Virus record (IMG/VR): IMGVR_UViG_3300009093_000034
Span: 241,834 to 305,833 of that record
DNA length: 64,000 bases
Strand: one strand, 5' to 3'
Shown here: positions 1 to 64,000 of the stretch, one piece after another
How positions within the stretch are numbered: the stretch's first letter is position 1
How the letters are laid out: each line of letters begins with the position of its first letter
Translations under genes and position numbers: made by a program
The notes under the pieces: generated by a model
The model's database searches: none
Seen by the model: the letters and a program-made list of their open reading frames with translations, nothing else
Told to the model about the DNA's origin: nothing

Positions 1-174
1 TCAGAGTTCTTAAAAAGAATAATTTCCGGTCCAGGAGAAAAACCTAAGAACATCAGCAAAGAACAAATGACCAAACTCTATAAAGAGTGTTGTAGGCCCT
101 TCAAGATTATTCTCCAACAGAAATTTTCCTTTGAGATGCAAAATCTGGGTTTACTCGTATTCGAGAATTTATAA
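1..174 (+). CDS. Hypothetical protein, 5'-truncated by window edge; paralog of next gene
   Basis: Frame 1 is open from base 1 to TAA 172-174 and ends RPFKIILQQKFSFEMQNLGLLVFENL, resembling the end of 176..478. Confidence 0.6.
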   Translation, partial: SEFLKRIISGPGEKPKNISKEQMTKLYKECCRPFKIILQQKFSFEMQNLGLLVFENL

Positions 175-175
175 A

Positions 176-478
176 ATGACACACGAAAATTTTACCTATT
201 TGAGATTAAACTCAGATATTGTACACGCCCTGTTCTCAGAGTTTTCTCAAAAGACTGAAGAGTTGTTGGACTGTGATTCGTTCTACTCTGATGAGGTTTA
301 CCAGGCCTTTGAAAGAGAGACACATCATCGGTACTCATATTCTAGCCTGAAGTACATGGAAGGCGGTTCTGATGAAGAGTGTGAACTCTATCGGAAAAGA
401 ATGCTCTTAGCTAGAGAAAACTTTGAGAATATCCTCAGAAAAAAGTTTGCATGGGAAATGCAAACAATAGGAGTTTGA
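176..478 (+). CDS. Hypothetical protein
   Basis: Track ORF 131..478; ATG 176 directly follows the upstream stop. Confidence 0.7.
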   Translation: MTHENFTYLRLNSDIVHALFSEFSQKTEELLDCDSFYSDEVYQAFERETHHRYSYSSLKYMEGGSDEECELYRKRMLLARENFENILRKKFAWEMQTIGV

Positions 479-480
479 AC

Positions 481-1410
481 ATGCGCAAGTTTTTGGTGCT
501 GGTAGGAATCTTGTTCCTTCTGGCTTCGGTTGACGCTTTCGCCAAGGGCGGATTTAGTTCTGGAGGTGGACGTTCGTTCTCTTCCTCTTCTTCCATCCGT
601 CTCAGCAGCCCGTCAAGGTCTCTCAGTAGCCCTTCCCTCAAGTTGGGAAGTAGCCCCAGTCGTCCGTCTCTGATCAAGTCCCCGAGTCTTTCGGGTTCGA
701 CCGGATCGAGTGGTTTGTCAAGCACAGGCTCTTTGAAGCTCAGTGGTAATGGTTTCACTAAGACCACGAACCCTTTCACTGCAAGGCCTGCTACTTCGAC
801 CACCTCGACTCTGTCGTTGAACGGTGGACGCTCTACCACTTCGACCATCCCTCTGGTTGGTTATCCCAGGTCTCTCTATACTCCTTCAGTTTCTGTGGGT
901 GTAGGGATCGGCGTTCCTCCTCCGTATTACTACGGACACACTCGTGGCGGTTTGGTCATTGTTCCTACCCTCTACGATACCCAGTACGCCTACTTTCCTC
1001 ACTACTACGGTTACGGAACTGCCCTCCCCGTCGTGAACACTTACGACAATAACGGTTACCAGGAAGCTGTGTTCAATTTCGACAATGTCGGTACCATCAA
1101 GGTTGCCGCTTACCAGCCTGTTGATTCTCTTCAGCAGACCGACAAGGGAGTGATCATCACTCTCAAGGGAACCCCGTACACCTTCGAAGCTAAGAAGGCC
1201 AACTGGCTGTTCTTCTACGCCGATACCCAGACCGTTAAGGTTGCCAACGGTATCGTGTCCTCCTCTGGTCTCGATTGGGGAGCAGCGATCTTCGGAGGAA
1301 TCCTTTTGATTCTGGTGTTGATCGTGGTCCTCTCTGTTGTTGGTTACTTCATTAAGGAGTGGCTTCAGAACAGAGAGTACGACAACCGTACGACCTTCGG
1401 AAGGTGGTAA
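481..1410 (+). CDS. Membrane-anchored Ser/Gly-rich low-complexity protein with signal peptide
   Basis: SD TAGGAG before ATG 481; signal peptide MRKFLVLVGILFLLASVDAFA; GGFSSGGGRSFSSSSS linker; C-terminal TM helix. Confidence 0.8.
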   Translation: MRKFLVLVGILFLLASVDAFAKGGFSSGGGRSFSSSSSIRLSSPSRSLSSPSLKLGSSPSRPSLIKSPSLSGSTGSSGLSSTGSLKLSGNGFTKTTNPFTARPATSTTSTLSLNGGRSTTSTIPLVGYPRSLYTPSVSVGVGIGVPPPYYYGHTRGGLVIVPTLYDTQYAYFPHYYGYGTALPVVNTYDNNGYQEAVFNFDNVGTIKVAAYQPVDSLQQTDKGVIITLKGTPYTFEAKKANWLFFYADTQTVKVANGIVSSSGLDWGAAIFGGILLILVLIVVLSVVGYFIKEWLQNREYDNRTTFGRW

Positions 1411-1412
1411 CC

Positions 1413-1664
1413 GTGGACAACAACACTCAGAAGTACTTCATCGCTTCCTACCTTTCCTACGCGAACATCGACGACTATGGTGACTTCACCTATACGTTGA
1501 CCACGCAGGAAGTTTGGGCTGATACCCCTGAAGAGGTTGTTGGTCTCCTTGAGACCCATCACAACTTTGCTCGGGTTCGTCCCATCGACTACAACAACAT
1601 CCAGGTCTTGGAGATCTCTCCGAAGACCGCTGAGGAGATCATCGCTCGAAGCCCGATGATCTAA
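1413..1664 (+). CDS. Hypothetical protein
   Basis: GTG just after the upstream stop; within track ORF 1359..1664. Confidence 0.6.
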   Translation: MDNNTQKYFIASYLSYANIDDYGDFTYTLTTQEVWADTPEEVVGLLETHHNFARVRPIDYNNIQVLEISPKTAEEIIARSPMI

Positions 1665-1671
1665 GAACAAC

Positions 1672-2118
1672 ATGAGACTAAGACAGTTTGACTACACGAG
1701 CCTTGAAACCTTCTATGAGTTTGGACAAAAATACTTCAAGTCTCGTGTAGGCTCTGTTGCCGTTTTTAACAAGACCAAAAGAATCCTCCCTAGTTATAGG
1801 GAGTGGGTTCCTGATCCTTTTACCTGTGCTATGCTGGGCAAGAAGTATCAGGAACCTACTCATCTTAATTGCAATGAAGTTGATGAGAACGGGAATTGGG
1901 GTAAAGATTTATCCATTCCTTTCTCAGAGATCGAATCCCTCGAGTGGGAAGAAGTTCTACGAGAGCAAGAGAGTTGGGCCAAAGAGGAAGCTCTTTGGAG
2001 AAAGAAAAACCCTCCTCAACTAGAACTTAACTTAGACAACCCAAACCATGAACCAGACATAGAGTACATTTGTTTGTCATACGTCCCCTTCTATTCCACA
2101 AAGGAACTCTCAGCATGA
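1672..2118 (+). CDS. Hypothetical protein
   Basis: ORF track; tight packing with neighbours. Confidence 0.65.
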   Translation: MRLRQFDYTSLETFYEFGQKYFKSRVGSVAVFNKTKRILPSYREWVPDPFTCAMLGKKYQEPTHLNCNEVDENGNWGKDLSIPFSEIESLEWEEVLREQESWAKEEALWRKKNPPQLELNLDNPNHEPDIEYICLSYVPFYSTKELSA

Positions 2119-2459
2119 AATTTATCGTCTTAGCCCTTTTTCTTGTCTTAACTTCTTGCGGAGGACACCCTCCAGTTTCGACCTTAAGTCCCCAACAAAA
2201 ACTTCAACTCTTGGATAGACGATGGTGGGGAGATGGCTTCGGACAGTCTTATGACTACACCTTTAGTGAAAGATTGTCTCTTCTGACTCCTCCTGTGATC
2301 TTCTACAAAGAAGCGCCCATCGTGAGCAGAGGAGTCTCGGATTATACTAAGGTCTATCTTCAAGACGCCAACGGTGCAATCCTTACGATGAGCTTTCCGT
2401 TAGAAGATGCGTGGTTGAAAGCCTTCAAGGTTGGCGACGTGATTGTAAAGGAAAAGTGA
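2115..2459 (+). CDS. Putative lipoprotein
   Basis: ATGA overlap start; MKFIVLALFLVLTSC lipobox-type signal. Confidence 0.6.
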   Translation: MKFIVLALFLVLTSCGGHPPVSTLSPQQKLQLLDRRWWGDGFGQSYDYTFSERLSLLTPPVIFYKEAPIVSRGVSDYTKVYLQDANGAILTMSFPLEDAWLKAFKVGDVIVKEK

Positions 2460-3313
2460 AAGTGCTTAAGTACAACGTCAATGACCGGGTGGTCATCAAG
2501 TCTTTAGAAGAAATTCAAAAGTGTGAAGAGTACTCTAATGCTAATGCAGCTGGAGAAGAAGTAGAAAGATTCATATCCGACATGGAACCATTTTGTGGTT
2601 GTGTGTTAACTATTTCATCAAAAGGATTTGAATCAGATCAAGCTCCATCCTACTCTGTTTTAGAACCTGGAGCAAGTAGATGGCATTGGCAAGATTGGAT
2701 GATCTCCCGTCTTGCTGAACATGTTGAACCAGACAAACCTTGGCCTAGGATCAAGACCATGATCATTGACCAAGGTAGAGACGACCAAGATCATCTTCGT
2801 CAAGATGAAGGAGTCTATCGTATTCGATACGATATTTCCTACATCGCTATCGCTCCTTCCAAAGACGGAGCCATCTTGATTGGAAGCCCCGTTCACATTG
2901 AAAGTTCAGGTGATGGTGAGTACACTCTATGGGGTATCATGAGGGTGGGAACAAGACATCCTTACCCTGTCAATGACGTCCGTCACTTTAACAGTCACTC
3001 GGATTTGAAAAAAGCTCTGGAAGGCGTCGAGGTCATCCTTGACAAGGCCTACGCAAGAAAGAAAATTGACCTTCTCCAAGCAGAGATCACGAAGCTAGAG
3101 GAAGACTACAAGCTCTACTCTATCGGAGACGATACTAGAGAAGGTCTTTTTGCTGGATATATCTCAAGTGCTGAAGAACTCTCTAAGTTCCCAGGAATAG
3201 AGAACAGTTGGATCGAAGCCTCAATCTCTTTCAAAGGCGGAGTCAATGGTCTGAGAGATGTCAAGATCGGAGATCGTTTCAAGTTCTGGGACAAGGCATG
3301 GCATCCACTATGA
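2456..3313 (+). CDS. Hypothetical protein with N-terminal SH3-like phage domain
   Basis: GTGA overlap; YNVNDRVVIKS...FISDMEPFCGCVLTI...WHWQDWMI pattern common in phage proteins. Confidence 0.6.
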   Translation: MKVLKYNVNDRVVIKSLEEIQKCEEYSNANAAGEEVERFISDMEPFCGCVLTISSKGFESDQAPSYSVLEPGASRWHWQDWMISRLAEHVEPDKPWPRIKTMIIDQGRDDQDHLRQDEGVYRIRYDISYIAIAPSKDGAILIGSPVHIESSGDGEYTLWGIMRVGTRHPYPVNDVRHFNSHSDLKKALEGVEVILDKAYARKKIDLLQAEITKLEEDYKLYSIGDDTREGLFAGYISSAEELSKFPGIENSWIEASISFKGGVNGLRDVKIGDRFKFWDKAWHPL

Positions 3314-4194
3314 TTGACTATGTGATGAAACAAAAACCCAAGGCCTTCATCTGCCAAGACTACATCGTTGTCGACATCTTTGACTTCGGTGCAAAGTTTC
3401 AGATCCCTTTCATTGCCGTTACAGACGGTTGTACAGGTGGCCAAAGGACAGAGACTGGAAGCCAGTTGCTCTGTCACATCTCAAGGATCGAAACCCTCAA
3501 GTATCTTGAGGAGTGGGACCTTGGACGTCCTGACACTGGTTTTGGTCGATCAGACCTTCTTGAGATCTTGAACAGGATTCAAAACAAGTTGACAGCGATC
3601 TCGACAGAGTTGAGCTTCAACTATGATCAGTTGCTTGCTACTCTTCAATTTCTGTTCATCATTGACAACCATGTCTATGGTATCAGGTCTGGGGACGGTG
3701 TGATGTTCACCTTCGATAAGAAGAAGATCATCAGAACCTCAGTGATCGAGTACACTCCTAACATGCCAAACTACTTGGCTTATAGAACCAACCCTGTTGC
3801 TTGGAGAGATCTTAGAACCACGGTTCATGGAGATCCTTACAGACCTTGTTTCAAAACCGTAACAACGTATGAGAGCACAGCTACCGAACCTACTACGACA
3901 GAAGACAGACAAGACTACTTTGAGATCACTTTCATTGATGAAGAGTTAAGCCCTGATTTAACCCATATCGGACTTGCTTCCGATGGCGTTGAGTCCTACA
4001 TGAACGAGAGTTCGAATCAAGGAATTCCTGTTTGGGGTTTGATCAAAGAACTCTCTGAGATCAAGAACCCTGAAGGAAACTTCTTGGTCCGAAGATTTCA
4101 GAAGATGGACAAGGGCTATCACTCAGCTGGCTTTGAGAACAAAGACGACGTAGCTATTGCCATGATCGATCTAGAAGCTTACAGAAGACTTTGA
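3310..4194 (+). CDS. PP2C-family protein phosphatase (YegK/PphC-like)
   Basis: Motifs CQDY, VTDGCTGG, SGDG, LASDG, DDVAIA; ATGA overlap at 3310. Confidence 0.8.
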   Translation: MIDYVMKQKPKAFICQDYIVVDIFDFGAKFQIPFIAVTDGCTGGQRTETGSQLLCHISRIETLKYLEEWDLGRPDTGFGRSDLLEILNRIQNKLTAISTELSFNYDQLLATLQFLFIIDNHVYGIRSGDGVMFTFDKKKIIRTSVIEYTPNMPNYLAYRTNPVAWRDLRTTVHGDPYRPCFKTVTTYESTATEPTTTEDRQDYFEITFIDEELSPDLTHIGLASDGVESYMNESSNQGIPVWGLIKELSEIKNPEGNFLVRRFQKMDKGYHSAGFENKDDVAIAMIDLEAYRRL

Positions 4195-4195
4195 C

Positions 4196-4480
4196 ATGGA
4201 ACAAACTTGCGATACTTGTTTCTTTTGTAGGGACATAATTGTAGGATCCAGTTGTTTTGGAAGATGGCCAGCTAGAGAGATCACAAGTTGTATTGTAGGT
4301 CGTGAAGGCGATCGTTTTCCAAAACCTGTTCCCGTTTCTAAATCAAACACTTGTCACAAGTGGGCTTCCAAGAACGAAAAATTCAAGATTCAAAAATTGC
4401 TAGATGGTAGAGGAATTTGGACACCAGCAGAAAAATGGGTCCCACCTTATAATCCAGAGAGGTCTAAGTACTATGACTAA
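4196..4480 (+). CDS. Small Cys-rich hypothetical protein
   Basis: CDTCFFC, C, C and CHKW; lies between phosphatase and kinase. Confidence 0.6.
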   Translation: MEQTCDTCFFCRDIIVGSSCFGRWPAREITSCIVGREGDRFPKPVPVSKSNTCHKWASKNEKFKIQKLLDGRGIWTPAEKWVPPYNPERSKYYD

Positions 4481-6155
4481 AACAGTTGTCTACCAAAACA
4501 AGAACATCGTTCTCTCTGATAGCAACTACCTCTCTGCAGGTGGAGAAGGAGAGATCTATCTCAAAGGTGGAGTGATCTTCAAGATCTACACCAAGCCTGT
4601 GAATCCTCAGCTTCTTGACAAGATCAAAGAACTCTCGGTTTTGGATCGGCCGAACATCATCAGGCCTCTAGAGTTAATCTTTGATCCAAACACAAATCAA
4701 CCTGTTGGTTACACCATGGCCTACGCAGATAACAGCGTTGGTCTTCCTCTTCTCTTCACCACTTCCTTCTTAGACCGGACCAACATCAGTCTTAAGTCAA
4801 TCCAAGAGTTGATCGAAGAGATGGCCAAGACCTTGGCCTTCATCCACTCGAAACAGGTCTTGGTGGTCGACCATAACGAGAACAACATTCTAGTCTCCAA
4901 GGGAAAGAAGTACACACAACCTTACTTCATCGATGTTGATAGTTGGCAGACTTCCAGGTTTCCTGCTACTGCCATCATGCCATCGATCAAGGACTTCAGA
5001 GCTTCAAAGTTTAGTGAGTTCACCGATTGGTACTCTCACGCCGTTCTCTCGTTTCAACTCTTGACAGGCATCCACCCTTACAAGGGAAAGCATGACGTCT
5101 TCAAGAACATTGAAGAACGAAGAAAGAACTTGGTCTCTGTGTTCCATAAGGATGTCCGTCTCCCAGCTTCGGTAAGAGACTTTGCCAACATCCCTCCTGC
5201 TTACCGATCATTGTATGAAGATATCTTCGACAAGGGTCTTGAGGTTCTTCCTCCAGCCATGGTCGCTACTCCTACTGTCAGAATCAAGAGAAAGTACTCG
5301 AACGTTCACTTCATCGTTGAGAAGATCCTTGAGACCAAGGAACCTATCGTCTACAGCGAGTGGATCAACGGGACTCTTGTGGCTGCCACAGAACATTACG
5401 TCTATGTTAACAAGGTTGAGTACAACAGACCTACACCTGATGCCAAGGTTTTCTTTGGAGACGAGGGAGGTCTTTACTTTGCCTTTATGGAAAATGGAGA
5501 CCTGACCATTCAGCCGGTGAAGAAAGGTGAAAATGTCAAGGACATCTATATCAAGCCTACGAAGCTCTTCACCATTGGTGGACGATTGTACGCTCTTGAT
5601 ATTGGACGGCTCTATGAGTTCTCTCTTCGTGAGAAGATGAATGTCTTAATCACTGTGATGTCTCCTATGATCAACACCTTGTCTACCAAGGTTTACGATC
5701 AAGTGGTTCACACAGAGATGTTCGGAGAGAAGTACTTCTACTGTTTGCCTGCAACCAAGACCTTCGTTCCTTTTCACGCTAAGGGTTTGAAAGAATACAA
5801 GATCTGGGATGCTCAAATGAGAGGAACAAGACTCCAGATCATCGCTACTACGAAGACTGGTGATCCTGTCATCATCACTTATCAGCTCAGCAAGACCTGG
5901 GACAAAGGGCTCTTGATGAACCAAGAGCCTCTCCCGGCTATTCGAGAGTTGAACTCGATCACCATTGCTAATGGGATGGTAGTTGATTACGATGCAGATG
6001 ACGATCAAGTGAAGATCACAAGTGCAGACCTTACTCAAGAGAAGATCATCAAAGATGCTGGTCTTCCTCAAGGTGCTCAATTGGTTTCTGGTTCGACAAG
6101 CGTATACTACCAAGTAGACAACGAGGTCAGAAAGATCTCGATGAAACAACCATGA
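4473..6155 (+). CDS. Ser/Thr protein kinase (YegI-like) with C-terminal beta-rich domain
   Basis: Gly loop SAGGEGEIY, FKIY, catalytic loop VDHNENNILV, IDVDSW in place of DFG, LLTGIHPY. Confidence 0.85.
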   Translation: MTKTVVYQNKNIVLSDSNYLSAGGEGEIYLKGGVIFKIYTKPVNPQLLDKIKELSVLDRPNIIRPLELIFDPNTNQPVGYTMAYADNSVGLPLLFTTSFLDRTNISLKSIQELIEEMAKTLAFIHSKQVLVVDHNENNILVSKGKKYTQPYFIDVDSWQTSRFPATAIMPSIKDFRASKFSEFTDWYSHAVLSFQLLTGIHPYKGKHDVFKNIEERRKNLVSVFHKDVRLPASVRDFANIPPAYRSLYEDIFDKGLEVLPPAMVATPTVRIKRKYSNVHFIVEKILETKEPIVYSEWINGTLVAATEHYVYVNKVEYNRPTPDAKVFFGDEGGLYFAFMENGDLTIQPVKKGENVKDIYIKPTKLFTIGGRLYALDIGRLYEFSLREKMNVLITVMSPMINTLSTKVYDQVVHTEMFGEKYFYCLPATKTFVPFHAKGLKEYKIWDAQMRGTRLQIIATTKTGDPVIITYQLSKTWDKGLLMNQEPLPAIRELNSITIANGMVVDYDADDDQVKITSADLTQEKIIKDAGLPQGAQLVSGSTSVYYQVDNEVRKISMKQP

Positions 6156-6256
6156 AAATCGTGAATAAGAAAAAGTCAAAACAAAAAGTTGAATTTCAAG
6201 AGATCGCTGAAGGCGTTTACCGAGTCATTCGAAAACGACCAAGGAAAAGAAAATGA
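6152..6256 (+). CDS. 34-aa basic peptide (below ORF-track cutoff)
   Basis: ATGA overlaps at both ends; MKIVNKKKSKQKVEFQEIAEGVYRVIRKRPRKRK. Confidence 0.5.
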   Translation: MKIVNKKKSKQKVEFQEIAEGVYRVIRKRPRKRK

Positions 6257-6621
6257 AAGCATCGTTTTTTACAGCAAAGGTTTTGGGGGCAGTAATTGTA
6301 GATATTGCCAGAATCGAAGAAGCTGTTAAACAACATCGTGATCTTCATGGCAGATATCTAGCTATCAGGCACGCTAAGATCGCAGATGATCCCATGTGGG
6401 ATAGTTCATCTCACCAAAAGTCCACGAGTTATTCTGAGGTCTTAGAGTCTTTGATAAAGAAGAAAAATCTTCTAGAAGGAACTGACCAAGAAAAGATCTC
6501 CATCAGTGAAAATGAGTACGACGAGATCTTTACTCAAGAGTATCCTCTTCTTCATACTGAAGACTTCGTAAAACACATTGAAGCAATTGAAGGAAAGTTG
6601 GAAAAAACTAAAAGGTCTTGA
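6253..6621 (+). CDS. Hypothetical protein
   Basis: ORF track; ATGA overlap. Confidence 0.65.
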   Translation: MKASFFTAKVLGAVIVDIARIEEAVKQHRDLHGRYLAIRHAKIADDPMWDSSSHQKSTSYSEVLESLIKKKNLLEGTDQEKISISENEYDEIFTQEYPLLHTEDFVKHIEAIEGKLEKTKRS

Positions 6622-6630
6622 GATATTGTA
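6619..6630 (+). promoter_or_regulatory. Early-type promoter motif TGAGATATTGTA, copy 1
   Basis: Exact 12-mer, also at 9285, 16584, 26928, 27322, 58047; followed by AAGGAG and ATG 6651. Confidence 0.75.
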
Positions 6631-6650
6631 CTCCGCAAGGAGTACCGAAA

Positions 6651-7451
6651 ATGGGCCAAACGAGCTATGGACGTGTAAAGGCTGAGATGGACATCGGAAC
6701 CTCGATGCCCTCCGGTCGCATGATCAAGGAAGGAACTCTCGGAGAGATTGTGTCTTTCGACGACAACAGTCTTACTGTCAAGTTCAAGGGTCATGGTCCT
6801 CTTCATTCTTTCGATCGCGGAAGCTATATGCTTCGCTATGCTCCTCGGCTCGCTTCTCACGGCACTCTCGACGCGGTCGAGATCATCACCATATTCGGTA
6901 TTTCGGACAAAGCATGGGAACGTCTTCCCAGCCTCTACAAGCATCTTCGCTTGAGCCGTACAACGGCTTCCAAGAGAGGTTTCTACGACCGTCTGGTGGA
7001 GTACAACAAGCCGATCAGTGACCATATCCATGGTGCTCTGACGGATGCAGGTTTTGCCAATGGCGAGCCTGCTAAGAACACACCTGAAGCGAACCCTGAT
7101 GCTGCTTTTTGGTGGGCTTTGTACAACACCTGGTGCAACATTGTCTACTCCCCCAACCACATGTCCATCCATCCCAACCATCACTCGACGGCTTTCGATC
7201 GTAACGAAGCCCTGATCGCCGAGATTGAGTATCTCATCGATTCGATGGAGCTGATTGGCAAGACCAAGAAGTTCATTCGTAAGATGATCGATACTGATTT
7301 CTACGAGAACGGGGTTCACGATCCTCGAGACCAGAAGAACCGCCTTGTGGCCTTGATTCAGGCTTACCTGAAGATCGAGATCAATCAGGCTCACAAGTTC
7401 CTCAAGGATCACTTCCCTGAGATCGACGCTAAGATCGGCGGAGAGTGGTGA
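6651..7451 (+). CDS. Hypothetical early protein
   Basis: True start ATG 6651 (SD AAGGAG 6637-6642); the track's 6618 start lies inside the promoter. Confidence 0.8.
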   Translation: MGQTSYGRVKAEMDIGTSMPSGRMIKEGTLGEIVSFDDNSLTVKFKGHGPLHSFDRGSYMLRYAPRLASHGTLDAVEIITIFGISDKAWERLPSLYKHLRLSRTTASKRGFYDRLVEYNKPISDHIHGALTDAGFANGEPAKNTPEANPDAAFWWALYNTWCNIVYSPNHMSIHPNHHSTAFDRNEALIAEIEYLIDSMELIGKTKKFIRKMIDTDFYENGVHDPRDQKNRLVALIQAYLKIEINQAHKFLKDHFPEIDAKIGGEW

Positions 7452-7672
7452 AAGTCCTTTTGATCGTTGTGATCCTCTTGATTCTTTCTCCGATCCACAT
7501 TCACATTTCGTTCTAAGAGGTTTTTCATTATGGCCAAACAACCGAAACGTGAAAGACTTTGGAACTTTGTAGAAGATCTTTCTAACTTTCTTTATTCGTT
7601 TGGAGATCTCCTTCCTGCTATTATCCAGTGGATCGTCTCTATCTTTGAAAACTTTTCGTAAAGGCTAACACC

Positions 7673-8065
7673 ATGGATTCCAGAATCGAAGAACTGATTG
7701 ATTATTGTTTTTCTCTTGGTCAAGGTGGTTGGAACAACACCGAAGACAAAACCTATTACATGACTCAGGCTCTGGCAAAAGCCAAGGAGTTGAAACTGAA
7801 TCCTCTTCCTGGTCCAGCTTTCGCGGCCTCGAGTCCTGAGTACGAACCCGACTATGCTTTTACTCGTGAAGAGCAGATCGGAAAGTTCGCGGTAGATGCT
7901 ACCGACTTGGAAGAGCTTCCCATGGGGGAGTGGAAAAAAGTTCTCGAAGCTTATGAGCATTTTGGACGAGTGAAGGCTCTTCAGGTCGCCTACGGCCTCA
8001 AAGAGTGGACCTACAAAGAAACAGTTCGAGCTGTAGACAGGATCATCTATCGAGGTAAGGTATGA
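7673..8065 (+). CDS. Hypothetical protein
   Basis: ORF track; SD-like AAGG. Confidence 0.65.
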   Translation: MDSRIEELIDYCFSLGQGGWNNTEDKTYYMTQALAKAKELKLNPLPGPAFAASSPEYEPDYAFTREEQIGKFAVDATDLEELPMGEWKKVLEAYEHFGRVKALQVAYGLKEWTYKETVRAVDRIIYRGKV

Positions 8066-8586
8066 GAAAGACCATTCTTGTTTGGGTGACCAGAGACTCT
8101 TCCTGGAACATGGCCTCAGATCCTGAAAGGATCGAGATCAAGATTGATCAAGACTTGAGCTTCATGCACAAGGGAGATCAGTTTGAACTCTCCTCAGAAC
8201 TTCGAAGTCGTCTGATCTCTGAGAACCCTAAACACGTCAAGTGGATCAAGAGTTCTGAGTTCAAAAATTGGAGTCTTGTGATCCAGGCTCTTTATTACAT
8301 GGAGAGTGATGTTTGGATCATCGCTCTTGGAGAGGTTCTTCAAGAGACCGGTCCTGTGTACCCTCCTCAGTGCAAGAGAAACAGAACTACGATCGAAGAA
8401 GAGATCGAGAAAATTCAAGATGTTCTTAACTCTTCTGAATACAGTAGATTGATGTCTTGGTACACTTACAAAGATCGTTTCTCTTTCACCATTCGAGAGT
8501 ACTGTAAGTTTACCAACTCTGAACCTGATGAAGCCATCTACTTCTTGATGAAGTACTTTCCTGATACCTTCGACAAAAAGATGTGA
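8062..8586 (+). CDS. Hypothetical protein
   Basis: ATGA overlap. Confidence 0.65.
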   Translation: MRKTILVWVTRDSSWNMASDPERIEIKIDQDLSFMHKGDQFELSSELRSRLISENPKHVKWIKSSEFKNWSLVIQALYYMESDVWIIALGEVLQETGPVYPPQCKRNRTTIEEEIEKIQDVLNSSEYSRLMSWYTYKDRFSFTIREYCKFTNSEPDEAIYFLMKYFPDTFDKKM

Positions 8587-8593
8587 GGACTCT

Positions 8594-8908
8594 ATGAACA
8601 ATACCGTTTTTGGAAAAAAGATCGATTTCAAAGAAGCTCTCAAAAAAATGGAAATGTCTGAGCTTCAGCCTGAACCTGAGATCAAAGATCATCCGATGGA
8701 AGTTACTGCTACAATCGAATATGATCCATCTTGGACATGTTTGGTCTATTCAGGTGATGATGAAATCGAAAAAGAACTAACAAAATTAGGATTTGTTCCT
8801 GGAAGTCTGACCAACATCGAAGATCTTCAGATCCTTTTAGATAAAGGTTACGATATAGGTCTTCTTCCAGAAGATAAAAATGGTCACATGATGTTCATGG
8901 TGACTTGA
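8594..8908 (+). CDS. Hypothetical protein, paralog of 8916..9239
   Basis: ELTKLGFVPGSLTNIEDL...GYDIGLLPEDK. Confidence 0.7.
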   Translation: MNNTVFGKKIDFKEALKKMEMSELQPEPEIKDHPMEVTATIEYDPSWTCLVYSGDDEIEKELTKLGFVPGSLTNIEDLQILLDKGYDIGLLPEDKNGHMMFMVT

Positions 8909-8915
8909 GGTAATC

Positions 8916-9239
8916 ATGAAAAAGATCCAACTTGAAGGTTTCAAAATCACACCTGAAGAGATCATCAAAAGCTTTCCTTCTTTAGAGAAAAAAGAGGAAA
9001 GAGTACTTTTAGTGAACGCTCCTAGGACTAGTCTTTTCATGAAGGGTGTTATCCATGAGTATCATGGAGGGATCACCAAAGAACTGACAGCACTGGGGTT
9101 TGCTCCTGGTTCTATCGTAGATCTTCGTGAACTTCCACGTCTGCTTCAGAGTGGATATCGGGTGGCTCTTTTTCCTGACCCTGAAAAAGACCTTGTTTAC
9201 ATTGGGGTCACTCAGCACACTTCTTTTGGTGCAAGGTAA
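8916..9239 (+). CDS. Hypothetical protein, paralog of 8594..8908
   Basis: ELTALGFAPGSIVDLREL...GYRVALFPDPEK; SD GAGG. Confidence 0.7.
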   Translation: MKKIQLEGFKITPEEIIKSFPSLEKKEERVLLVNAPRTSLFMKGVIHEYHGGITKELTALGFAPGSIVDLRELPRLLQSGYRVALFPDPEKDLVYIGVTQHTSFGAR

Positions 9240-9248
9240 CTTACATTG

Positions 9249-9280
9249 AAAAGCTCCGATCTTCGGAGCTTTTTTCTTTT
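9249..9280 (+). terminator. Intrinsic terminator
   Basis: AAAAGCTCCG ATCTT CGGAGCTTTT followed by a T-tract. Confidence 0.8.
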
Positions 9281-9284
9281 TATA

Positions 9285-9296
9285 TGAGATATTGTA
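9285..9296 (+). promoter_or_regulatory. Early-type promoter motif, copy 2
   Basis: TGAGATATTGTA directly after a terminator; AAGGAGG then ATG 9319. Confidence 0.75.
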
Positions 9297-9318
9297 AAAG
9301 ACCCAAGGAGGCCTTTGA

Positions 9319-9642
9319 ATGAACAAGATCGAGTTTGATGCCTGGACCAGAGAAACCAAGTTTTCCGAGAATGCTTGGGTTTTGGATACCATTCGGTACG
9401 CAAACACCGGAGATCTTCTGTTCTACAAGGGTGGTACCGACGGCGTCTACGTTTGGATTCAGATCGACGGTGTGGTTTCTGTAGGAACCTACGCTTACGC
9501 TATCCCCCATATCGGAGAGGCTTTGTTCATTCCGAAACATACTAATCAGGTAGCGAACACCCAAGAGGAAGCGTTCATCAAGATCGCTGAACGTCTTGGA
9601 GTTCAGATGCTGATTGACTTGGCTTCTTCTCGTGCTCTTTAG
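9319..9642 (+). CDS. Hypothetical early protein
   Basis: Strong SD; first gene after promoter. Confidence 0.75.
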   Translation: MNKIEFDAWTRETKFSENAWVLDTIRYANTGDLLFYKGGTDGVYVWIQIDGVVSVGTYAYAIPHIGEALFIPKHTNQVANTQEEAFIKIAERLGVQMLIDLASSRAL

Positions 9643-9650
9643 GAGTTAAT

Positions 9651-10046
9651 ATGAAACTTGATGTCTGGGCTTCTTTGGGAGCTCTCAGTCTTCTCATCAT
9701 CGGAGCCATCGGTGGTCTAACCATTCTTGGTGCTGGTTCTGTCACTACTTACTACCAACTCCAGTTTACTTTCTGGGGATGCGTGTTGGGAACTCTCCCT
9801 GCTCTGGTGTACTTCATCATTTATCAGTGGAAACTTAGGGATAGAGACATCATTGAAGGTGCTTGTCACCTTCTTTCTCTCATGCTCTATTCTCCTCTTC
9901 TGGTTGTATTTGGGATTTTGATCTATCAGATTCCTAAGATGTGGGAAGGTCACCTCAATCTTTGGGTTCTGCCTTTGGCTGTAGGAATCGGGAACATCGC
10001 TTTCTGGTTCTCTAGCATGAGAAAGAAGGCTATCCACCGTGCTTAA
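9651..10046 (+). CDS. Four-TM membrane protein
   Basis: Four hydrophobic segments; SD AGGAG. Confidence 0.7.
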   Translation: MKLDVWASLGALSLLIIGAIGGLTILGAGSVTTYYQLQFTFWGCVLGTLPALVYFIIYQWKLRDRDIIEGACHLLSLMLYSPLLVVFGILIYQIPKMWEGHLNLWVLPLAVGIGNIAFWFSSMRKKAIHRA

Positions 10047-10755
10047 CTACAAGATCAACGGAAAAGACATCTACGACTTCGACAACAAGAAGATCTATCT
10101 CTTGAAGTCTGAACCTTCCGACGAAGACCAGCAGATCGAAGACTTGATTAAACTGGCGGAAACCGACGAGACCAGGAACATGCCTGAAAACATCTTCCTT
10201 CTCAAAGACAACAACCAGTATTGGACCTCGCTGAAGGTTCAAAACGAGATCAACAAGAAAGTCAAAGTTCTTGAGGATCTTGTCAGGAAAGAGTGGAAGA
10301 AGCAAGAAAAGATCCTCAAGAAGATCGACGAGACTCGAGTCAAGGATTGCGAGTACTGGATCGAATACAACCCTCAGCATGACTACAAGGTCATGTGTGA
10401 CTTCTTCAGGGAGAGATGCTTTGATGCTGGTTCGTTCTATCCTAACACCATGCAAAGAGCTCTTCGATTCTCGAAGTACTACTACAAGAAAGAGAGCTTC
10501 ATTTCAGGATTGACTGAACTTCTTCCTTTCATCAGGCCCATTCAGGGTTACAAGCAGTTCCAGTGCAAGTCCGATGAGTACCAAGGGATCTATCACTTTG
10601 GTACCAACGACGAAGGAAAGACCTGGAAGATTCTCAGACAAAGGTACCATCGAGATTGGGTAGAAGAGAAATCTTACACTCTTGACGAGATGATTCAGTG
10701 GCTAGAAGACCACGAAGTTAAGGGTCGAACCTACTACGACGAGAACGAGGACTAA
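10039..10755 (+). CDS. Hypothetical protein
   Basis: 238-aa ORF with phage-typical codon use. Confidence 0.75.
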   Translation: MLNYKINGKDIYDFDNKKIYLLKSEPSDEDQQIEDLIKLAETDETRNMPENIFLLKDNNQYWTSLKVQNEINKKVKVLEDLVRKEWKKQEKILKKIDETRVKDCEYWIEYNPQHDYKVMCDFFRERCFDAGSFYPNTMQRALRFSKYYYKKESFISGLTELLPFIRPIQGYKQFQCKSDEYQGIYHFGTNDEGKTWKILRQRYHRDWVEEKSYTLDEMIQWLEDHEVKGRTYYDENED

Positions 10756-10756
10756 C

Positions 10757-11095
10757 ATGGACAAGAAAGAAATTTTCAAGAACGAGATCAAACTCGGTCT
10801 TAAAATGTTGGCTGAACCTCTAAGTGCTGATGGTATCAATTACCTGGCTGAAAGGTTGTCCAAAGTTGACACTGAAGTCAACGAGGCCAACAATCCTGCT
10901 GCTCAGAGTTTGATCAATCTCCTTGAAGGAGTTGACCACTCGGTTAACGTTCTGGAGATCGTAGCCAATTGGATGATCAATACTCCTGAAGCTACCGTTT
11001 ACCAAGTAAACGAGATGGGAAAAAAGATTGGCCAAACTATCGACATCATGAAAGATTGGCGTCGAATCATCGAGATGACTAAGAGGTTGATGTGA
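10757..11095 (+). CDS. Hypothetical protein
   Basis: SD GAGGA; tight packing. Confidence 0.7.
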   Translation: MDKKEIFKNEIKLGLKMLAEPLSADGINYLAERLSKVDTEVNEANNPAAQSLINLLEGVDHSVNVLEIVANWMINTPEATVYQVNEMGKKIGQTIDIMKDWRRIIEMTKRLM

Positions 11096-11556
11096 ACGAA
11101 GAACGAAAACTTCTCAGTGATCTTCTGTTGGCCCTCAACTCGGCTTTTCACTCTCAAGGTTGGGATCCTCAGGATCTTATTGAGGTCCGAAAAGCCCAAG
11201 AGTTCTTGTGGCCTCCTAAGAAGCCTGAACTTAAGATCGAAGATCCTAAGAACTTTGGCTTCTTCTACAGCTCAACCTACCCTTACCTCTTCATGGCTGA
11301 AATCATAGAAGAGAAAGAATTGGTCGACATGGCTGGAACTGAGGTGGTCCTGGAGAGTGGTGAACATCGACACTCCAGTAGGGTTGCTTTCAGAACCACC
11401 GCTAAAGCAGCCGAGGTGATCCTCAAAGATCTTCTTGATCTCAAGTTCAAGAAGGAAAGCAAGATGGCCGATGTGAGCTACGAGATGGACAAGAAGTTGA
11501 CTGAGATTCTCAACGACTATCGAATCAACTTGACTGCTGAGGACTTGAAGAAATGA
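11092..11556 (+). CDS. Hypothetical protein
   Basis: GTGA overlap; SD AGAGG. Confidence 0.65.
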   Translation: MNEERKLLSDLLLALNSAFHSQGWDPQDLIEVRKAQEFLWPPKKPELKIEDPKNFGFFYSSTYPYLFMAEIIEEKELVDMAGTEVVLESGEHRHSSRVAFRTTAKAAEVILKDLLDLKFKKESKMADVSYEMDKKLTEILNDYRINLTAEDLKK

Positions 11557-11900
11557 AAGTCTGGCAACTCAATCAGATGGTTGACCTTGGCTACAAGACT
11601 CTCTTCGTCTGCCTTTCTCAAGAAAAGGCTTACAAGGTCATGGAAGACCATAATAAAGAAGTCGACCGTCTCAGTGCTCTTGTAGATCCCTGGAATGAAG
11701 AGCTTCAACGACTCAATCCTTGGGCCGATCCAGTTCTCAGTGAGAAGATGAAGCTTCTCACCGAAGAAGAACTTTCTACTCCTGAGTACGATGAGATCTT
11801 CAAACCCTACGACGAAAAATGGGCTCTCTACAAGGAGCTCTTCAAGACTTACGTCCTCGGACCTATCAACATGGTAGCAGAGGTAGAGGTGATCGAATGA
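11553..11900 (+). CDS. Hypothetical protein
   Basis: ATGA overlap. Confidence 0.65.
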   Translation: MKVWQLNQMVDLGYKTLFVCLSQEKAYKVMEDHNKEVDRLSALVDPWNEELQRLNPWADPVLSEKMKLLTEEELSTPEYDEIFKPYDEKWALYKELFKTYVLGPINMVAEVEVIE

Positions 11901-12280
11901 CTGAAAAAATCCTTATGCTTCCTTTGGGAGCTGAAGTCGTTGTTACTGACGACGGCATTCGATCTCGAGGTCGTGTCTGTATTCTTGGAGACGACGGAGA
12001 GATGGATGAGAAAAGCGTTTGGTACTCTCCCTCTGGCTTTAACAATGTTGAAGTCATCAACGGGACGGCTACAACTTCTCACAAACCCATTCCTGAAGTT
12101 TCAGGTACTAGAACGATTCAACAGATCGTTACTGATATCGAGGCTGCTAAGGTTCACCTGGCAGAAGATCGAGACAAGCTCCGAGATCTTCTCTATGAGA
12201 TCGAGGACTTGATGGCAGACAAAGACGAAGACATCGCCAAGCTGGATGAAGTAGTCGACTCTCTTTCGAGGTACGTATAA
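11897..12280 (+). CDS. Hypothetical protein with C-terminal coiled coil
   Basis: ATGA overlap at 11897; SD GAGGTG. Confidence 0.65.
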   Translation: MTEKILMLPLGAEVVVTDDGIRSRGRVCILGDDGEMDEKSVWYSPSGFNNVEVINGTATTSHKPIPEVSGTRTIQQIVTDIEAAKVHLAEDRDKLRDLLYEIEDLMADKDEDIAKLDEVVDSLSRYV

Positions 12281-12465
12281 TGTCTCAAGGAATAGAGACC
12301 AGGGAAACAAGAGCTCAAAATGTATTGACTCGAACTGTGGATATCTTAGAAAGCTCTGGTTTTAGCAATGATTCAAAAAGAGACGCTCTAGAATATCTTC
12401 GAGATTGCTTGAACACTCCGGTAATTCTTAACGATGTTCTAGACTCTTTTCTAAAGGAGAAGTGA
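12280..12465 (+). CDS. Small hypothetical protein
   Basis: TAATG overlap. Confidence 0.5.
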   Translation: MSQGIETRETRAQNVLTRTVDILESSGFSNDSKRDALEYLRDCLNTPVILNDVLDSFLKEK

Positions 12466-12466
12466 T

Positions 12467-12691
12467 ATGACCATTGGACAATTTAGACTTCTTACCAAAG
12501 ACGCCGATGACGATACTCCTCTTTTGATCCCAGGTAGCGATCATAGCTACCGAGATGCAGAAGCTACTAAAACCACAGCTCTTCGTGAAAAGTACGGTTA
12601 CAACAGCTATGGTTGGACTGAAGACTACGGCGAAGACATGACTCCTGAAGCTGAGTACGGAAAACGAACAGACGTTATCGTTTTAACCTAA
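12467..12691 (+). CDS. Small hypothetical protein
   Basis: SD AAGGAG. Confidence 0.6.
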   Translation: MTIGQFRLLTKDADDDTPLLIPGSDHSYRDAEATKTTALREKYGYNSYGWTEDYGEDMTPEAEYGKRTDVIVLT

Positions 12692-12697
12692 AACACC

Positions 12698-12874
12698 ATG
12701 AAAGAAAACAAGAAAGCTCACCACTGTGAGTACTGCAATCACTATGCTACTCAACAAGATCCTAACAATCCGGTTACTTATGGAGAAGATCCTTTTAACT
12801 CTGAGATCCATGATGATCACACTAAGTATTGGCTCTGCTCCGTGTGTATTGGTAACCGAAGAGAGGAAGTATGA
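12698..12874 (+). CDS. 58-aa Zn-finger-like protein (missed by track)
   Basis: MKENKKAHHCEYCNH...YWLCSVCIGNRREEV (CxxC...CxxC); ATGA overlap with the next gene. Confidence 0.6.
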   Translation: MKENKKAHHCEYCNHYATQQDPNNPVTYGEDPFNSEIHDDHTKYWLCSVCIGNRREEV

Positions 12875-13194
12875 AAAAACTTTTTATCGTAGGTTTGATC
12901 CTACTATCATCTCATCTTTTCGCTGGTCCTAGTTTCACTGCTTCCAGTGATGGATTCGTTGTGGTCCAAGAAAAGATTCTTCAGATCAACTACAACAACT
13001 CAGGTCTCATGATCTATGAGAATGTTTTGGCCTTGGTTCGATTCAAGGAAAAGATCAAGGAACTTGAAAGTCAAGGTCTTGTCAAGTACGGTCCTGAGAT
13101 CACCCCGGAGTTGGGACATCCCTTCTTTGAACAGGTGATGATTCAGCCGAAATATTTCCATCCTGAAGATCTGAAAAGAGTGATACCCAATTGA
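12871..13194 (+). CDS. Exported DUF1737-like protein, paralog 1
   Basis: Signal peptide; KIKELESQGLVKYGPEITP...FFEQVMIQPK. Confidence 0.55.
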   Translation: MKKLFIVGLILLSSHLFAGPSFTASSDGFVVVQEKILQINYNNSGLMIYENVLALVRFKEKIKELESQGLVKYGPEITPELGHPFFEQVMIQPKYFHPEDLKRVIPN

Positions 13195-13514
13195 AGAAAC
13201 TATTGATCATCCTTGGCTTTCTTGTTGTAACGTCAACCTTGTGGGCCAAAAGTACTAACGACGATGACTCCAACACCCCATCTGGAGGATTGACCCTTAA
13301 GATGGATGGCATTGAGGACTATGTGATCCTGATTGCTTTGGTGAGTCCATCTTATGATGCTACGGCTCAACGGGAAGCTGTGATCAATCTCGAAGGACAA
13401 GTTAGGTCTCGTCTTAAGCTTGGATGGTTACCTTATGGACCATTGGTAATCCCAAGCTACTATCACAACTACTACGAACAAGTCATGATCAAACCAAAGA
13501 CCAAGGGAAAGTAA
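13191..13514 (+). CDS. Exported DUF1737-like protein, paralog 2
   Basis: Signal peptide; VRSRLKLGWLPYGPLVIP...YYEQVMIKPK. Confidence 0.55.
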   Translation: MKKLLIILGFLVVTSTLWAKSTNDDDSNTPSGGLTLKMDGIEDYVILIALVSPSYDATAQREAVINLEGQVRSRLKLGWLPYGPLVIPSYYHNYYEQVMIKPKTKGK

Positions 13515-13516
13515 CC

Positions 13517-13672
13517 GTGGAAACTTTTGTTTGTCCTACTTGTCAACAAACTCTTGGTTGGGTCCTTGAGGCCACAATTGCTGAAGAAGGAAAGGAACAC
13601 AAACCTGAGTGCGTTTACTGTGCTGGTAAGTATCCTGATGGAACCGCTGTCACCGGAGGAAAGAAAAAATGA
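13517..13672 (+). CDS. Small Zn-ribbon protein
   Basis: GTG 13517; CPTC...CVYC. Confidence 0.55.
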   Translation: METFVCPTCQQTLGWVLEATIAEEGKEHKPECVYCAGKYPDGTAVTGGKKK

Positions 13673-13878
13673 GTCCTGTTGAACTCTGCAAACACATGAT
13701 AGTTTACTCTGCTCTTTCCTCACCCAAAACTAAATCTATGTTTTGGCACGATGTTCGTAAGAACCTTCTTCTCTTCTTCTCTGAAGAGACCATAGTTGAA
13801 GCTGAAAAACAAATGGGAGTCTCAGATTACACCAAAGTCAACTTTCCCATGAGAATGGAATCATCGGAGACTACATGA
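13669..13878 (+). CDS. Small hypothetical protein
   Basis: ATGA overlaps. Confidence 0.55.
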   Translation: MSPVELCKHMIVYSALSSPKTKSMFWHDVRKNLLLFFSEETIVEAEKQMGVSDYTKVNFPMRMESSETT

Positions 13879-14708
13879 AGTTCTTTCTTTTCCTGTTCAT
13901 CACAACCTTTTCTTGGTCACAAGAGTTCGTGATCAAGAATGAGCCTCTTCCTGAGAACACGATCTATCTGACCTTCGACGATGGTCCAGGTCCGATGACT
14001 GAACATCTGGTCTCTATCTTAGAGTCTAGAGGAGTTCGAGCGACCTTCTTCATTAACTCCTACGACACCAAAGCAACCAAAGAGACGATCGCTACATCTA
14101 ACCGTCTTCTTCAGTACAAAGATCTTCTTCTTAAGGAGATCGCCGATGGAGACGTTCTAGGTAACCACACCTTCTCCCATAGAGACCTTGCGTGGTTAAG
14201 TCCTGAACAGATCAAGTGGCAACTTGAGAAGAACCAACAGAATCTCAACGAAGCTATCGGACCTTACACCTTCACCTTGATGAGACCTCCTTTTGGTTCT
14301 CCTTGGGAAGGTCTTGGAAAAGTGTACACTGAGGAACAAGTTCAAAAAGTTTCTCAGATATTGAAAGATGAGAAGTTGATCCCTATCAACTGGAACGTGG
14401 ATAGCTCAGACTCGTCTGACTGGGTGAAAGGAGAAGGAGCTAGAGCTTCAGACCCTAACACAGTGGATTTTGAGTACACCAGAGAATTTCTAAAGAAGTC
14501 CAAACGAGAGATCGAGAGACTTTGGCCTAAGATTCAGAACAAAGAAAGTTTGATCATCCTGTTTCATGATACTCATCCTACTTCGATTGATATCCTTCCC
14601 GGCTTCATCGACTACTGCTTGAGCCTTGGCTACAAGTTTGATACTCTAGACAACTACGTAAAGTGGAGAAACAACCATGAAGATAGCACTCTCACAGCTC
14701 AACGTTAA
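13875..14708 (+). CDS. Secreted polysaccharide/peptidoglycan deacetylase (NodB/CE4)
   Basis: Signal peptide; motifs LTFDDGP, NHTFSH, RPPFG, WNVDSSD, ILFHD. Confidence 0.9.
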   Translation: MKFFLFLFITTFSWSQEFVIKNEPLPENTIYLTFDDGPGPMTEHLVSILESRGVRATFFINSYDTKATKETIATSNRLLQYKDLLLKEIADGDVLGNHTFSHRDLAWLSPEQIKWQLEKNQQNLNEAIGPYTFTLMRPPFGSPWEGLGKVYTEEQVQKVSQILKDEKLIPINWNVDSSDSSDWVKGEGARASDPNTVDFEYTREFLKKSKREIERLWPKIQNKESLIILFHDTHPTSIDILPGFIDYCLSLGYKFDTLDNYVKWRNNHEDSTLTAQR

Positions 14709-16560
14709 AGCCGGTCAGGTTGCTACCAATCTGGCCCACATGAAAGCTCAGATCAAGAAGTATGATGAGAAGGATTACGACTTCATCGTCTTCCCTGAGC
14801 TCTGTGTTGGTGGCTACATGGTTGGAGACTTGTTCTTTGATCCTGATTTCATCAACATTCTTGAGGAAGCCAGCATCAATTTGATCACGTTCGTCTCGGA
14901 TCTTAGGATCAACGTGATCTTTGGAAACGTCTGTAGGACCGGTTATGGTCTTAGAGGTGAAAAGGACGAGAATGGAAAAGGTGCTCTTATGAACAGCGCT
15001 TTCATCATCTCGCCCTCGAACATCAAGGGAGACCCTGCTTTTGTCGGAATGCAGGGAAAACAACTTCTTCCTAACTATCGTGTCTTTGACGACAAAAGAT
15101 ACTTCACCTCGGATGACACATCGACTCCCTTCACCATCGAGACCAGACATGGAGACGCTGTTAAGATTGGTCTTGAGATCTGTGAAGATATGTGGGATGA
15201 CTCGTACAAGAAGAAACCCACCAAGAGTCTGATCGAACAGGGTGCTGAGTTGATCTTCAACATCAGCGCTTCGCCCTTCACCAAAGGAAAGAGTGGAGCT
15301 CGTGATGCTGTGATCATTGGCCATCTTCCTCTTAACTGGGACGGGTTTTTCTTCTACACAAATTGCACTGGTGCCCAGAACAACGGAAAGAACATCGTTA
15401 CCTTCGATGGTGACAGTGCTATCTTTAGCAAAGATGGTCGTCTGGACCGTGCTTATCAAGGTCAAGAAGTTCTTGAGTTTGATACTGAAAAGACTAACAA
15501 GTTCGCAGGTGTTCCTGATGGAATGTTGACTACTTCGAGCAAGTACTTCCATATCTTCCATGCTATCGTTCAAGGTATTCGTCACATGGATGACATCATG
15601 GGAAATAACAGGTTCCCATACATCGTCGGTGTGAGTGGAGGAATTGATAGTGCTGTAGTTCTTAGTCTTCTTGCTTTGGCTGTTGGCCCTGGAAGAATCC
15701 TGGCCTACAACCTCCCTACCAAGTACAACAGCAAACAGACCAAGGGCTTCGCTAAGTCTCTGTGCGATCATCTTGGCATCACTCTCAAAACTCTTCCTAT
15801 CGGAGCTCTTGCTGGAGAACAACTCAAGTTCTTCAAGAAACATAAGATCCATCCGAAGCCTCTCAACATTGAGAACATCCAGGCCAAGATCCGAGGGACC
15901 ACTGTCCTTTCGAACATCGCTGGCATCGAAGACGGTGTGATGACCAACAACGGAAACAAGGTCGAGATCGCTCTTGGTTACGCCACTCTTTACGGAGACG
16001 TTAATGGAAGTATCGCCCCTATCGGAGACTTGACTAAGGTCGAAGTTTGGGGATTAGCCAACTGGCTCAACGATTACTTCGAGAGCAACTGGGACGGAAA
16101 TAGACCGATCCCCAAAGAGTTGATCTGGAACCCGGCAGATCCTTTGGATACGGATGTCTTCTTGCCTTCGGCAGAACTCAAAGAGAATCAGAAGGATCCC
16201 ATGAAGTGGGGTTATCACGATGCCCTTCTCTCGTACGTGATGAAGTACAACAGAGGTTCGGTCAACGAACTGGCTGATTTGGTCATTTCGGGAAACTTCA
16301 TAGAATTTTACGGAAGACTATCGGCTGCTACCGAAGGAGATCTTACTCCTAAGCAGATCGAGATCACTGCTCCTAAGGGAATGCAGAACATCTTGAATGA
16401 TCTTCGTTGGTTCTTCAATCTTTTCTACAGAAGTACCTTCAAGAGGATCCAGTCGCCTCCGATCATCTTGATCAGCAGAACCTCGTTCGGCTTTGACTAC
16501 AGAGAATCTCAGTTGGGAAGACCTGACTACATTCTCCAAAGTGAAAAGTATCTCGGATAA
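14677..16560 (+). CDS. nadE: Glutamine-dependent NAD+ synthetase
   Basis: Nitrilase domain (FPELC, KQLLPNYRVFDDKRYF, EICEDMW) plus synthetase domain (GVSGGIDS, ENIQAKIRG, GNKVEIALGYATLYGD, PSAEL). Confidence 0.95.
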   Translation: MKIALSQLNVKAGQVATNLAHMKAQIKKYDEKDYDFIVFPELCVGGYMVGDLFFDPDFINILEEASINLITFVSDLRINVIFGNVCRTGYGLRGEKDENGKGALMNSAFIISPSNIKGDPAFVGMQGKQLLPNYRVFDDKRYFTSDDTSTPFTIETRHGDAVKIGLEICEDMWDDSYKKKPTKSLIEQGAELIFNISASPFTKGKSGARDAVIIGHLPLNWDGFFFYTNCTGAQNNGKNIVTFDGDSAIFSKDGRLDRAYQGQEVLEFDTEKTNKFAGVPDGMLTTSSKYFHIFHAIVQGIRHMDDIMGNNRFPYIVGVSGGIDSAVVLSLLALAVGPGRILAYNLPTKYNSKQTKGFAKSLCDHLGITLKTLPIGALAGEQLKFFKKHKIHPKPLNIENIQAKIRGTTVLSNIAGIEDGVMTNNGNKVEIALGYATLYGDVNGSIAPIGDLTKVEVWGLANWLNDYFESNWDGNRPIPKELIWNPADPLDTDVFLPSAELKENQKDPMKWGYHDALLSYVMKYNRGSVNELADLVISGNFIEFYGRLSAATEGDLTPKQIEITAPKGMQNILNDLRWFFNLFYRSTFKRIQSPPIILISRTSFGFDYRESQLGRPDYILQSEKYLG

Positions 16561-16583
16561 TTTCTAACTCTTTCCTAAGATCG

Positions 16584-16595
16584 TGAGATATTGTA
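16584..16595 (+). promoter_or_regulatory. Early-type promoter motif, copy 3
   Basis: TGAGATATTGTA; AAGGAG then ATG 16623. Confidence 0.75.
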
Positions 16596-16622
16596 GTAGT
16601 CTAAAACCAAGGAGTTTAAGAG

Positions 16623-16961
16623 ATGAATATCACCGATCTGGAAAAGAACGTTCTGGAAGCTGCTAAGGACCACTTCAACTACACGGTTGTGTATTTCAAG
16701 GGTGACAAGGCTGCTGCTGAAAACGCCAACATCCAAGACAATGCCGGCTGGTTTGGTGTTGAAAACGTCAAGGGTGATCCCAAGCAGATTCGTGGTGCTA
16801 TCGCTTCCCTCGTCAAGAAGGACCTGGTGATGGTTGACAGCCACACTGAAGGTCGCTGGGTCAGAAAGGGTCGCACGATGACCATGAAGCTCGTGGATGT
16901 TTGGGGAGATATCATCCCCACCGAAAAAGGCATTCGTTATATCTTCGCAGAGATGATGTAA
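16623..16961 (+). CDS. Hypothetical early protein (possible winged helix)
   Basis: QIRGAIASLVKKDLVMVD resembles a wHTH recognition helix and wing. Confidence 0.65.
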   Translation: MNITDLEKNVLEAAKDHFNYTVVYFKGDKAAAENANIQDNAGWFGVENVKGDPKQIRGAIASLVKKDLVMVDSHTEGRWVRKGRTMTMKLVDVWGDIIPTEKGIRYIFAEMM

Positions 16962-17263
16962 TGGCCAAGTTTGTCGGTATCAAGTGTGACGCCTGTTCTT
17001 GGAAGGACATGAGCGTCCCACGAGCTCAGTACCCTGAGTACTTGGACAGGTGTTGCCCTGAGTGTGGCTCGCCTCTATTGACTCTCGCTGACTGGAACCT
17101 TATCCTCCTGATGGAGGCTACTGACAAAAACCCTGGTCCTGTCTTGGATGCCAAGGCAGAAGACATCATCAACAAGAACCTCGAGATGAACGGATGTGGA
17201 CTGTGGGGTCTCAAGATCAATGGTCTTACTTTGGATGAAGCTCTTAAGGCGGTCGAAAAATGA
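16961..17263 (+). CDS. Zn-ribbon hypothetical protein
   Basis: TAATG overlap; CDAC...CPECG. Confidence 0.65.
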   Translation: MAKFVGIKCDACSWKDMSVPRAQYPEYLDRCCPECGSPLLTLADWNLILLMEATDKNPGPVLDAKAEDIINKNLEMNGCGLWGLKINGLTLDEALKAVEK

Positions 17264-17460
17264 ACGAACGTTTTGAGAAGATGATCCAGAAGTACATGAA
17301 AGCGTGGTGGGAACAGCACGCTGACTCTAGTCAGGAAGAAGCTGAAGAAGCCGAAGCTGACATGAGAGATCGTGAGCTCGAAAAGATCGAACGCGAAAGA
17401 CTCGAAAACGGATGGGGAGATGATCCCTGTCTTGACGATGTCATGGAGAGAGAAAGGTGA
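17260..17460 (+). CDS. Small acidic protein
   Basis: ATGA overlap. Confidence 0.55.
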   Translation: MNERFEKMIQKYMKAWWEQHADSSQEEAEEAEADMRDRELEKIERERLENGWGDDPCLDDVMERER

Positions 17461-17684
17461 GCATCGTCCGAGACAATATGTTATCTCGAAAAGGTTACTC
17501 AGGCTATTGCGGAGCAGACAAGTGCTCTCTGCATTGGCCTCGAACCTATTTTGATCCCAAGGTTCGACAGTTGAGATGCCCTTGTGGGTTTCAAACTGAC
17601 TTTGAACCTGAGTTCATCGACAAATACGTCGAGTTCCAGGGTGAAGATCTTCCTGTGAAATTCAAAGCTGTAGAGTGGTTGTAA
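17457..17684 (+). CDS. Small Cys-rich protein
   Basis: YCGADKC...RCPCG. Confidence 0.6.
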   Translation: MSIVRDNMLSRKGYSGYCGADKCSLHWPRTYFDPKVRQLRCPCGFQTDFEPEFIDKYVEFQGEDLPVKFKAVEWL

Positions 17685-17685
17685 C

Positions 17686-18204
17686 ATGACCGAAGCCTTA
17701 GCCAACAAAGTCTATGATGTTCTCGTCAATCTCGGTGGAGCTCAAGAAAGCAGCCGAGATAGTTTCGTTTTTGACCATACTACTGACAGAAACGTTACTG
17801 AATGGAGATTTCAGGGAAAGCTTGGCTTTGGTGGAAAGTTCAGATCCAGGCGTTTCACAGTAGATTGCTACCAAGAAGACGAAGCGACAGTTGAAAGGTT
17901 CTACGGAAAGAATCTCATTCCTGACATTAACGAAGAACTTCAAAAGCTTCGTTGGCAAACTCGTCAAGTTAAGTCCTTCTGGGCTCTTAAGAAAGCCTTT
18001 CGTTGGAATCGAAGCATCTTCAACTTCGGAAAGAAACACGACACCTCTCCTCAGTACGAGGTTCACTGGTTGAACAGAGCCAGTGAGATCATCAAGACCG
18101 ATGTCTGTACAAACCCCGATCTTCCTTACGTGGATCTTGACAAAGAAGATCCTAAGGAACGTTACTTCGGGGTCTTGAAGTTCATCTTGGAGGATGAAGA
18201 ATGA
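17686..18204 (+). CDS. Hypothetical protein
   Basis: ORF track; WRFQGKLGFGGKF. Confidence 0.7.
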   Translation: MTEALANKVYDVLVNLGGAQESSRDSFVFDHTTDRNVTEWRFQGKLGFGGKFRSRRFTVDCYQEDEATVERFYGKNLIPDINEELQKLRWQTRQVKSFWALKKAFRWNRSIFNFGKKHDTSPQYEVHWLNRASEIIKTDVCTNPDLPYVDLDKEDPKERYFGVLKFILEDEE

Positions 18205-18422
18205 AAACTTTTCTCGTCCTTCTAATCAATCTAGGCATAGTGGCTGTGTCTGTAGCCATACTTAGATTTCTCGTATTCCCAGCTATCGTTACCCAAGAAC
18301 TCATTGTTTCTATACACGGTAACAACGGTGTTTTCATCGTAGTGGGAATCTGTTTAGTGTGGTCAGTGATCACCACAGCTGTCATTTACTTTGTAACTAA
18401 ACGTCTCGTCGGAAGATCTTGA
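18201..18422 (+). CDS. Two-TM membrane protein
   Basis: Two hydrophobic helices; SD GGAGG. Confidence 0.6.
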   Translation: MKTFLVLLINLGIVAVSVAILRFLVFPAIVTQELIVSIHGNNGVFIVVGICLVWSVITTAVIYFVTKRLVGRS

Positions 18423-18423
18423 C

Positions 18424-18747
18424 GTGAGCTACGACAGAATCTTGATGGCGTTTCCAGTAACTCGTTACGCTGTCTTCTCTGCTAAGACAGAGTCTGATCG
18501 TCCTGAGAGTGTTTCTCACGAGATCCCAATTCCTGGAGAAGCAAGGTTCGCCTATGAAGGTGAACAAGTGGTCATGACAGACGCAACCTGGGAAGACATC
18601 CTTTTGTTCTTCGATAAAGTGATCGCTAAGAAGGTCGTTGAGTACAACCTTACAGAATGGCATCGAGTATACTTAGAAGGCATTGAGTTAGACCTTCCAG
18701 GTGGAGCTGATGACATTCCAACTTATAACATAGAAGCAGGCAGTTAA
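18424..18747 (+). CDS. Hypothetical protein
   Basis: ORF track. Confidence 0.6.
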   Translation: MSYDRILMAFPVTRYAVFSAKTESDRPESVSHEIPIPGEARFAYEGEQVVMTDATWEDILLFFDKVIAKKVVEYNLTEWHRVYLEGIELDLPGGADDIPTYNIEAGS

Positions 18748-19113
18748 ATGAACAATACTTTCAAGATCATCGCTAGAACTCTTTTGTGGATCTTTGGCTT
18801 TGTGGTATCCTACGTTTATGGAGGATGGATAGTTTCGTGTGTTCTACACACTGGATTCATCCAAAATGCCATCTCCGACAATGTTATTATTGGAATAGGA
18901 CTACTTCTCTTTGGATCTGCTTTTGGGATAGTAATATCTCTCGTAGCAGGAATAGTCGTTTGGTTAGTAGTATCATTCATCGTATGGTGTCTTACTTCAT
19001 TGGTCGGTGCAATCGTTCATCATATATTAACCGGAACGTTTCGTATTAACAAAGCAGATTTCGATGCTATCTTTGAGTGGCCGGAAACTGTATACAACAG
19101 GTGGATCAAGTAA
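18748..19113 (+). CDS. Membrane protein
   Basis: Long hydrophobic stretches. Confidence 0.6.
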   Translation: MNNTFKIIARTLLWIFGFVVSYVYGGWIVSCVLHTGFIQNAISDNVIIGIGLLLFGSAFGIVISLVAGIVVWLVVSFIVWCLTSLVGAIVHHILTGTFRINKADFDAIFEWPETVYNRWIK

Positions 19114-19725
19114 ATGAACATTCTCAAAAGATTTCTATCAGTAATTGCTACTCTTGCAGTTGCTGTATCTTTCATCTGGTGGTGGGACGGTATCATCTGT
19201 TCTTCTCTTATGAAGAAAGATATTCCATGGTTTCTCATCGTTCCAGCTCACATCTTTTTGGATGCGATCATGTTTATCTTAAGTTGTGTGATGATCGCCC
19301 TTTGTTGGGTTGCAACAAGCGCCATTGTATGGGTTGTGATCTACGGACCCTACACCTGTTACAAGTACATCAAAACAGGTGATTTCGACAATGACCCTGA
19401 GTATGCATTTGAGAAGATTCTCAAGTGGCCTAAGTTTCTTGTAGAAGACCTTGAAAAATGGCACGAGGACAAGTGGGACAAGATTTGGAAAGACAAGAAA
19501 GATGGTATCGAATCTAAGATCAAGCAATTTCTTATAGCTTACTCTGGGGTTCGACGAGTCAAGTACACCTTCAAAAAGGAAGGTGTTGATCTTCTTGCTG
19601 CTTATCAAGATAGAGCCGTTGAAGATTCCAGATTCTTGATGCCTTTCAGCTACTTCTCTAAGGAAGAAAAGAAAGCATTGAAAAAGTTCTGTGGTTTTCA
19701 CTCTTACGAGTTCATTCACTACTAA
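19114..19725 (+). CDS. Membrane protein with soluble C-terminus
   Basis: N-terminal TM helices; abuts the previous stop. Confidence 0.6.
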   Translation: MNILKRFLSVIATLAVAVSFIWWWDGIICSSLMKKDIPWFLIVPAHIFLDAIMFILSCVMIALCWVATSAIVWVVIYGPYTCYKYIKTGDFDNDPEYAFEKILKWPKFLVEDLEKWHEDKWDKIWKDKKDGIESKIKQFLIAYSGVRRVKYTFKKEGVDLLAAYQDRAVEDSRFLMPFSYFSKEEKKALKKFCGFHSYEFIHY

Positions 19726-19735
19726 GGAGAAAGTC

Positions 19736-19936
19736 ATGGTTGCTATTATTTGTTATGGTCTTATTTCCTCTCTTTGTGAGGTCTCTGCTACCATGATGAT
19801 CTGTATGTTCGGTCTTCACATGGACGCTGGACGTTCATTCATTACAGGAATCTCGATAACTCTTCCTATCCAAATGTTTTCAGCAATTCTGTTTGATTAT
19901 CTTCACCGTATCCAGAAGTTACTAGAGAAGGACTAA
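19736..19936 (+). CDS. Small membrane protein
   Basis: SD TAAGGAG, ATG 19736. Confidence 0.55.
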   Translation: MVAIICYGLISSLCEVSATMMICMFGLHMDAGRSFITGISITLPIQMFSAILFDYLHRIQKLLEKD

Positions 19937-19939
19937 CAA

Positions 19940-21136
19940 ATGAAACTTAACCCTATCGTAGAACATTTCGGAGACAGTCAGGACTGGTACAAGTACACCA
20001 TGGGAAACGCGATCCTTCGCAAGTTCCCTGACGTTTGGGTCAAGTGGAAGTTCAAGTGCCGGAACCCTGGAATCATCTGGACCAAAGAGATGGTTCAAGA
20101 GATCAACGAACAGCTTGACCATCTCTGTACTCTGTCTCCTGATGAACAGGAAGTTGCCTTCGTACGAGGTATCAAGTACATCTCAAAGGGCTACGCTGAC
20201 TTCTTGATGATGCTGCGCTTACCTCGTCACCTCATCCGAGTTCGTCTTGATGGAACTGATCTCGAGATCAGTTGTGAAGGACCTTGGTTCATCACCACCT
20301 ACTTTGAGATTCCCACTTTGGCGATTGTCAATGAGGTGTATTTCCAGTTCACCGTTCCTGAAGAGAAGAAGGCTGAGATCCTCAAGGGAGCTGATGAGCG
20401 TCTGACTGAGAAGATCGAGCAGGCCAAGTTCCATCCAGGTTTCACCTTTACTGACTTCGGTACACGCCGAAGGTTCAGCAAGGCTTGGCAGGAACACGTC
20501 ATCCAGCGTCTGAAGGCTGAGCTTCCTGGAACCTTCAATGGAACCTCGAACCCTTACTTCGCTATGAAGTACGACCTCACTCCTATCGGAACCGTGGCCC
20601 ACGAGTGGTACATGGTTGGTCAGGGCATTGAAGGTGTTACATTGGCCAACAGCCAGAAGTACATGCTTCAGGCGTGGTCGGATGTTTACCGAGGAGACTT
20701 GGGAACAGCTCTGACTGACACCTTGGGGAACGATAAGTTCATCGAGGATTTTGACAAGTACTTCGCCCTTCTCTACAGTGGACTTCGCCACGACTCGGGA
20801 GACCCCTATGATTGGGGTGAACTTATGATCGACCATTACCTCGATCTGGGCATTGATCCCAAGACCAAGACCTTGGTCTTTTCGGATGGTCTCACGATCC
20901 TCAAGGCCATTGATCTTTGGAAGCACTTCAAAGATCGTGTTAGGGTCTCGACCTCGGGCATTGGTACTAGCTTGACCAACGATATTCCTGAATGTGTTCC
21001 CTTGAACATCGTCATGAAGATCATCATGGTCAATGGAAACCCCGTAGCCAAGGTCAGCAACAACCCAAGCAAAGGAATGTGCGAGGACCCTGAGTTCGAA
21101 GCCTACCTTAAGAAAGTCATCAAGCTGAAGGTCTAA
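19940..21136 (+). CDS. pncB: Nicotinate phosphoribosyltransferase
   Basis: DWYKYTM, TDFGTRRR, GTVAHEW (phospho-His), ALTDT, LRHDSGDP, VFSDGL, GIGTSLTND, IVMK, AKVSNNPSK. Confidence 0.93.
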   Translation: MKLNPIVEHFGDSQDWYKYTMGNAILRKFPDVWVKWKFKCRNPGIIWTKEMVQEINEQLDHLCTLSPDEQEVAFVRGIKYISKGYADFLMMLRLPRHLIRVRLDGTDLEISCEGPWFITTYFEIPTLAIVNEVYFQFTVPEEKKAEILKGADERLTEKIEQAKFHPGFTFTDFGTRRRFSKAWQEHVIQRLKAELPGTFNGTSNPYFAMKYDLTPIGTVAHEWYMVGQGIEGVTLANSQKYMLQAWSDVYRGDLGTALTDTLGNDKFIEDFDKYFALLYSGLRHDSGDPYDWGELMIDHYLDLGIDPKTKTLVFSDGLTILKAIDLWKHFKDRVRVSTSGIGTSLTNDIPECVPLNIVMKIIMVNGNPVAKVSNNPSKGMCEDPEFEAYLKKVIKLKV

Positions 21137-21138
21137 TT

Positions 21139-21675
21139 ATGTTTGAGATTGAAAAACAAGATCAAGACCAGGAAAATAAACGAAGAGCTGCTATACAAAG
21201 TAGCGAGGCCACTTGGGACTTGTATCTCAAAAAGTATCTTCCTTTCATCAAAGAAGGAGTTTCTTTCTATAGAGACCGGTACTCTGACTTCAGAAAGATC
21301 ACTCTTTGGAAATCTAAACATCATGAGATCACCTTAACGATCAGACATCTTCAGGCGAAAGATTATAGAACCTATGAGTATGTTGAGGTCAATGTTAAAG
21401 GAAAGAAAGAATCTTGTGAGGTTTGGATCGAAAAAGGTCATGGGGTCTTGTACGACTGGCAAAGAGATAACTTAAAGCCCTTAAAAGTTGATGATAGTGC
21501 TTTTAACACTTCTTGGGCCAAAATGGGTGGAACAGAAAACCTTGTAGACTTTGAGTCTGTGTTTCAAGAAGCTTTCCCTGTGATTCGACAAGAACACATG
21601 GAGTTCTTAGAGAAACAAACTGACAAGGCTGAGAAGGAAAAGGCTAGAGTTAACTTGAACTTGGAATTTCAATGA
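21139..21675 (+). CDS. Hypothetical protein
   Basis: ORF track. Confidence 0.65.
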   Translation: MFEIEKQDQDQENKRRAAIQSSEATWDLYLKKYLPFIKEGVSFYRDRYSDFRKITLWKSKHHEITLTIRHLQAKDYRTYEYVEVNVKGKKESCEVWIEKGHGVLYDWQRDNLKPLKVDDSAFNTSWAKMGGTENLVDFESVFQEAFPVIRQEHMEFLEKQTDKAEKEKARVNLNLEFQ

Positions 21676-21956
21676 TCCTGCCTGTCAAGTACAACGATCT
21701 TTCTATTGAAGGAAAACGTCAGGTTAGAACTGAGTATACTAAACTTCAGAAAGGTCTATGTCTTCACTGCCATGCTCCCTTAGACTCAGATGTAGACGAG
21801 ATCACCAAAGAAGCTTGGCCGGTTAATAAGAAGTTGTTTCCTAGAGACTTCTTCAAATGGCCTGTTCACCTACATCATAGTCACGACTCTGGACTGACCT
21901 TAGGGGCAGTCCATTCTTATTGCAACGCTGTCCTTTGGCAGTATCATGGAGAATAA
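21672..21956 (+). CDS. Endonuclease VII-like His-Me finger protein
   Basis: CLHCHAPL...HLHHSHDSGLTLGAVHSYCNAVL. Confidence 0.65.
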   Translation: MILPVKYNDLSIEGKRQVRTEYTKLQKGLCLHCHAPLDSDVDEITKEAWPVNKKLFPRDFFKWPVHLHHSHDSGLTLGAVHSYCNAVLWQYHGE

Positions 21957-22370
21957 ATGGAAAATCCCACAATTTACACTTGGCTTAACCGAGATAGTGC
22001 TCCTATCGGAAGAACTGGAAGATTCAGCAACTCATTGAAAGATCTTGCTAACGGAGGAGGAACAGAAGGAACTCTGATAAGGGTTCTTGAGACTGATGCT
22101 GCTTTTAGCATGGATCACTCTGCCTTTTGTTTCTTTGTTCCAAACAAGGAACCTGAGTATCGACCTTTTATCTCTGAAGAAAGAGATCTCTTCAGAGGAA
22201 AATGGGTTACTGACAGAGATGTAGAAAACAACTCAAATAAAGAGGAGTATCTCATCACAGGTATTGAAGATACAGGTGTTTCTCTTTCAAATGGAAGCTT
22301 CTATGATTTTGAAAACCTATTGGAGTTGTTCATCTTTCTTGATGGATCGTTATGCGGAGAATTGGAATGA
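21957..22370 (+). CDS. Hypothetical protein, paralog of 22367..22765
   Basis: PEYRPF...FYDFENLLELFIFLDGSLCG. Confidence 0.7.
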   Translation: MENPTIYTWLNRDSAPIGRTGRFSNSLKDLANGGGTEGTLIRVLETDAAFSMDHSAFCFFVPNKEPEYRPFISEERDLFRGKWVTDRDVENNSNKEEYLITGIEDTGVSLSNGSFYDFENLLELFIFLDGSLCGELE

Positions 22371-22765
22371 AAGGTGACAAAGTATTTTTCTTTGGAAATG
22401 CTGAAGAAGCAATTCCTTACATCGGAAAGATGGGTTACTTCGGTGACTCAGCCGATAGATTAAACACCAAAGGTTGTTTGATCAAGGTTCAAAATTATGG
22501 AGAGTTTCGTTTTCAACGACTTGTTAATGCAAGTGGTTGGAGATACTTCGTTCCTATGGTTGAACCGGAGTTCAGACCTTACACCAAGAAAGAAGCAATT
22601 CCTAGAATCATTCGAGGTGTCTTGAACAAAGAGAGTGGAGACTATTACTCCATTGGTGTCATCAATGACACTGGAGTTCTTATCAACGGTACTTTCTACG
22701 ACTATGCAGAACTCTTTGATGAGTTTACTCACCTGGACGGAAGCACGTTAGGAATTGAAGATTGA
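22367..22765 (+). CDS. Hypothetical protein, paralog of 21957..22370
   Basis: PEFRPY...FYDYAELFDEFTHLDGSTLG; ATGA overlap. Confidence 0.7.
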   Translation: MKGDKVFFFGNAEEAIPYIGKMGYFGDSADRLNTKGCLIKVQNYGEFRFQRLVNASGWRYFVPMVEPEFRPYTKKEAIPRIIRGVLNKESGDYYSIGVINDTGVLINGTFYDYAELFDEFTHLDGSTLGIED

Positions 22766-22965
22766 AGATCTCCATCGTAAGAAACGGTCAAACATTCTCT
22801 AGAACAATTCCTGATTCATCAACCAGAGATGAACAAGAGTTAGCTTTGCTCAGTCTTAGACAACATGTTTACAACGGTTCAGAGCTGTCACCTAAAGCTC
22901 TAGAGTCCTTAGAGGCTCAAAAGAAAGAGAAAGTAAGATCATGGGGTTGGGATCAACCCTACTAA
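22762..22965 (+). CDS. Small hypothetical protein
   Basis: TTGA overlap. Confidence 0.5.
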   Translation: MKISIVRNGQTFSRTIPDSSTRDEQELALLSLRQHVYNGSELSPKALESLEAQKKEKVRSWGWDQPY

Positions 22966-22974
22966 GGAGAGATC

Positions 22975-23100
22975 ATGAAGAGTTTCGCTAAGAACATCCT
23001 TCTCCCTATGGGAATTGGGATTCTTCTTTTGGCTATTTGGTTCCTGTGCTGTGCGATCGGAGACCCTAACTCTGGTCTCTATGTTCATCCTCACGCATGA
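22975..23100 (+). CDS. 41-aa single-TM peptide (missed by track)
   Basis: SD TAAGGAG; MKSFAKNILLPMGIGILLLAIWFLCCAIGDP...; ATGA overlap with the next gene. Confidence 0.6.
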   Translation: MKSFAKNILLPMGIGILLLAIWFLCCAIGDPNSGLYVHPHA

Positions 23101-23471
23101 AACTAGCTGTCGTAGGATCTCGTGACTTCTCAGCTTATGGCCTCCTCAGAGACGAACTTAACAAGATCGAAGAGATCACTGAGATCGTCTCTGGGGGTGC
23201 TAGAGGTGCAGACTCTCTAGCTGAATTTTATGCTAAGAAACATGGAATCAAACCAGTGGTTTTTGAAGCTAATTGGATTGCTTTTGGAAAACCAGCTGGA
23301 AATATCAGAAACACAAGCATCGTGAATTACTGTGATCAACTCATAGCCTTTTGGGACGGTCACTCAAGTGGTACGAAAGACTCGATCAACAAAGCAAAGG
23401 CACAAGGAAAACTTCTCAAGATAGTCTACTACGTAGAGATTGCTCAAACAAACCTCTATCCTGAGACATAG
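23097..23471 (+). CDS. SLOG-superfamily protein (YspA/DUF2493-like)
   Basis: LAVVGSRDF, IVSGGARGAD, AGNIRN, IAFWDGHSSGT. Confidence 0.85.
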   Translation: MKLAVVGSRDFSAYGLLRDELNKIEEITEIVSGGARGADSLAEFYAKKHGIKPVVFEANWIAFGKPAGNIRNTSIVNYCDQLIAFWDGHSSGTKDSINKAKAQGKLLKIVYYVEIAQTNLYPET

Positions 23472-23478
23472 AACAAAA

Positions 23479-23943
23479 ATGGACAACAACGAACCAATCT
23501 TATTTTGGAAAACACACGAAGATGGGAGACCTTTACCGTACGGAGGATTTTCCAATTTCTCTCGTCATCCTTTTACGGTGGACGGCATAAAGTATAGAAC
23601 AAGCGAACATTATTTTCAAGCTATGAAGTTCCCTGTTGGAGAACATAGAGATGCTGTCATTAATGCTGAAAAGCCAAATGATGCAGCTCTCATAGGTAGA
23701 GATCGTTCTCGTCCGTTACGATCTGATTGGGAAACTGTCAAACTTGATGTGATGCGTAAGGCTCTTCGTTATAAGTTTGATGCTTACCCTGATCTACAAA
23801 GACTTCTTCTTTCTACAGACAAACGAGAACTTGTTGAAGCTTCTCCTATGGATGATTTTTGGGGAATTAAGTCGTTGACTCTTCCAGGAAACGGCAAGAA
23901 TTGGTTAGGAAAACTTCTTATGGAGCTTAGAGATGAGTTGTAA
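23479..23943 (+). CDS. NADAR family protein (YbiA / T4 gp30.3-like)
   Basis: FSNF, SEHYFQAMKF, DWETVKLDVM, LVEASPMDDFWG, GKNWLGKLLMELR. Confidence 0.9.
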   Translation: MDNNEPILFWKTHEDGRPLPYGGFSNFSRHPFTVDGIKYRTSEHYFQAMKFPVGEHRDAVINAEKPNDAALIGRDRSRPLRSDWETVKLDVMRKALRYKFDAYPDLQRLLLSTDKRELVEASPMDDFWGIKSLTLPGNGKNWLGKLLMELRDEL

Positions 23944-24184
23944 TTGTTCTTGCTGTTGTGATTGTTATGAACTTCGCACGTGGACTGAGTGGAGAAGACT
24001 TGGTTTTACTGTGAAGCTACACCAAAGAGCTTCTGAGTTTAGAAGCGGAGTGGCGTTATTTGGTCGTCACCAGGTTAAGATTTGGTGGAAGATGCTTAAT
24101 GACGGTACATGGGTTCGTCACTATTTAGGTGACGATGATGACCATAAAGCCCATAGCTGCACAGATTGTGATGAAAGAAAGTAA
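23933..24184 (+). CDS. Small protein with ArdC-N-like motif, paralog 1
   Basis: LRTWTEWRRLGFTVK...ALFGRHQV; Cys-rich ends. Confidence 0.5.
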   Translation: MSCNCSCCCDCYELRTWTEWRRLGFTVKLHQRASEFRSGVALFGRHQVKIWWKMLNDGTWVRHYLGDDDDHKAHSCTDCDERK

Positions 24185-24194
24185 AGAAGGATAC

Positions 24195-24401
24195 ATGAAC
24201 CAACTTTTGACCTTCAATGAGTGGCGCCAACACGGATACACTGTCATAGTTGGACAAAGTTCTGTTGGAAGAAATGATCAAGGTCAAGCAGTGTTCAACT
24301 CAGAGCAAGTAACTCCTTGGAGAGATCCGAAGCTGGGAATCCCTTTTGAAGAAAATATGGATCTCGTATCCATGTATATACCCGAGCACGAGTTATATTA
24401 G
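24195..24401 (+). CDS. Small protein with ArdC-N-like motif, paralog 2
   Basis: SD GAAGG, ATG 24195; LLTFNEWRQHGYTVIVG...AVFNSEQV. Confidence 0.55.
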   Translation: MNQLLTFNEWRQHGYTVIVGQSSVGRNDQGQAVFNSEQVTPWRDPKLGIPFEENMDLVSMYIPEHELY

Positions 24402-24410
24402 GAATAAATC

Positions 24411-24839
24411 ATGGTAGCGTTCATCTCAGGTCATCGTGACCTAACAGATCAAGAGTTCTCACAATACTACAAACCTTTGATTGACAAAGCTGTAGAAGCT
24501 GGAGATCACTTTGTGATCTGTGACTACAATGGTTCAGACACCATAGCTCAGATGTATCTTCGATACGGCCATGGTTACAGCAAAGTCACCATCTACCACA
24601 TGTTTGAATCTCCTAGAAAGAAGGTCGATTCTTTTTGGCCCAGCGTGGGTGGATTCAAGACGGACGAGGAACGAGACACTCAATGTACTCTTGACTCTGA
24701 CTATGACATCGCCTGGTCAAGAAAACCAGGTTCAGGTACTGATCAAAACATCAAGAGGCGAGACGCTATTGATAGATCAAAGATCTTTGAGAGGGCTCAA
24801 GAATGGACTCAAAGTCTTCAACAGAAAGAAAACACGTAA
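24411..24839 (+). CDS. Second SLOG-like protein
   Basis: AFISGHRDL, CDYNGSDTIAQMYL, IAWSRKPGSGTDQN. Confidence 0.6.
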   Translation: MVAFISGHRDLTDQEFSQYYKPLIDKAVEAGDHFVICDYNGSDTIAQMYLRYGHGYSKVTIYHMFESPRKKVDSFWPSVGGFKTDEERDTQCTLDSDYDIAWSRKPGSGTDQNIKRRDAIDRSKIFERAQEWTQSLQQKENT

Positions 24840-24988
24840 CTTGGACGGCCACTCTATCGTATGAGTGGTTGTGTGAGTGTGGGTGGATCTCTTCAACTCA
24901 TACTGCTGTAAGAAACCCTTTCAGGTTCTTCAGCTATTGTCCAGGTTGTGGAGCTCATATTCAGAAATTTGAAAAGAGGAAGTCATGA
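24803..24988 (+). CDS. Small Zn-ribbon protein
   Basis: CECGW...YCPGCG; true start uncertain. Confidence 0.5.
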   Translation: MDSKSSTERKHVTWTATLSYEWLCECGWISSTHTAVRNPFRFFSYCPGCGAHIQKFEKRKS

Positions 24989-25359
24989 CTAGAGTATGGA
25001 TCGTTTATGACGAGTACAGAGAACCTAGGATGCATCCGACGCTTGAGTCTGCAAATAGATTCTCAGAGTTTCAAGAAGTCATGGGTCATGGAAAACCTGA
25101 GGCCATAGAAACAGGTTTAACTGAGTTCTATCCTCCTCATGACGTTTGGTTCAAGTGGATGGAAAGAAACCCAGAGGTCTTTGAGCACATGGATTCTGAG
25201 TTTGCTAAAAGCGTCTCTGAGACTCTTGATCCTATTTATAAGGATAAGTCTTTTGGATGGATCGCTTTCTTCAGTGTGCCTTACGTAGCAGACAGAACTA
25301 AACTCCTAGAGTCTTGCAAAAGACACCTGGAAGAACTTAAGAGAGAAAAGAACCTATGA
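24985..25359 (+). CDS. Hypothetical protein
   Basis: ATGA overlap. Confidence 0.6.
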   Translation: MTRVWIVYDEYREPRMHPTLESANRFSEFQEVMGHGKPEAIETGLTEFYPPHDVWFKWMERNPEVFEHMDSEFAKSVSETLDPIYKDKSFGWIAFFSVPYVADRTKLLESCKRHLEELKREKNL

Positions 25360-25661
25360 CCAACATCTTCGATTGGAAATACATCAAAAGGTCTTGGAAA
25401 GATCCTTATCTTAGATTCAGTATGATCTTTTATTCTTTTTGGATCTTAGTTTTTGCTGTCCTACCTTTCTTTCTAATCAAGGATAACATCAACATTCTTG
25501 CTGGTTATATTCTATGTCCACTTATGGTAGTTCTTAACTACCTGATCATTAGAGTCTCAATTCGAGTACACTGGTTTCGTAAGTTATCGGATCTGAGAAT
25601 CAATCGAAAGATGAGAGATAAGTTAAAAGACTTTTTCTCTGTAAGGAAAGATCATGGATAA
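25356..25661 (+). CDS. Two-TM membrane protein
   Basis: Hydrophobic helices. Confidence 0.55.
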   Translation: MTNIFDWKYIKRSWKDPYLRFSMIFYSFWILVFAVLPFFLIKDNINILAGYILCPLMVVLNYLIIRVSIRVHWFRKLSDLRINRKMRDKLKDFFSVRKDHG

Positions 25662-25968
25662 ATTTTTGAAGTACTTCAAAAAGTCATGGAAGATCAAAGA
25701 GATGAAGAACAAGATAGTTTTGGCAACCTGTTGGGTTGTCGGAGTTATGATGTTTCTTCTTTTAGCATTTTTTCTTCCAGAGAACGATCCGAAGAAACAC
25801 GCGTTATCAATTGAGATCTTATCTATATTATGTCCTGTTCTTGCTTTTCCAATTCCCTTTGCAGCCTTTTTGGGCATCAAAGGATCATGGGTTGATAGAA
25901 GAGATTTTCTTCAAACTCAATGGAAAGAAGATCACAGAAACTATGTCAATAATGGTTCTGGGATTTAA
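25654..25968 (+). CDS. Two-TM membrane protein
   Basis: Hydrophobic helices; same layout as the previous gene. Confidence 0.55.
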   Translation: MDKFLKYFKKSWKIKEMKNKIVLATCWVVGVMMFLLLAFFLPENDPKKHALSIEILSILCPVLAFPIPFAAFLGIKGSWVDRRDFLQTQWKEDHRNYVNNGSGI

Positions 25969-26459
25969 GAACCAGTCTTCTTAGCAGCGGCAGCTGCTGT
26001 TGCGATCTCAAGCAACTGATTCAAGGCAGTAAGACCTTGAAGGATCTCTTTAGGAGCCTTCTGGAAGGTCGCATCTCCACTTCCACCTTCTCCACCACCT
26101 TGACCTAACTCTCCTCTTTCAACTCTAGCCTTGGCTTTCTCAACAGCAATAGAAGAGAACGGCTGGATGATCCTTGTGGTCATGTCATTGTTAATTCTTT
26201 GTTGATCCATGTAGAGATCTGCTCTTTGTTGGAAAGAAGCCTCTGGCAAAACTTCCCTTACTGAGTCTTGAAGCTCCTCTTCAAAAGAGTGTCTCTTTGA
26301 GACCAACTTCAAACTATCTGAGACAAAGTCTCCAATAGACTGTTCAACGGCATCCAATGGATCAATGATCTTTACTGCATTAACTTCAGTAGAATTTGGT
26401 GCAGACAATGAGTCGTGAAAATCGTGCAAGACCTCTATATCGTTAGACAATTCATTCAC
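25965..26459 (-). CDS. Hypothetical protein (late-type transcript)
   Basis: Coupled to 26452..26877; helical with a Gly-rich linker. Confidence 0.7.
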   Translation of the reverse strand: MNELSNDIEVLHDFHDSLSAPNSTEVNAVKIIDPLDAVEQSIGDFVSDSLKLVSKRHSFEEELQDSVREVLPEASFQQRADLYMDQQRINNDMTTRIIQPFSSIAVEKAKARVERGELGQGGGEGGSGDATFQKAPKEILQGLTALNQLLEIATAAAAAKKTGS

Positions 26460-26877
26460 CTCTTAACTGTCGAGCCCTGATTCTTTCTGCTATGTACTGC
26501 AGAAAGCTCTGGAAGCTCTGGATTTGAATCCCTAGTTGGATGGTTGGAAGGTCATCAACTCCCATCAACTCTTTGATCTCAGACCAATTTTTTCCCTCTA
26601 TCGTTTTGTAGTAGTATGAGATAGCCAACTGAATGGTCTCTTTGAACTCCTCTTTAGAAGGGAAGGAGATAGTCAATCCACTGAAGATGCTCACTAGATC
26701 TACGAATCTATCGAACCCGACAAGATCATAGACCTCTATCAACGCAAGCAAAGCTTCGTTCTTGTCTGCTCGTTTGAAGAGCAACAATCGAAGAATGTCA
26801 GCGATCACCTCTTTCGTAGGGTCTGTTTTTAAGGTGCTCTCTAACTTTTTTTGAAACTCTTCTGATGATGCAGACAA
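26452..26877 (-). CDS. Possible Mor-family transcription regulator
   Basis: LVGFDRFVDLVSIFSGLTISFP resembles the Mor G-x-E...FGG-x-x-I-x-I-P motif; C-terminal HTH-like NWSEIKELMG; TTG start with GAGGAG. Confidence 0.45.
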   Translation of the reverse strand: MSASSEEFQKKLESTLKTDPTKEVIADILRLLLFKRADKNEALLALIEVYDLVGFDRFVDLVSIFSGLTISFPSKEEFKETIQLAISYYYKTIEGKNWSEIKELMGVDDLPTIQLGIQIQSFQSFLQYIAERIRARQLRGE

Positions 26878-26893
26878 CTATGTTCTCCTCTCT

Positions 26894-26900
26894 AGTTAGT
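26894..26900 (-). promoter_or_regulatory. Late-type motif ACTAACT
   Basis: Same motif family as 11 other minus-strand copies. Confidence 0.55.
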
Positions 26901-26927
26901 TAACAAAGTAAAAACTCGCCTATATCT

Positions 26928-26939
26928 TGAGATATTGTA
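26928..26939 (+). promoter_or_regulatory. Early-type promoter motif, copy 4
   Basis: TGAGATATTGTA; AGGAGG then TTG 26960. Confidence 0.75.
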
Positions 26940-26959
26940 TTACGATTTAGGAGGCTGTA

Positions 26960-27274
26960 TTGAATATTCACATCAAGGTTCAGGGAGATGTTGCCAAGAT
27001 CAACTCTCTTGAGCTGGAACGTCTGGTTCAGTTTCTTCGCAGTGCCCAAGACGGCACCAAGGTTTCACTTGATAACCTGGAACTTCAGGCTTTCGGTGAT
27101 CGTAATGTTACGGATGATGACGTTCAGTTGATCTGCCGTCGCTTCCCCAACCAAAAGATCGATGCGATCAAGGCTCTTCGTGAACTCTACCAAGAGAAGA
27201 CCGGAGAAAGTCTGGGTCTCAAGGAAGCCAAGGACTGGGTCGAAAAGTACCTGGACAACCCGTCCCGCTGGTAA
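26960..27274 (+). CDS. Ribosomal protein bL12 (L7/L12) C-terminal-domain-like protein
   Basis: QKIDAIKALRELY...LGLKEAKDWVE matches the KIxxIKxVR...GLKEAKxLVE signature. Confidence 0.75.
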   Translation: MNIHIKVQGDVAKINSLELERLVQFLRSAQDGTKVSLDNLELQAFGDRNVTDDDVQLICRRFPNQKIDAIKALRELYQEKTGESLGLKEAKDWVEKYLDNPSRW

Positions 27275-27286
27275 CTTTTTCTCACC

Positions 27287-27320
27287 AAAGAGCCTACTTT
27301 GTAGGCTCTTTTTCTTTTTT
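27287..27320 (+). terminator. Intrinsic terminator
   Basis: AAAGAGCCTAC TTT GTAGGCTCTTT followed by a T-tract. Confidence 0.85.
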
Positions 27321-27321
27321 A

Positions 27322-27333
27322 TGAGATATTGTA
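27322..27333 (+). promoter_or_regulatory. Early-type promoter motif, copy 5
   Basis: TGAGATATTGTA; AAGGAG then ATG 27363. Confidence 0.75.
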
Positions 27334-27362
27334 TCAGTCAAACAGATCCAAAGGAGATAAGA

Positions 27363-27662
27363 ATGGCTGACAATGTCGACGGAATCAAGGAAGGAACCCC
27401 GGTCACGATGCACAGTGGATCAGATTGCTATCCTGGCGTGGTGATCGCAGTTACGGCCAAGAGCGTGACGGTCCAGCATGTTCAGCACGGCAACAACAAG
27501 GAACAGTGGCCTTCCCAAGACTATGACATCTTCCTGGATAAGCCCCATGCGGGTTATGCTCCGGTCATCTACCGGAGGAACAAGTACGGAAACTACATGA
27601 CCCGAAGCTACTCCAGCTTGGGAATCGGTAAGGCCAAGTTCTACCAAGACCCCAGTTTCTAA
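27363..27662 (+). CDS. Hypothetical early protein (SH3-like start)
   Basis: True start ATG 27363; GTPVTMHSGSDCYPGVVIAVTAKSVTV. Confidence 0.75.
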   Translation: MADNVDGIKEGTPVTMHSGSDCYPGVVIAVTAKSVTVQHVQHGNNKEQWPSQDYDIFLDKPHAGYAPVIYRRNKYGNYMTRSYSSLGIGKAKFYQDPSF

Positions 27663-27663
27663 A

Positions 27664-27694
27664 AGGAAAAAGGTCCCGAAAGGGACCTTTTCCT
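27664..27694. terminator. Bidirectional terminator between convergent units
   Basis: AAAAAGGTCCC GAAA GGGACCTTTT. Confidence 0.85.
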
Positions 27695-28007
27695 ATTCTG
27701 ATGCAAGTAAGTTTAACTCCCGATCATATTGATCGGCTTCTAACCTAAGGGCCTTCGAGACAGTTCTCAAGAAGGTCTTTTTTGTTTCCACAGCTTTTAT
27801 CTCGTAGAACTCATCAAGTTTTGCTTCTGCCACTCTCACAGCAGAAGAGAGTGCAAACTCTTTTTGAGCATCCAAACAGAGACACTTGAAAGTAAACTCA
27901 TTCGTTGTTTCATCAACTTCTGGAACAAGTCTATCTGCGCAATAAGCGCAGTACTGACCTTGTTCAGGACCTGATTCAACGATAAAGTACTTCGTTCCTA
28001 TCTTCAC
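27693..28007 (-). CDS. Small Cys-containing protein downstream of the tail fibre
   Basis: CAYC...CLC; GTGA overlap. Confidence 0.6.
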   Translation of the reverse strand: MKIGTKYFIVESGPEQGQYCAYCADRLVPEVDETTNEFTFKCLCLDAQKEFALSSAVRVAEAKLDEFYEIKAVETKKTFLRTVSKALRLEADQYDRELNLLASE

Positions 28008-31000
28008 TTGAGTTTCCTAGTTCTCTTGATTCCAAGTTCCAAGTCTGAGATCCTTTCATCAAGTTCTTGAACTGCTAGGAGCAGAGTTCCTAACACGTTG
28101 CTCATGTCCATAGAGTTCTTCTTTGGAGTGGAGAGTAAGGAGTTGGTGTCTTCAGCGATGAAACCGATCTTTGGAGTCTCAAGATCATTTTTGTAAGTAT
28201 AAGAGACAACCTTGATCGTGTTGATCAATTCGGTTGCATTGATTTTAGCCTTCTCAATGTTGGTCTTGAACTCTCTACTAGATATGGTGTTGAAGTTATC
28301 TGCTGTGAAGATATGAGCTAGAACACTTCCATCAGCTGCTCCAGCAGTAGCTCCGATCTTCAAGTTTCCAGAACCGTTGGAAGTAAGACTGATCTTGCTT
28401 CCTAAAGTTAGGGAAACGTCATCTGCGTCAGCAGCTCCGAGAATAATGAGTTCGTCAGTTCCACCGAAAGAAATTCTGACCTTTCTATCTCCTGCTAAAT
28501 TATTCAACTCAACAGTTCCACCTACTCTCATCAAACCATCTGTGATGGAAGAACCATCAACGTATGGGATGTACATCAATGTAGGATCTAGAGTGGTACT
28601 AGGAACAGTTCCTCCCATGATCGTGTTGATACCTACGTGAAGGTTGTCTACACGGTCAACGTTGAAGGTGTCAGTAGGAGAGATGGTGTTGTGAGCTCCG
28701 ACCTTAAAACCATGAAGAGCTACAGAGGTACTGAAGTTTTGGTTGATGTGGACGTCAGCATAAGCCTTAGGGATCAAGGAATTAGCTACAGCTCCAGAAG
28801 GCAAGGTGTTAGCAAAGGCTCCTGAACCGTCTGTAAGATTAGCGATCCTGATGTCTCCAGTATCACCAGTCCAAGTAGCTTGAACGGAACTATCAGAGAA
28901 CTTTACGGCTTTGAAAAGACCGACGAATGAACTGATTCTAGAATCAGAGTCTCCTAGAAGTGTGTTTCCATCTACTTGAAGAGCATCAGTTGTGACACTC
29001 GTCGTGATGTAGTTAACAACAGCTGTTGAGTTAACAGGGTTTGGACTTCCGGTATCAAGAACACTCAAGGTGATGGAACCAATGTCAACATCGAACTCTG
29101 AGTACTTAGCGAACAAAGCGGTCTTGTAGATGATGACCTTGTATCGTTGTCCAGAAGCTACAGCAGTAAGAGCGGACCCGTTCCAGTAGGTGATCGTAGA
29201 AGTTGGAGTCAAGTGAAGAAGCCAAGTTGAGCCTGTGTTAGACACGGACCAAGCATAGGTTCCTGGTGTCGCTTCTGCCCAGTTCTCGGATAGAGCTGTG
29301 ACTTCAAAGAAGAGCTTGACTAGAATGTTATCGATGTTTGGAAGCTCGATCACTCCTTGAGGACCTGAGATCATCAAGTTAGAAACGTCAATGTTAGCGT
29401 AAGGAAGAGTTCCTACAACTCTTTGGACATCTGTAGAGTGAAGAGCAGATTGGTTACCGTAAGGTTGAGCTTTGATCTCATAGTGGTTTCCGAAAACCGG
29501 GTGAGTCAAGAGTGGGACGATGAAGTTTGAAGCATTACCCGGATCTACAATCTCAGGAGATCCGTACCTCGCAACAAGGTCCTCGAATAGTTGAGGATAA
29601 GAAGTTTGAGGGTAAGACGTAGTACCGTCCATCAACAACCAACTGTACTCTGCGACGTCTACTCCGACAGGGAGAGTCTTCATGGCTCCGATTGGGTAGT
29701 CACCTTGTCTTTGATAGCTTCTGATACCGTTGATGTCAACCAACAATTGGTTAGGAGCCATTGCTGTTCCGATGAAGATCAAAGGCTCATTAGGGGGAAT
29801 GCTAGCAGGTCTTGGTGTGAGGTTTCCTTGGTGTTCGAGATAGTACTCAACTCCTGGAGTGAACCAGTTGTCAAGGAAGGTCATCAAACCCTTACGGAGG
29901 AAGATTCCTGTGGTTCCAGGGTTGATTGGTGTAGGAGAACCTTGACCAAGGTAAAAACCAAGAAGGTTTGTTCTGTCAGGAACTGATCTATCACCAAGGA
30001 TAGCAGAACCTAGTGGAGAAGTAGCGTAAGCTCCTTGCTCAATCATGTGAGAACCATTTTCAAACAAGAAGTCAAGAGCAGAGTCCCAAGCTACGTAGAT
30101 TGGACCAAAGGCTTGAGTAGCTTCAAGAAGGATGTCTACAGAGGTCTGAACTCCAATCGAGGTGTTCGTGATCTGAGAGATGACGTTGACTTGAGCTCCT
30201 GTGTAGCCAGAAACTGTGCTCAAGTTGGTGAAGGCATGAACTATTGCAGTTGCCACGTCTCCAGAGAAAGGGGTAAGTGGGTCAACTGAGTTGGACCAAG
30301 GAGAACCCCAAGCTGGAGGTGGAGTTGATCCAGTGTAAAGACTTGAGTAAGTAACGTTTCCACCAGGAACAGAATTGATGATCGCGTTTAGTTCAGCGAT
30401 GTCTGTTGCTGATGGAGTTGGACCTGGACCCATGATAGTGATGTGAACAGCGTTTTGAGTCCAAATAGCGATCCACTTGTTGTAACCAGGGTCTGATCCT
30501 TGAGGCCATTCAACGTTAGGTCTGTTGGCTCTGAAGTTGTACTGGAAAGTCGATCCTGCGTAGTTATCTTGGATAGCGAAAACCTTAGGATAAGTTCCTC
30601 CCATAGGAGAAACAGGGAAACTGACTTGCTCGCCAAAGATCGTCTCGTACTGAGTCTGGTCGATAGGACCACGACCGTCACCTTCAGGTTGAATCTCAAT
30701 CACTACGGTTCCATCAACAGGAGTACTGGAGATGAAACCAACTTGGATGATCTCAGATCCGTTTAGAGAAGCAGCAACGATGTCTGTGGTAAAGCCACCT
30801 GGAACGTTAGAGACGTAGACTAGTTTTCCTCTGTCTCCATTGACGAAACCAGGAGTGTACTCAGAAGAGGTTCCTGTGGCAACCCAAACAAATTGTCCGA
30901 AAGGTTGAACGTGAAACTTTGCACCAGCGGCAGCTGGTTCTAGAGCGATTCCGAGAGTCTTTAGGTGTCGAGCAGTTCTGGTAAGAACTGCTACTCCGTC

Positions 31001-31207
31001 ATCATCTGTAACAGATGGGTCAGTAACTTTGGTTGGGCCAGAAACGTCAGCAGGGATAGCAATGGAGACAGCTTGTCCTCTCTTGATATCTTCACCTGCG
31101 ATGTAGATGCTAAGAGGTTGCATCCATTGGTTATCACCACCGGCAGAGTATCGCCATTGCTTAGTTCTTTCAGAGATCCATACTAGACCGTCTTTCTTTG
31201 CTGCCAT
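28004..31207 (-). CDS. Tail fibre with collar domain and C-terminal intramolecular chaperone (peptidase S74-like)
   Basis: Collar motif PIGAMKTLP...WLLMDGTTSYPQTSYPQLF; C-terminal SSREFKTNIEK...KIGFIAED...LLLAVQELDERISDLE. Confidence 0.8.
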   Translation of the reverse strand: MAAKKDGLVWISERTKQWRYSAGGDNQWMQPLSIYIAGEDIKRGQAVSIAIPADVSGPTKVTDPSVTDDDGVAVLTRTARHLKTLGIALEPAAAGAKFHVQPFGQFVWVATGTSSEYTPGFVNGDRGKLVYVSNVPGGFTTDIVAASLNGSEIIQVGFISSTPVDGTVVIEIQPEGDGRGPIDQTQYETIFGEQVSFPVSPMGGTYPKVFAIQDNYAGSTFQYNFRANRPNVEWPQGSDPGYNKWIAIWTQNAVHITIMGPGPTPSATDIAELNAIINSVPGGNVTYSSLYTGSTPPPAWGSPWSNSVDPLTPFSGDVATAIVHAFTNLSTVSGYTGAQVNVISQITNTSIGVQTSVDILLEATQAFGPIYVAWDSALDFLFENGSHMIEQGAYATSPLGSAILGDRSVPDRTNLLGFYLGQGSPTPINPGTTGIFLRKGLMTFLDNWFTPGVEYYLEHQGNLTPRPASIPPNEPLIFIGTAMAPNQLLVDINGIRSYQRQGDYPIGAMKTLPVGVDVAEYSWLLMDGTTSYPQTSYPQLFEDLVARYGSPEIVDPGNASNFIVPLLTHPVFGNHYEIKAQPYGNQSALHSTDVQRVVGTLPYANIDVSNLMISGPQGVIELPNIDNILVKLFFEVTALSENWAEATPGTYAWSVSNTGSTWLLHLTPTSTITYWNGSALTAVASGQRYKVIIYKTALFAKYSEFDVDIGSITLSVLDTGSPNPVNSTAVVNYITTSVTTDALQVDGNTLLGDSDSRISSFVGLFKAVKFSDSSVQATWTGDTGDIRIANLTDGSGAFANTLPSGAVANSLIPKAYADVHINQNFSTSVALHGFKVGAHNTISPTDTFNVDRVDNLHVGINTIMGGTVPSTTLDPTLMYIPYVDGSSITDGLMRVGGTVELNNLAGDRKVRISFGGTDELIILGAADADDVSLTLGSKISLTSNGSGNLKIGATAGAADGSVLAHIFTADNFNTISSREFKTNIEKAKINATELINTIKVVSYTYKNDLETPKIGFIAEDTNSLLSTPKKNSMDMSNVLGTLLLAVQELDERISDLELGIKRTRKLK

Positions 31208-31236
31208 AGGTTAGTTCCTTTCTTAATTAGTCGGGC

Positions 31237-33162
31237 TTAGTAGCTCTCAGTTAGGACTGGAACTCTCACGGTGTCAAACAAGTATCTCCATGTGCCATCG
31301 GCAGAAAGGTAAACGTCTTCTCTTAAGTGGTCTGTTGCTGGAGCGTATTGACCTCCTGCTTGAGGAAGTTCATTTCCGTAGTTTGAGTAGTCTTCTGGGA
31401 TGTTGGTGTTTGAGTGAGAAGCCCACTTAGCATTGGCATCAGAAGCTCCTGGGGAGTTGTTGAAACCAACGTGCAATTGATGAAGAGTACCGTAAGCATA
31501 GGTTGAGTTAGAACCAGTAACTCCACCGACAGAAGCCTTGTTAGCTGCCAAGAAGTTAAAGGCAGATTCTAGGTTGTACATGAGACCAAGAAGTTGAGCT
31601 TCGATCTCTCTCAAAGAAAGAGGTTTGGTTCTAGGAGCCCAGAAACCCGAGGTCTGAAGTGTCATAGCTGCGACTGGAACGAGGTCTTCGATCTGAACAC
31701 CAGTGGTCGTGGTGATCGCATCAGCAACTGTCTTAATTCTGTCTGCTACGTAGTAGAACACACCTTCAGGAGTGTTGATGAATGAAGTTCCACCTTGGTT
31801 AAGAGGATCTCCTGTCTTAGATGAAGGCAAGGTGTAAGAGTTCTCTGTTGGAAGTCTCGTGTCTGTCAAGGTCTTCTTCGAAGAGGTACTAGAAGCTGGG
31901 AAGGAGTAAGTTCCTGTAACGTCTTCTGTAACTGGAAGAGAGCTAGGATCTTGAGGTCGGCCTGAGATCAATTCCTTGAGGGTGAGAACGATCTCATCGA
32001 TGGTTGGTGAGAAGAGTCGGCCTGAGAAATAACCGTTTCCTTCATCTGGAACAGAAGGAAGACCATTTCTTGTGGAGTCCGTAGGATCGTACCAACCGAC
32101 TGGGATCAAGTCAGCGGCAGAAGGGTATGGAGCCGATCTTGCCTTAACAGGGAAAGCTGCAGCAAGGTCTGTTGGGTCAGGAGCTGCAACCAAGTTGTTC
32201 AAAGGAGGAAGCTTTGGAAGATAAGGTTCTTCAGCTGCCGTGTCATCAGGAGCTGTGTCCTCGTACTTAGTGTAGCTACCTTGACCGATGATCAAGTTCT
32301 CATACTGAACCTGAGTCTCTGGGGTTTGGTCTTGACCAAAGGAAGCTGGATCAACGTAGTCAGCAAAATAAGAACATCTGAGCCAGATGACGGCGTCGGC
32401 AAGAGCTAGGTTAGCCGTAGGATCTAGGAAGTCTGCAGTAGCAGCAAGATCTTGACCTGGAGTGGTTGTGGTGTCGACGCCGGTTGCCCAAGCAACCAAG
32501 CTTGTGATGTCTGAGGCTCCAATGTTAACTCGAACCTGAGTGAAAGGAACAAGTTGAGAACCTGGAAGAGAAGCCTGTAAAGTTCCGTCAACACTTGTCA
32601 AGATCAAACCGGCTGTGTTAGCTTGGGTGGTTCCGTCTTGAGCAACTGAGATAGAAGAAGCGAAATAGTCAGTAGGATCTAGAGAAGACTGAAGGGAAGA
32701 AGCATAGAGGTAAGTGTTGGTGATGTTACCTTGGCTTCCTCCAAAGTAGCTGTCCTCTTGAAGCTCGTAGCTTGCACCGTCTTCATACTTTTTGAAAGAA
32801 CCAGTCTTAGGTCCTGAAGGTCCGTTCAATGTGTAAGAGATGGTTTGAAACTTAGCTAGAGGGCTGTAGTTAGGTCTGGTAAGGAAGATTCCGTACTTTT
32901 TTCTTGTGGAGAAGTTACTCGAGTAATCTGGATCTGTAGCCAACTTATACGCGATGTTGGAGCTAGCAACGTCATAAGACGCTGGGTTGTAGACCAAGAT
33001 GTCGTGAGGAAGAATGAAACCTGTGTTTTGAGCCCACGGGGTGGGAGGAGAGCTCGCGTATTGCGAGTACATCAAGTCTGCAAGCTTGATTGCCACTAGG
33101 TACGGTCCTGTTCCTAGTGGGTTAAATGGTATCTTCCAGGGTGGGGTTAGAACACTGCTCAC
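31237..33162 (-). CDS. Virion structural protein (tail/baseplate), function unknown
   Basis: 641 aa, Thr/Ser/Pro-rich, inside the tail operon; GTG start with GAGAGG. Confidence 0.65.
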   Translation of the reverse strand: MSSVLTPPWKIPFNPLGTGPYLVAIKLADLMYSQYASSPPTPWAQNTGFILPHDILVYNPASYDVASSNIAYKLATDPDYSSNFSTRKKYGIFLTRPNYSPLAKFQTISYTLNGPSGPKTGSFKKYEDGASYELQEDSYFGGSQGNITNTYLYASSLQSSLDPTDYFASSISVAQDGTTQANTAGLILTSVDGTLQASLPGSQLVPFTQVRVNIGASDITSLVAWATGVDTTTTPGQDLAATADFLDPTANLALADAVIWLRCSYFADYVDPASFGQDQTPETQVQYENLIIGQGSYTKYEDTAPDDTAAEEPYLPKLPPLNNLVAAPDPTDLAAAFPVKARSAPYPSAADLIPVGWYDPTDSTRNGLPSVPDEGNGYFSGRLFSPTIDEIVLTLKELISGRPQDPSSLPVTEDVTGTYSFPASSTSSKKTLTDTRLPTENSYTLPSSKTGDPLNQGGTSFINTPEGVFYYVADRIKTVADAITTTTGVQIEDLVPVAAMTLQTSGFWAPRTKPLSLREIEAQLLGLMYNLESAFNFLAANKASVGGVTGSNSTYAYGTLHQLHVGFNNSPGASDANAKWASHSNTNIPEDYSNYGNELPQAGGQYAPATDHLREDVYLSADGTWRYLFDTVRVPVLTESY

Positions 33163-33182
33163 TCTATTCCTCTCTTTACTTG

Positions 33183-36100
33183 TTAATTAGTGCTTGGAAT
33201 AGTGAACTGACCTTCCTTAATGAACAAGTTGAAAGAGAGATGGTGCCTGGTTGTGTTGTAGATGATAGGTGGGAAGGTTCCGTACGCTAACATCTGTCCA
33301 GCCTTATTGAACACTCCAACCTCTGTGATGGAAACAGTTGCAGATTCTTGAGACTTAGGATCCAACGTGTTTCTCTTGGTGTTGATCATGTACTTAGCAT
33401 CCACGGAAGCAGGAAGAATAGAGATGGTGTCAATGTCGCTGGCATCTGTGTAAACATCTGGAAGATTGAAGAAGTATCTTAATCCGTAGACCTGGCTGAC
33501 AGCGTTGGTGATGTTTCTGTTAGCAGTCAAGATAACGTTCAACTCTCCATTGATTGAGTCAAAGGCTTGAGCTTGAGGGAAGCTAACAACACCTGGAGTT
33601 GTGTCGTTGATTGTGTAACCTAGCGTGCTCTTTACATAAGCTAGGTCAGAAGCAACTTCTGAGTAAACGTGAATTCCCTTGAAAGAGCTCTTCTTCTTTT
33701 GATAAATCTTTACCAATTGACTCCACTGTTGGTTCTCATAGATGTCTTGGATCTGAAGATACTGCCAAAGTGGGTTAGAGTCGGTGTCTTGAACGTCGAA
33801 GAATGCCGTGGTGAACCAATCTTGGTTGAACAAGTAAACTGGTTGTTGAGGTTGGAAAGCCTCTGTGACCAGGACGATCGGAACGCTTGTCGTTGTTCCA
33901 GGTGGATAAGCGTAGATCAAGTTTCCTTGGTCATCAGCAAGATAAACTGGAGACTGGTTAGCGTTGACAAAGTTACCTGTCGTAAAGAGAGTAGGATCAT
34001 CCAAAGGATAGGTGCTGTTCTCATAAGAAACTCTATCTGGAGGGAAGGTCACGATCTGAGACTTTGTAACTTGAGCCCATAGAGAAGAGTTCTTGAAGTT
34101 GCTAGGAGACAAGGTGATCGATGCTGCAGTCAAGAGGTTCAACTGAACAGAGTCTCCTACTTGAGAAGAAGAACTGAGTCTTGTTGAGAGCATGACCGAC
34201 ACTGCTGTTGCTGTGTTGGTAACTCCTGAGATGCTGATGTTCGATGGAATCGTTATAGAAACGTTTCCAATGACCGTTCCCAAGTTGTTCAGAACTTCTG
34301 AGTACAAGAGGTACAAAGGAGCTTGGATAGGAATAGGATCACTGCTTCCATCAAGAACCAAGGTTCCTGTCGAGGTAGTTAGGTTAACCCAATCTCCTCT
34401 GGTGTTCTTCACATAGATAGGAGTTGTGTGTCCTGAACCTAACCACATGAAGGCATCAGGGTCAGTAACCCAAGGAAGAGTAGGATCTGATGGATCTTGT
34501 CCTATGTAACTTCCTAGACCACCGCCTGTTCCACCAACTCCGTTCTTAGGGAAGAAGGCACCTGTGATGAGAAGGTCTAGAGTAACGTACCATCTTCCAG
34601 TGTCAGAATCTTGAAGAACGAGAGGCGAACCAGCGTTAGACTGGAACTGAGCTTGAAGATCTTCTTGAGGAGCCAAACTGTATGTCTGGTGCACAGACTC
34701 GAACCCTGGGTTAGTACCAGTGGAAGGAACTGGTGCAGGAACAAGAGCCCCAGAGTACTGAGGGATCTGGTAGAAGACTTGTCCGTTATCAACCAAAGCT
34801 GCCAAACCGAGGTTTCCTGAGGTGGTCTCTTGTTCATAGTGAGGAATTCCAACCAAAGGAACGGCCACAGGAGTTTGTGGTAAGAAGGTCATTCTGATAG
34901 CTTGTTGGTCTGGGTTGGCTGAAGGAGTCAATCCTTCTGTCAAGATCAAGTAAGGAGGATCATCTGTTTGAAGGTTGTGGATCTCGGCGATTTGGACCGT
35001 GTTGAGATCTCCACCTCCATGAACGGCAGGAACTGCTCCTTGAATCTCTTGGAAGTCTGCTCCAGACTCCAACCAAGAAGCGTAGGTCTCATAGATTGGG
35101 GTGTAAGACAAGACTCTTGGGTTTGAGACACCTGTGATAACTCCAGCTTGTTGTACAAGGTCAAAGTCTGTAACAGAGAGTTCAGCAAAAGAGTTGTCAA
35201 TGTAGTTTCCAAGACCATCACACAACCAAATGTTTTGGAGAGCGCTGTTCTGGTTTCCAACCAAAGCTCCAGTCGGATCTATCTTGTAGAGATTAGCGTT
35301 CTCTGAAGGAAGAGGATATCCATTTTGGTGGATATAGAACGGAGAGTCTGGGTTGGTCAAGGACAAGTTGGTTCTTGGCAAGTAGATTCTGTTAGCGTAG
35401 GTCTTGCTATCTACAGGAAGAACAAACTGGATTGGGAACTGTCCAGAGACGGGGTCTGAGAAGGACTGAAGCTTGTCTAGAGGGATTCCAGACCATTCTT
35501 TATCGATAGGTCTAATTGTGTTGAAGGCAATGAGAAGGATCTTAGAGAGCTCTCCAGGTGCAAAAGCGTCGGTCGTGATCAAGCTCTCTGACAAAGTGAT
35601 TCTTGTGCTTGAGATGTTCACAGCGTAGTGATCTCCAACCACGAACTCTGTTCCACCTGTGACTGAGGTACCTGCGAAGAAGCTGTGACTCAAGGTGTCA
35701 ATCAAGATGATCTCACCCATGAAGACAGCAGATGAAACGATGTTTCCAGAGGTGGCCAAAGTTCTGCTTTGAGGGTCGGTGTCTGTGAGAGGGTTGAAGA
35801 CGTACAAGGTTCCGGTATTACCGTAGTAGTACCACGTTCCTAGAGAATAAACCATCCCCAAGATGGTCAACGTCGTGTTGACAGCATCAATGGATGATCC
35901 TGTCCAAGTAGCTCCGCCGTCTGTGGAGGTCAAGAGCTGCTTAGTAGCATCTGTAGTGACACCAGAAGCAACCAAGTTGATACCGTCGGTGGCAAGAGCG
36001 TTGATCTGTCTGTTTGTAGCTCCAAGCTCATCAGTGATGACACCAAAGATTGGAGGAGTGATCAAGTCAGTCGTGAGAAGAATGGCTGCGTTAGATGATG

Positions 36101-39100
36101 GAACGTTACCAGCGATGGTCCACTTTCCATTCAAGAAGATCACCTCTGTGAAACTAACACTGGTCCAAGAGAAACCTCCTGGAGCTCCAGGTGGCAAGAA
36201 GGAAGAAAGATCATAGACGTTGAAGACCAGAGCTGAGGAAGATCCTTCAGTGTAGTCAAAGTACATGATCTGTCCACCGTCTCCAACAAGCATGACTCTC
36301 GTGGTCCATAGTCCAGAGGTTTGGACTGAGCTTTTTCCAAGAGAGTTGATGGCTTGTCCTGGAGTCCAACTTCCTGTCAAGAGGATCTCATTGACAGTTG
36401 GAGTTCCACTACCTGCGACCGAGGTCACAGAGTAGAGTCGGCCTGCTTGAGTAGAAACGATCCATGAGAGAGTAGCTTCTGAGTAGATAAGTCCAGTAAC
36501 AGCTGTACTTTCGTCTGAAGCCAAGATTCCTGTTACCCAAACTCCTGGAGTAGCTTGAGATGGATCAACTCCACCTGCCAAGATAGCGAACTCACCAGTT
36601 GCGTTACCTAGGAAGTAAGTTCCTTGGTAGTCATCAATGATGGTTGGAGCCGTAAGAGGAAGATCACTTGTTGCTGTGGTGAAGATCGTTCCTTTCTGGA
36701 ACATGAACTGTTGAATCGTGTCACCAGAACTAAGCAACTGAGATGCCAAGGTAAAGGCGTGTTGGTCTGAGGTAGAGGTTGAAAGAGGAAGAAGAGTGTT
36801 CAAAGTTGAAGGGTCTGAACCGTCATAAACGATCTGAGCTGCAACCAAGAGAAGGTTCTTGAAGTAAACTCTCTCAAAGGAACCGTCGTAAAATCTATCG
36901 TAACCGTACGCTGCTGAGTTGATCAAGTCTCCAACGATAGGAGGACCATCACTGTTAGCAAGCAACGTCAAGAGAGACGTTCTGAACTGGTCAACTCTTG
37001 TAGGATCGGAGCTGATCGGAACCAATTTCGTTGGAGCAGGATCAGAAGGATTAACTCTTTCCATGACACCGACCAAGTCAGTGTATTGGTTGGTGTACAA
37101 GGTCTCTTCAGAAGGAAGATAAGCATTTCTGAAAAGAACCTCTTGAGCAGTTTTGACCTGGTCGAATAAGGAAACTTGAGAGATGTCGAAAGGAACACCA
37201 GAAGCAGGAATGATGGTTGTTGAGTTATCATCAATCTTAGAGATCGTTCCGGCTAGAGGTAGAAGGTTCTTGAAGTACTTAGGTTCCTTGAAGTCCAAGG
37301 TGTGCTTGATGTCAGAAGCGTCAGTCAAGACGTAAGAGACGTTTCCAAGTTGATCTTTCTCTTGAAGAACCGGACCTGATGAAAGGTCAAAGGTTGTTCC
37401 GTGGTTGTCAACACCCTGAGCTGGAAGAACTAGAGGGATCAAGAAGTCACCAGAACCTTGAGCGATCAAGGTGTGAGGAAGATCAAAGATGGTTGAGAAC
37501 TCATCAAGAGCATTAGCTCTCATGGCTACCAATGCTTGAAGGATAGCTCCAAGCGTTACCTCAGTGTAGTTGATAGGAATGTTGAAGAGATCTGTTTGGT
37601 GAGCCCAAGTTGCTTTCCAAGAAGGAGAAACTTCACCATGTTCTTGGGAGTAGATGATCCAGTCGTATTTATTGACCTCTGTTCCAGGAGGAAGACCTGA
37701 TGGAGTTCCAGAGACATCTCCGTTTGCAATGAAGTAGTAAGTATCTCCTGCTGCGACCATGTCTGGAATGTTAGATCCTGAAGGAACTTCAATAACTGAA
37801 GAGAAGTTGAACGTGGTTAAATCTGGAGGAGATAGAACGTTGTAGATTCCAAGAGGCTTCCACTTCTTGTAAGTCCAAGCAGAACCAGACCAGATGATCC
37901 AATCTCCAGCGAAGTAAATGATGCTGTCAATCTCAACAGAGTTGCTGAGAGAGTAGTATTGGTTGATTGCTGTTCCATCGTCTGGGAAGATCGGTCCAGA
38001 GGTTCCAATCAAGAGGTTCCATGTTCCAAGAGAAACAAATGGAGTGAAGGATCCTGTCTTGTAGGTGATGTCTTGGTAGATGTGTTGGTCTGCAACGTTA
38101 ACTTCATTTGGAAGTGGGATCGTGACGTCAATCGTTCTTTCTTGGAAAGTTGGAGTGATTGCTCTAACGGTGTTGGAGTTGGAGTTAGGATCCGTGAGTT
38201 TAGTAAACTCATACTCCCCAATCAAGGTCTCAAAAAGAGGAATTTCAAGGCTGCTGTTCGAGGTAGAACCTCCACCACCAGAACTTCCACCAATCAAAGC
38301 CTTTGGAGAGGCATACATACCTCTGTTTAGGATGTTTCCATCAATAGGTTGGTTTATGTCGAAGTGAGAAGCTCCATACATTGGAGGTCTAACCGTGTCA
38401 GAAGAAGAAACGAACAAACTTGATCTGCTGAAACTTCCAAATCCACCAGAACCAATCTTAACAGAAGCTGGGATTGAATCGATGGCGTAGATCTCAGGGA
38501 AGACAATGAAAGAGGCCTGGATGTTAGGGTCCGAGAAGGTCTGGCCAGGGAAGATGCTTGAGTAACCGCTGTTGTCAGTGGACAAGTTGATCTGGGCTCC
38601 AACAGAAACAACCTCAGACGCTTTTTGAGCATTCACAAGGTCTGTGTAAAGGTGATCCAACCATGGAAGATCCATCAAACACAGATAGATACCAGCAGAC
38701 TTTAAGTTCAAGCTGTTCTTGTGGTAAAGCATTCTGTTGATGCCCACGTCAAGGAACAACTCTCTTTGGTACTGAACCGTAGCGTAAGGACGATCCAAGT
38801 AATCTGTGGTCATCAAAGGATGGATGAGACTTCTAGGGTCGTAAAGGTTGAGGTCTTTGAAACCATCAACGTAATCCAAGCTTGGAGTCTTCCAATCTTG
38901 ACCTGCCCAAAGGAACACAAAGGCATTGTTGATCAGGTTAGGGAAAGCTGAGAGGAAATCAGACTTAAATTGGAAAGGAGGAACTTTTCCGTTAGGAAAC
39001 TCTCCTAGGACGAAAGCAGTGAAGTTGTAGGTTCCATCAGGATAGGCAGACAACTCATTTTGGAGTCCACCAAGAACGATCACGTTGTCTTGGATGGTCT

Positions 39101-41027
39101 GAATGTAAACTCCAGTTCCTCCAAGAACAATGGACTGAATCTCTGTACCAGGCTTGAAGTTATTTGCGATGTTTTGATTCAGAGCATCAATAAGAGTGAT
39201 GGTTCCGCTGGAGAAGTAACCAGAGAATGGAACTTGAGAGATAGTGAGAGGCGCGGTCTCAAATGCTGTAGCAACTCTGGTCTTCCAATCAAGGAAGGTC
39301 TCAGGCGTGAAAGGATCTGGGATCGTTCCACTGATCAAGTTGTCTAGGCTTTGAGTCATCAAATATCCTAGATTAAAATCAAGTAATCTAGCACCTGTGA
39401 TGGAGGTCATCGGAGACCAAGCACCGGTCGTACCATTGATGTTGTAGAAGCTAAGTTGGAAACCTCTTTGAACCGGAGTTTTAACACTGATAATAGGGTC
39501 TCCGATGCAAATCTTCTGGTAGTTATCTTCTCCGGTGACCGGGTTAACAGCTGGGATTGCACCAAACATGAAAGTAGCAGAGTTCTTGATATTTGGGTTG
39601 ATCTGAAGCGCACCTTGAATGGCGATGGTGGCATCTACTGAAACAGCAAGACCATCAGAGTTCTCAACGTACTCATAGAAGGTGATCAAGACTCCCCTAG
39701 AAGCCGTGACCTCATTGATGGTGGATCCTAAGTACTCGTTGAACTCAAAAGATAATCTACCTGTGACCTTTTGGATGATCTGAGCAAACTCTGTGGTCAA
39801 AACTCCTGTATTAGGAGGAAGGAAACTGTCTGCCACAACTCCGTTTAAGGTGAACAAGGTGTTCAAGGAAGACGTGGTAACGAAGTCTCCGATTGGGATA
39901 ACTTGAGGGTAAAAGTCAACAATATCAGAAGGCGCAAGAGTAAAACCACCGATGATCTTTCCAGATGGTGTAAGCTGAGCAAAGCCTGGACTAGAGTCAC
40001 TGATCGTTCTATAGATCGTGTAAGATCTGACAGAAGGCTCAATGTAGTTGTCGATGTTCACAGCTCTTACACCTTGAGTGGTGTTCTCAATGATGCTAAA
40101 ACCGCTTGAATCAAATCTGATGTAAGGAGTGTACTCGTCTGTGGTGATCGAGGTATCTTCTATGTCAGAGAATAGATAGACTCCTCCCTTAGGGAATTGC
40201 GCTACTTGAGAAGATGCATCGAACTCGTTGAGAGTTGGAAGCTCATAAACGATATCAGAAAGTCCTGGTTCGACAATTCCTGAGAACATGACCTTTTGGG
40301 TTTGGGTGTAGTGTTTGTCACTATCACCGTAAAAGTCAATTGCTCTGAAGACCTTTCCTTGGATAGGATTGGTAGGATCATTGAGTTGGTAGGTTGAGAC
40401 TGGGAAAACAGAGCCGATCGTGTAAAGACCTGAGAACAAGCCTTTGTACCCTGCATGAGATCCAAAGAACTTTCTCTTGTAAGCGATGCTTCTGATATCT
40501 CTGATCTTCCACTTGAGTTCTTCTCTCAAGTCTTCCATGCTTCCTGCAGAAAGAGAAGCTGCCCATTTCTCAGAGAACTTGTAGTCTGGAGAGTAACCAA
40601 GCAAGGTTGCAATGGCAACAAAGCTGTCGTCAATCTCAACTTGAGTCAGAAGTTGTGTGTAGTCTGGATGGTCTGGATAAAGATTGTCTAGATATCTATA
40701 AGGTTCGTGTAGGAACAAGTCCAACTCTGGTTGAGTGACACCTTCAACGTCCATGGAGTAGAAGGTTGGCATTGGACTGGTCGTTGGAGGTACCAATGAT
40801 GGGCCATAGACTGGAGCAACAACACCGTTGACTGTTTTGGTCGGATGAATTGATGCTGACGATGAAAGGGACAGACCTGGGATCGTCTTTGTCTTTCCCA
40901 TCAAGAACTGCCAAAAAGGGTTTTGGAGAGCAGATGGAAGAAGATTGTTTAAAGAGATGGATGGGAGTTCATTGGTGATCTGAACTCGTTTTACTAGATT
41001 GAACTCGGAATCTGAGGTGTATCCCAT
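33183..41027 (-). CDS. 2614-aa baseplate/fibre-attachment protein
   Basis: C-terminal ITEVGVFNKAGQMLAYGTFPPI (baseplate wedge/fibre type); internal Asp-box TSTDGGATW and DWII repeats; follows the J-like gene. Confidence 0.7.
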   Translation of the reverse strand: MGYTSDSEFNLVKRVQITNELPSISLNNLLPSALQNPFWQFLMGKTKTIPGLSLSSSASIHPTKTVNGVVAPVYGPSLVPPTTSPMPTFYSMDVEGVTQPELDLFLHEPYRYLDNLYPDHPDYTQLLTQVEIDDSFVAIATLLGYSPDYKFSEKWAASLSAGSMEDLREELKWKIRDIRSIAYKRKFFGSHAGYKGLFSGLYTIGSVFPVSTYQLNDPTNPIQGKVFRAIDFYGDSDKHYTQTQKVMFSGIVEPGLSDIVYELPTLNEFDASSQVAQFPKGGVYLFSDIEDTSITTDEYTPYIRFDSSGFSIIENTTQGVRAVNIDNYIEPSVRSYTIYRTISDSSPGFAQLTPSGKIIGGFTLAPSDIVDFYPQVIPIGDFVTTSSLNTLFTLNGVVADSFLPPNTGVLTTEFAQIIQKVTGRLSFEFNEYLGSTINEVTASRGVLITFYEYVENSDGLAVSVDATIAIQGALQINPNIKNSATFMFGAIPAVNPVTGEDNYQKICIGDPIISVKTPVQRGFQLSFYNINGTTGAWSPMTSITGARLLDFNLGYLMTQSLDNLISGTIPDPFTPETFLDWKTRVATAFETAPLTISQVPFSGYFSSGTITLIDALNQNIANNFKPGTEIQSIVLGGTGVYIQTIQDNVIVLGGLQNELSAYPDGTYNFTAFVLGEFPNGKVPPFQFKSDFLSAFPNLINNAFVFLWAGQDWKTPSLDYVDGFKDLNLYDPRSLIHPLMTTDYLDRPYATVQYQRELFLDVGINRMLYHKNSLNLKSAGIYLCLMDLPWLDHLYTDLVNAQKASEVVSVGAQINLSTDNSGYSSIFPGQTFSDPNIQASFIVFPEIYAIDSIPASVKIGSGGFGSFSRSSLFVSSSDTVRPPMYGASHFDINQPIDGNILNRGMYASPKALIGGSSGGGGSTSNSSLEIPLFETLIGEYEFTKLTDPNSNSNTVRAITPTFQERTIDVTIPLPNEVNVADQHIYQDITYKTGSFTPFVSLGTWNLLIGTSGPIFPDDGTAINQYYSLSNSVEIDSIIYFAGDWIIWSGSAWTYKKWKPLGIYNVLSPPDLTTFNFSSVIEVPSGSNIPDMVAAGDTYYFIANGDVSGTPSGLPPGTEVNKYDWIIYSQEHGEVSPSWKATWAHQTDLFNIPINYTEVTLGAILQALVAMRANALDEFSTIFDLPHTLIAQGSGDFLIPLVLPAQGVDNHGTTFDLSSGPVLQEKDQLGNVSYVLTDASDIKHTLDFKEPKYFKNLLPLAGTISKIDDNSTTIIPASGVPFDISQVSLFDQVKTAQEVLFRNAYLPSEETLYTNQYTDLVGVMERVNPSDPAPTKLVPISSDPTRVDQFRTSLLTLLANSDGPPIVGDLINSAAYGYDRFYDGSFERVYFKNLLLVAAQIVYDGSDPSTLNTLLPLSTSTSDQHAFTLASQLLSSGDTIQQFMFQKGTIFTTATSDLPLTAPTIIDDYQGTYFLGNATGEFAILAGGVDPSQATPGVWVTGILASDESTAVTGLIYSEATLSWIVSTQAGRLYSVTSVAGSGTPTVNEILLTGSWTPGQAINSLGKSSVQTSGLWTTRVMLVGDGGQIMYFDYTEGSSSALVFNVYDLSSFLPPGAPGGFSWTSVSFTEVIFLNGKWTIAGNVPSSNAAILLTTDLITPPIFGVITDELGATNRQINALATDGINLVASGVTTDATKQLLTSTDGGATWTGSSIDAVNTTLTILGMVYSLGTWYYYGNTGTLYVFNPLTDTDPQSRTLATSGNIVSSAVFMGEIILIDTLSHSFFAGTSVTGGTEFVVGDHYAVNISSTRITLSESLITTDAFAPGELSKILLIAFNTIRPIDKEWSGIPLDKLQSFSDPVSGQFPIQFVLPVDSKTYANRIYLPRTNLSLTNPDSPFYIHQNGYPLPSENANLYKIDPTGALVGNQNSALQNIWLCDGLGNYIDNSFAELSVTDFDLVQQAGVITGVSNPRVLSYTPIYETYASWLESGADFQEIQGAVPAVHGGGDLNTVQIAEIHNLQTDDPPYLILTEGLTPSANPDQQAIRMTFLPQTPVAVPLVGIPHYEQETTSGNLGLAALVDNGQVFYQIPQYSGALVPAPVPSTGTNPGFESVHQTYSLAPQEDLQAQFQSNAGSPLVLQDSDTGRWYVTLDLLITGAFFPKNGVGGTGGGLGSYIGQDPSDPTLPWVTDPDAFMWLGSGHTTPIYVKNTRGDWVNLTTSTGTLVLDGSSDPIPIQAPLYLLYSEVLNNLGTVIGNVSITIPSNISISGVTNTATAVSVMLSTRLSSSSQVGDSVQLNLLTAASITLSPSNFKNSSLWAQVTKSQIVTFPPDRVSYENSTYPLDDPTLFTTGNFVNANQSPVYLADDQGNLIYAYPPGTTTSVPIVLVTEAFQPQQPVYLFNQDWFTTAFFDVQDTDSNPLWQYLQIQDIYENQQWSQLVKIYQKKKSSFKGIHVYSEVASDLAYVKSTLGYTINDTTPGVVSFPQAQAFDSINGELNVILTANRNITNAVSQVYGLRYFFNLPDVYTDASDIDTISILPASVDAKYMINTKRNTLDPKSQESATVSITEVGVFNKAGQMLAYGTFPPIIYNTTRHHLSFNLFIKEGQFTIPSTN

Positions 41028-41045
41028 AAAGAAATTAGTGGGATT

Positions 41046-43526
41046 TTAGTTAGCCGTAATTTGTTGAACAGTAACGGTTATGTCGTTAGAAGCAACTGCT
41101 ACGATGTCATTCCAGTTAGATGGTGCAATATCGTTCAACAATGGAATGGCTGCGACCTCTACTTGCACGATCGTTGACAAGTAACCTGCAACTTGAGAAG
41201 CGTTGGTTGGATCGATTCCAGATGGTACGTTGAAGTAACTAAGAGGAAGAGTCAAGATTCCTGTTGCATAGTCTGGGTTCGAGGTGTCATAGATCTCAGA
41301 GAAGGTCAAGTTGAAGTTGTTGATGTATCGTGTGTCGATCTGGTAACACTGAGCTCCACCAGGAAGAGGAACTTGGAGGTTGGTAGGGACATCTGAAAGA
41401 GCGAAGATCTTCTTGTTACCTTGAGAGTCTGTAACATAAGGTCTGATCTCAAAAGGAGACTGGTTAGAAGATCGTGCCCTGGTCAAGACGAAAGAAGGAG
41501 TTGTTACCTCAGAGATCTGAGGATACTGAGCAAGACGAATTAAACGAGTGTTGTAGTTGTCACCAGTTTCTTGTGGCATCTCCCAAGCGGTGTTAGGATT
41601 GTCCACTGGGAAGGTCTGTCCAGCCAAGTTCTCAGAGTAACCATCGTTGAAAGAGACAGTAGAAGGGTTTCCACCCGTGAATAAGTTTCTCTGATCGTAA
41701 ACCAAGAAGGTTCTGTTAGATTGAGCTGCAGCACTTGGGTTGTTCAAGAAGTTGAGTTCGATCCTGAAGATGTAAGGCGTGTTCTCCTTGTAACTCTGGA
41801 AACCAGAGGACAAAGGAGTCTCTCCATAAACCTTGTCGAAGGTGAAAGGAATGTTAACCAAGGTAGGTAGAACGTTTCCAGAGTCAATCGTCAAGGTGAT
41901 GTTTGAGAGAGGTGTATCTGCTAGAGCTTCAAGAAGTGTCTCAACATCATCAGCGAAAGCAAAGGACTTGGCAAGGAAGTTAAACTCAGAATCTCTGAAG
42001 ATGGACTTGAAATCTGCAGCAAAGATAGAGAAGTTGTCCAAGAGAAGTTGTTGCTCCATGGCTACGATCTCAGACTCAGAGGTATCTGTGCTCGTTGTTG
42101 AGACAACAACACCTAAAGCGAGAGAGATGATGTTAGGATCAATGTAAGTAAGAACGTCTGTAGGACTCATGAGGTCAGCCATAGCTTGAGCAACTGGTCC
42201 AACCAAAGTAGCTTGACCATTGGCAAGAGCTGTACCATCACTTGAGATGGCTGTGACATTAACAGTAGAGTACTTTTGATCGCTAGATGCAATGGTGCCA
42301 GGGAAGACCTTGACCTTGTTCAAGCCGACTTGAGAGTAAGTCTTGATTTGAGACTCGTAAGCTCCGATTGTTGCGATAGCGTAAGAATCTAGATAAGAAG
42401 AAGGTGCAGTTTCTCTAAGAGTTGAGATATTGTCAGCGTCAGACCCACCCAAGATTGAGTTGATGTTGGAAGCTTGAAGGAACTTTGACACTGCTCCAGT
42501 TCTTGGGTCAATGATTGATCCGTTGTTTGGAGGGATGATTCCGGTGATCTGATACTTGGTGTCTAGGTTTCCAAGAGAACCTGCTGTCTGCAAGTACTCC
42601 ATGGTGATCTTTGCTCCAGGAGGCAGGGTTGCTCCTGTAACTCCGTCACCTGTCTTGAATAGAACTCCAGAAAGATCTGGTAGATTCACGGCCTCGAAGA
42701 CTTGATCTATTGGACCTGCCAACAAGATGTTGTCAGTTTGAAACCACTCGACCTTTTGGTTAGGATCATTCGTGGTGTTGACGAAGTACTTTAGAAACTG
42801 TCTTGAGATGTTGTTTGAAGCATCTTCGCAGTTATTGACTGGAAGAAGAAAAGACTCAAACTTTGTTCCTTGGGCCATTCCCAAGTCGTAGCTTTGAATC
42901 TTTCCTTGGATGACTGGGATCTCAAGATACTTTATGCCTGACCATCCACCTTGCTGATAGAAGTCTTCAAGTTTTGTTGGGTCAGATGAGATGTTGCTCC
43001 AAGCTTCTTTCAAAGTTCTTGATGCAACGTTCGTTGTTGCTATGTATTGGTATCCGTTAGAGGCCGGGAAGACCGTACCTTCGATGACCGTGTAACCTTT
43101 TGGAAAGGTCCATGGAACCAAGGCTTGGGTTCTTGACAAGACCTGAGGATCTGGGTCTTCTGAGATATCATCAAAGTTGGATTGATCATCTAGACCGAAG
43201 AAGGTTCGACCAAAGTTAGGAAGTCTTGATGTTCCTTGAGGGTCTGTGTGAGAAACAATGATCACTCCGATGGCACTTCTTGGTCTGTGAGCTTTGTAAG
43301 CGATCAACGGAGCCATGGTCATCAGAGATGAAAGGTTCTGGGCAGCGTTCCACTTCTTCTCAGCGAGCAAGTACTCCATGTATCTGGAGATCTCGGCAAG
43401 GCCGTCAGAGAATGTTCCGAAAAGAGCTTGAATGGTTCCATTCTCAGAAAGAAGGGCCCAATCAACGTCTGTTCTCATTCTTGAGAGTAGTCTTGCTAGA
43501 ATTGCTGAAGGGTCAAAGCGTAACAT
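41046..43526 (-). CDS. Baseplate wedge subunit (T4 gp6 / gpJ-like)
   Basis: LFKTGDGVTGATLPPGAKITMEYLQTAGSLGN, GGSDADNISTLRETAP, AIATIGAYE. Confidence 0.8.
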   Translation of the reverse strand: MLRFDPSAILARLLSRMRTDVDWALLSENGTIQALFGTFSDGLAEISRYMEYLLAEKKWNAAQNLSSLMTMAPLIAYKAHRPRSAIGVIIVSHTDPQGTSRLPNFGRTFFGLDDQSNFDDISEDPDPQVLSRTQALVPWTFPKGYTVIEGTVFPASNGYQYIATTNVASRTLKEAWSNISSDPTKLEDFYQQGGWSGIKYLEIPVIQGKIQSYDLGMAQGTKFESFLLPVNNCEDASNNISRQFLKYFVNTTNDPNQKVEWFQTDNILLAGPIDQVFEAVNLPDLSGVLFKTGDGVTGATLPPGAKITMEYLQTAGSLGNLDTKYQITGIIPPNNGSIIDPRTGAVSKFLQASNINSILGGSDADNISTLRETAPSSYLDSYAIATIGAYESQIKTYSQVGLNKVKVFPGTIASSDQKYSTVNVTAISSDGTALANGQATLVGPVAQAMADLMSPTDVLTYIDPNIISLALGVVVSTTSTDTSESEIVAMEQQLLLDNFSIFAADFKSIFRDSEFNFLAKSFAFADDVETLLEALADTPLSNITLTIDSGNVLPTLVNIPFTFDKVYGETPLSSGFQSYKENTPYIFRIELNFLNNPSAAAQSNRTFLVYDQRNLFTGGNPSTVSFNDGYSENLAGQTFPVDNPNTAWEMPQETGDNYNTRLIRLAQYPQISEVTTPSFVLTRARSSNQSPFEIRPYVTDSQGNKKIFALSDVPTNLQVPLPGGAQCYQIDTRYINNFNLTFSEIYDTSNPDYATGILTLPLSYFNVPSGIDPTNASQVAGYLSTIVQVEVAAIPLLNDIAPSNWNDIVAVASNDITVTVQQITAN

Positions 43527-43545
43527 CGTGTTTAATTAGTGTTTC

Positions 43546-43986
43546 TTATTGAAGATGGGAAATTCCCTGATAAAGGTTTCCAACGTATCCTGTTAGAGTA
43601 TCCTTAGCCACGATCTTAATCCTCCAGCCAACATTGGCATAGTCAGGATCAACGGACAAAGCAAGAATAGCGATAGAAGGGAACTGAGCAGAGATAGCAT
43701 TGAGAAGATCTGCACCGAGTTGTTGAGCACCTTGAGCACTCAAGGTATACTTTCTCAATCCATCAAAGAAACCACCAAAACCTGGTCGTCTGTAGTAGTC
43801 TCCACCTGTTGATTGAAGCCAGATTTCTAGATCGTTGACGATAACTTGACCATATTGGACATCAATTGTCAAAGCTCCAGAAGGAGGAGTTGAGTACTTG
43901 ACGTCGAGATAGTTGACAGACTGCTTGTATTGAGAGTTGAGGTTCTTAACACCTTGGCTAATGATAGATCCGACAGAGACGCTCAT
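43546..43986 (-). CDS. Baseplate wedge gp25/gpW-like protein
   Basis: WLQSTGGDYYRRPGFGG pattern; directly upstream of the J-like gene; TAATG overlap at 43986. Confidence 0.65.
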   Translation of the reverse strand: MSVSVGSIISQGVKNLNSQYKQSVNYLDVKYSTPPSGALTIDVQYGQVIVNDLEIWLQSTGGDYYRRPGFGGFFDGLRKYTLSAQGAQQLGADLLNAISAQFPSIAILALSVDPDYANVGWRIKIVAKDTLTGYVGNLYQGISHLQ

Positions 43987-44603
43987 TACATGTACCCCTG
44001 AAGAACCCAAGTTTGACCTTGATCTGGTGTAGCATCAAACTGGACCATTCTATACTTGTAGGTGATTGAGTAGTCTGCTCCATCTTTGTTCCAACCAAGT
44101 TCAAGATCTGGAATAGATGTAGGTTTGAGTCCCCAGAATGAGAACCTAAACTTTGGGATCATTTGATCCCAAAGATAGTCGTAAACTATGATCTCTGCGT
44201 GCTTAAGTTTTCCGACCTTTCCACTGATGAAGGTGTCTCGAACTCTGTCGTAATATCTAGCTAACCATCCTTGATGAAATGTCCAAACTGGAAGATAGTT
44301 TCCTTCATACCATGTGAAAGTGACTTCATTAGGGACATCAACTCCCGTGACAAAGGAATCTCTGTATGAGACGTGAACGTCAGAGAACTTAAGAGTTGGA
44401 TTCTTGATTTGAACTCCGTTGCAAAGCAACGCGATGGTCTGAGTGTTGTCTGCGTTGGTGCTATCTTCATATCCGACTTCATCGGTTATCTGAACTTGAA
44501 GAAGGTTCGGATTGAATGTGGTTCTAAAGACTGAACCATCAACCAACGGGGATGTAAAGGTTCCACCGTTAGCGCCTGCAATCGTTAAAATGTCGTTAGC
44601 CAT
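43986..44603 (-). CDS. Tail-tube-fold protein (gp48/gp54-like initiator candidate)
   Basis: VPNEVTFTWYE...W..HQGWL; distantly like its three upstream neighbours. Confidence 0.5.
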   Translation of the reverse strand: MANDILTIAGANGGTFTSPLVDGSVFRTTFNPNLLQVQITDEVGYEDSTNADNTQTIALLCNGVQIKNPTLKFSDVHVSYRDSFVTGVDVPNEVTFTWYEGNYLPVWTFHQGWLARYYDRVRDTFISGKVGKLKHAEIIVYDYLWDQMIPKFRFSFWGLKPTSIPDLELGWNKDGADYSITYKYRMVQFDATPDQGQTWVLQGYM

Positions 44604-44613
44604 CTAACTTTCC

Positions 44614-45399
44614 TTATGGTGCTGGGACAAATGGAAGTCTTTGTCCTGGGATGCCTGTAGCTGGTGCATCTGGTGGATTTTGTGCTACGGAGTGTCTGAT
44701 CATATCTTGCATCGCAGTAGAGTCATTACTGGTCGTGTCTTGTTGGAAGGTCTGGAAAGAAGCATCAGGATCTTGGTTGTCCAAGAATTGATAAGGGTAA
44801 GAGCTAGTGTAAGGATCGAAGTAAAACGTAACCTCTGTTTCTAGAACCGAGGCTTCTCCAGTGGTGTAAGTAGGAGGAGTTACTTCTGTGACATACACGT
44901 TTCTGAAGATCCAAAGGTATCCAGCAGTCGTGTCAGACGTGTCTGTTGCGTCTTCTAAGTACTCTAGAACTCCAAGTCCTGACTTATAAATCGCAGATGA
45001 ACTTTGGCCTTGAATAGGAACCTTGATGTCAATCTCACTGATCGGGTTTCCATATTGGTGTCCAGCTTCTGGACCTAATGTTCCTGAGAAGTTTCTTTTT
45101 GCTCGTTGAAGAAGCAAGAAGAGTTGATAGTTGGCGTCTACTCTGAACCTGATCTTGAATGTTGGGTCTCCTTCTTGTCTAGAACCTTGTCTAGGAAGGT
45201 TTGTTGCCCAGTACTTTACCATCTGAGTGTCTGTTTTGAACTCAGGAGGGGTGAAGTCCTTTAATCTCCATCTGAAATCACTGGATAGGCTAGCCGTAAG
45301 TTGTTCCTCAACAAAGTTGGGGTTCCACTTAATCGTAGCCACAAAGAGATTAGAGAAGGCATCAGGAGTGATTGGAAGTCTAGTGTTCAGGGTTCCCAT
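44614..45399 (-). CDS. Tail-tube-fold paralog
   Basis: FTPPEFK...FKIRFRVDANY...WIFRNVYV...PPTY; ATG 45399. Confidence 0.6.
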   Translation of the reverse strand: MGTLNTRLPITPDAFSNLFVATIKWNPNFVEEQLTASLSSDFRWRLKDFTPPEFKTDTQMVKYWATNLPRQGSRQEGDPTFKIRFRVDANYQLFLLLQRAKRNFSGTLGPEAGHQYGNPISEIDIKVPIQGQSSSAIYKSGLGVLEYLEDATDTSDTTAGYLWIFRNVYVTEVTPPTYTTGEASVLETEVTFYFDPYTSSYPYQFLDNQDPDASFQTFQQDTTSNDSTAMQDMIRHSVAQNPPDAPATGIPGQRLPFVPAP

Positions 45400-45425
45400 G
45401 AACAATTAGTAATTAGCTAGGGCTC

Positions 45426-46253
45426 TTAAAATGTTCCACCAGCTACGCCTAGACCAGACTGAGCTTGTTGTTCAGTTTGGATGTTGTCGTCTAGATCATA
45501 CTCTGGCGTGTCAAAGTCCTGGAAGATAAAGTCAATCTTGATCTTTTGAGGTGAATCAGCTTCACCAGTCTTAAAGGCAACTGGTTCGATACCAACAATT
45601 CCTACGTTGAAGAACACCCAAGTAAGAGGAGCAGGTCCTCCACCAAGAAGAGCTGTTAGAGTAGAGGTGTCATTGGATGTGATGATCCCATCAGAGACAC
45701 CTTGACTATCATCCTGCCATCTTGTTCTTTGACTTGTGTCAGAACCACCAAATTGATGAAGAGGAGCAGATGCTGCAGACACAGTAACAGTTCCCAAGAA
45801 CTGAGGATCATTGAATCTGGTATAATCTACAAGTCCAGTTTCAGGACTGAAGAAAGCGTTTCTCCAGATCACGAATCTCTTGTAAACCTGATAGAAGGCG
45901 TCGATTCTGAACTCAAGAGAAAAGAACCTGTCACCTTCAATCTGAGGCTTTACCAATGTGGCACCTCCTGTGAGGTACCTGTTCATGTAAGTCTCCATCT
46001 TGAATTGAGGTGGAGTAAAACCATCTACACGAATGGAGTCGGTTTGAAGAGTGAGTGGGTCTGGAATGTTAAGGACAGTTGGATATTGAATCGCAAGGTC
46101 AAAAAGATTGGCCTGAGCGTCTCCACCTTCAGCGTAAAGAGATTGAGCTTGTGTGACTAAAGGTGTGTTACCTTCACCGATAGACCCAATGATGCTGCCG
46201 ATGTTTCGAACAGCACTAGATGCACCGGTGAGGGCAGTGACAAAGTTTGCCAT
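45426..46253 (-). CDS. Tail-tube-fold paralog
   Basis: FTPPQFK...FSLEFRIDAFY...WVFFNV. Confidence 0.6.
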   Translation of the reverse strand: MANFVTALTGASSAVRNIGSIIGSIGEGNTPLVTQAQSLYAEGGDAQANLFDLAIQYPTVLNIPDPLTLQTDSIRVDGFTPPQFKMETYMNRYLTGGATLVKPQIEGDRFFSLEFRIDAFYQVYKRFVIWRNAFFSPETGLVDYTRFNDPQFLGTVTVSAASAPLHQFGGSDTSQRTRWQDDSQGVSDGIITSNDTSTLTALLGGGPAPLTWVFFNVGIVGIEPVAFKTGEADSPQKIKIDFIFQDFDTPEYDLDDNIQTEQQAQSGLGVAGGTF

Positions 46254-46270
46254 CTAAGGCCTACTTCTAA

Positions 46271-46987
46271 TTAGAATGAGTTTCCGTAAAGAGGGAAGGT
46301 AACAGGATCAAGCCAGTCACCGAAGTTCAAGGTAACCTTGGTCATGATCTTACCATCTTCTCCGTTCTTAAAGGAAGGAGGATCGACTTGCTCAACCCAA
46401 ACGTTTCTGAAGGCCCAAGTATCAACTCCATCAGCATCGGTGAAGGAACCAGAAGTAACTCCATCTGCTGTGAAGATCGCAGCGCCGTCTGCTGAGTAGA
46501 TTGGTCTGTTTAGAGCTCTGACGTAAACATATCCAAAGACGTTGTTAACGTCTGGAGCACCAGAGGTAGCTGGATCGTTAGCTCCGGCTCCCCAGAGTGC
46601 AGAAGTTGAGTAACCCGTTGTTGCGTTAGAAACCAGAGACTTCCAAGCGTTGAAGAACTTGTAAACTCTGTAGAAAGCATCTACACGGAAAGAAAGCTCA
46701 AACGTTCTCTCCATGTCAACCTTGGTTGAAGGCATCTTGACAGAAACAGTCTTGTAAGAGTTTTCGTAAGTCTTGATCTTTGGGTTAGGAGGAGTGAAAC
46801 CTTCAACACGGACTAGCAAAGAGTCTAGGAAGGCAGGATCTCCTGAGAAGCTGTTAGCTGGGTCGCTGATTGCGGCAGCAACACCTGCGAGACCAGCTGG
46901 AGGAATGATAGCAATGTCGAACATGTTCTGCATTGCATCTGCGCCGGCTCCATAGAGTGCTTGTACTTGAGTGTTTAACGATGCCAT
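46271..46987 (-). CDS. Probable major tail tube protein (gp19-like fold)
   Basis: FTPPNPK...FELSFRVDAFY...WAFRNVWV...PPSF; the only one of the four with a full TAAGGAG SD plus a late motif. Confidence 0.6.
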   Translation of the reverse strand: MASLNTQVQALYGAGADAMQNMFDIAIIPPAGLAGVAAAISDPANSFSGDPAFLDSLLVRVEGFTPPNPKIKTYENSYKTVSVKMPSTKVDMERTFELSFRVDAFYRVYKFFNAWKSLVSNATTGYSTSALWGAGANDPATSGAPDVNNVFGYVYVRALNRPIYSADGAAIFTADGVTSGSFTDADGVDTWAFRNVWVEQVDPPSFKNGEDGKIMTKVTLNFGDWLDPVTFPLYGNSF

Positions 46988-47010
46988 TGATTCATCTCCT
47001 TAACGATTAA

Positions 47011-47403
47011 TTAGTGAGAAAAATCTAATGGACTTTCGTCAAGTGGGTCATCAGGTGGGAGACTAACATCCCAGCCTATTTGATGAAAGATCATGGCTAC
47101 CTCAGACTCTGTAGTAGCTTTTTTCACTAGCTCCATCGCAGGACTCTTTTTCTTCTTTCCCTTAAGAGCTTCTGTGATCATCTTTCCAAGAACTTCAGTC
47201 TTTACTTCTTCGGCAAGAGACATAGGAAGAGCAGAGAGCCAACCGTTCAGCACAGCATCAAAGATGAGTTCCTTTTGAGTTTCAGCCAAATCAGGATAAA
47301 GAACCTTGTCTTCTAGCATGTTAGTGACAGCGCTAATAGTGAACTTTACAGCAAAGAGAAAACGTTCTTTTAGTTGTTTTTGAGTTTCATCGTAATTTGA
47401 CAT
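47011..47403 (-). CDS. Hypothetical protein in tail module (possible assembly chaperone)
   Basis: Position only. Confidence 0.6.
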   Translation of the reverse strand: MSNYDETQKQLKERFLFAVKFTISAVTNMLEDKVLYPDLAETQKELIFDAVLNGWLSALPMSLAEEVKTEVLGKMITEALKGKKKKSPAMELVKKATTESEVAMIFHQIGWDVSLPPDDPLDESPLDFSH

Positions 47404-47404
47404 G

Positions 47405-48625
47405 TTAATTAATCAATGGTTGAACGTTGAAGATAGGAAACATTTGTTTGACTCCATCGTCATCTAGATCAAAAGTATAGTCTTCAGAGAAGATTTCTTT
47501 CATTGGCCTCAAGTAATCTCCAAATTTGTCAAACACTGATGTGTCTGGACGATCTGAGAACAAGTTGTAATTTCCCCATCCTTTCTTGTTTAGATTTTCT
47601 AAGTACATAGATCTTTGAGATTCATCAAAAGATGAGCCAAATTCAAATTTTGTAGATAAATATCTGTTAATTCTAGTATTGGAGTCAGACACTAAAGTTC
47701 TGACTCCCTTAAAATGAAGAAGTGGATAATGAAGAGTGAGTTCATTGATTGAACTAAACTTAAAAAACAATTCATGGGCAGCTAAGGTATAATTTGAGTT
47801 CTCTTGTTTTCCATACACAAGACAAAACTTTGGGATCAAACTACTGTCTATACTATAGCCTATAAGCTCTGATCGTAGATACGTGTAAAAAGTGTAAGGA
47901 TTTCCATTTTCTCGTATAAAGAAGGACTCTATGGGAGTCTTTGTTTTTGTTACGTCATCGAACAAAGATATCCACATTCCTTCTTCAACCTTCTCTGAAC
48001 TTAAGTTGTAAGGTTTACTTTCAATGTAGTACTCATATTCTTTTTCTTTCATTAACTCCCAAACATCCCACATGTTTGATTGAAGTTGATAGATCTCTTT
48101 AGACTTTAATAATCCACAAAACTCTTTGAAGGTTTTATGACTCTTAGGAAGAGGAATGAACTCATCTAAATCTACAAATAGATTCCAACATCCTTTACCT
48201 ATTTTATTCCAAAGAGAACGAAAGATTCCTAATTGAAAGAAGTTAAAAGGCATTCCTAACTCAACAGGGTTTTCGATAAAAAAACAATCGAAATGAAGAC
48301 TAAACAATTGTTTAGCTACATCTGCATCTGGAAAATTATTGTCAAGAAGGACTACAGCTCTAGTCTTTGATGGAAGTCTAAGATGATAATATTCAATGAA
48401 CCTTGGAAGATCGAGTACTGAACCACAAACCACCCAAAGAATAAACTCAGTCTTTGGTAGATTAAAGAAAGGATCGTTTTTATTGATCAATCCTTGAGTT
48501 CTTGAGTTCTTAGGAAACTTTGAGAATTTATCAGTAGATAAAGGTTGAAGAACCTCTAGAGGTTTAGAGTGATGAACTTCTAATCTTTTTTGAATCAGGT
48601 TTTGGTTTAAATTTTTGGTAAACAT
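47405..48625 (-). CDS. GT-A fold glycosyltransferase (Glyco_tranf_2_4/GT92-like), AT-rich
   Basis: LPRFIEYYH...VLLDNN and WNLFVDLDEF (DxD motif). Confidence 0.7.
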   Translation of the reverse strand: MFTKNLNQNLIQKRLEVHHSKPLEVLQPLSTDKFSKFPKNSRTQGLINKNDPFFNLPKTEFILWVVCGSVLDLPRFIEYYHLRLPSKTRAVVLLDNNFPDADVAKQLFSLHFDCFFIENPVELGMPFNFFQLGIFRSLWNKIGKGCWNLFVDLDEFIPLPKSHKTFKEFCGLLKSKEIYQLQSNMWDVWELMKEKEYEYYIESKPYNLSSEKVEEGMWISLFDDVTKTKTPIESFFIRENGNPYTFYTYLRSELIGYSIDSSLIPKFCLVYGKQENSNYTLAAHELFFKFSSINELTLHYPLLHFKGVRTLVSDSNTRINRYLSTKFEFGSSFDESQRSMYLENLNKKGWGNYNLFSDRPDTSVFDKFGDYLRPMKEIFSEDYTFDLDDDGVKQMFPIFNVQPLIN

Positions 48626-48932
48626 ATCTTATGTTGTCTTTTAATTTATCATAGTCTGGAAATACGAGTTTGTTGTCTCTTACTGCACCGATTGGATCGT
48701 TTAATCCATCCAATCCTATAATATAGGAAGTATAAAAGATCTCAAGGTTAGGATAGTTCTTATGAAGAGAGAATAAAGGTGTCAGAAATCGTTTAGGAGA
48801 GTCCCAAAATGAGAAAACATACACACATAAATGTATGTCTGGATCATACTTTTTGACCTCTCTCTTAACCCTAGAACAAATGTCTTTCTCTCCATAAGGA
48901 AAGAAAAAGAAACCTAAGTTGATGGTTGGCAT
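48564..48932 (-). CDS. AT-rich hypothetical protein, partner of the glycosyltransferase
   Basis: ACTAAGT motif 4 nt before ATG; 62-nt overlap with the GT gene. Confidence 0.55.
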   Translation of the reverse strand: MPTINLGFFFFPYGEKDICSRVKREVKKYDPDIHLCVYVFSFWDSPKRFLTPLFSLHKNYPNLEIFYTSYIIGLDGLNDPIGAVRDNKLVFPDYDKLKDNIRYVYQKFKPKPDSKKIRSSSL

Positions 48933-48951
48933 GTTAACTTAGTACAAATGA

Positions 48952-48977
48952 AAATGGGTCCCTTTCGGGACCCATTT
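48952..48977. terminator. Terminator after sheath gene
   Basis: AAATGGGTCCC TTTC GGGACCCATTT (GAAA loop on the minus strand). Confidence 0.85.
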
Positions 48978-48991
48978 CTTAATTAGAGCTA

Positions 48992-51457
48992 TTAGACCGA
49001 GCTTGTTTGAGCTACGTTTCTGAAGATCAAGGTGACCGTTTCAGAGTAGACGTAAACCTTAACGTCAACTTGGAGTCTGAAGTCTCTTGCTGCCATAACA
49101 GCAGGAGTGTTGACTGCTCCAACGATTGCTGTAGCAGACTGCCAAGCAGGGCTTGATCCGCTAGTCCATTGGTTAAGGATAGCGTTGGTCTGTTGCTGTC
49201 TAACTCCCTGGTAGTAAGGGTTGTTAGGCTTACCAATCTGAGGGAACATGACGTTGTCTCTGATCTGGCGACGTGCCTTGTCGAAGGCCATGGTGTGGCC
49301 GAAGTAAGACCAGTCAGTCAACTGAGTTGGGTCTTGTGTGGTCTTTTGACCAGCAAGCATAACTCCGTTGGTTGGGTCCAAGATGAGAGGGATAAGTCCG
49401 ATCTGATCAAGAGTTTGCTCAATCTGTTGTCCAAGACTGTCCGTGATGGAAAGATCGTACTCTTGGTCGATGACCACTGCGGCCAGCTGTCCACCATAAC
49501 CACCAGAGATGTTCTGGTACATAGGAGCCCAAGCTCCAAGCTTGTCCTGGATGATCTTGGAGTACTGAACACCAGCGAAACCAACAAGGGTTGCGAAGTA
49601 AGTCTTTCCAGTGTTAACGTCCTGACGAAGCATTCTGTTAACGATCTGTCCAGTACCAGTCAATCTTGCAGAAACAACTATCGTTTGGTCGTTAGCATAC
49701 TCAGAAGGCTGAAGAATTCTGGCAGAGAGGAAGGAGCAAAGTGGTCTGTTTCCAGCTCTCAAGTTGAACAAGAGAGGCTTAAGATCTTCGATTCCTGTGA
49801 CTTCCATTGCAACAGAAACCTTATCATAGTTGGACTTAGCGAACTCGTTCCAACCAAGAGTAAGGATTGGGGTGAAGTTGTCATCCAAGGTTCCACCGAG
49901 ATCTCCTTCAGAAATCAAAGTATCAACAACGTTCTGAGTGTATCTCTTTCCAACGATGTTGTAGATAACTGGAGAAGGACTGGTAAGAGGATCAACGAGC
50001 TTGAGACCAGTGTAGAAGCCATCGGCTCCAACATCGGCATCGAATGGTCTAAGAACGAAGACCTGAACTAGGCTGGTTGCATCATCAGGAAGGATGTTAG
50101 GGAAGAAGATGTTTCCTCCAGAAGCATTCTGTCCCTTAGGTAGAAGAGAACCGGTGAAAGATCCGCCATTAAGAACGGTTCCAGTGATAGGAGTGGTCTC
50201 CTGAACACTGAAGGTGATCTGGTTGTAGTTAGGGTTGGCCTTAAGAGTCGTGGTTTGAGCAACAACTCCTGTGATGTCAACGTAGTAAACTGTTCCAATG
50301 ATTGGAGGATCTGCTGCGGAGATTCCAGTGTCGATACCACCAACAGTAGAACCAGCACCAGAGATCTTAATGTACTTCGTTCTATAATTGGCCGTAACAT
50401 CTGTGATCACGGAACCAACAAGGGTGTAAACTCCTTGTGCCCAGTAAGATGGGTTGTTGTTAGCGTTAAGAGCAACGAAGTGAGTACCGCCGATCAAGAG
50501 AGTCGTAAGAGCGGCTCCAACTGGAAGGTTCTTGTAAGCAGGCATCTGGGTGTCGATGGTCCACTTGTCATAACCAAGAGCAGATAGGGTGATCTGAGTT
50601 GGGATCTCGGTAGGAGACTTCTGAGTAACTACCATGTAGGTACTTGGCTTGATGTCGACGATCCACTTGAGTCTCTCAAGAAGTGCAGTAGTTAAAGCTG
50701 CCTTGTAAGAAACCTCATCAAGGGTGTCATCTGTGGTGTAATTAGCCGTAGGAACCAAGGCATTGAAGTCAAGATACAACCAAGTTCCAGAACCTGCGGT
50801 TCCGGTGATGGTAAGAGTTGTTCCAGAAAGAGCACCAACCTGCTGAGGAGTGGCGATCGCTGTAGGAGCTCCCATGAGTTGACCATTAGAAAGAGTCAAC
50901 TTGTAAGTTGTTCCAGAGTGTGAACCAGTCCAATAGGTAAGGTCAACCCCGGTGATCAACTCAGCAAGATCTGCTCCGATTCCAGAGATAACGATTGCGT
51001 TAGCTGTGATGCCAACGTCGACACCTGCAAGCTGCTCGGTTAGAGCTGTGTTGGCTGCGACGTTAAGTCCGGCTTTCTCACCGGTGATTGGTGAGTTAAC
51101 AAGGAAAGTAACAGCCTTTTCTGTGTTGAAAGACTCGTTTCTAAATTGGAAGACACCACGGTTAGTGATGTAAGATCCACCAAAGTAAGAAGGATAGTTC
51201 GTTGAACTTCCTGGAGGGGCGGAGACCCAGCAACCGAATTGGCCGTTGTAGTCAATCAACTCCTGAATATCTGGCCAGTCAGGGCTAGATTCGCCAACCA
51301 TGGCTTGGATGACATTGGGAGAAGCCTTAGGGATGTACAACGCTGAGGTGTTTCCCTTTGGAGCTCTGATGGACATGAATCCTACTTCCTTAGAATCTGG
51401 GACGGAAGTGTTGAAAGATTCATCGCTAGTGATGAAATTTAAACGCCATGAAGTCAC
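48992..51457 (-). CDS. Contractile tail sheath protein
   Basis: About 820 aa; sheath-like C-terminus GQKT...FDKARRQIRDNV...QIGKPNN...RLQVDVKVYVYSETVTLIF; GTG start with GGAGG; own terminator. Confidence 0.8.
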   Translation of the reverse strand: MTSWRLNFITSDESFNTSVPDSKEVGFMSIRAPKGNTSALYIPKASPNVIQAMVGESSPDWPDIQELIDYNGQFGCWVSAPPGSSTNYPSYFGGSYITNRGVFQFRNESFNTEKAVTFLVNSPITGEKAGLNVAANTALTEQLAGVDVGITANAIVISGIGADLAELITGVDLTYWTGSHSGTTYKLTLSNGQLMGAPTAIATPQQVGALSGTTLTITGTAGSGTWLYLDFNALVPTANYTTDDTLDEVSYKAALTTALLERLKWIVDIKPSTYMVVTQKSPTEIPTQITLSALGYDKWTIDTQMPAYKNLPVGAALTTLLIGGTHFVALNANNNPSYWAQGVYTLVGSVITDVTANYRTKYIKISGAGSTVGGIDTGISAADPPIIGTVYYVDITGVVAQTTTLKANPNYNQITFSVQETTPITGTVLNGGSFTGSLLPKGQNASGGNIFFPNILPDDATSLVQVFVLRPFDADVGADGFYTGLKLVDPLTSPSPVIYNIVGKRYTQNVVDTLISEGDLGGTLDDNFTPILTLGWNEFAKSNYDKVSVAMEVTGIEDLKPLLFNLRAGNRPLCSFLSARILQPSEYANDQTIVVSARLTGTGQIVNRMLRQDVNTGKTYFATLVGFAGVQYSKIIQDKLGAWAPMYQNISGGYGGQLAAVVIDQEYDLSITDSLGQQIEQTLDQIGLIPLILDPTNGVMLAGQKTTQDPTQLTDWSYFGHTMAFDKARRQIRDNVMFPQIGKPNNPYYQGVRQQQTNAILNQWTSGSSPAWQSATAIVGAVNTPAVMAARDFRLQVDVKVYVYSETVTLIFRNVAQTSSV

Positions 51458-51520
51458 TGTTATTTCCTCCAAAGGCTACATATGAAGAGCCTGTGATGGA
51501 TAATTAGTAGTGAGAAAATA

Positions 51521-52819
51521 CTAACGTTCTACGGGTTTAGATCCCCAAGTTGTGCCTTTTAGAGGTCCAAGTCTTCGACGCTGAGGAAGATCTGGAGTCT
51601 CGTGTTGACCTGGTACGGCTAGAGTTGTCACAGTAAGGTGGAAGTCAGTGATTCTTCCACCGATGGAGTAGAACAACATGACAACACTGTATTGAGAGTT
51701 AGGATAAAGTCCAGTGATCCAGACCTCTTTGATTGAAGGATCATCAATGATGATAGGATCTCGGCCTTGAATCAAGATCTTGACTTGTGCTAAGTTAGGC
51801 AAACTCTCTTGAGAGACCTCCCACTTAAGCAAGAAACCGCTCTCTGTGATGGTGTCTGACGGAACCACAGCCAAATCAAGCATGATGTCGGTAGAGGCTT
51901 CAAAATAACCTTGAATGACGTCTTGGAGCTCTGTTGTTCCAGTTGAGTCTAGAACAGGTTGAGATGGTATGATGTCACCATTGATCTCTTCTGGGTTTCC
52001 AGAAAGATCCGTAGGTCCATCTGCTCCACCAGTTGTAGAAGCATCTGTCCAAGCCTTTGACTCAGCAAAGGCCAAGAGAACTCTTTCGGTGATATAGACT
52101 GCATTATCTGCATCAGACTTTGCTCCTGTGTTCCAAACAGATGTTTCTGGGATCTGGTTGGTAAGAAGATCTACTTGATACGGATAATATAGAATGTAGG
52201 TTCTTAGCGTGATCTTGAGGTTGATTGGAAGAATTCGTTGCTTCTTAAGCCAATCTCCCTCTTTGTACTCTGGATTGTACTGAAAGCTCTCGATGGTGAA
52301 GAACGTAGGAATTGAGATGTCCGTGTTCTTCCAAGTAACCGAGCTAGTAAACTGAATTGGACCCTTTGGGTTGTATTCCCAAAGAAGTTTCTCAAAACCA
52401 ATACGAGCATCTTGGTCACTGTCATAGAAGATGGTGATGTCAAAGGTTGTCTTGACAGCCATGGCTTTCATGGCAGTTGGAAGACCTGCTTGCCAAAGAC
52501 CTCTTACCATTTGAGAGGTGTTTTGAACGTTAGGCCTGTCATCTAGCTCCCAAAACTTTCCATTCTCGTACCAATATGTGATGAAAGGAAAACCTAGAGC
52601 AGATGCTTGAATGGTCTTGAAGTTAACACCGTTGTTGGTGTCGTTTTGTTGCATCCTTCTTCTGAAGGACATGTCTGGTGAAGTCCAGACAACTCTAGTC
52701 AGGTCTCCTCTTAAGAACGCCTGACTAAGAAAGAACTCTAGTGGGATTAGAGCTGCATTGAATGAGTCACTATAGTATTTTCGAGAAAAGAAGAACTTCT
52801 GTGCGAACTCTTGAGCCAT
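51521..52819 (-). CDS. Tail completion / neck protein (gp15-like) with C-terminal FN3-like domain
   Basis: Position before sheath; C-terminal GFLLKWE...ITGLYPNSQYSV is FN3-like. Confidence 0.5.
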   Translation of the reverse strand: MAQEFAQKFFFSRKYYSDSFNAALIPLEFFLSQAFLRGDLTRVVWTSPDMSFRRRMQQNDTNNGVNFKTIQASALGFPFITYWYENGKFWELDDRPNVQNTSQMVRGLWQAGLPTAMKAMAVKTTFDITIFYDSDQDARIGFEKLLWEYNPKGPIQFTSSVTWKNTDISIPTFFTIESFQYNPEYKEGDWLKKQRILPINLKITLRTYILYYPYQVDLLTNQIPETSVWNTGAKSDADNAVYITERVLLAFAESKAWTDASTTGGADGPTDLSGNPEEINGDIIPSQPVLDSTGTTELQDVIQGYFEASTDIMLDLAVVPSDTITESGFLLKWEVSQESLPNLAQVKILIQGRDPIIIDDPSIKEVWITGLYPNSQYSVVMLFYSIGGRITDFHLTVTTLAVPGQHETPDLPQRRRLGPLKGTTWGSKPVER

Positions 52820-52825
52820 TATAGA

Positions 52826-53869
52826 TCAATTAGTCTGAACCACAGGCGTGGGAGGAACAATAAGTTCTCTCACGATCTTCAAAGTTTGTCTTGAGATAGG
52901 AGTTTCTCGGGTCTTCAAATACTCTGTGAAAACATCAGCGATGTTCTCGGCATAGAAATCATCAGACGATAAAGCAAGTTGAGAGTTTCTGACTTTCTTG
53001 ACCATAGAAACAGACCTGATGAAAACCCCAGGATAAGCTTGTTCAGCAATGGACTTGGTCTCAACTCCCAACACAGTCCAAACTGAAACTTTTGCATCTG
53101 TTTCAGGAAGAGGTTTTGGATATTCTACAAAGTAGTAACCGCAAAAGACTGGAAGCTCCAACTCTTCTTTAGAGACTCCAACATCCGTTTTCTTGATCTT
53201 CCAAATTGCTCTAGGAAGAAGAGTCTCGTGTTCGGAGATCTTGCAAGCATAGGCAGATCCGGTGTAGTGATCATTCCATCTTGAGTGGATGTCACCTAAA
53301 CAAACTAGGTTTGTCTTGATTGGGTTCAAGTTGATCTGATGAGCGTAGATCTTATCTGAGGAGTTGTCTGCAAAGTGGCCAAGGACAACGTCATACTCTT
53401 GGTCTAAGATGTTCTGAGGTAAGTTGGAGTAGTAAAGATTCATTGGAGGAAGATCTACTCTGTAGTTATAGTGAGGAAGAGACAAAAACTTCAGGCCAGA
53501 GATGTGAAGAATCTCTGCAGGCTCACGAAGAATGGTGATCCTATCTCCAGACAAGAAGCTAAATGAAAGATGTGGCTTTCCTTTGAAAAGCTTCAGGTCA
53601 TGGTTTCCTACCATGAGAAAACTATGGGTGAACTTGTCCAGAAGAATCTTTCTGAACCTTTCTAATTGATCAAGAACTCCACCTACGTTTGAGGCATCGT
53701 CCATCAAGTCACCAAGACAGATGAAGATTGAATCTGGTTCAACTTCAAACTCAAACTCAAACCAATCTAGGAAAGCATCACCTACAGCCGGTCGCCATTC
53801 TTGGTTAGCTGAAAGGTGAAGATCACCTAAGATATAAACAGATCTGTTTTTATCAATTATTGACGACAA
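52826..53869 (-). CDS. SbcD/Mre11-family (T4 gp47-like) metallophosphoesterase nuclease
   Basis: GDLH, GDLMD, VGNHD, LGHF, LGDIH. Confidence 0.85.
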   Translation of the reverse strand: MSSIIDKNRSVYILGDLHLSANQEWRPAVGDAFLDWFEFEFEVEPDSIFICLGDLMDDASNVGGVLDQLERFRKILLDKFTHSFLMVGNHDLKLFKGKPHLSFSFLSGDRITILREPAEILHISGLKFLSLPHYNYRVDLPPMNLYYSNLPQNILDQEYDVVLGHFADNSSDKIYAHQINLNPIKTNLVCLGDIHSRWNDHYTGSAYACKISEHETLLPRAIWKIKKTDVGVSKEELELPVFCGYYFVEYPKPLPETDAKVSVWTVLGVETKSIAEQAYPGVFIRSVSMVKKVRNSQLALSSDDFYAENIADVFTEYLKTRETPISRQTLKIVRELIVPPTPVVQTN

Positions 53870-54278
53870 TTAAGGTTTCCAACTTGTTTGACACATTTTC
53901 TTCGAGCTCTTTCCTGTTCTTCACGTTCATGAGAGCTCGCCATTGTTCAGGACCGCAGATCCTTTCCCACCAAGCCAAGTTTTGTTCCATCGTCATGATC
54001 TTTCCTGTGATTGGATCTTTCATATTGTCGATACACTCATGGGCATATCTATCCAAGAGAACAACATTTGAGATCTCATAGCACATCTCTGGATGTGCAC
54101 CCACAGGAAAGATATGAGCGACGTCTAATCTTTGAAGCTGAGAGGGGGTTGCGTTTTTCTGTAAGATAAGAGCTTCTTTCATAGAAAGAACTCGCATGAT
54201 GCGATCTTTGCCAAGGTCCCTTTTTCGAACCTTGGCTTTTAGCTCTTGCCACTTGAGATCAGAAGAATCTCTTCTCAA
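53853..54278 (-). CDS. HNH-type endonuclease
   Basis: LDVAHIFPVGAHPEMCYEISNVVLLDRYAH. Confidence 0.7.
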   Translation of the reverse strand: MRRDSSDLKWQELKAKVRKRDLGKDRIMRVLSMKEALILQKNATPSQLQRLDVAHIFPVGAHPEMCYEISNVVLLDRYAHECIDNMKDPITGKIMTMEQNLAWWERICGPEQWRALMNVKNRKELEENVSNKLETLIVVNN

Positions 54279-54284
54279 GAATTA

Positions 54285-54860
54285 TCACTCCGTTTGTGGA
54301 TCGTCAGTCTCGTCATGGTTAAGAGTACTCAATAGTTGACTGTTCTTGAAAAAGTACTCTGCGGCTGATTCAAGGGTGAATCTTCCTGCACGATAGTTCT
54401 TTAAGAAATGAATACAACTTTTATTCATCTTATAACGAAGCTGTTCCTCCGAACCTTCCTGTTGAATAAGGAAGATGTCCTTGTAAACCAGGACACGGGT
54501 GATGGTCCAAAGTATCTCTTCCACCTGAGTCTTTGTGGCTGGAATCTGATCTGGTTCTAGACCAGACTCTAGAGCAGCGGCGACTTCTTGTGGTGTTAGA
54601 GCTACCTCAGATTCAATCTGTTGAAGCATTCTAGGATAATGCACCAAGATCTTCATCTTGATGTCATAAATGAAAGTTTTAACTGGAGTCTCAAAATCCC
54701 ATGGGAACTCGTACCTTGTGTTCGAGTTAGAATGGATGATGGTCACTCCCTTATCTGAAGTTATGAACTTCAGAAGAATCGGAGCCTTGTCACAGAAGTT
54801 TGATAACTTCTTGATCAAGATTCCTTTGTACGTTTCTGCGGAGATCTTTTGATGAAGCAT
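54285..54860 (-). CDS. Hypothetical protein
   Basis: ORF track. Confidence 0.65.
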   Translation of the reverse strand: MLHQKISAETYKGILIKKLSNFCDKAPILLKFITSDKGVTIIHSNSNTRYEFPWDFETPVKTFIYDIKMKILVHYPRMLQQIESEVALTPQEVAAALESGLEPDQIPATKTQVEEILWTITRVLVYKDIFLIQQEGSEEQLRYKMNKSCIHFLKNYRAGRFTLESAAEYFFKNSQLLSTLNHDETDDPQTE

Positions 54861-54936
54861 TTATTCGCTTATATCCTTTGAGTAGAACTCATGATGTTTG
54901 ATTAGGTTTTACTACTCACAAAATTAGTGATTAGTC

Positions 54937-55224
54937 TTATTCTCCATCGCCTTCTTCATCAGCGAAGGCCTCATCGACAGTAGCCATAAGGGTGTAGAAG
55001 TCCTCGTCGTTTACATCAATGGTTCCCTTCTTGAGTTCCTTGTAACGACCGTAGGCCTTGTTGATCAACTTGACTTCAACCTCAGCATCAGAGGCAAAGG
55101 ACTTGAGTCTTTCTGCACGAGCCTTGGTCAACTCGCTAGCCTGAGACTTAAGCTCAGAGGCCTTGCTATCTTCTTCATATGCAGCTTCAAACTCTGCAAT
55201 GATCTCATTTTTGGTAACCTTCAT
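54937..55224 (-). CDS. Small dsDNA-binding protein (T4 DsbA / GapR-like)
   Basis: 95-aa helical protein with an acidic tail; pattern resembles T4 DsbA; strong SD AAGGAG; next to primase. Confidence 0.45.
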   Translation of the reverse strand: MKVTKNEIIAEFEAAYEEDSKASELKSQASELTKARAERLKSFASDAEVEVKLINKAYGRYKELKKGTIDVNDEDFYTLMATVDEAFADEEGDGE

Positions 55225-55225
55225 G

Positions 55226-56326
55226 TTACTCTCCTTCTAATTCATTTTCTCCGAAGTTAAATGCTTCGGAGTATCTTTGATGCAAACTTGATCTAATTGT
55301 GTCTAACCATTTTCGTTTTCTAAAGGACTCAACGGTCTTATTTAACTTTTTGGTTATGTCGCCAACATCCTTAATATACATGGTTTTAACTACGTGGGTT
55401 TTAGGATCAATACCTTGATATTGAATCTTTGGGATCTCAAGAATTGAGAAAGAAAATCCTAATTCTTCTTTTAGTTTTTTGACTACTTTCATCCCAGCGA
55501 TGTCTCTATCTGGAATTAGAATGATTTGAGAAAATCTTTTTAGCAGATGAATCTGCCTACGAGAAATTGATGCGCCAAAGATGGCTGTGCTGTTCTTGAA
55601 AAAAGGATCTGTTCTAAGGATCGCTAGGTCCATTAATCCTTCAACAACATAAAGGGGTTTTGTTGGATCTAAGTTCTCAAGATCATAAAGAGAAGAAACT
55701 GTTGTGCCAACAGGATATAGAACCTTTTTATCTTGATCACCAACTACGTCTCGACCTTCAATCGAGATTAGTTTATCGCCTTCGTAGATGGGTATGACCA
55801 ATCTGTTAGTAAAATGAGTGTAGTAATCTAGTTCTTTAGAACCCTTGATCTTGATATTAGATGCCCAACCCATTTGCATGGCATGTGCCACTTCAAACGG
55901 GATGCCTCTAGATCGTAGGTACTTAACAGCTAAGGGACTACTTGAAAATGGTTCAATCGAGCCTTCTTTCATCTCAATTTGAACATCTTTATCCAGGATA
56001 TCTAAGTTTTCTTGTTCGTAATTAGAATGATACTCCATCGCTTGTTGATGGAACTCATCGTTCGAAAGGCCGAGATCTTGGTAAAGAGATCTCTCTGTGA
56101 GATCCCAATACATACCTGCAATTGTTCCAGATTTACTGCAACCAAAACAGTGATAAATGCCGAGATCTACGTTGACTGCACAAGAAGCAGTCTTCTCATC
56201 ATGAAATGGGCATCGAATAAAGATGCGATGGTGCCAAGAACGTTCTGGCGTGGCACAATGTAAGTGTAATCTATGAACGGCTTCAGATACCAAAACTTTT
56301 GGATCTATCGTGTGTTGGAGAGGCAT
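55226..56326 (-). CDS. dnaG: DNA primase (CHC2 Zn finger + TOPRIM)
   Basis: RCPFHDEKTASC...YHCFGC; YLRSRGI; IEGRD; YVVEGLMD; IPDRD. Confidence 0.9.
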   Translation of the reverse strand: MPLQHTIDPKVLVSEAVHRLHLHCATPERSWHHRIFIRCPFHDEKTASCAVNVDLGIYHCFGCSKSGTIAGMYWDLTERSLYQDLGLSNDEFHQQAMEYHSNYEQENLDILDKDVQIEMKEGSIEPFSSSPLAVKYLRSRGIPFEVAHAMQMGWASNIKIKGSKELDYYTHFTNRLVIPIYEGDKLISIEGRDVVGDQDKKVLYPVGTTVSSLYDLENLDPTKPLYVVEGLMDLAILRTDPFFKNSTAIFGASISRRQIHLLKRFSQIILIPDRDIAGMKVVKKLKEELGFSFSILEIPKIQYQGIDPKTHVVKTMYIKDVGDITKKLNKTVESFRKRKWLDTIRSSLHQRYSEAFNFGENELEGE

Positions 56327-56369
56327 ATTTAACCCTTGATGTGTGTAATATAAGTTACATTACTATGAA

Positions 56370-56399
56370 ATTCTAACACCAATGTGTAACTTGTGTCAC
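56370..56399 (-). promoter_or_regulatory. Sigma70-like promoter of primase
   Basis: Minus strand GTGACA-N18-TAGAAT with an extended -10 TGn. Confidence 0.5.
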
Positions 56400-56400
56400 A

Positions 56401-56883
56401 TTATCTTCTAGCGAATGGAAGTGAAGGGCTCGTATTAGTCGATGGTGATTTAACGCTTATGTCTAGAGGGTTGGGAATAGCTTCTAGAGCAGGAATGGTC
56501 GGAACTACTCCAGCCAAGTTCTCTGCAGGGTTAATAGATTCTTTATCTTTTTGTGCTCTAGCCTTAGCTTGAATGTTAAGTTCCTTCTGTCTATTGATGA
56601 TCTGTTCGGACATGGGTCCTAATCGTTCCAATCGAAGCCTTTCTCTATCAAGAAGCCAGAACACACCGTAGCTATTCAAAGCTTCTGAGATTCTAGAGCC
56701 ATATTGAGGTCCGATTGTTTCATTGGTCAACTTCAAGAATTCTTCAAATGAAAGTAGTCTGTAATCTTCGTCCCCGTCTGGTTGAACCTTAACCATCTCT
56801 CTGGTAGGATCACAGGAGAAAGTCAAAAAGTAATAGCTTAGGAGAGATGGGTTCGATAACTGAACCATGGGAGTCTTAGTCAT
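56401..56883 (-). CDS. Hypothetical protein
   Basis: ACTAACT 4 nt before ATG. Confidence 0.65.
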   Translation of the reverse strand: MTKTPMVQLSNPSLLSYYFLTFSCDPTREMVKVQPDGDEDYRLLSFEEFLKLTNETIGPQYGSRISEALNSYGVFWLLDRERLRLERLGPMSEQIINRQKELNIQAKARAQKDKESINPAENLAGVVPTIPALEAIPNPLDISVKSPSTNTSPSLPFARR

Positions 56884-56914
56884 GATCAGTTAGTCTCTAT
56901 CTTCAACCTCTTCT

Positions 56915-57130
56915 CAATTTGGGCTGGCCCTAAGTATTTCTATTCTTATTATGTTAGATTCTTATATATGCTATCTGACTTGCACACTGTTCATAGTAGT
57001 CAATCTAACAAACTATAGACTAAATAGATAAAACATAATTCATTTACGGTGAACAGGTTCTCGAGTATACTCTGTCAATAAGGAGTACGGGGTTGTTAAA
57101 GATTACACCACGAACTGTCAGACGCCAAAT
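56915..57130 (+). ncRNA. Structured RNA, possibly a truncated group I intron core
   Basis: Stems UGUUAGAUU/AAUCUAACA, UGCUAU/AUAGUA, UUCAU/GUGAA, CAG(G)UUC/GAACUG, UACUC/GAGUA, AUUUGG/CCAAAU. The likeness to group IB introns is from memory and unverified; no P7 3' strand or P9 was found. Confidence 0.4.
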
Positions 57131-58049
57131 CAAAGACGCTGCCGAGTTCATCCAGTACAAAAACATCTCTCCAATGGAAGAGATGAGACAAGACGCAAAG
57201 CCTGTGAACTTCGGACTTATGTTCGGGTCCAGTGCCAGAACGTTCGTTAACGCTGTTCTAGAAACCCGTTGGACAGAACAGCAGTGTGACGATTACATAG
57301 AGTCCAACAACCTCTATGACTTAAAAGACCAAATCATCGCTAGGAACCCAAGAGACACCCCTGTGTTTTGGAAGTACTTGACCTGTGCCTCAGACATTCG
57401 AAACAAGTTCTTCAACACCTACAAAGGACTGAAGGAAAGAATCGACCGAGAAAGGGTCTTTGCTTATCAGCACGGATACGTCAGAAGTTGGCATGGCCAG
57501 GTAAGAAGAATCCCAGAGCTCTTCATCATGGACCACACTGATGCAGGTCGACCATCTGGAGACGACAACTCTCTTTACTCTAGGGTCATCGGAAACCTTC
57601 AGAACATTGCTTCTAACACCTCTATTCAGAATTTCGAAGCAAGCATAGTCATGCCTGCCATCATTGAACTTCATATGTGGTTTCATGAGAACAAGATGAA
57701 GAGCTTCATCTGGAACTCTGTTCACGACTCTATTGACCTTTGCATCTATCGACCAGAGTTGGACATCGTGGCAGCTAAGATCAAAGAAGTCTGTACAGAC
57801 TCTAAGATCTACAAGAACCTTGGTCTTTTCAAAGATTGGGGACTTAACATGGATATCGACATGATGGTAGCTGACTTGACAGACCCCAATGAGTACTACA
57901 AGGGTGGAAAGAAGTACAAGTTCAAGGACGATGTCGAGGTTACTCCTTCTACGAAGATCAAGATAGACCCAAAGCTTAGAGAGATGGAAGAAGCTTGGTT
58001 CCCAAAGAAGAAAGTTCCAACCCGTAAAGTACGGTCTCAAAAGTCTTGA
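57093..58049 (+). CDS. polA: Family A DNA polymerase, C-terminal half only (motifs B and C)
   Basis: RQDAKPVNFGLMFG (motif B), HGYVRSWHGQVRRIP, NTSIQ, NSVHDSI (motif C); no motif A or exonuclease domain; TTG start 7 nt after AGGAG. Confidence 0.85.
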   Translation: MLKITPRTVRRQIKDAAEFIQYKNISPMEEMRQDAKPVNFGLMFGSSARTFVNAVLETRWTEQQCDDYIESNNLYDLKDQIIARNPRDTPVFWKYLTCASDIRNKFFNTYKGLKERIDRERVFAYQHGYVRSWHGQVRRIPELFIMDHTDAGRPSGDDNSLYSRVIGNLQNIASNTSIQNFEASIVMPAIIELHMWFHENKMKSFIWNSVHDSIDLCIYRPELDIVAAKIKEVCTDSKIYKNLGLFKDWGLNMDIDMMVADLTDPNEYYKGGKKYKFKDDVEVTPSTKIKIDPKLREMEEAWFPKKKVPTRKVRSQKS

Positions 58050-58058
58050 GATATTGTA
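58047..58058 (+). promoter_or_regulatory. Early-type promoter motif, copy 6 (leaderless ligase transcript predicted)
   Basis: TGAGATATTGTA overlapping the pol stop; ATG 3 nt later, no SD. Confidence 0.7.
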
Positions 58059-58061
58059 GCC

Positions 58062-59441
58062 ATGCTTGAAGCCTCATTTCCCAGCTTGCGCTCCTTCGTT
58101 CAGGAGTGCCAGGCGAATACTTCCTCGAACGCTAAGAAAGAGATTCTTACCAGGTACCCTGACCTGAAAGAGATTTTTCAGTACGTTTACAATCCGTACA
58201 TCAAGTTCTACACCACCTCTGACAACGTGAAAAAACAGAGCAAGGCTCTTCAGAGTGAAGGTCCGAACCTCTTTGGAGGGAAGGGATTGCCTCTTGGAAA
58301 TCTCAACGTCCTTCACGGAGCTCCTGCTCCTAAGGACTTCAAGGAAGTCTTGGATCAACTCTCAGCCAGAACCTTGTCTGGTTTTGAAGGAATCAAAGCC
58401 ATCCTCAAGGTTGTCAAGAACAACAAGCTCTATGAGGATCTGATCTACATGATCCTGGACAAGGATCTGAAAGTTCGAATCGATGTCAAGTCGATCAACA
58501 AGGTCTATCCTAAGTTGATCCCGACCTTCAACGTGGCTTTGGCCAACAAGTACAAGGACGTTGAGGATAAGGTTGACTTCGGAGCTGATGAGTGGTTCGC
58601 CTCTCACAAGCTGGACGGTTTCCGTTGCATCACGGTTGTGGATGGAAACGGAAAGGTCACTTGTTACACTAGAACAGGAAATGAGTACAAGACCTTAGGT
58701 CGAGTGATCGAAGAGATCAAGCGTCTTTATCCCACCTTGAGAAACACCGTGTTTGATGGTGAACTCTGCATCGTGGATGAAAAGGGAGCTGAGCACTTCG
58801 ACTGGATGCAAAAAGAGTGGAACAAAGACAACCACACCATTGCCTTCCCAAGGTATAAACTCTTTGACATGTTGACCCTCGACGAGTTCACGACTGAAGA
58901 ATCTACCAGAGATCTTCTTACCCGTCTTGAGGCCTTGAATGACATGCTTCTTCCTTCCAAGATCCTTAACATGCTCGAACAAAAGATAGTTATGAGCAAG
59001 ATTCATCTTGATGATATGGCCAAAGACGCCGATGATAAGGGTTGGGAAGGTTTGATCATCAGAAAGAACGCTCCTTACCTTGGAAAGCGCAGCAACGATC
59101 TTCTCAAGGTCAAGACGTTCGAAGATATTGAAGTTGTAGTTGAAGGTATTGAAACCGGACCCTTCAGGTACGTCAAGAACAAAGCCGAAGCCGAAGAAGA
59201 GATGATGACCTCCATTTACTTCACATTCTTTAGCGAAAAGCTTCAGAAGAGTAACCGTGTGGACGTCGGCTCTGGTTTCTCAATCGAACAGCGTCAAAGG
59301 TTCTTTGCTCACCCTGAGGAGATCATTGGAAAGACCATCACGGTTAAGTACTTTGAAGAAACAATTAACTCAGATACAGGACTTCCTTCTTTGCGTTTTC
59401 CAGTGTTGAAGACCATCTGGGAAAATGGGAGAGATGAATAA
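58062..59441 (+). CDS. ATP-dependent DNA ligase
   Basis: SHKLDGFRC (KxDG), FDGEL, LFDML, WEGLIIR, LLKVK, ITVKYFEE, SLRFP. Confidence 0.93.
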   Translation: MLEASFPSLRSFVQECQANTSSNAKKEILTRYPDLKEIFQYVYNPYIKFYTTSDNVKKQSKALQSEGPNLFGGKGLPLGNLNVLHGAPAPKDFKEVLDQLSARTLSGFEGIKAILKVVKNNKLYEDLIYMILDKDLKVRIDVKSINKVYPKLIPTFNVALANKYKDVEDKVDFGADEWFASHKLDGFRCITVVDGNGKVTCYTRTGNEYKTLGRVIEEIKRLYPTLRNTVFDGELCIVDEKGAEHFDWMQKEWNKDNHTIAFPRYKLFDMLTLDEFTTEESTRDLLTRLEALNDMLLPSKILNMLEQKIVMSKIHLDDMAKDADDKGWEGLIIRKNAPYLGKRSNDLLKVKTFEDIEVVVEGIETGPFRYVKNKAEAEEEMMTSIYFTFFSEKLQKSNRVDVGSGFSIEQRQRFFAHPEEIIGKTITVKYFEETINSDTGLPSLRFPVLKTIWENGRDE

Positions 59442-60340
59442 TGGGCTGCTGGAGTGAAACTTGCGGATTCTCACATCTGCCGATCAACCACGGCGACAAG
59501 GTCATGTGCTTTGTTATTCGAGAGAACAGATATGGAGATCCTTCAAAAAGAAAAGCTACTCAGAACTACTGCTACCCCTATGACCCGTTTGAGCCGTATC
59601 TCCTTCCTGTTATAGGAAAGTACGATGATTATGGGTGTGTTGAAGAAGTAAAAGACAATGTTGCCTCAGCTTTTCTTTTAGAACACTTTGAACAAAAGTT
59701 GTCTTCTGGAAAATTTGACAATGCTGGTTGGTCAGAATATGACCCTAAGCCTGAGAAGTTCGAGACGATTGAAGTTCTTCTTAATCATATTGAGAGAGGA
59801 CATCTTTACGAAAATTCAGGGTCTATTTTTTATGGGTATCGATTGTACATGGTACATTTTGATATCTTTAAGACCTTAACTAAGATCTCAGTTAAAAAAT
59901 CTGAGATGGCAAAAGCTTCTTGGAAAAGATCTGAAACAGATGTTGATGACCGAATGTTTGGGTTGTTATTCTCCAATGAAAAAAATAAGATCATATTGGA
60001 GATGAGAACTCCTGAAGAAGAAAAACTGGTCGAAAAGCTTAGAAGTAAGTGGAGTGATGATCGACTGGACTTAGGAAGAAGTGTAGATCACAGATTTAAT
60101 GATCTGGGAAAACTTCTTCCTTTTCTTCCTACAGAATCCTACTACCAAGATCTCCAAAATCTGATGCAATATGTCGTGGTTGTATCTAGGACTCGTCGAA
60201 GCTTTGCTCCTACTGCTGGTACTGGTAGTCAGGATAATGATCTTGTTTGGCATAAGAAAGCTCAAAAGGTCATCAACGCACAAATCAAGAAAAGAGAAGA
60301 CGAGATAGAACAATGGGAGTACGAAAATGAAGATGCTTGA
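59441..60340 (+). CDS. Hypothetical protein
   Basis: TAATG overlap; MGCWSETCGFSHLPI start typical of a phage family. Confidence 0.7.
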   Translation: MGCWSETCGFSHLPINHGDKVMCFVIRENRYGDPSKRKATQNYCYPYDPFEPYLLPVIGKYDDYGCVEEVKDNVASAFLLEHFEQKLSSGKFDNAGWSEYDPKPEKFETIEVLLNHIERGHLYENSGSIFYGYRLYMVHFDIFKTLTKISVKKSEMAKASWKRSETDVDDRMFGLLFSNEKNKIILEMRTPEEEKLVEKLRSKWSDDRLDLGRSVDHRFNDLGKLLPFLPTESYYQDLQNLMQYVVVVSRTRRSFAPTAGTGSQDNDLVWHKKAQKVINAQIKKREDEIEQWEYENEDA

Positions 60341-60821
60341 TAAGAGCGTTCTTGAAAGTTTAGGAATGAAGTATCCCACTTTTCTTCCTTACGGAACTGA
60401 CATTCGAGGATTGAGTTTCCTCAACGGTTTTTCCTTCTACCATCGAAACTATTATTACGTCATGCAAGGAAAATTTCCTTACACTGACGCCAGAAAATTG
60501 TTCGATTCTGGAATCAGTAAGAGACTTGCCATCCGAGAAGCTGGGATGGGAAATGGCATTGATCCTGAAAAGTGGATCACCTCCGACGCTTATCAAGCCA
60601 TTATTGAAAAAGAAGTGCTTGAATGGTGGCAAGCAGATCCTAAACCCAAATCTCATGACGAGTTTGAAGCAGAGATAAACGATCTCAAAGACAAGATGAT
60701 GAAAGAAGACATCTCCCTTTGGTATCTCAAAGAGTATCACATCGATACTGATGAGGGATTGATGTACATGATCAACTATCTGAAAGAAAAAGACATCCAT
60801 TCTGTTTGGAGCTTTGAATGA
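60327..60821 (+). CDS. Hypothetical protein
   Basis: ORF track; YHIDTDEGL. Confidence 0.65.
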   Translation: MKMLDKSVLESLGMKYPTFLPYGTDIRGLSFLNGFSFYHRNYYYVMQGKFPYTDARKLFDSGISKRLAIREAGMGNGIDPEKWITSDAYQAIIEKEVLEWWQADPKPKSHDEFEAEINDLKDKMMKEDISLWYLKEYHIDTDEGLMYMINYLKEKDIHSVWSFE

Positions 60822-61054
60822 AAGTCAAGTACGTGATGTTTCCTGAGAATAGGTTCATCATACTTCCGTTGAACATGTCTCACGACAGCGTTGGAATGGG
60901 AGTTAGACCTGTTTCAGCAGGGTTCGTATGGCTAACAACCACCGAAGACGGAAATTGTGAGGCAGAGGTCGCTGGTGAAAGCGTTTCTCTTGGGATCAAG
61001 TCAAGGCCAGAAGACGCGAAGACCATTGCTTGGTACTTTTCTACATGCAAGTAG
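60818..61054 (+). CDS. Small hypothetical protein
   Basis: ATGA overlap. Confidence 0.6.
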   Translation: MKVKYVMFPENRFIILPLNMSHDSVGMGVRPVSAGFVWLTTTEDGNCEAEVAGESVSLGIKSRPEDAKTIAWYFSTCK

Positions 61055-61239
61055 AATTAGACGAAGAAGACAACCCAGAGTGGCCTAACATTCTTCAAGA
61101 AGTTGGAAGATTGGCAAGTCAAGAAGCTAGAAAGAAGGCCTTTGAGAAAGGTCTTTCTGTAGTTTATGCTGAAGGTGGAAAGCTTCTTAGAGAACATGCA
61201 GATGGAACCATTGAGGTTCTAGGAGACACAACAGCATGA
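61045..61239 (+). CDS. Small hypothetical protein
   Basis: ARKKAFEKGLSVVYAEGGKLLREHADG. Confidence 0.55.
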   Translation: MQVELDEEDNPEWPNILQEVGRLASQEARKKAFEKGLSVVYAEGGKLLREHADGTIEVLGDTTA

Positions 61240-62387
61240 AGATCGCCTACGGTTGTAATGGAGAAGGTTTTGGCCATGTCTCTAGATTGACCACACGTCT
61301 TAACCATCTTGAGAACAAACACGAAGTAGGTGTTTTTCTTCCTCACTCTGTCTTAGATTATTTCCACTCTAAGACCTACGGGTTTCATAGAGCGATCCAT
61401 AAAATTCCAGGACTTCACTTTGTTCAAGTCCATGGTCGAATCGACTTCTTCAAGTCCATCATTCTCAATCTTCCCTTTATTCTCACGTTTCCTCTTTCTG
61501 TTTTTCGCTTGTCGAAACACCTGAAGAAAGAGAAGTATCAAGTTGTCATCTCTGACTTTGAACCTCATATGGCTTGGGCAGGTTTTCTTGCTGGTATTCC
61601 TGTGATTCAGCTAAATCATCCTGGAGTCATGAAGAAGATTCAAGATAAAGAACCTGTGGATCTCACAGCTCTCTTGGTTGCTTACCTGATGGAAGGACCT
61701 TGGAACTATCGAGTCATTGTTTCTTTCTTTGATGGAGATGTTGGTCCTCTGATTCGTCCAAGTCTTCTCTTCAAGAGGCACAAGACCAAAGACAAGGGTT
61801 TTCTTGTCTTCAATCTGAAAGAGTCTTACAAGCACAAGGTCATGAAGGTCTTGAAGAAATTTCCTGATCTCAAATGGAAGCTATTTCCTTCTAAGACAGA
61901 AGATTTTGATAAGGCTTTGAGACACTGCACAGCGGTTGTTACCTCGGCTGGTCATCAGATCATCGCCGAAGCTCTCTTTTTGAAGAAACCTGTTTTGGCC
62001 ATTCCTCAAGAAGGTCAAGCAGAACAGGTTCTTAACGCCAACAAGCTTGAAGAATCCGGAAAAGGCATAGTAGGGTCTCTTCAGACCTTAGATCAAGATC
62101 TAAGACATCTCTTGATGAATCTTAAGCATCTCAAAAAGAACAAGCTTCCTAAGTGGTGTATCGTCGAAGATGGAACCATGGATCTTCTTAAGAAGCTTGA
62201 GAAGTTCTTTTCTAAGATCCAGTCTTCTGGAACTCAGGCAAATCTGGGTAATGAGCCTTTATCCAAGCGATGGCATCAGTCTTCTCCTGTTCCGTCAAGT
62301 CCTCGAACGCAGGTAGACGATCCTTCTCTTCTCTCTGGTAGTTCGAACTCTCTTGTATCTGTTCTAACGTCTGTCCCCGGTATGTGA
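61236..62387 (+). CDS. GT-B glycosyltransferase (MJ1255/GT28-like)
   Basis: YGCNGEGFGHVSR, VISDFEP, TSAGHQIIAEAL..KKP..AIP..GQAEQ..NA. Confidence 0.85.
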   Translation: MKIAYGCNGEGFGHVSRLTTRLNHLENKHEVGVFLPHSVLDYFHSKTYGFHRAIHKIPGLHFVQVHGRIDFFKSIILNLPFILTFPLSVFRLSKHLKKEKYQVVISDFEPHMAWAGFLAGIPVIQLNHPGVMKKIQDKEPVDLTALLVAYLMEGPWNYRVIVSFFDGDVGPLIRPSLLFKRHKTKDKGFLVFNLKESYKHKVMKVLKKFPDLKWKLFPSKTEDFDKALRHCTAVVTSAGHQIIAEALFLKKPVLAIPQEGQAEQVLNANKLEESGKGIVGSLQTLDQDLRHLLMNLKHLKKNKLPKWCIVEDGTMDLLKKLEKFFSKIQSSGTQANLGNEPLSKRWHQSSPVPSSPRTQVDDPSLLSGSSNSLVSVLTSVPGM

Positions 62388-62808
62388 TGACGTCCTGACG
62401 AACATTAAGGTTAGCGCACTTGAAGTTCATCAAGTGACCAAGAGCTAAGTGATGGTTCTCTTCTGGTTTTCCAGACTCTGTTTCGCAGAGAGTGATTAAA
62501 TTTGGTGCCCACTCTTCAAGAGAAGGAAAACCAAGGTTGATAGCGTAGTCAAACGGAAACACATGGTGGACTTGAACTGCGTCGGTCTTTCCACAAGCTT
62601 CACAAGCTGGATGGTCTTTCAAAAACTTGTTCTTGAAAGCTCCCCAAGTTGAACTCCTCTTTACATTATGAAGAACAACTCCATGATCTTCAGATTGAGG
62701 TTCCTGAGAAGGAACTGGAGTTTTAACGACAGGCGTTGAAACAGTTGGTTTTGGAGGAGTAGAAACACTTTGTGTTTTTCTTCCTCTTAAAAAATCTAGA
62801 ATACCCAA
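62212..62808 (-). CDS. HNH endonuclease
   Basis: CEACG..DAVQVHHVFPF...NLITLCE...HH; TTG with GGAGG SD. Confidence 0.8.
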   Translation of the reverse strand: MGILDFLRGRKTQSVSTPPKPTVSTPVVKTPVPSQEPQSEDHGVVLHNVKRSSTWGAFKNKFLKDHPACEACGKTDAVQVHHVFPFDYAINLGFPSLEEWAPNLITLCETESGKPEENHHLALGHLMNFKCANLNVRQDVITYRGQTLEQIQESSNYQREEKDRLPAFEDLTEQEKTDAIAWIKAHYPDLPEFQKTGS

Positions 62809-62930
62809 AATTGGACCTCCTAAGGTGTATACTAACTAGTAAGGAAAAAATCAAAAGAAGTTTCGTTGTACTCTTCTTTTGAAGTCGTGGTCGTTGACCA
62901 GGCTAGTTATTCCATACTAGGAGGTTCTAT

Positions 62931-63563
62931 ATGAACCCTACGTTTAACTCTCTGTCTAAGTGGACAGATGATCTTTTTTCAGCTATTGATACAGTAGCTA
63001 ATGATTTCAACAACTCTATTGTTGGAAACAACTCTAACAGTGGATATTGGGTAGGAGATTATCCTCCTTCTTTTCCTGTTGATCCGTGGCCCACAAAGTG
63101 GATCTACGAGCCTTACATCAAGTTCTATCCTCAGATCATTGAGGTCATCACGACTGTGGTGAAGGACCAAGGCTCTCCATGGAGAGATTCTCCAAACTTC
63201 CCTCCTGTCAACATTGATCTAAACCCTGTCACGAAGGAACTTCGTTTCACTTGGGCTCTCGCTGGTGTCCGTAAGGACCATGACGTCGAGATTGAGTTTG
63301 ATTCTGATAAGTTGATCCTTCATATTAAGGCCAAGGAAACTGATACTGAAACTAAGGATTCAGAAGAAGTAACCGGAGAGATCAAATGGGCTTCTCTAAA
63401 ACAAGGAATCAAGACCAAGGTCGTTGGAGACTACTCTTACGATGTGGCTGGTTCCAGATATGATGTAGCCAAGGCTGTTGCTAAGTGGGATGATGGTCTC
63501 TTGACTGTTACTCTTCCTCTTAGAGAAGAGGCTAAGCCCTTCAAGGTTCAGATCCAGAGTTAA
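62931..63563 (+). CDS. Small heat-shock protein (Hsp20/alpha-crystallin)
   Basis: PPVNI, FTWALAGV, AKWDDGLLTVTLP; SD AGGAGG. Confidence 0.85.
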   Translation: MNPTFNSLSKWTDDLFSAIDTVANDFNNSIVGNNSNSGYWVGDYPPSFPVDPWPTKWIYEPYIKFYPQIIEVITTVVKDQGSPWRDSPNFPPVNIDLNPVTKELRFTWALAGVRKDHDVEIEFDSDKLILHIKAKETDTETKDSEEVTGEIKWASLKQGIKTKVVGDYSYDVAGSRYDVAKAVAKWDDGLLTVTLPLREEAKPFKVQIQS

Positions 63564-63580
63564 CTAGATCTCACAAAAAG

Positions 63581-63607
63581 AAAAAGGTCCCGAAAGGGAC
63601 CTTTTTT
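63581..63607. terminator. Bidirectional terminator
   Basis: AAAAAGGTCCC GAAA GGGACCTTTTT; same core as 27664. Confidence 0.85.
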
Positions 63608-64000
63608 ATTCAAAAGTGATCTCGATGTGCCACTTGGCATCATTCTTCTCTACAAAATCGGCTGACCAAGACTTTCCATCAAAGATTCTATTGATACAGG
63701 AGAAAGCCCATCTTAATGGGTCCCACTCACCTTCGTATGTGGTCAGTTCAAAACCGTTCTTCTTGAGATCGCCTAAAGAGACTAGAGTTCCAATAAGTTG
63801 GGTCTCTAGTTCATCGTAGAATTTTTTTTTACCTCTGATGTAGACTCGGTCTTCCTACCATGGTAAGAAGGACCGACCTGATCTCGATAAGCTTCGTAGG
63901 CTTCTTTCTTTGAAAAACCGTACTTCATCAAGTGTTGGATGATATCGTCAGTTGTTAGGTCTTTGTTAGCCATCATGTGGATGGCATGTTTGATACCAAA
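63606..64000 (-). CDS. Hypothetical protein, 5'-truncated, interrupted at an A9 run
   Basis: One frame is open from 64000 to TAG 63806; a second, startless frame runs to TAA 63606; a -1 shift at A9 joins them. Confidence 0.45.

What the first reader, a model, noticed from the sequence alone, without database searches (positions are those of the whole stretch)
14677..21136. Phage pncB + Gln-dependent nadE: candidate deamidated (Preiss-Handler) NAD+ rebuilding pathway
Seen: two intact, motif-complete enzymes, NadE and His-autophosphorylating PncB, in the early region. Known: many defences (Thoeris/SIR2, TIR-CBASS, DSR) destroy NAD+. The described phage rescue routes are NARP1 (Adps+Namat, from ADP-ribose) and NARP2 (NamPT+NMNAT); both are amidated and use neither PncB nor NadE. 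Inference: this phage could rebuild NAD+ via nicotinate -> NaMN -> NaAD -> NAD+, using host or out-of-window PncA and NadD, which would be a third counter-defence route. PncA and NadD were not seen in this window.
Basis: partly seen in the sequence, partly recalled or inferred. Interest (0 to 1): 0.78.

Follow-up and report, generated by a model that had tools for sequence, protein, structure and literature searches.

The report
Jumbo phage four-enzyme NAD salvage pathway
This 306-kb phage carries intact genes for all four enzymes needed to turn nicotinamide back into NAD+ through nicotinic acid, a gene set already noted by sequence analysis in other giant phages but never tested as a way to beat NAD-destroying bacterial defences.

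Summary
Window 14677-16560 encodes an intact glutamine-dependent NAD synthetase (NadE). Window 19940-21136 encodes an intact nicotinate phosphoribosyltransferase (PncB).

The two "missing" steps are phage-encoded, 2.8-5.0 kb upstream of the window start. They are a NadM-Nudix bifunctional adenylyltransferase/ADP-ribose pyrophosphatase and a 267-aa "long" nicotinamidase. The nicotinamidase has every catalytic and metal-binding residue and a confidently modelled nicotinamidase fold.

The complete genome (305,833 bp, terminal repeats) has no NamPT/NadV, NadD, NadR, PnuC or PRPP synthetase. It therefore carries none of NARP1, NARP2 or NARP3.

All four proteins are 46-49% identical to a contiguous nadM-pncA-nadE-pncB operon in a Treponemataceae MAG. 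The same four genes cluster in several bacteria and in other jumbo viral records.

Among 60 IMG/VR PncB loci with at least 5 kb on both flanks, 48 have NadE within 10 kb.

The pathway inference is therefore strengthened, but the novelty claim is not. Preiss-Handler clusters in jumbo phages were published in 2024, and "NARP3" is already PnuC+NadR (2026). A counter-defence role is still untested for any such phage.

Verdict: a new member of a known kind, of moderate interest.

The parts
14677..16560 (+). nadE: two-domain, glutamine-dependent NAD(+) synthetase, 627 aa (genome 256510-258393)
   Evidence: Pfam CN_hydrolase + NAD_synthase and the TIGR00552 domain are above cut-off. Best solved relative is B. 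thailandensis Gln-NadE 4f4h, E = 1e-47. E41/K128/C169 and SGGIDS 320-325 are present. Nearest relatives are only 48% identical.
19940..21136 (+). pncB: nicotinate phosphoribosyltransferase, 398 aa (genome 261773-262969)
   Evidence: NF003704 scores 471 bits and TIGR01514 408 bits, both above cut-off. PDB 1yir E = 4e-96. H221 is invariant. It is the only NAPRTase-family gene in the genome. It is sister to a 70%-identical gene on a phage-like contig.
23440..23943 (+). NADAR-domain protein, 167 aa, 2.3 kb downstream of pncB. It is a possible ADP-ribose-processing neighbour and not a pathway enzyme.
   Evidence: PF08719 scores 130 bits against a cut-off of 35. A NADAR gene also lies about 7 kb downstream of pncB in viral locus L010. 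Iyer et al. note NADAR next to phage NAD salvage genes.
16575..19936 (+). Spacer between nadE and pncB: about ten small same-strand ORFs (66-203 aa) of unknown function.
   Evidence: The ORFs tested gave no Pfam or PHROG match. The region has no Rfam family.

Best explanation
The phage encodes a complete deamidating (Preiss-Handler-type) NAD+ salvage pathway of four enzymes, in two gene pairs about 17 kb apart.

The four genes:
- NadM-Nudix (357 aa): genome 236832-237905 = L007:11832-12905, which is 3.9-5.0 kb before the window.
- A 'long' nicotinamidase (267 aa): genome 238211-239014 = L007:13211-14014.
- NadE: window 14677-16560.
- PncB: window 19940-21136.

Proposed chemistry:
1. The nicotinamidase deamidates nicotinamide to nicotinate. 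Nicotinamide is the base released when NAD+ is cleaved.
2. PncB joins nicotinate to PRPP, with ATP, to give NaMN.
3. NadM adenylates NaMN to NaAD.
4. NadE amidates NaAD to NAD+, using glutamine and ATP.
5. The Nudix half of NadM splits ADP-ribose, the other cleavage product, into AMP and ribose-5-phosphate. The host's PRPP synthetase can return that to PRPP; the phage has no PRPP synthetase of its own.

The net effect is that the infected cell keeps or regains NAD+ whatever removes it, including NADase defence effectors.

Shown here: the identity, intactness and active-site conservation of the four enzymes; their co-inheritance as a module; and the absence of the other known routes.

Inferred: the substrates, the order of the last two steps, expression during infection, and any benefit against defence.
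For: Enzyme identities:
- NadE and PncB.
- NadM-Nudix: Pfam CTP_transf_like + NUDIX above cut-off. It aligns at full length to Synechocystis NadM 2qjo (E = 2e-63) and Francisella NadM 2qjt (E = 4e-54). The Nudix box is at 249-268.
- Nicotinamidase: the nine best PDB sequence matches are nicotinamidase entries. D10, D56, H58, H125, K159 and C211 are invariant in 43 family members; four of them (D10, D56, H58, C211) lie in motifs that HMMER aligns with the corresponding motifs of yeast Pnc1, and which residues of Pnc1 form the triad and the metal site is recalled from the literature, not tested here. The AlphaFold model has pLDDT 97.5, and its top 23 Foldseek PDB matches are all nicotinamidases, with target-normalised TM-scores 0.75-0.82 for 22 of them and 0.51 for the longer Drosophila enzyme.

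Module evidence:
- All four proteins are 46-49% identical to the adjacent nadM-pncA-nadE-pncB genes of a Treponemataceae MAG.
- The same four genes lie together in Andreprevotia, Chitinimonas and Sulfuricella, with an NrtR-like gene on the opposite strand upstream; the NrtR identity was scanned only in Andreprevotia.
- The same four genes cluster in viral records of 198-329 kb. One of these is a complete record with terminal repeats. Each has PncB as its only NAPRTase-family gene.

Survey: 48 of 60 IMG/VR PncB loci with at least 5 kb on both flanks have NadE within 10 kb, and 39 have a PncA-type gene.

Alternatives absent from the complete genome: a second NAPRTase-family gene (NamPT/Namat), a second CTP-transferase-like gene (NadD/NadR), PnuC, and the PRPS N-terminal domain (Prs/Adps).

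Phylogeny: PncB is sister to a viral-contig gene (support 100) inside an 11-member all-viral group.
Against: - There is no experimental or expression evidence of any kind.
- The four genes are not one operon in this phage, and no promoter signal stands out.
- NadM-Nudix enzymes characterised so far favour NMN, so step 3 as written may be slow or the order may differ (PMC3376133).
- NadM, NadE and the nicotinamidase all score below the NCBIfam equivalog cut-offs.
- NadE sits on a long branch in a clade that mixes cellular and viral members.
- pncB and the nicotinamidase gene have GC3 about 2 SD above the genome mean, so they may be later arrivals.
- PRPP supply depends on the host.
Confidence: 0.65

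Rival explanations
1. The genes are a general auxiliary metabolic module. They raise or maintain the NAD(H) pool for the phage's own heavy nucleotide and redox metabolism and for ADP-ribose-related enzymes. They were not selected against NADase defences, and any counter-defence effect is incidental.
For: The same four-gene unit is an ordinary salvage operon in bacteria, next to an NrtR-like regulator gene in Andreprevotia. The genome region holds nucleotide-metabolism genes: a thymidylate-synthase/dUTPase fusion, a kinase and ribonucleotide reductase. NARP2 is described as overproducing NAD+ constitutively. Published accounts of NAD-jumbo phages stress metabolic redirection.
Against: The phage has no NAD-dependent DNA ligase; its ligase is ATP-dependent. 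A route that begins with nicotinamide and includes an ADP-ribose pyrophosphatase fits recycling of the NADase products. NADAR and Macro genes point to ADP-ribose conflict. The two readings are not mutually exclusive.
Confidence: 0.3
2. The last two steps run in the Francisella order: NadE amidates NaMN to NMN (acting as an NMN synthetase), and NadM then adenylates NMN to NAD+. NaAD is not an intermediate.
For: Bacterial NadM enzymes use NMN efficiently. In Francisella, replacement of NadD by NadM goes with a NadE turned NMN synthetase (PMC3376133). NadM-Nudix and this NadE subfamily are adjacent in cellular genomes. The phage has no NadD.
Against: The Francisella enzyme is a single-domain ammonia-dependent NadE, whereas this one is the two-domain glutamine form. 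In Acinetobacter a bifunctional NadM works with a conventional NAD synthetase, and archaeal NadM takes both NaMN and NMN. No specificity determinant could be tested here.
Confidence: 0.3
3. The 267-aa isochorismatase-fold protein is some other cysteine amidohydrolase, not a nicotinamidase. The phage route would then start from nicotinate only.
For: Pfam and NCBIfam scores are weak: PF00857 36 bits, and PRK11609 30 bits against a cut-off of 174. Compared with the classical enzymes it aligns to, it carries roughly 50-60 extra residues, within about 63-119.
Against: The residues assigned above to the catalytic triad and the metal site are all invariant. The top 23 fold matches are all nicotinamidases. 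The gene sits next to pncB, nadM, nadE or an NrtR-like/Nudix gene in 41 of the 80 cellular loci examined.
Confidence: 0.1
4. The genes are recently captured host genes carried as passengers, with no role in infection.
For: pncB and the nicotinamidase gene have raised GC3 (0.63 against a genome mean of 0.46, sd 0.08). The closest NadE, NadM and nicotinamidase relatives among the loci collected here are cellular.
Against: No relative found is more than 70% identical, and no relative shown to be cellular is more than about 50% identical. All active sites are intact. The four-gene set recurs in other large viral records. PncB groups with viral sequences.
Confidence: 0.05

Closest known systems
Preiss-Handler gene sets of 'NAD-jumbo phages' (Li et al., Microbiome 2024, PMC11662467) and Xanthomonas phage X1 (PMC13384950)
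   Same: These are phage-encoded pncB and nadE plus an adenylyltransferase, clustered in genomes over 200 kb. They were proposed, by sequence analysis only, to make NAD+ and possibly to counter NAD+ depletion.
   Different: The published cluster is pncB-nadD-nadE, and the short-NadE viral loci surveyed here carry a single-domain NadE. This phage uses NadM fused to a Nudix ADP-ribose pyrophosphatase, a two-domain glutamine-dependent NadE and a long nicotinamidase variant. Its genes are split into two pairs, and it has no NamPT.
NARP2 / Vibrio phage KVP40 NadV + NatV (NamPT + NMNAT-Nudix)
   Same: Both start from nicotinamide and PRPP and end with a NadM-Nudix-type adenylyltransferase. Both are independent of the exact form of the ADP-ribose product.
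   Different: NARP2 is amidated and has two steps. This phage has no NamPT. It goes through nicotinate and NaMN and needs an amidation step, so it costs more ATP plus glutamine.
NARP1 (Adps + Namat)
   Same: The proposed purpose is the same: rebuilding NAD+ from the NADase products.
   Different: NARP1 pyrophosphorylates ADP-ribose and joins it to nicotinamide directly. This genome has no PRPS-like gene and no second NAPRTase-family gene.
NARP3 (PnuC-like transporter + NadR-like enzyme; Sci Adv 2026, PMC13464706)
   Same: It is a phage-encoded route to NAD+ with a HIGH-motif adenylyltransferase.
   Different: NARP3 imports nicotinamide riboside. This genome has no PnuC and no second CTP-transferase-like gene.
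Bacterial nadM-pncA-nadE-pncB salvage operons (Treponemataceae MAG, Andreprevotia, Chitinimonas, Sulfuricella)
   Same: They hold the same four protein families, including the long nicotinamidase and the two-domain NadE. All four proteins of the Treponemataceae operon are 46-49% identical to the phage's, and its gene order matches that of viral locus L027.
   Different: The bacterial versions are cellular and contiguous, and in Andreprevotia a scanned NrtR-like repressor gene lies next to the cluster. The phage copies are dispersed and no NrtR was seen.
Francisella tularensis route (NadE as NMN synthetase + NadM)
   Same: NadM replaces NadD and works together with a NadE homologue.
   Different: The Francisella NadE is single-domain and ammonia-dependent. 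Which order the phage enzymes use is unknown.

Membership tests
PncB (nicotinate phosphoribosyltransferase, TIGR01514 / NF003704) | Full-length match above the curated cut-off | tested here: met
   NF003704 scores 471 bits (cut-off 379) and TIGR01514 408 bits (cut-off 269.55). PDB 1yir E = 4e-96 over residues 7-395.
PncB (nicotinate phosphoribosyltransferase, TIGR01514 / NF003704) | Autophosphorylated histidine in the T-x-A-H-E motif, and the PRPP-binding motifs | tested here: met
   H221 in TVAHEW is invariant in 41 relatives. GTRRR 174-178, RHDSGD 283-288 and GIGT 340-343 are present. The function of each motif is taken from established knowledge of the family.
Glutamine-dependent NAD synthetase (two-domain NadE) | N-terminal nitrilase-type glutaminase domain with a Glu-Lys-Cys triad, fused to a PP-loop synthetase domain | tested here: met
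   Pfam CN_hydrolase (2-256) and NAD_synthase (315-524) are above cut-off. E41, K128, C169 and SGGIDS 320-325 are present.
Glutamine-dependent NAD synthetase (two-domain NadE) | Score above the NCBIfam equivalog cut-off | tested here: not met
   NF010588 scores 306.8 bits against a cut-off of 479. Only the TIGR00552 domain model passes, at 100 bits against 63.65. This is a divergent member on a long branch.
Glutamine-dependent NAD synthetase (two-domain NadE) | Substrate is NaAD rather than NaMN | not testable with these tools
   This needs enzyme kinetics.
[quoted passage not shown] | N-terminal HIGH-type nucleotidyltransferase plus C-terminal Nudix domain in one chain | tested here: met
   PF01467 (13-74) and PF00293 (225-352) are above cut-off. 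It aligns at full length to 2qjo and 2qjt. The motif reads H18-K-A-H21; the third position also varies (G/A/S/I) in eight relatives. The Nudix box is at 249-268.
[quoted passage not shown] | Score above the NCBIfam equivalog cut-off | tested here: not met
   The best model, NF003786, scores 288.9 bits against a cut-off of 397.
Nicotinamidase (PncA/Pnc1) | Asp-Lys-Cys catalytic triad and Asp-His-His metal site on an isochorismatase fold | tested here: met
   D10/K159/C211 and D56/H58/H125 are invariant in 43 sequences. The motifs holding D10, D56, H58 and C211, and the WP-x-HC motif, are aligned by HMMER to the matching motifs of yeast Pnc1; the roles of the Pnc1 residues are from the literature. 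The model has pLDDT 97.5, and the top 23 PDB fold matches are nicotinamidases.
Nicotinamidase (PncA/Pnc1) | Score above the NCBIfam PRK11609 equivalog cut-off | tested here: not met
   It scores 29.9 bits against a cut-off of 174. It belongs to a separate long subfamily, with 534 50%-identity clusters at E < 1e-30.
NARP1 | Adps (PRPS-like) and Namat (NamPT-like) genes | tested here: not met
   The genome has no Pribosyltran_N match. PncB is its only NAPRTase-family gene.
NARP2 | NamPT together with an NMN adenylyltransferase | tested here: not met
   The NMNAT (NadM) is present but NamPT is absent.
NARP3 | PnuC-like transporter and NadR-like kinase/adenylyltransferase | tested here: not met
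   There is no NMN_transporter match. NadM is the only CTP_transf_like gene.
Canonical Preiss-Handler pathway (PncB, NadD, NadE) | NadD-type NaMN adenylyltransferase | tested here: not met
   The only adenylyltransferase is NadM-type. The route is the same in logic, but this step is filled by a non-orthologous enzyme.
Phage counter-defence against NADase effectors | Restores NAD+ and plating in cells with Thoeris, DSR or SIR2-HerA | not testable with these tools
   This needs experiments.

The most novel reading that the evidence does not exclude
The nadM(Nudix)-pncA-nadE-pncB cassette is a genuine fourth phage NAD+ reconstitution pathway. It recycles both NADase products: nicotinamide through nicotinate and NaMN, and ADP-ribose through ribose-5-phosphate to PRPP. 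It should therefore be indifferent to defences that alter the ADP-ribose product, such as aRES, which makes ADPR-1P. It moves as a unit between bacteria and jumbo phages. The cassette also defines a large, unnamed 'long nicotinamidase' family that often sits next to NrtR-like genes.
Probability: 0.35. Interest if true: 0.7.

Novelty: new member of a known kind. Interest (0 to 1): 0.45.

Why it matters
NAD+ depletion is a common end-point of bacterial anti-phage systems. The phage answers tested so far (NARP1, NARP2, NARP3) all stay on the amidated side of NAD metabolism. A deamidating route has only been predicted.

This genome gives a clean, complete test case:
- It is a complete genome with terminal repeats.
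- All four enzymes are present with intact active sites.
- None of the other known routes is present to confound the result.

The four genes could be expressed directly in laboratory strains carrying NADase defences.

The genome is also an exception to the published generalisation that every NadM-carrying phage also carries NadV. In addition, it points to a widespread long nicotinamidase subfamily that current family models barely recognise.

Tried and rejected
- Megablast of the region against 50,697 GenBank phage records found no match.
- Single-sequence scans of IMG/VR with PncB and NadE found no relative. An alignment-based scan was needed.
The representative library was used instead.
- The 43-sequence alignment was too diverse for the genome-contig scan. 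A 10-sequence alignment worked.
- Fusion proteins containing the long nicotinamidase domain were checked for a Rosetta-stone link to NadM. Their extra parts have no Pfam match, so they are uninformative.
- PHROG and Pfam scans of the small ORFs between and around nadE and pncB gave nothing.
- Promoter and terminator scans were at chance level, and there were no Rfam matches.
- A Terminase_6N search to confirm the viral nature of comparison records found nothing even in the window's own genome, so it is uninformative.
- Phage taxonomy and host could not be set. Nine of the ten largest proteins tested have no match to a structural or packaging PHROG; seven have none at all. The rIIA N-terminus is 42% identical to PA5oct-like Pseudomonas jumbo phages.
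- The idea that the H-x-G-H to H-K-A-H change disables NadM was rejected, because that position varies among relatives.

Full report
**1. What is at the coordinates**

The window is the last 64 kb (genome 241834-305833) of a 305,833-bp virus record with direct terminal repeats, rated complete.

ORF 14677-16560 (+) encodes a 627-aa protein.
- It has an N-terminal nitrilase-type glutaminase domain and a C-terminal PP-loop NAD synthetase domain.
- Its best solved relative is the glutamine-dependent NadE of Burkholderia thailandensis (4f4h, E = 1e-47).
- The triad motifs (E41, K128, C169) and SGGIDS 320-325 are present.

ORF 19940-21136 (+) encodes a 398-aa PncB.
- It scores above both curated NCBIfam cut-offs.
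- It aligns end to end with P. aeruginosa PncB (1yir, E = 4e-96).
- The phospho-histidine H221 is invariant in 41 relatives.

**2. The rest of the pathway is phage-encoded, just outside the window**

Family searches of the whole genome gave one CTP-transferase-like match and one isochorismatase match. Both lie a few kb before the window start.

The first is a 357-aa NadM-Nudix protein (genome 236832-237905 = L007:11832-12905).
- Both Pfam domains are above cut-off.
- It aligns at full length to Synechocystis NadM 2qjo (E = 2e-63) and Francisella NadM 2qjt.
- Its HIGH motif reads H-K-A-H. The third position varies (G/A/S/I) among eight relatives, so this is not a defect.
- The Nudix box is intact.

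An 81-aa ORF follows it. Then comes a 267-aa isochorismatase-fold protein (genome 238211-239014 = L007:13211-14014).
- It scores weakly on the family models: PF00857 36 bits, and PRK11609 30 bits against a cut-off of 174.
- The nine best PDB sequence matches are nicotinamidase entries.
- D10/K159/C211 and D56/H58/H125 are invariant across 43 family members. I read these as the nicotinamidase catalytic triad and metal ligands; the HMMER alignment to yeast Pnc1 pairs the motifs holding most of them, and the Pnc1 residue roles come from the literature.
- An AlphaFold model (pLDDT 97.5, pTM 0.93) has nicotinamidases as its 23 best PDB fold matches: yeast Pnc1, A. baumannii, Leishmania, Drosophila, P. 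horikoshii, M. tuberculosis, streptococci and B. subtilis.
- It belongs to a large 'long' subfamily, with 534 50%-identity clusters at E < 1e-30.

**3. What the genome lacks**

- PncB is the only NAPRTase-family gene, so there is no NamPT/NadV and no Namat.
- NadM is the only CTP-transferase-like gene, so there is no NadD and no NadR.
- There is no PnuC and no PRPS N-terminal domain, so no Prs or Adps.
- There is no NAD-dependent ligase. The phage ligase is ATP-dependent.

NARP1, NARP2 and NARP3 are therefore all absent. ADP-ribose-related genes are present: NADAR 2.3 kb after pncB, a Macro domain and two further Nudix genes elsewhere.

**4. The four genes are one evolutionary module**

The top NadE relative with a long contig lies in a Treponemataceae MAG, in an ordinary cellular neighbourhood. 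There the genes nadM-Nudix, a 272-aa gene, nadE and pncB are contiguous. The phage proteins are 46%, 48%, 48% and 49% identical to these four.

- In the 80 best loci, 17 have pncB nearby and 30 have a gene that hits the NadM profile, most of them about 230-aa Nudix-type genes. Three of these were scanned and all three best match the ADPR-responsive repressor NrtR.
- Four loci have all four genes: the Treponemataceae MAG, Chitinimonas, Andreprevotia and Sulfuricella.

This gene context independently ties the long nicotinamidase to NAD salvage.

**5. Distribution in viruses**

In GenBank phages, PncB occurs in only 13 records and NadE in 16. Both occur in Agrobacterium phage Atu_ph07, a 595-kb megaphage and a few gut contigs.

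In IMG/VR, 310 contigs encode PncB relatives.
- Among the best 80, 62 have NadE within 10 kb and 48 have a PncA-type gene.
- Among the 60 with at least 5 kb on both flanks, the numbers are 48 and 39, and 13 have all four genes with a NadM-type enzyme.
- Most use a single-domain NadE. The two-domain form is rarer (L012, L025, L077, and a split form in L010/L014).
- L027 has nadM-pncA-nadE-pncB contiguous. L036 (300 kb, 98% complete) and L057 (329 kb, terminal repeats, complete) have the same set within 6 kb.
- Each of these records has PncB as its only NAPRTase-family gene.

The published statement that every NadM-bearing phage also has NadV therefore has exceptions.

Caveat: IMG/VR records can include host flanks, and L027 is labelled a provirus. 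I did not verify that each contig is viral.

**6. Phylogeny and composition**

In a 74-sequence tree, the window's PncB is sister (support 100) to a 70%-identical gene on two 15-19 kb contigs with phage-like content: ribonucleotide reductase with an intein, GIY-YIG genes and a 5'-3' exonuclease. Both lie in an 11-member all-viral group (support 82). Cellular sampling in that tree is limited. In the 5.8-billion-protein search, however, the first relative carrying an organism name is only 48% identical.

NadE sits on a long branch. It is sister (support 100) to a clade that mixes cellular members (the Treponemataceae MAG and another cellular contig) with a phage contig carrying tail-tube genes.

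No gene has a near-identical host copy, so recent capture is unlikely. However, pncB and the nicotinamidase gene have GC3 of 0.63 against a genome mean of 0.46 (sd 0.08). They may be younger residents than nadM and nadE.

**7. Mechanism**

Shown:
- four intact enzymes of defined families
- active-site residues conserved
- a co-inherited module
- no alternative route in the genome

Inferred from established knowledge of these families:
1. nicotinamide -> nicotinate (nicotinamidase)
2. nicotinate + PRPP (+ATP) -> NaMN (PncB)
3. NaMN + ATP -> NaAD (NadM)
4. NaAD + glutamine + ATP -> NAD+ (NadE)
5. ADP-ribose -> AMP + ribose-5-phosphate (the Nudix domain), which feeds host PRPP synthesis

The order of steps 3 and 4 could be reversed, as in Francisella. 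There NadM replaces NadD and NadE acts as an NMN synthetase. In Acinetobacter and archaea, by contrast, NadM works with a conventional NAD synthetase (PMC3376133). The route costs more ATP than NARP1 or NARP2.

**8. Comparison with the literature**

- NARP1 and NARP2: Osterman et al.. Their preprint does not mention PncB or NadE.
- NARP3 is PnuC+NadR (Sci Adv 2026).
- Li et al. 2024 described 174 'NAD-jumbo phages'. These include pncB-nadD-nadE clusters called a complete Preiss-Handler pathway. They mention phage pncA and suggest a possible counter-defence role.
- Xanthomonas phage X1 carries pncB, nadM, nadD, nadE and NAMPT, with the same speculation.
- I found no paper that tests a deamidating route experimentally.

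**9. Verdict**

The idea is already in print as a prediction, and 'third route' is taken. This is a new member of a known kind.

What is specific here:
- NadM-Nudix takes the place of NadD.
- The nicotinamidase is the long variant.
- NadE is the two-domain, glutamine-dependent form.
- NamPT is absent.
- There is a clear link to a bacterial four-gene operon.

The counter-defence function is plausible but unproven.

Noticed in passing
window 23440-23943 (+): A NADAR-domain protein (130 bits) lies 2.3 kb downstream of pncB. A NADAR gene also lies downstream of pncB in viral locus L010. It may reverse ADP-ribosylation or process ADP-ribose derivatives.
   Followed up: partly
window 13875-14708 (+): A polysaccharide deacetylase (NodB-type, 277 aa) ends 32 nt inside the nadE start. 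It is an odd neighbour for a NAD gene, and its substrate is unknown.
   Followed up: no
window 3208-4194 (+) and 4404-6155 (+): A PP2C-type protein phosphatase and a 583-aa protein with a Ser/Thr protein kinase domain sit side by side. They could be a phage-encoded kinase/phosphatase pair.
   Followed up: no
window 58062-59441 (+): The phage has an ATP-dependent DNA ligase and no NAD-dependent ligase anywhere in the genome. Ligation therefore does not explain the NAD genes.
   Followed up: partly
window 33183-41027 (-) and 28004-31207 (-): A 2614-aa ORF has no Pfam match. Nearby is a 1067-aa protein ending in an endosialidase-chaperone (Peptidase_S74) domain, which is probably a tail fibre. 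Most of the large proteins of this phage that were scanned have no PHROG or Pfam match.
   Followed up: no
L007:4415-5713 (genome 229415-230713), with neighbours L007:3432-4418 and L007:7738-8625: A thymidylate-synthase-like domain is fused to a dUTPase. Next to it are a nucleotide-kinase-like gene and a weak PLP-enzyme match. This may be a module for an unusual DNA base.
   Followed up: no
L007:14029-14775 (genome 239029-239775): A VWA-like protein (248 aa) is encoded directly after the nicotinamidase gene. Its relation to the NAD genes is unknown.
   Followed up: no
L010:4423-7326 and L014:2993-5875: In two viral contigs the two-domain nadE is split into two ORFs, right after the position of the catalytic Cys (query residues about 173-177). 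In L010 a 324-aa ORF lies in between. This looks like a mobile insertion, but there is no Rfam intron match.
   Followed up: partly
L025:13038-13916 and L025:17809-18684: One viral contig carries two copies of the long nicotinamidase, next to pncB, a two-domain nadE and a gene that hits the NadM profile.
   Followed up: no
genome 238211-239014 and window 19940-21136: The nicotinamidase and pncB genes have GC3 of 0.63 against a genome mean of 0.46 (sd 0.08). nadM and nadE are typical.
   Followed up: partly
L184 (genome 17247-19466): The rIIA homologue's N-terminal half is 42% identical to that of PA5oct-like Pseudomonas jumbo phages (about 287 kb). This is the only hint of kinship found, and the host remains unknown.
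   Followed up: partly
L198:6809-9878: In a cellular contig, a NadM-Nudix gene sits directly upstream of a two-domain nadE from the same subfamily as the phage's. The NadM+NadE pairing is therefore not limited to the four-gene operon.
   Followed up: no

Follow-up and report, generated by a model that had tools for sequence, protein, structure and literature searches.

Sequence analysis indicated that the only DNA polymerase of this phage is a family A enzyme (PolA) built from two separately encoded chains, one of which is encoded in the window (the whole 64,000-nt stretch analysed, positions 241,834 to 305,833 of IMG/VR record IMGVR_UViG_3300009093_000034). The reading that we prefer, with a probability of about 0.7, is that this two-chain PolA was broken within a decayed intein whose relic halves act as a clasp, and that an upstream DNA element co-regulates its genes. 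A search of the complete 305.8-kb phage genome with the Pfam profile DNA_pol_A (PF00476) recovered two pieces only, and the polymerase motifs are not found on one polypeptide, being divided between two genes on opposite strands. Neither PolB nor Pol III alpha was present in the complete genome, and the complete polymerase elsewhere that the initial annotation had allowed for was not found in it either. The two pieces and the surroundings of the C piece, in window coordinates unless stated otherwise, are the following.

55226 to 56326, minus strand: DnaG-type primase gene, 366 aa (Pfam Zn_ribbon_DnaG and Toprim)
56401 to 56883, minus strand: 160-aa ORF without an assigned function, divergent from the C piece (no Pfam or PHROG match)
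57043 to 57071, plus strand: candidate weak sigma-70-like site (TTTACG, 17 nt, TATACT; site count not above shuffles)
57080 to 57085, plus strand: RBS AAGGAG, 7 nt 5' of the TTG start (read from the sequence)
57093 to 58049, plus strand: PolA C piece, 318-aa ORF with a TTG start, second half of the fingers and palm (PF00476; PHROG 17 positions 1051-1238)
57093 to 57131, plus strand: C-piece residues 1-13, MLKITPRTVRRQI (start conserved in four split clades)
57186 to 57227, plus strand: motif B, RQDAKPVNFGLMFG (translation; invariant or near-invariant columns in alignment A1)
57717 to 57740, plus strand: motif C (SVHDSIDL) with the catalytic Asp (H211, D212, S213, I214 and D215 invariant in A1)
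57921 to 58046, plus strand: lysine-rich C-terminal extension, residues 277-318 (alignment A1)
58062 to 59441, plus strand: ATP-dependent DNA ligase gene, next downstream of the C piece (Pfam DNA_ligase_A_M and OB_2)
Genome 90522 to 92603, minus strand: PolA N piece, 693 aa (exonuclease domain; DNA_pol_A positions 3-197)

The PF00476 match of the C piece was limited to profile positions 192-358; in this piece motif B occupies residues 32-45, and motif C spans 209-216. Neither motif A nor an exonuclease domain was detected in it by Pfam or in the translation, as the initial annotation had described. Its account of the immediate surroundings was also accurate: the ORF before it (56401-56883) points the other way, no polymerase-like sequence precedes the C piece on the plus strand, and the TTG start has a well-spaced RBS. 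Motif C reads HDS in this polymerase family, not the usual HDE, and motif B carries F for Y in the clade. The lysine-rich extension is shared only with the closest relative, P0002 (alignment A1).

The N-terminal half, which had been predicted to lie elsewhere in the genome, was found as the 693-aa ORF listed above. Pfam PF01612 places an exonuclease domain on N-piece residues 208-373, and the exonuclease motifs D-x-E, N-x(3)-F-D and Y-x(3)-D are readable by eye in the translation, as is motif A (V-D-Y-A-S-L-Q-A-R), in which Gln replaces the usual Glu throughout the clade. PHROG 17 is tiled by the two pieces without a gap (positions 606-1050 by the N piece and 1051-1238 by the C piece), which supports the earlier proposal of a PolA whose active site is composed from two chains. 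Besides a conserved N-terminal region, the N piece holds the 3'-5' exonuclease and the thumb, followed by motif A and half of the fingers (the first half), and the C piece supplies motif C and the O-helix, which is motif B. The two genes are 206 kb apart on the record, or about 96 kb by the short way.

Modelling of the two chains together, a check that the initial annotation had proposed, favoured a complex. The predicted N and C complex reached an ipSAE of 0.86 versus 0.00 for the best of three controls. In the calibration of the tool, 51 of 78 solved complexes attained that mark, as did 2 of 108 mismatched pairs; the predictor may, however, be recalling the single-chain PolA fold. In the model, C-piece residues 1-13 touch N-piece residues 627-659 and 682-690.

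The split is shared by many relatives. About 30 homologues of the N piece (666-731 aa) have a common end point, and 73 stand-alone homologues of the C piece start with M-L/I-K-I; all N pieces end, and all C pieces begin, within a beta insert of roughly 60 residues in the fingers. The window's C piece falls in a clade whose 23 rows are all split (98% support), and the split or contiguous label requires at least seven changes on the tree. In the contiguous relatives P0040, P0051, P0053 and P0207 the insert is present uninterrupted. An N piece and a C piece, P0194 and P0004, each listed from a 292,485-bp contig and from ENA, were taken to be from one contig. No adjacent partner gene was found when both pieces were searched by tblastn against 13 loci (L001-L013). 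A 271-aa gene that follows the N piece in L012 was considered as a C piece and was rejected by tblastn. No close relatives were found among isolated phages, the best matches being contiguous PolAs about 25% identical, and a search of viral contigs with single proteins returned one near-identical contig only.

The genomic neighbourhood suggests that the DnaG-type primase gene marks the ancestral polymerase locus. Depending on the relative, the contiguous gene or either of the pieces occupies one primase-adjacent locus: the block of primase and small ORF is divergent from a contiguous PolA in L014, from the N piece in L011-L013 and from the C piece in L018. An ORF of 125-160 aa occurs at the equivalent position in L012, L013, L014 and L018. 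In L007 and L026, putative endonuclease ORFs (DUF7487, TnsA-like and NUMOD3) adjoin pieces of the polymerase; in the genome studied here, neither half has an endonuclease ORF beside it.

The insert that contains the break resembles the central part of an intein. Its isolated structure model had a pLDDT of 90.9, and its top Foldseek matches were almost all inteins. In a Foldseek-independent search of 48,161 chains the top 24 matches were all inteins or Hint domains (Z 7.4-3.7), with unrelated folds appearing from Z 3.6 down; a second look gave intein matches of up to Z 8.2, restricted to the central half of the Hint fold. The structurally aligned part is the intein centre, split site included. 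Among PDB entries, the one best matched by a profile of the insert was the NrdJ-1 split intein (E 0.0062), in an alignment that runs from block B to chain residue 105, about three residues short of the end of the N half; this half has 105 residues and ends at about chain residue 108 by a numbering offset that we derived ourselves, so the break is mapped to the split site by alignment ranges and that offset, not by residue-by-residue superposition. With hhalign, the insert aligned to the polymerase family's own motif-B intein (P0215) in the same register as to NrdJ-1 (P 0.0075). Taken singly, these similarities are modest (Z at most 8.2, E 0.006, P 0.0075); about half of the Hint fold is represented in the relic.

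What is left of the intein amounts to about 47 + 13 residues. Block A is missing, the relic aligning only from about intein residue 40-54, and the T-P-D-H of block B is x-G-G-E in the relic when compared with NrdJ-1 and L-G-L-E when compared with P0215. No Cys or conserved junction nucleophile was found in the N-piece tail, and neither blocks F/G nor a terminal Asn/Gln with +1 Cys/Ser/Thr was found at the C-piece start, where only about 13 residues, with no H-N or Q followed by C/S/T, precede the resumed polymerase sequence. With the splicing blocks gone, the element would therefore be a non-splicing relic by which the chains are held together.

In the model of contiguous P0053 (pLDDT 91), the break corresponds to a beta-turn between strands 690-693 and 696-699, and C-piece residues 1-13 correspond roughly to model residues 698-710 (strands 696-699 and 703-708). 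These models indicate that C-piece residues 1-13 are what remains of the strand with which the C-terminal intein half began, completing a clasp; the relic now probably serves as this clasp and joins one chain to the other. When the head of the C piece was made into a profile, it had chance matches only in the PDB because, at 24 positions, it is too short. The break was most probably made at the level of a protein element, where a degenerate intein has its canonical split site, and the cause would therefore be a decayed intein and not an intron. The tail and head motifs of the insert recur at other break sites of the polymerase family, with three or more such break points (one within the exonuclease domain, another ahead of motif A and a third in the fingers), and no further clasp copies were found in this genome. 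Motif B of some relatives contains real inteins or apparent split inteins, and in C fragments such as P0104 and P0133 an intein-C-like segment ends in Q and is followed by C-N-F-G.

The initial annotation had placed the start of the C piece in a structured, intron-like RNA. The upstream element itself is real, and it is a DNA element present in exactly three copies in the genome, each oriented like its downstream gene; the RNA structure was not borne out, the folding z values (-0.17, -0.21, -1.88 and 0.06) being like those of shuffles. The copies were delimited by blastn, nhmmer and alignments.

56903 to 57023, plus strand: element copy 1, roughly 120-140 nt, 5' of the C piece
56942 to 56972, plus strand: exact 31-mer common to the N-piece upstream region (genome 92726-92756, minus strand; sequence match)
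56959 to 56968, plus strand: core motif TTCTTATATA, 134 nt 5' of the TTG (motif count)
Genome 92811 to 92671, minus strand: element copy 2, 5' of the N-piece gene
Genome 178701 to 178843, plus strand: element copy 3, 5' of an SNF2-type helicase gene

The core TTCTTATATA occurs exactly three times in the 305.8-kb genome, all within the element copies, versus 1.3 expected. Among relatives, the 9-mer TCTTATATA was found 94-128 nt 5' of the C piece, the N piece, an N-piece operon and the SNF2 helicase (L018, L020/L021, L013 and L006/L007). A general promoter was considered for the element and rejected, its core being found only three times in 306 kb. By its position and conservation, the element may be a shared promoter or operator that co-regulates both polymerase genes and the SNF2-type helicase gene.

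Several other explanations were weighed against the decayed intein. It is unlikely, if less so than the others, that the insert is an ordinary fingers insertion, Hint-like by convergence, and that the gene underwent plain fission, by gaining a stop and a new start in a tolerant loop, with no intein history. The Z scores lie within a range that the tool calls common, and Pfam finds no Hint family in the insert alone. Plain fission is also documented in T7-like PolAs, where the exonuclease/polymerase split arose via a 1-nt deletion (PMC10201439). However, the top 24 structural matches are exclusively inteins, and an independent sequence profile ranks a split intein first in the same register, with hhalign in agreement; the recurrence of the tail and head motifs at other break sites and the real and apparent split inteins in motif B of relatives also speak against convergence. 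The opposite view, that the element is still an active split intein and that the chains are covalently joined by protein trans-splicing, seems very improbable. The intein-like fold of the insert and the apparent motif-B split inteins of P0104 and P0133 are in its favour, whereas the relic has about 60 residues compared with about 130-145 in a working mini-intein, lacks the N-terminal 45-50 or so residues with block A and the nucleophile, has the block B His replaced (TPDH to xGGE), and is without blocks F/G and the terminal Asn/Gln with its +1 residue. Moreover, the window's head reads K-D-A where many homologues have T/S. With every splicing block absent from the relic, no peptide bond is therefore possible.

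Group I introns occur in phage PolA genes, including those of SPO1-like and T7-like phages. One such intron is among the cases cited in PMC2677866. A decayed group I intron, or trans-spliced mRNAs, with the C piece restarting from an RBS in an intron remnant, was the origin put forward in the initial annotation, and we now consider it scarcely credible. The best Rfam group I intron match (RF00028) is faint (12.2 bits, E 3.7), far under the 50-bit gathering score and on the minus strand, and Rfam and folding were negative at both loci, for a decayed intron and for RNA trans-splicing alike. The 3' flank of the N piece, where intron sequence had been suggested, held nothing in Rfam, and the next gene begins 11 nt past the stop. 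The first codons, about ten of which had been attributed to the element, are instead a conserved protein start (M-L-K-I-x-K/R-x-T) kept in more than 70 stand-alone homologues, and the element is common to an unrelated helicase gene. Least probable of all is that the ORF is a dead remnant, or that the assembly is chimeric at about 56940-56970. The stretch at 56880-57130, proposed for a misassembly check, was examined on assembler contigs (Logan), which give no RNA evidence; those of run X1 do break at 56942-56972, with alternative flanks, because of the exact 31-mer repeat. An IMG/VR contig from another metagenome (L004) is 100% identical over 56800-57200, and a relative with 59% identity (L018) keeps the primase, small ORF, C piece and ligase in matching order. 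The catalytic motifs are invariant across homologues, and the genome has no other DNA polymerase. The C-piece ORF appears to be under purifying selection and not a pseudogene, as judged from sequence; DNA pairs for comparison share either 99% identity or, in their proteins, about 52-59%, which we considered too diverged.

Under the decayed-intein reading, the insert of about 60 residues would be a shrunken, non-catalytic remnant of a phage split-type intein like NrdJ-1 and gp41-1. The N piece would end where the N-terminal intein half ends, and the C piece would open with the first strand of the C half. The relic halves may still dock as split-intein halves do, and this docking, with the large native palm/fingers interface, could hold one active site together with no peptide bond. 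An intein would have invaded the polymerase gene, which was then fractured at the intein split site, probably by a free-standing endonuclease gene; the halves would later have separated in the genome, splicing would have been lost, and the relic would have been trimmed to its docking core. Both polymerase genes and the SNF2-type helicase gene may be co-regulated via the three-copy element. More tentatively, minimal split-Hint clasps that no longer splice may form a class of their own in phages. With about 47 + 13 residues, such relics of split inteins, or mobile modules, would interrupt essential genes at various sites and keep the resulting pieces non-covalently together; there would be at least three break points here, PolA might even consist of three chains in some cases, and the three-copy control element would tie the pieces together.

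In the searchable literature we found neither a PolA split within its polymerase domain nor a natural non-splicing intein relic, so this would be the first natural case found there of a split intein that is past splicing and kept as a docking module. A family A polymerase would tolerate being severed inside the catalytic domain, with motif A on one side of the cut and motif B on the other, and the split state is conserved widely in a clade of large phages from soil and rhizosphere. Annotation pipelines label both genes "DNA polymerase I-like" and miss the incompleteness of each. The three-copy element offers a testable handle on how the phage balances expression of the separated halves, and a self-assembling pair of 60 residues could be of practical use as a small non-covalent protein-complementation tag.

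Two-part polymerases are known from other phages. In T7-like cyanophages, S-SBP1-like PolAs show fission between exonuclease and polymerase genes (Czernecki et al. 2023, PMC10201439), and LUZ24-like phages have a "DNA polymerase part I / part II" (PMC3890496). These are likewise family A polymerases from two genes with predicted reassembly, but there the break parts the exonuclease domain from the polymerase domain and the genes are adjacent or close, whereas here the polymerase domain itself is cut, after motif A and before motif B, and the genes are distant. According to its abstract, the split family B polymerase of PhiKZ (DNAP-N and DNAP-C) forms a stable 1:1 complex (bioRxiv 10.64898/2026.09.30.755723). 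It too is a jumbo-phage replicative polymerase from two gene products, but it belongs to family B, not A, and the abstract mentions no intein-derived junction element. As presented in PMC2677866, Aeh1 NrdA, which the mobE endonuclease gene divides, and the T4-like split gp43 are also two-chain essential enzymes with a composite active site after mobile-element invasion; there, no intein is involved and the halves are adjacent, with the endonuclease gene between them. The same source mentions cyanobacterial DnaE and Nanoarchaeum PolB, whose split inteins lie at separate loci. These are replicative polymerases in two distant genes with intein-half ends, as here, but by that account their inteins are active and the halves are ligated, while our evidence favours non-covalent assembly.

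The closest parallel is provided by the fractured genes with split inteins, such as NrdJ-1 and gp41-1 (Dassa et al. 2009, PMC2677866), in which a DNA-synthesis gene is likewise broken at an intein split site. NrdJ-1 of that system is the best sequence match of our insert, and the folds of both gp41-1 and NrdJ-1 match it. Free-standing endonuclease ORFs also occur in both cases, here putative and beside the pieces in relatives. By the description of Dassa et al., the halves in this genome differ in being distant, with no flanking endonuclease, and partial versions of the described arrangement are found in L007 and L026. The relic of about 47 + 13 residues has no splicing block, unlike the inteins of those fractured genes, it resides in a family A polymerase whose fingers are cut, and it persists uninterrupted in contiguous relatives. 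In the gene-breaking model of fractured genes, step IV is the genomic uncoupling of the halves (PMC2677866); if our reading is true, the relic would add a further step to that model. The two-gene polymerase with its intein relic is a variation on the fractured-gene and split-intein theme.

The phage record in IMG/VR spans 305,833 bp, the window being its final 64 kb (genome 241834-305833), and the same 123 bp are repeated exactly at both ends, indicating a closed assembly; related sequence occurs in metagenomes of soil and rhizosphere. When the whole genome was searched with PF00476, only one match was found besides the C-terminal piece of the family A DNA polymerase (PolA) in the window. This is the N-terminal piece, which the initial annotation had predicted to lie elsewhere in the genome.

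57093-58049, + strand: C piece, 318 aa, TTG start
7 nt before the TTG, + strand: ribosome-binding site AAGGAG of the C piece, read from the sequence
C-piece residues 32-45: motif B
C-piece residues 209-216: motif C
genome 90522-92603, - strand: N piece, 693-aa ORF found by the PF00476 search

The C piece matches the Pfam DNA_pol_A profile at positions 192-358 only and has neither motif A nor an exonuclease domain, as initially described (318 aa, motifs B and C). The N piece matches DNA_pol_A at positions 3-197, motif A included, and has a 3'-5' exonuclease domain (PF01612). On the PHROG 17 polymerase profile the two pieces cover 606-1050 and 1051-1238, with zero gap and zero overlap, while their genes are separated by 206 kb on the record, or ~96 kb the short way round. 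Neither a family B polymerase nor Pol III alpha was found in the complete genome, so the split PolA is its only detectable DNA polymerase.

The ~190-residue region preceding the exonuclease domain (N-piece residues 1-195, genome ~92019-92603, - strand) has no Pfam match, is kept in relatives and is folded confidently in the model of P0053, a contiguous relative. At the other end of the enzyme, the lysine-rich C-piece tail (57921-58046, 42 residues) is shared with P0002 only and is missing from most homologues. Throughout the clade, H-D-S replaces H-D-E in motif C (57717-57740), Gln replaces Glu in motif A and Phe replaces Tyr in motif B. In Klenow, the Glu position of motif A serves as the steric gate for sugar discrimination; these substitutions could alter nucleotide selectivity.

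Contiguous relatives, among them P0040, P0051, P0053 and P0207, match first the N piece and then the C piece along their length, and carry an insert of 55-60 residues between D-x-H-S-x-T-A and the helix preceding motif B, in the fingers, which is missing from other relatives. The cut falls within this insert, and all N pieces end in A-x-D-L-x-x-E/D-D-x-L plus 0-6 residues. In the AlphaFold model of P0053 (pLDDT 91.3) residues 655-708 of the insert fold into seven strands, and the cut falls in the turn that links strand 690-693 to strand 696-699; five of the modelled strands would therefore come from the N piece, and the last two from the 10-13 residues with which the C piece begins.

Modelled alone (P0207 residues 655-722), the insert reached a pLDDT of 90.9, and its top 50 Foldseek matches in the PDB were almost exclusively inteins, including gp41-1, TFIIB, DnaB, RecA, NrdJ-1, RadA, hedgehog and Npu DnaE (probabilities mostly 0.9-1.0, E-values 0.065-1.3). 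A Foldseek-independent search of 48,161 representative chains placed inteins or Hint domains at all of ranks 1-24 (Z 7.4-3.7), the first unrelated fold appearing at rank 25 (Z 3.6). The aligned region is the intein centre (gp41-1 40-104, NrdJ-1 54-128, Npu DnaE 47-115). With an HMM of the insert, the NrdJ-1 split intein ranked first among 177,635 PDB sequences (E 0.0062), its chain residues 80-105 (from block B T-P-D-H to D-E-L-T-D-D-D-E-L-V) aligning with the N-piece end. The N145 and Asn40 numbering gives NrdJ-1 halves of 105 (N) and 40 (C) residues (bioRxiv 10.64898/2026.03.03.709324); given this N half and a chain offset of ~+3, derived from where the T-H-N-F histidine lies, the N piece would end within about three residues of the natural NrdJ-1 split site. 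The insert also aligned by hhalign with the motif-B intein of the relative P0215 (residues 671-814; P 0.0075) in the same register, with T-P-D-H opposite L-G-L-E and K-I-K-K-I-T-R-V opposite K-I-I-D-I-Q-R-V. That intein is contiguous, starts with C-F-I-E-G, has T-P-D-H and ends in G-Q before C.

We read the insert as the relic of an intein. It lacks the first ~45-50 intein residues, including block A, as well as blocks F and G, the terminal Asn/Gln and the +1 nucleophile, and its block B histidine is substituted; these losses suggest that the two chains assemble non-covalently. The predicted complex of both pieces gave an ipSAE of 0.86, whereas the highest-scoring of three controls gave 0.00. 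When the predictor was calibrated, the former value was reached for 51 of 78 complexes with solved structures and for 2 of 108 mismatched pairs. The model may, however, recall the single-chain PolA fold. In this complex, C-piece residues 1-13 contact N-piece residues 627-659 and 682-690.

The initial annotation had instead proposed either a break created by an intron that later decayed or a trans-spliced or rearranged gene, with a structured, intron-like RNA upstream of the C piece that also supplied its first codons. The intron reading is not supported. The best Rfam match to a group I intron scored 12.2 bits (E 3.7; cut-off 50) on the opposite strand, and folding of the upstream RNA was no better than that of shuffled sequences (z -0.17, -0.21, -1.88 and 0.06). 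Rfam found no intron at the N-piece flank, where the next gene begins 11 nt after the stop; a 224-aa ORF past this end has no Pfam match. The first codons encode a protein N-terminus, M-L/I-K-I-x-K/R-x-T, conserved in four separate split clades.

A pseudogene or a chimeric join was also considered, and neither was borne out by homologues and contigs. For the C piece, a word-indexed search added 30 homologues, which are 200-360 aa long (most 266-311), and an exhaustive search gave 73 stand-alone matches versus 65 contiguous enzymes, which span 710-1230 aa (most 820-990); among 16 aligned C pieces 35 columns are invariant, motifs B and C among them, and the pseudogene reading was rejected. The N piece has ~30 homologues of 666-731 aa, covering 93-100% of its length. 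P0194 (an N piece) and P0004 (a C piece) were each recovered from ENA and from a 292,485-bp contig, taken to be one and the same, on which only P0004 was located. As to a chimera, Logan contigs of one run do break at 56942-56972, which is an exact 31-mer repeat; the contig L004 from a different metagenome is identical to the window over 56800-57200, and gene order around the C piece is the same in a relative at 59% identity, so this reading was rejected as well.

The proposed intein origin of the break has parallels elsewhere in the family, in which inteins are abundant (the P0215 motif-B intein matches Pfam Intein_splicing, E 3e-5). In several C fragments the N-terminus is an intein-C-like segment whose final Q precedes C-N-F-G; from their sequences, we read these as split inteins in motif B. 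Intein-like segments between R-x-x-A-K and N-F-G were seen in P0104, P0133, P0109, P0122, P0153, P0158, P0063, P0098, P0071 and P0215, and in P0087 and P0072 a motif-B intein accompanies the break in the fingers. Relic tails or heads also occur at other break points: P0219 (L026:156-1328), an N fragment cut in the exonuclease domain, ends in the same relic tail (domain E 2e-6); P0108 and P0111 are C fragments with MIKI- or MNIKK-type heads, cut before motif A or before P-N-x-Q-Q-x-P; and P0054, a C piece, itself ends in a second relic tail. The polymerase of some phages may thus consist of three pieces. Two ORFs in relatives are putative free-standing homing endonucleases:

L007:9160-10020: DUF7487, TnsA-like PD-(D/E)xK and NUMOD3; overlaps the C-piece start
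L026:1318-2988: DUF7487; follows the P0219 fragment

The break agrees with the "fractured gene" model (Dassa et al., PMC2677866), in which invasion is followed by fracture, endonuclease loss and genomic uncoupling. One step beyond that model, splicing would have been lost and the relic trimmed to a docking core. The place divergent from the primase block is occupied by the contiguous P0040 gene in L014, by the N piece in L011-L013 and by the C piece in the window and L018, an arrangement that supports uncoupling, as judged from gene order. An SNF2 helicase gene directly follows the C piece, in the same orientation, in L022 and L023, and L006 and L007 have a single small ORF on the opposite strand between the two genes. 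Of the 139 C regions placed in a tree, 23 form an all-split clade that includes the window (98% support), outside of which split and contiguous forms interleave, forcing at least seven changes; single and repeated splitting both fit.

The element noted at ~56915 is real, though not a structured RNA, and is the first of exactly three genomic copies (120-140 nt):

56903-57023: copy 1, upstream of the C piece
genome 92811-92671, - strand: copy 2, upstream of the N piece
genome 178701-178843: copy 3, upstream of a 643-aa SNF2-type helicase gene

Its core, TTCTTATATA, is present in the 306 kb at these copies only, 134 nt (C piece), 136 nt (N piece) and 113 nt (helicase) from the start codons, and in relatives at ~40-72% protein identity genes of these same kinds are preceded, at a distance of 94-128 nt, by the 9-mer TCTTATATA. 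We infer from these sequences a shared promoter or operator that would keep both polymerase halves and the helicase in step. The window element contains A-G-A-T-T-C-T-T-A-T twice, 17 nt apart. Upstream of the contiguous P0040 gene (L014:6858-6934), five copies of T-A/T-TTATATA spaced by 16-19 nt look like iterons.

Among neighbouring genes, a GroEL-type chaperonin gene (Cpn60_TCP1, E 2e-66) and the N-piece gene run divergently at genome 92604-92846 (L016:4604-4846), outside the window. Two further genes lie beyond the C piece, and similar ones also follow the polymerase locus in the relative L012:

61236-62387, + strand: glycosyltransferase gene (Glyco_trans_1_3, E 5e-34)
62931-63563, + strand: Hsp20/alpha-crystallin gene

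No tRNA genes were found in the window. Three small ORFs with Cys/His patterns, HNH-endonuclease-like by eye (window 53853-54278 and 62212-62808, both - strand, and L017:1588-2217), have no Pfam match; one such ORF ends at the start of element copy 3, overlapping it by ~16 nt.

In the literature searched, neither a PolA with its cut between motifs A and B nor a gene break bearing a natural, non-splicing relic of an intein was found. Known systems include a split PolB in PhiKZ (bioRxiv 10.64898/2026.09.30.755723), exonuclease/polymerase fission in T7-like (PMC10201439) and LUZ24-like (PMC3890496) PolAs, split Pol III in jumbo phages, and active split inteins in DnaE and PolB (PMC2677866).
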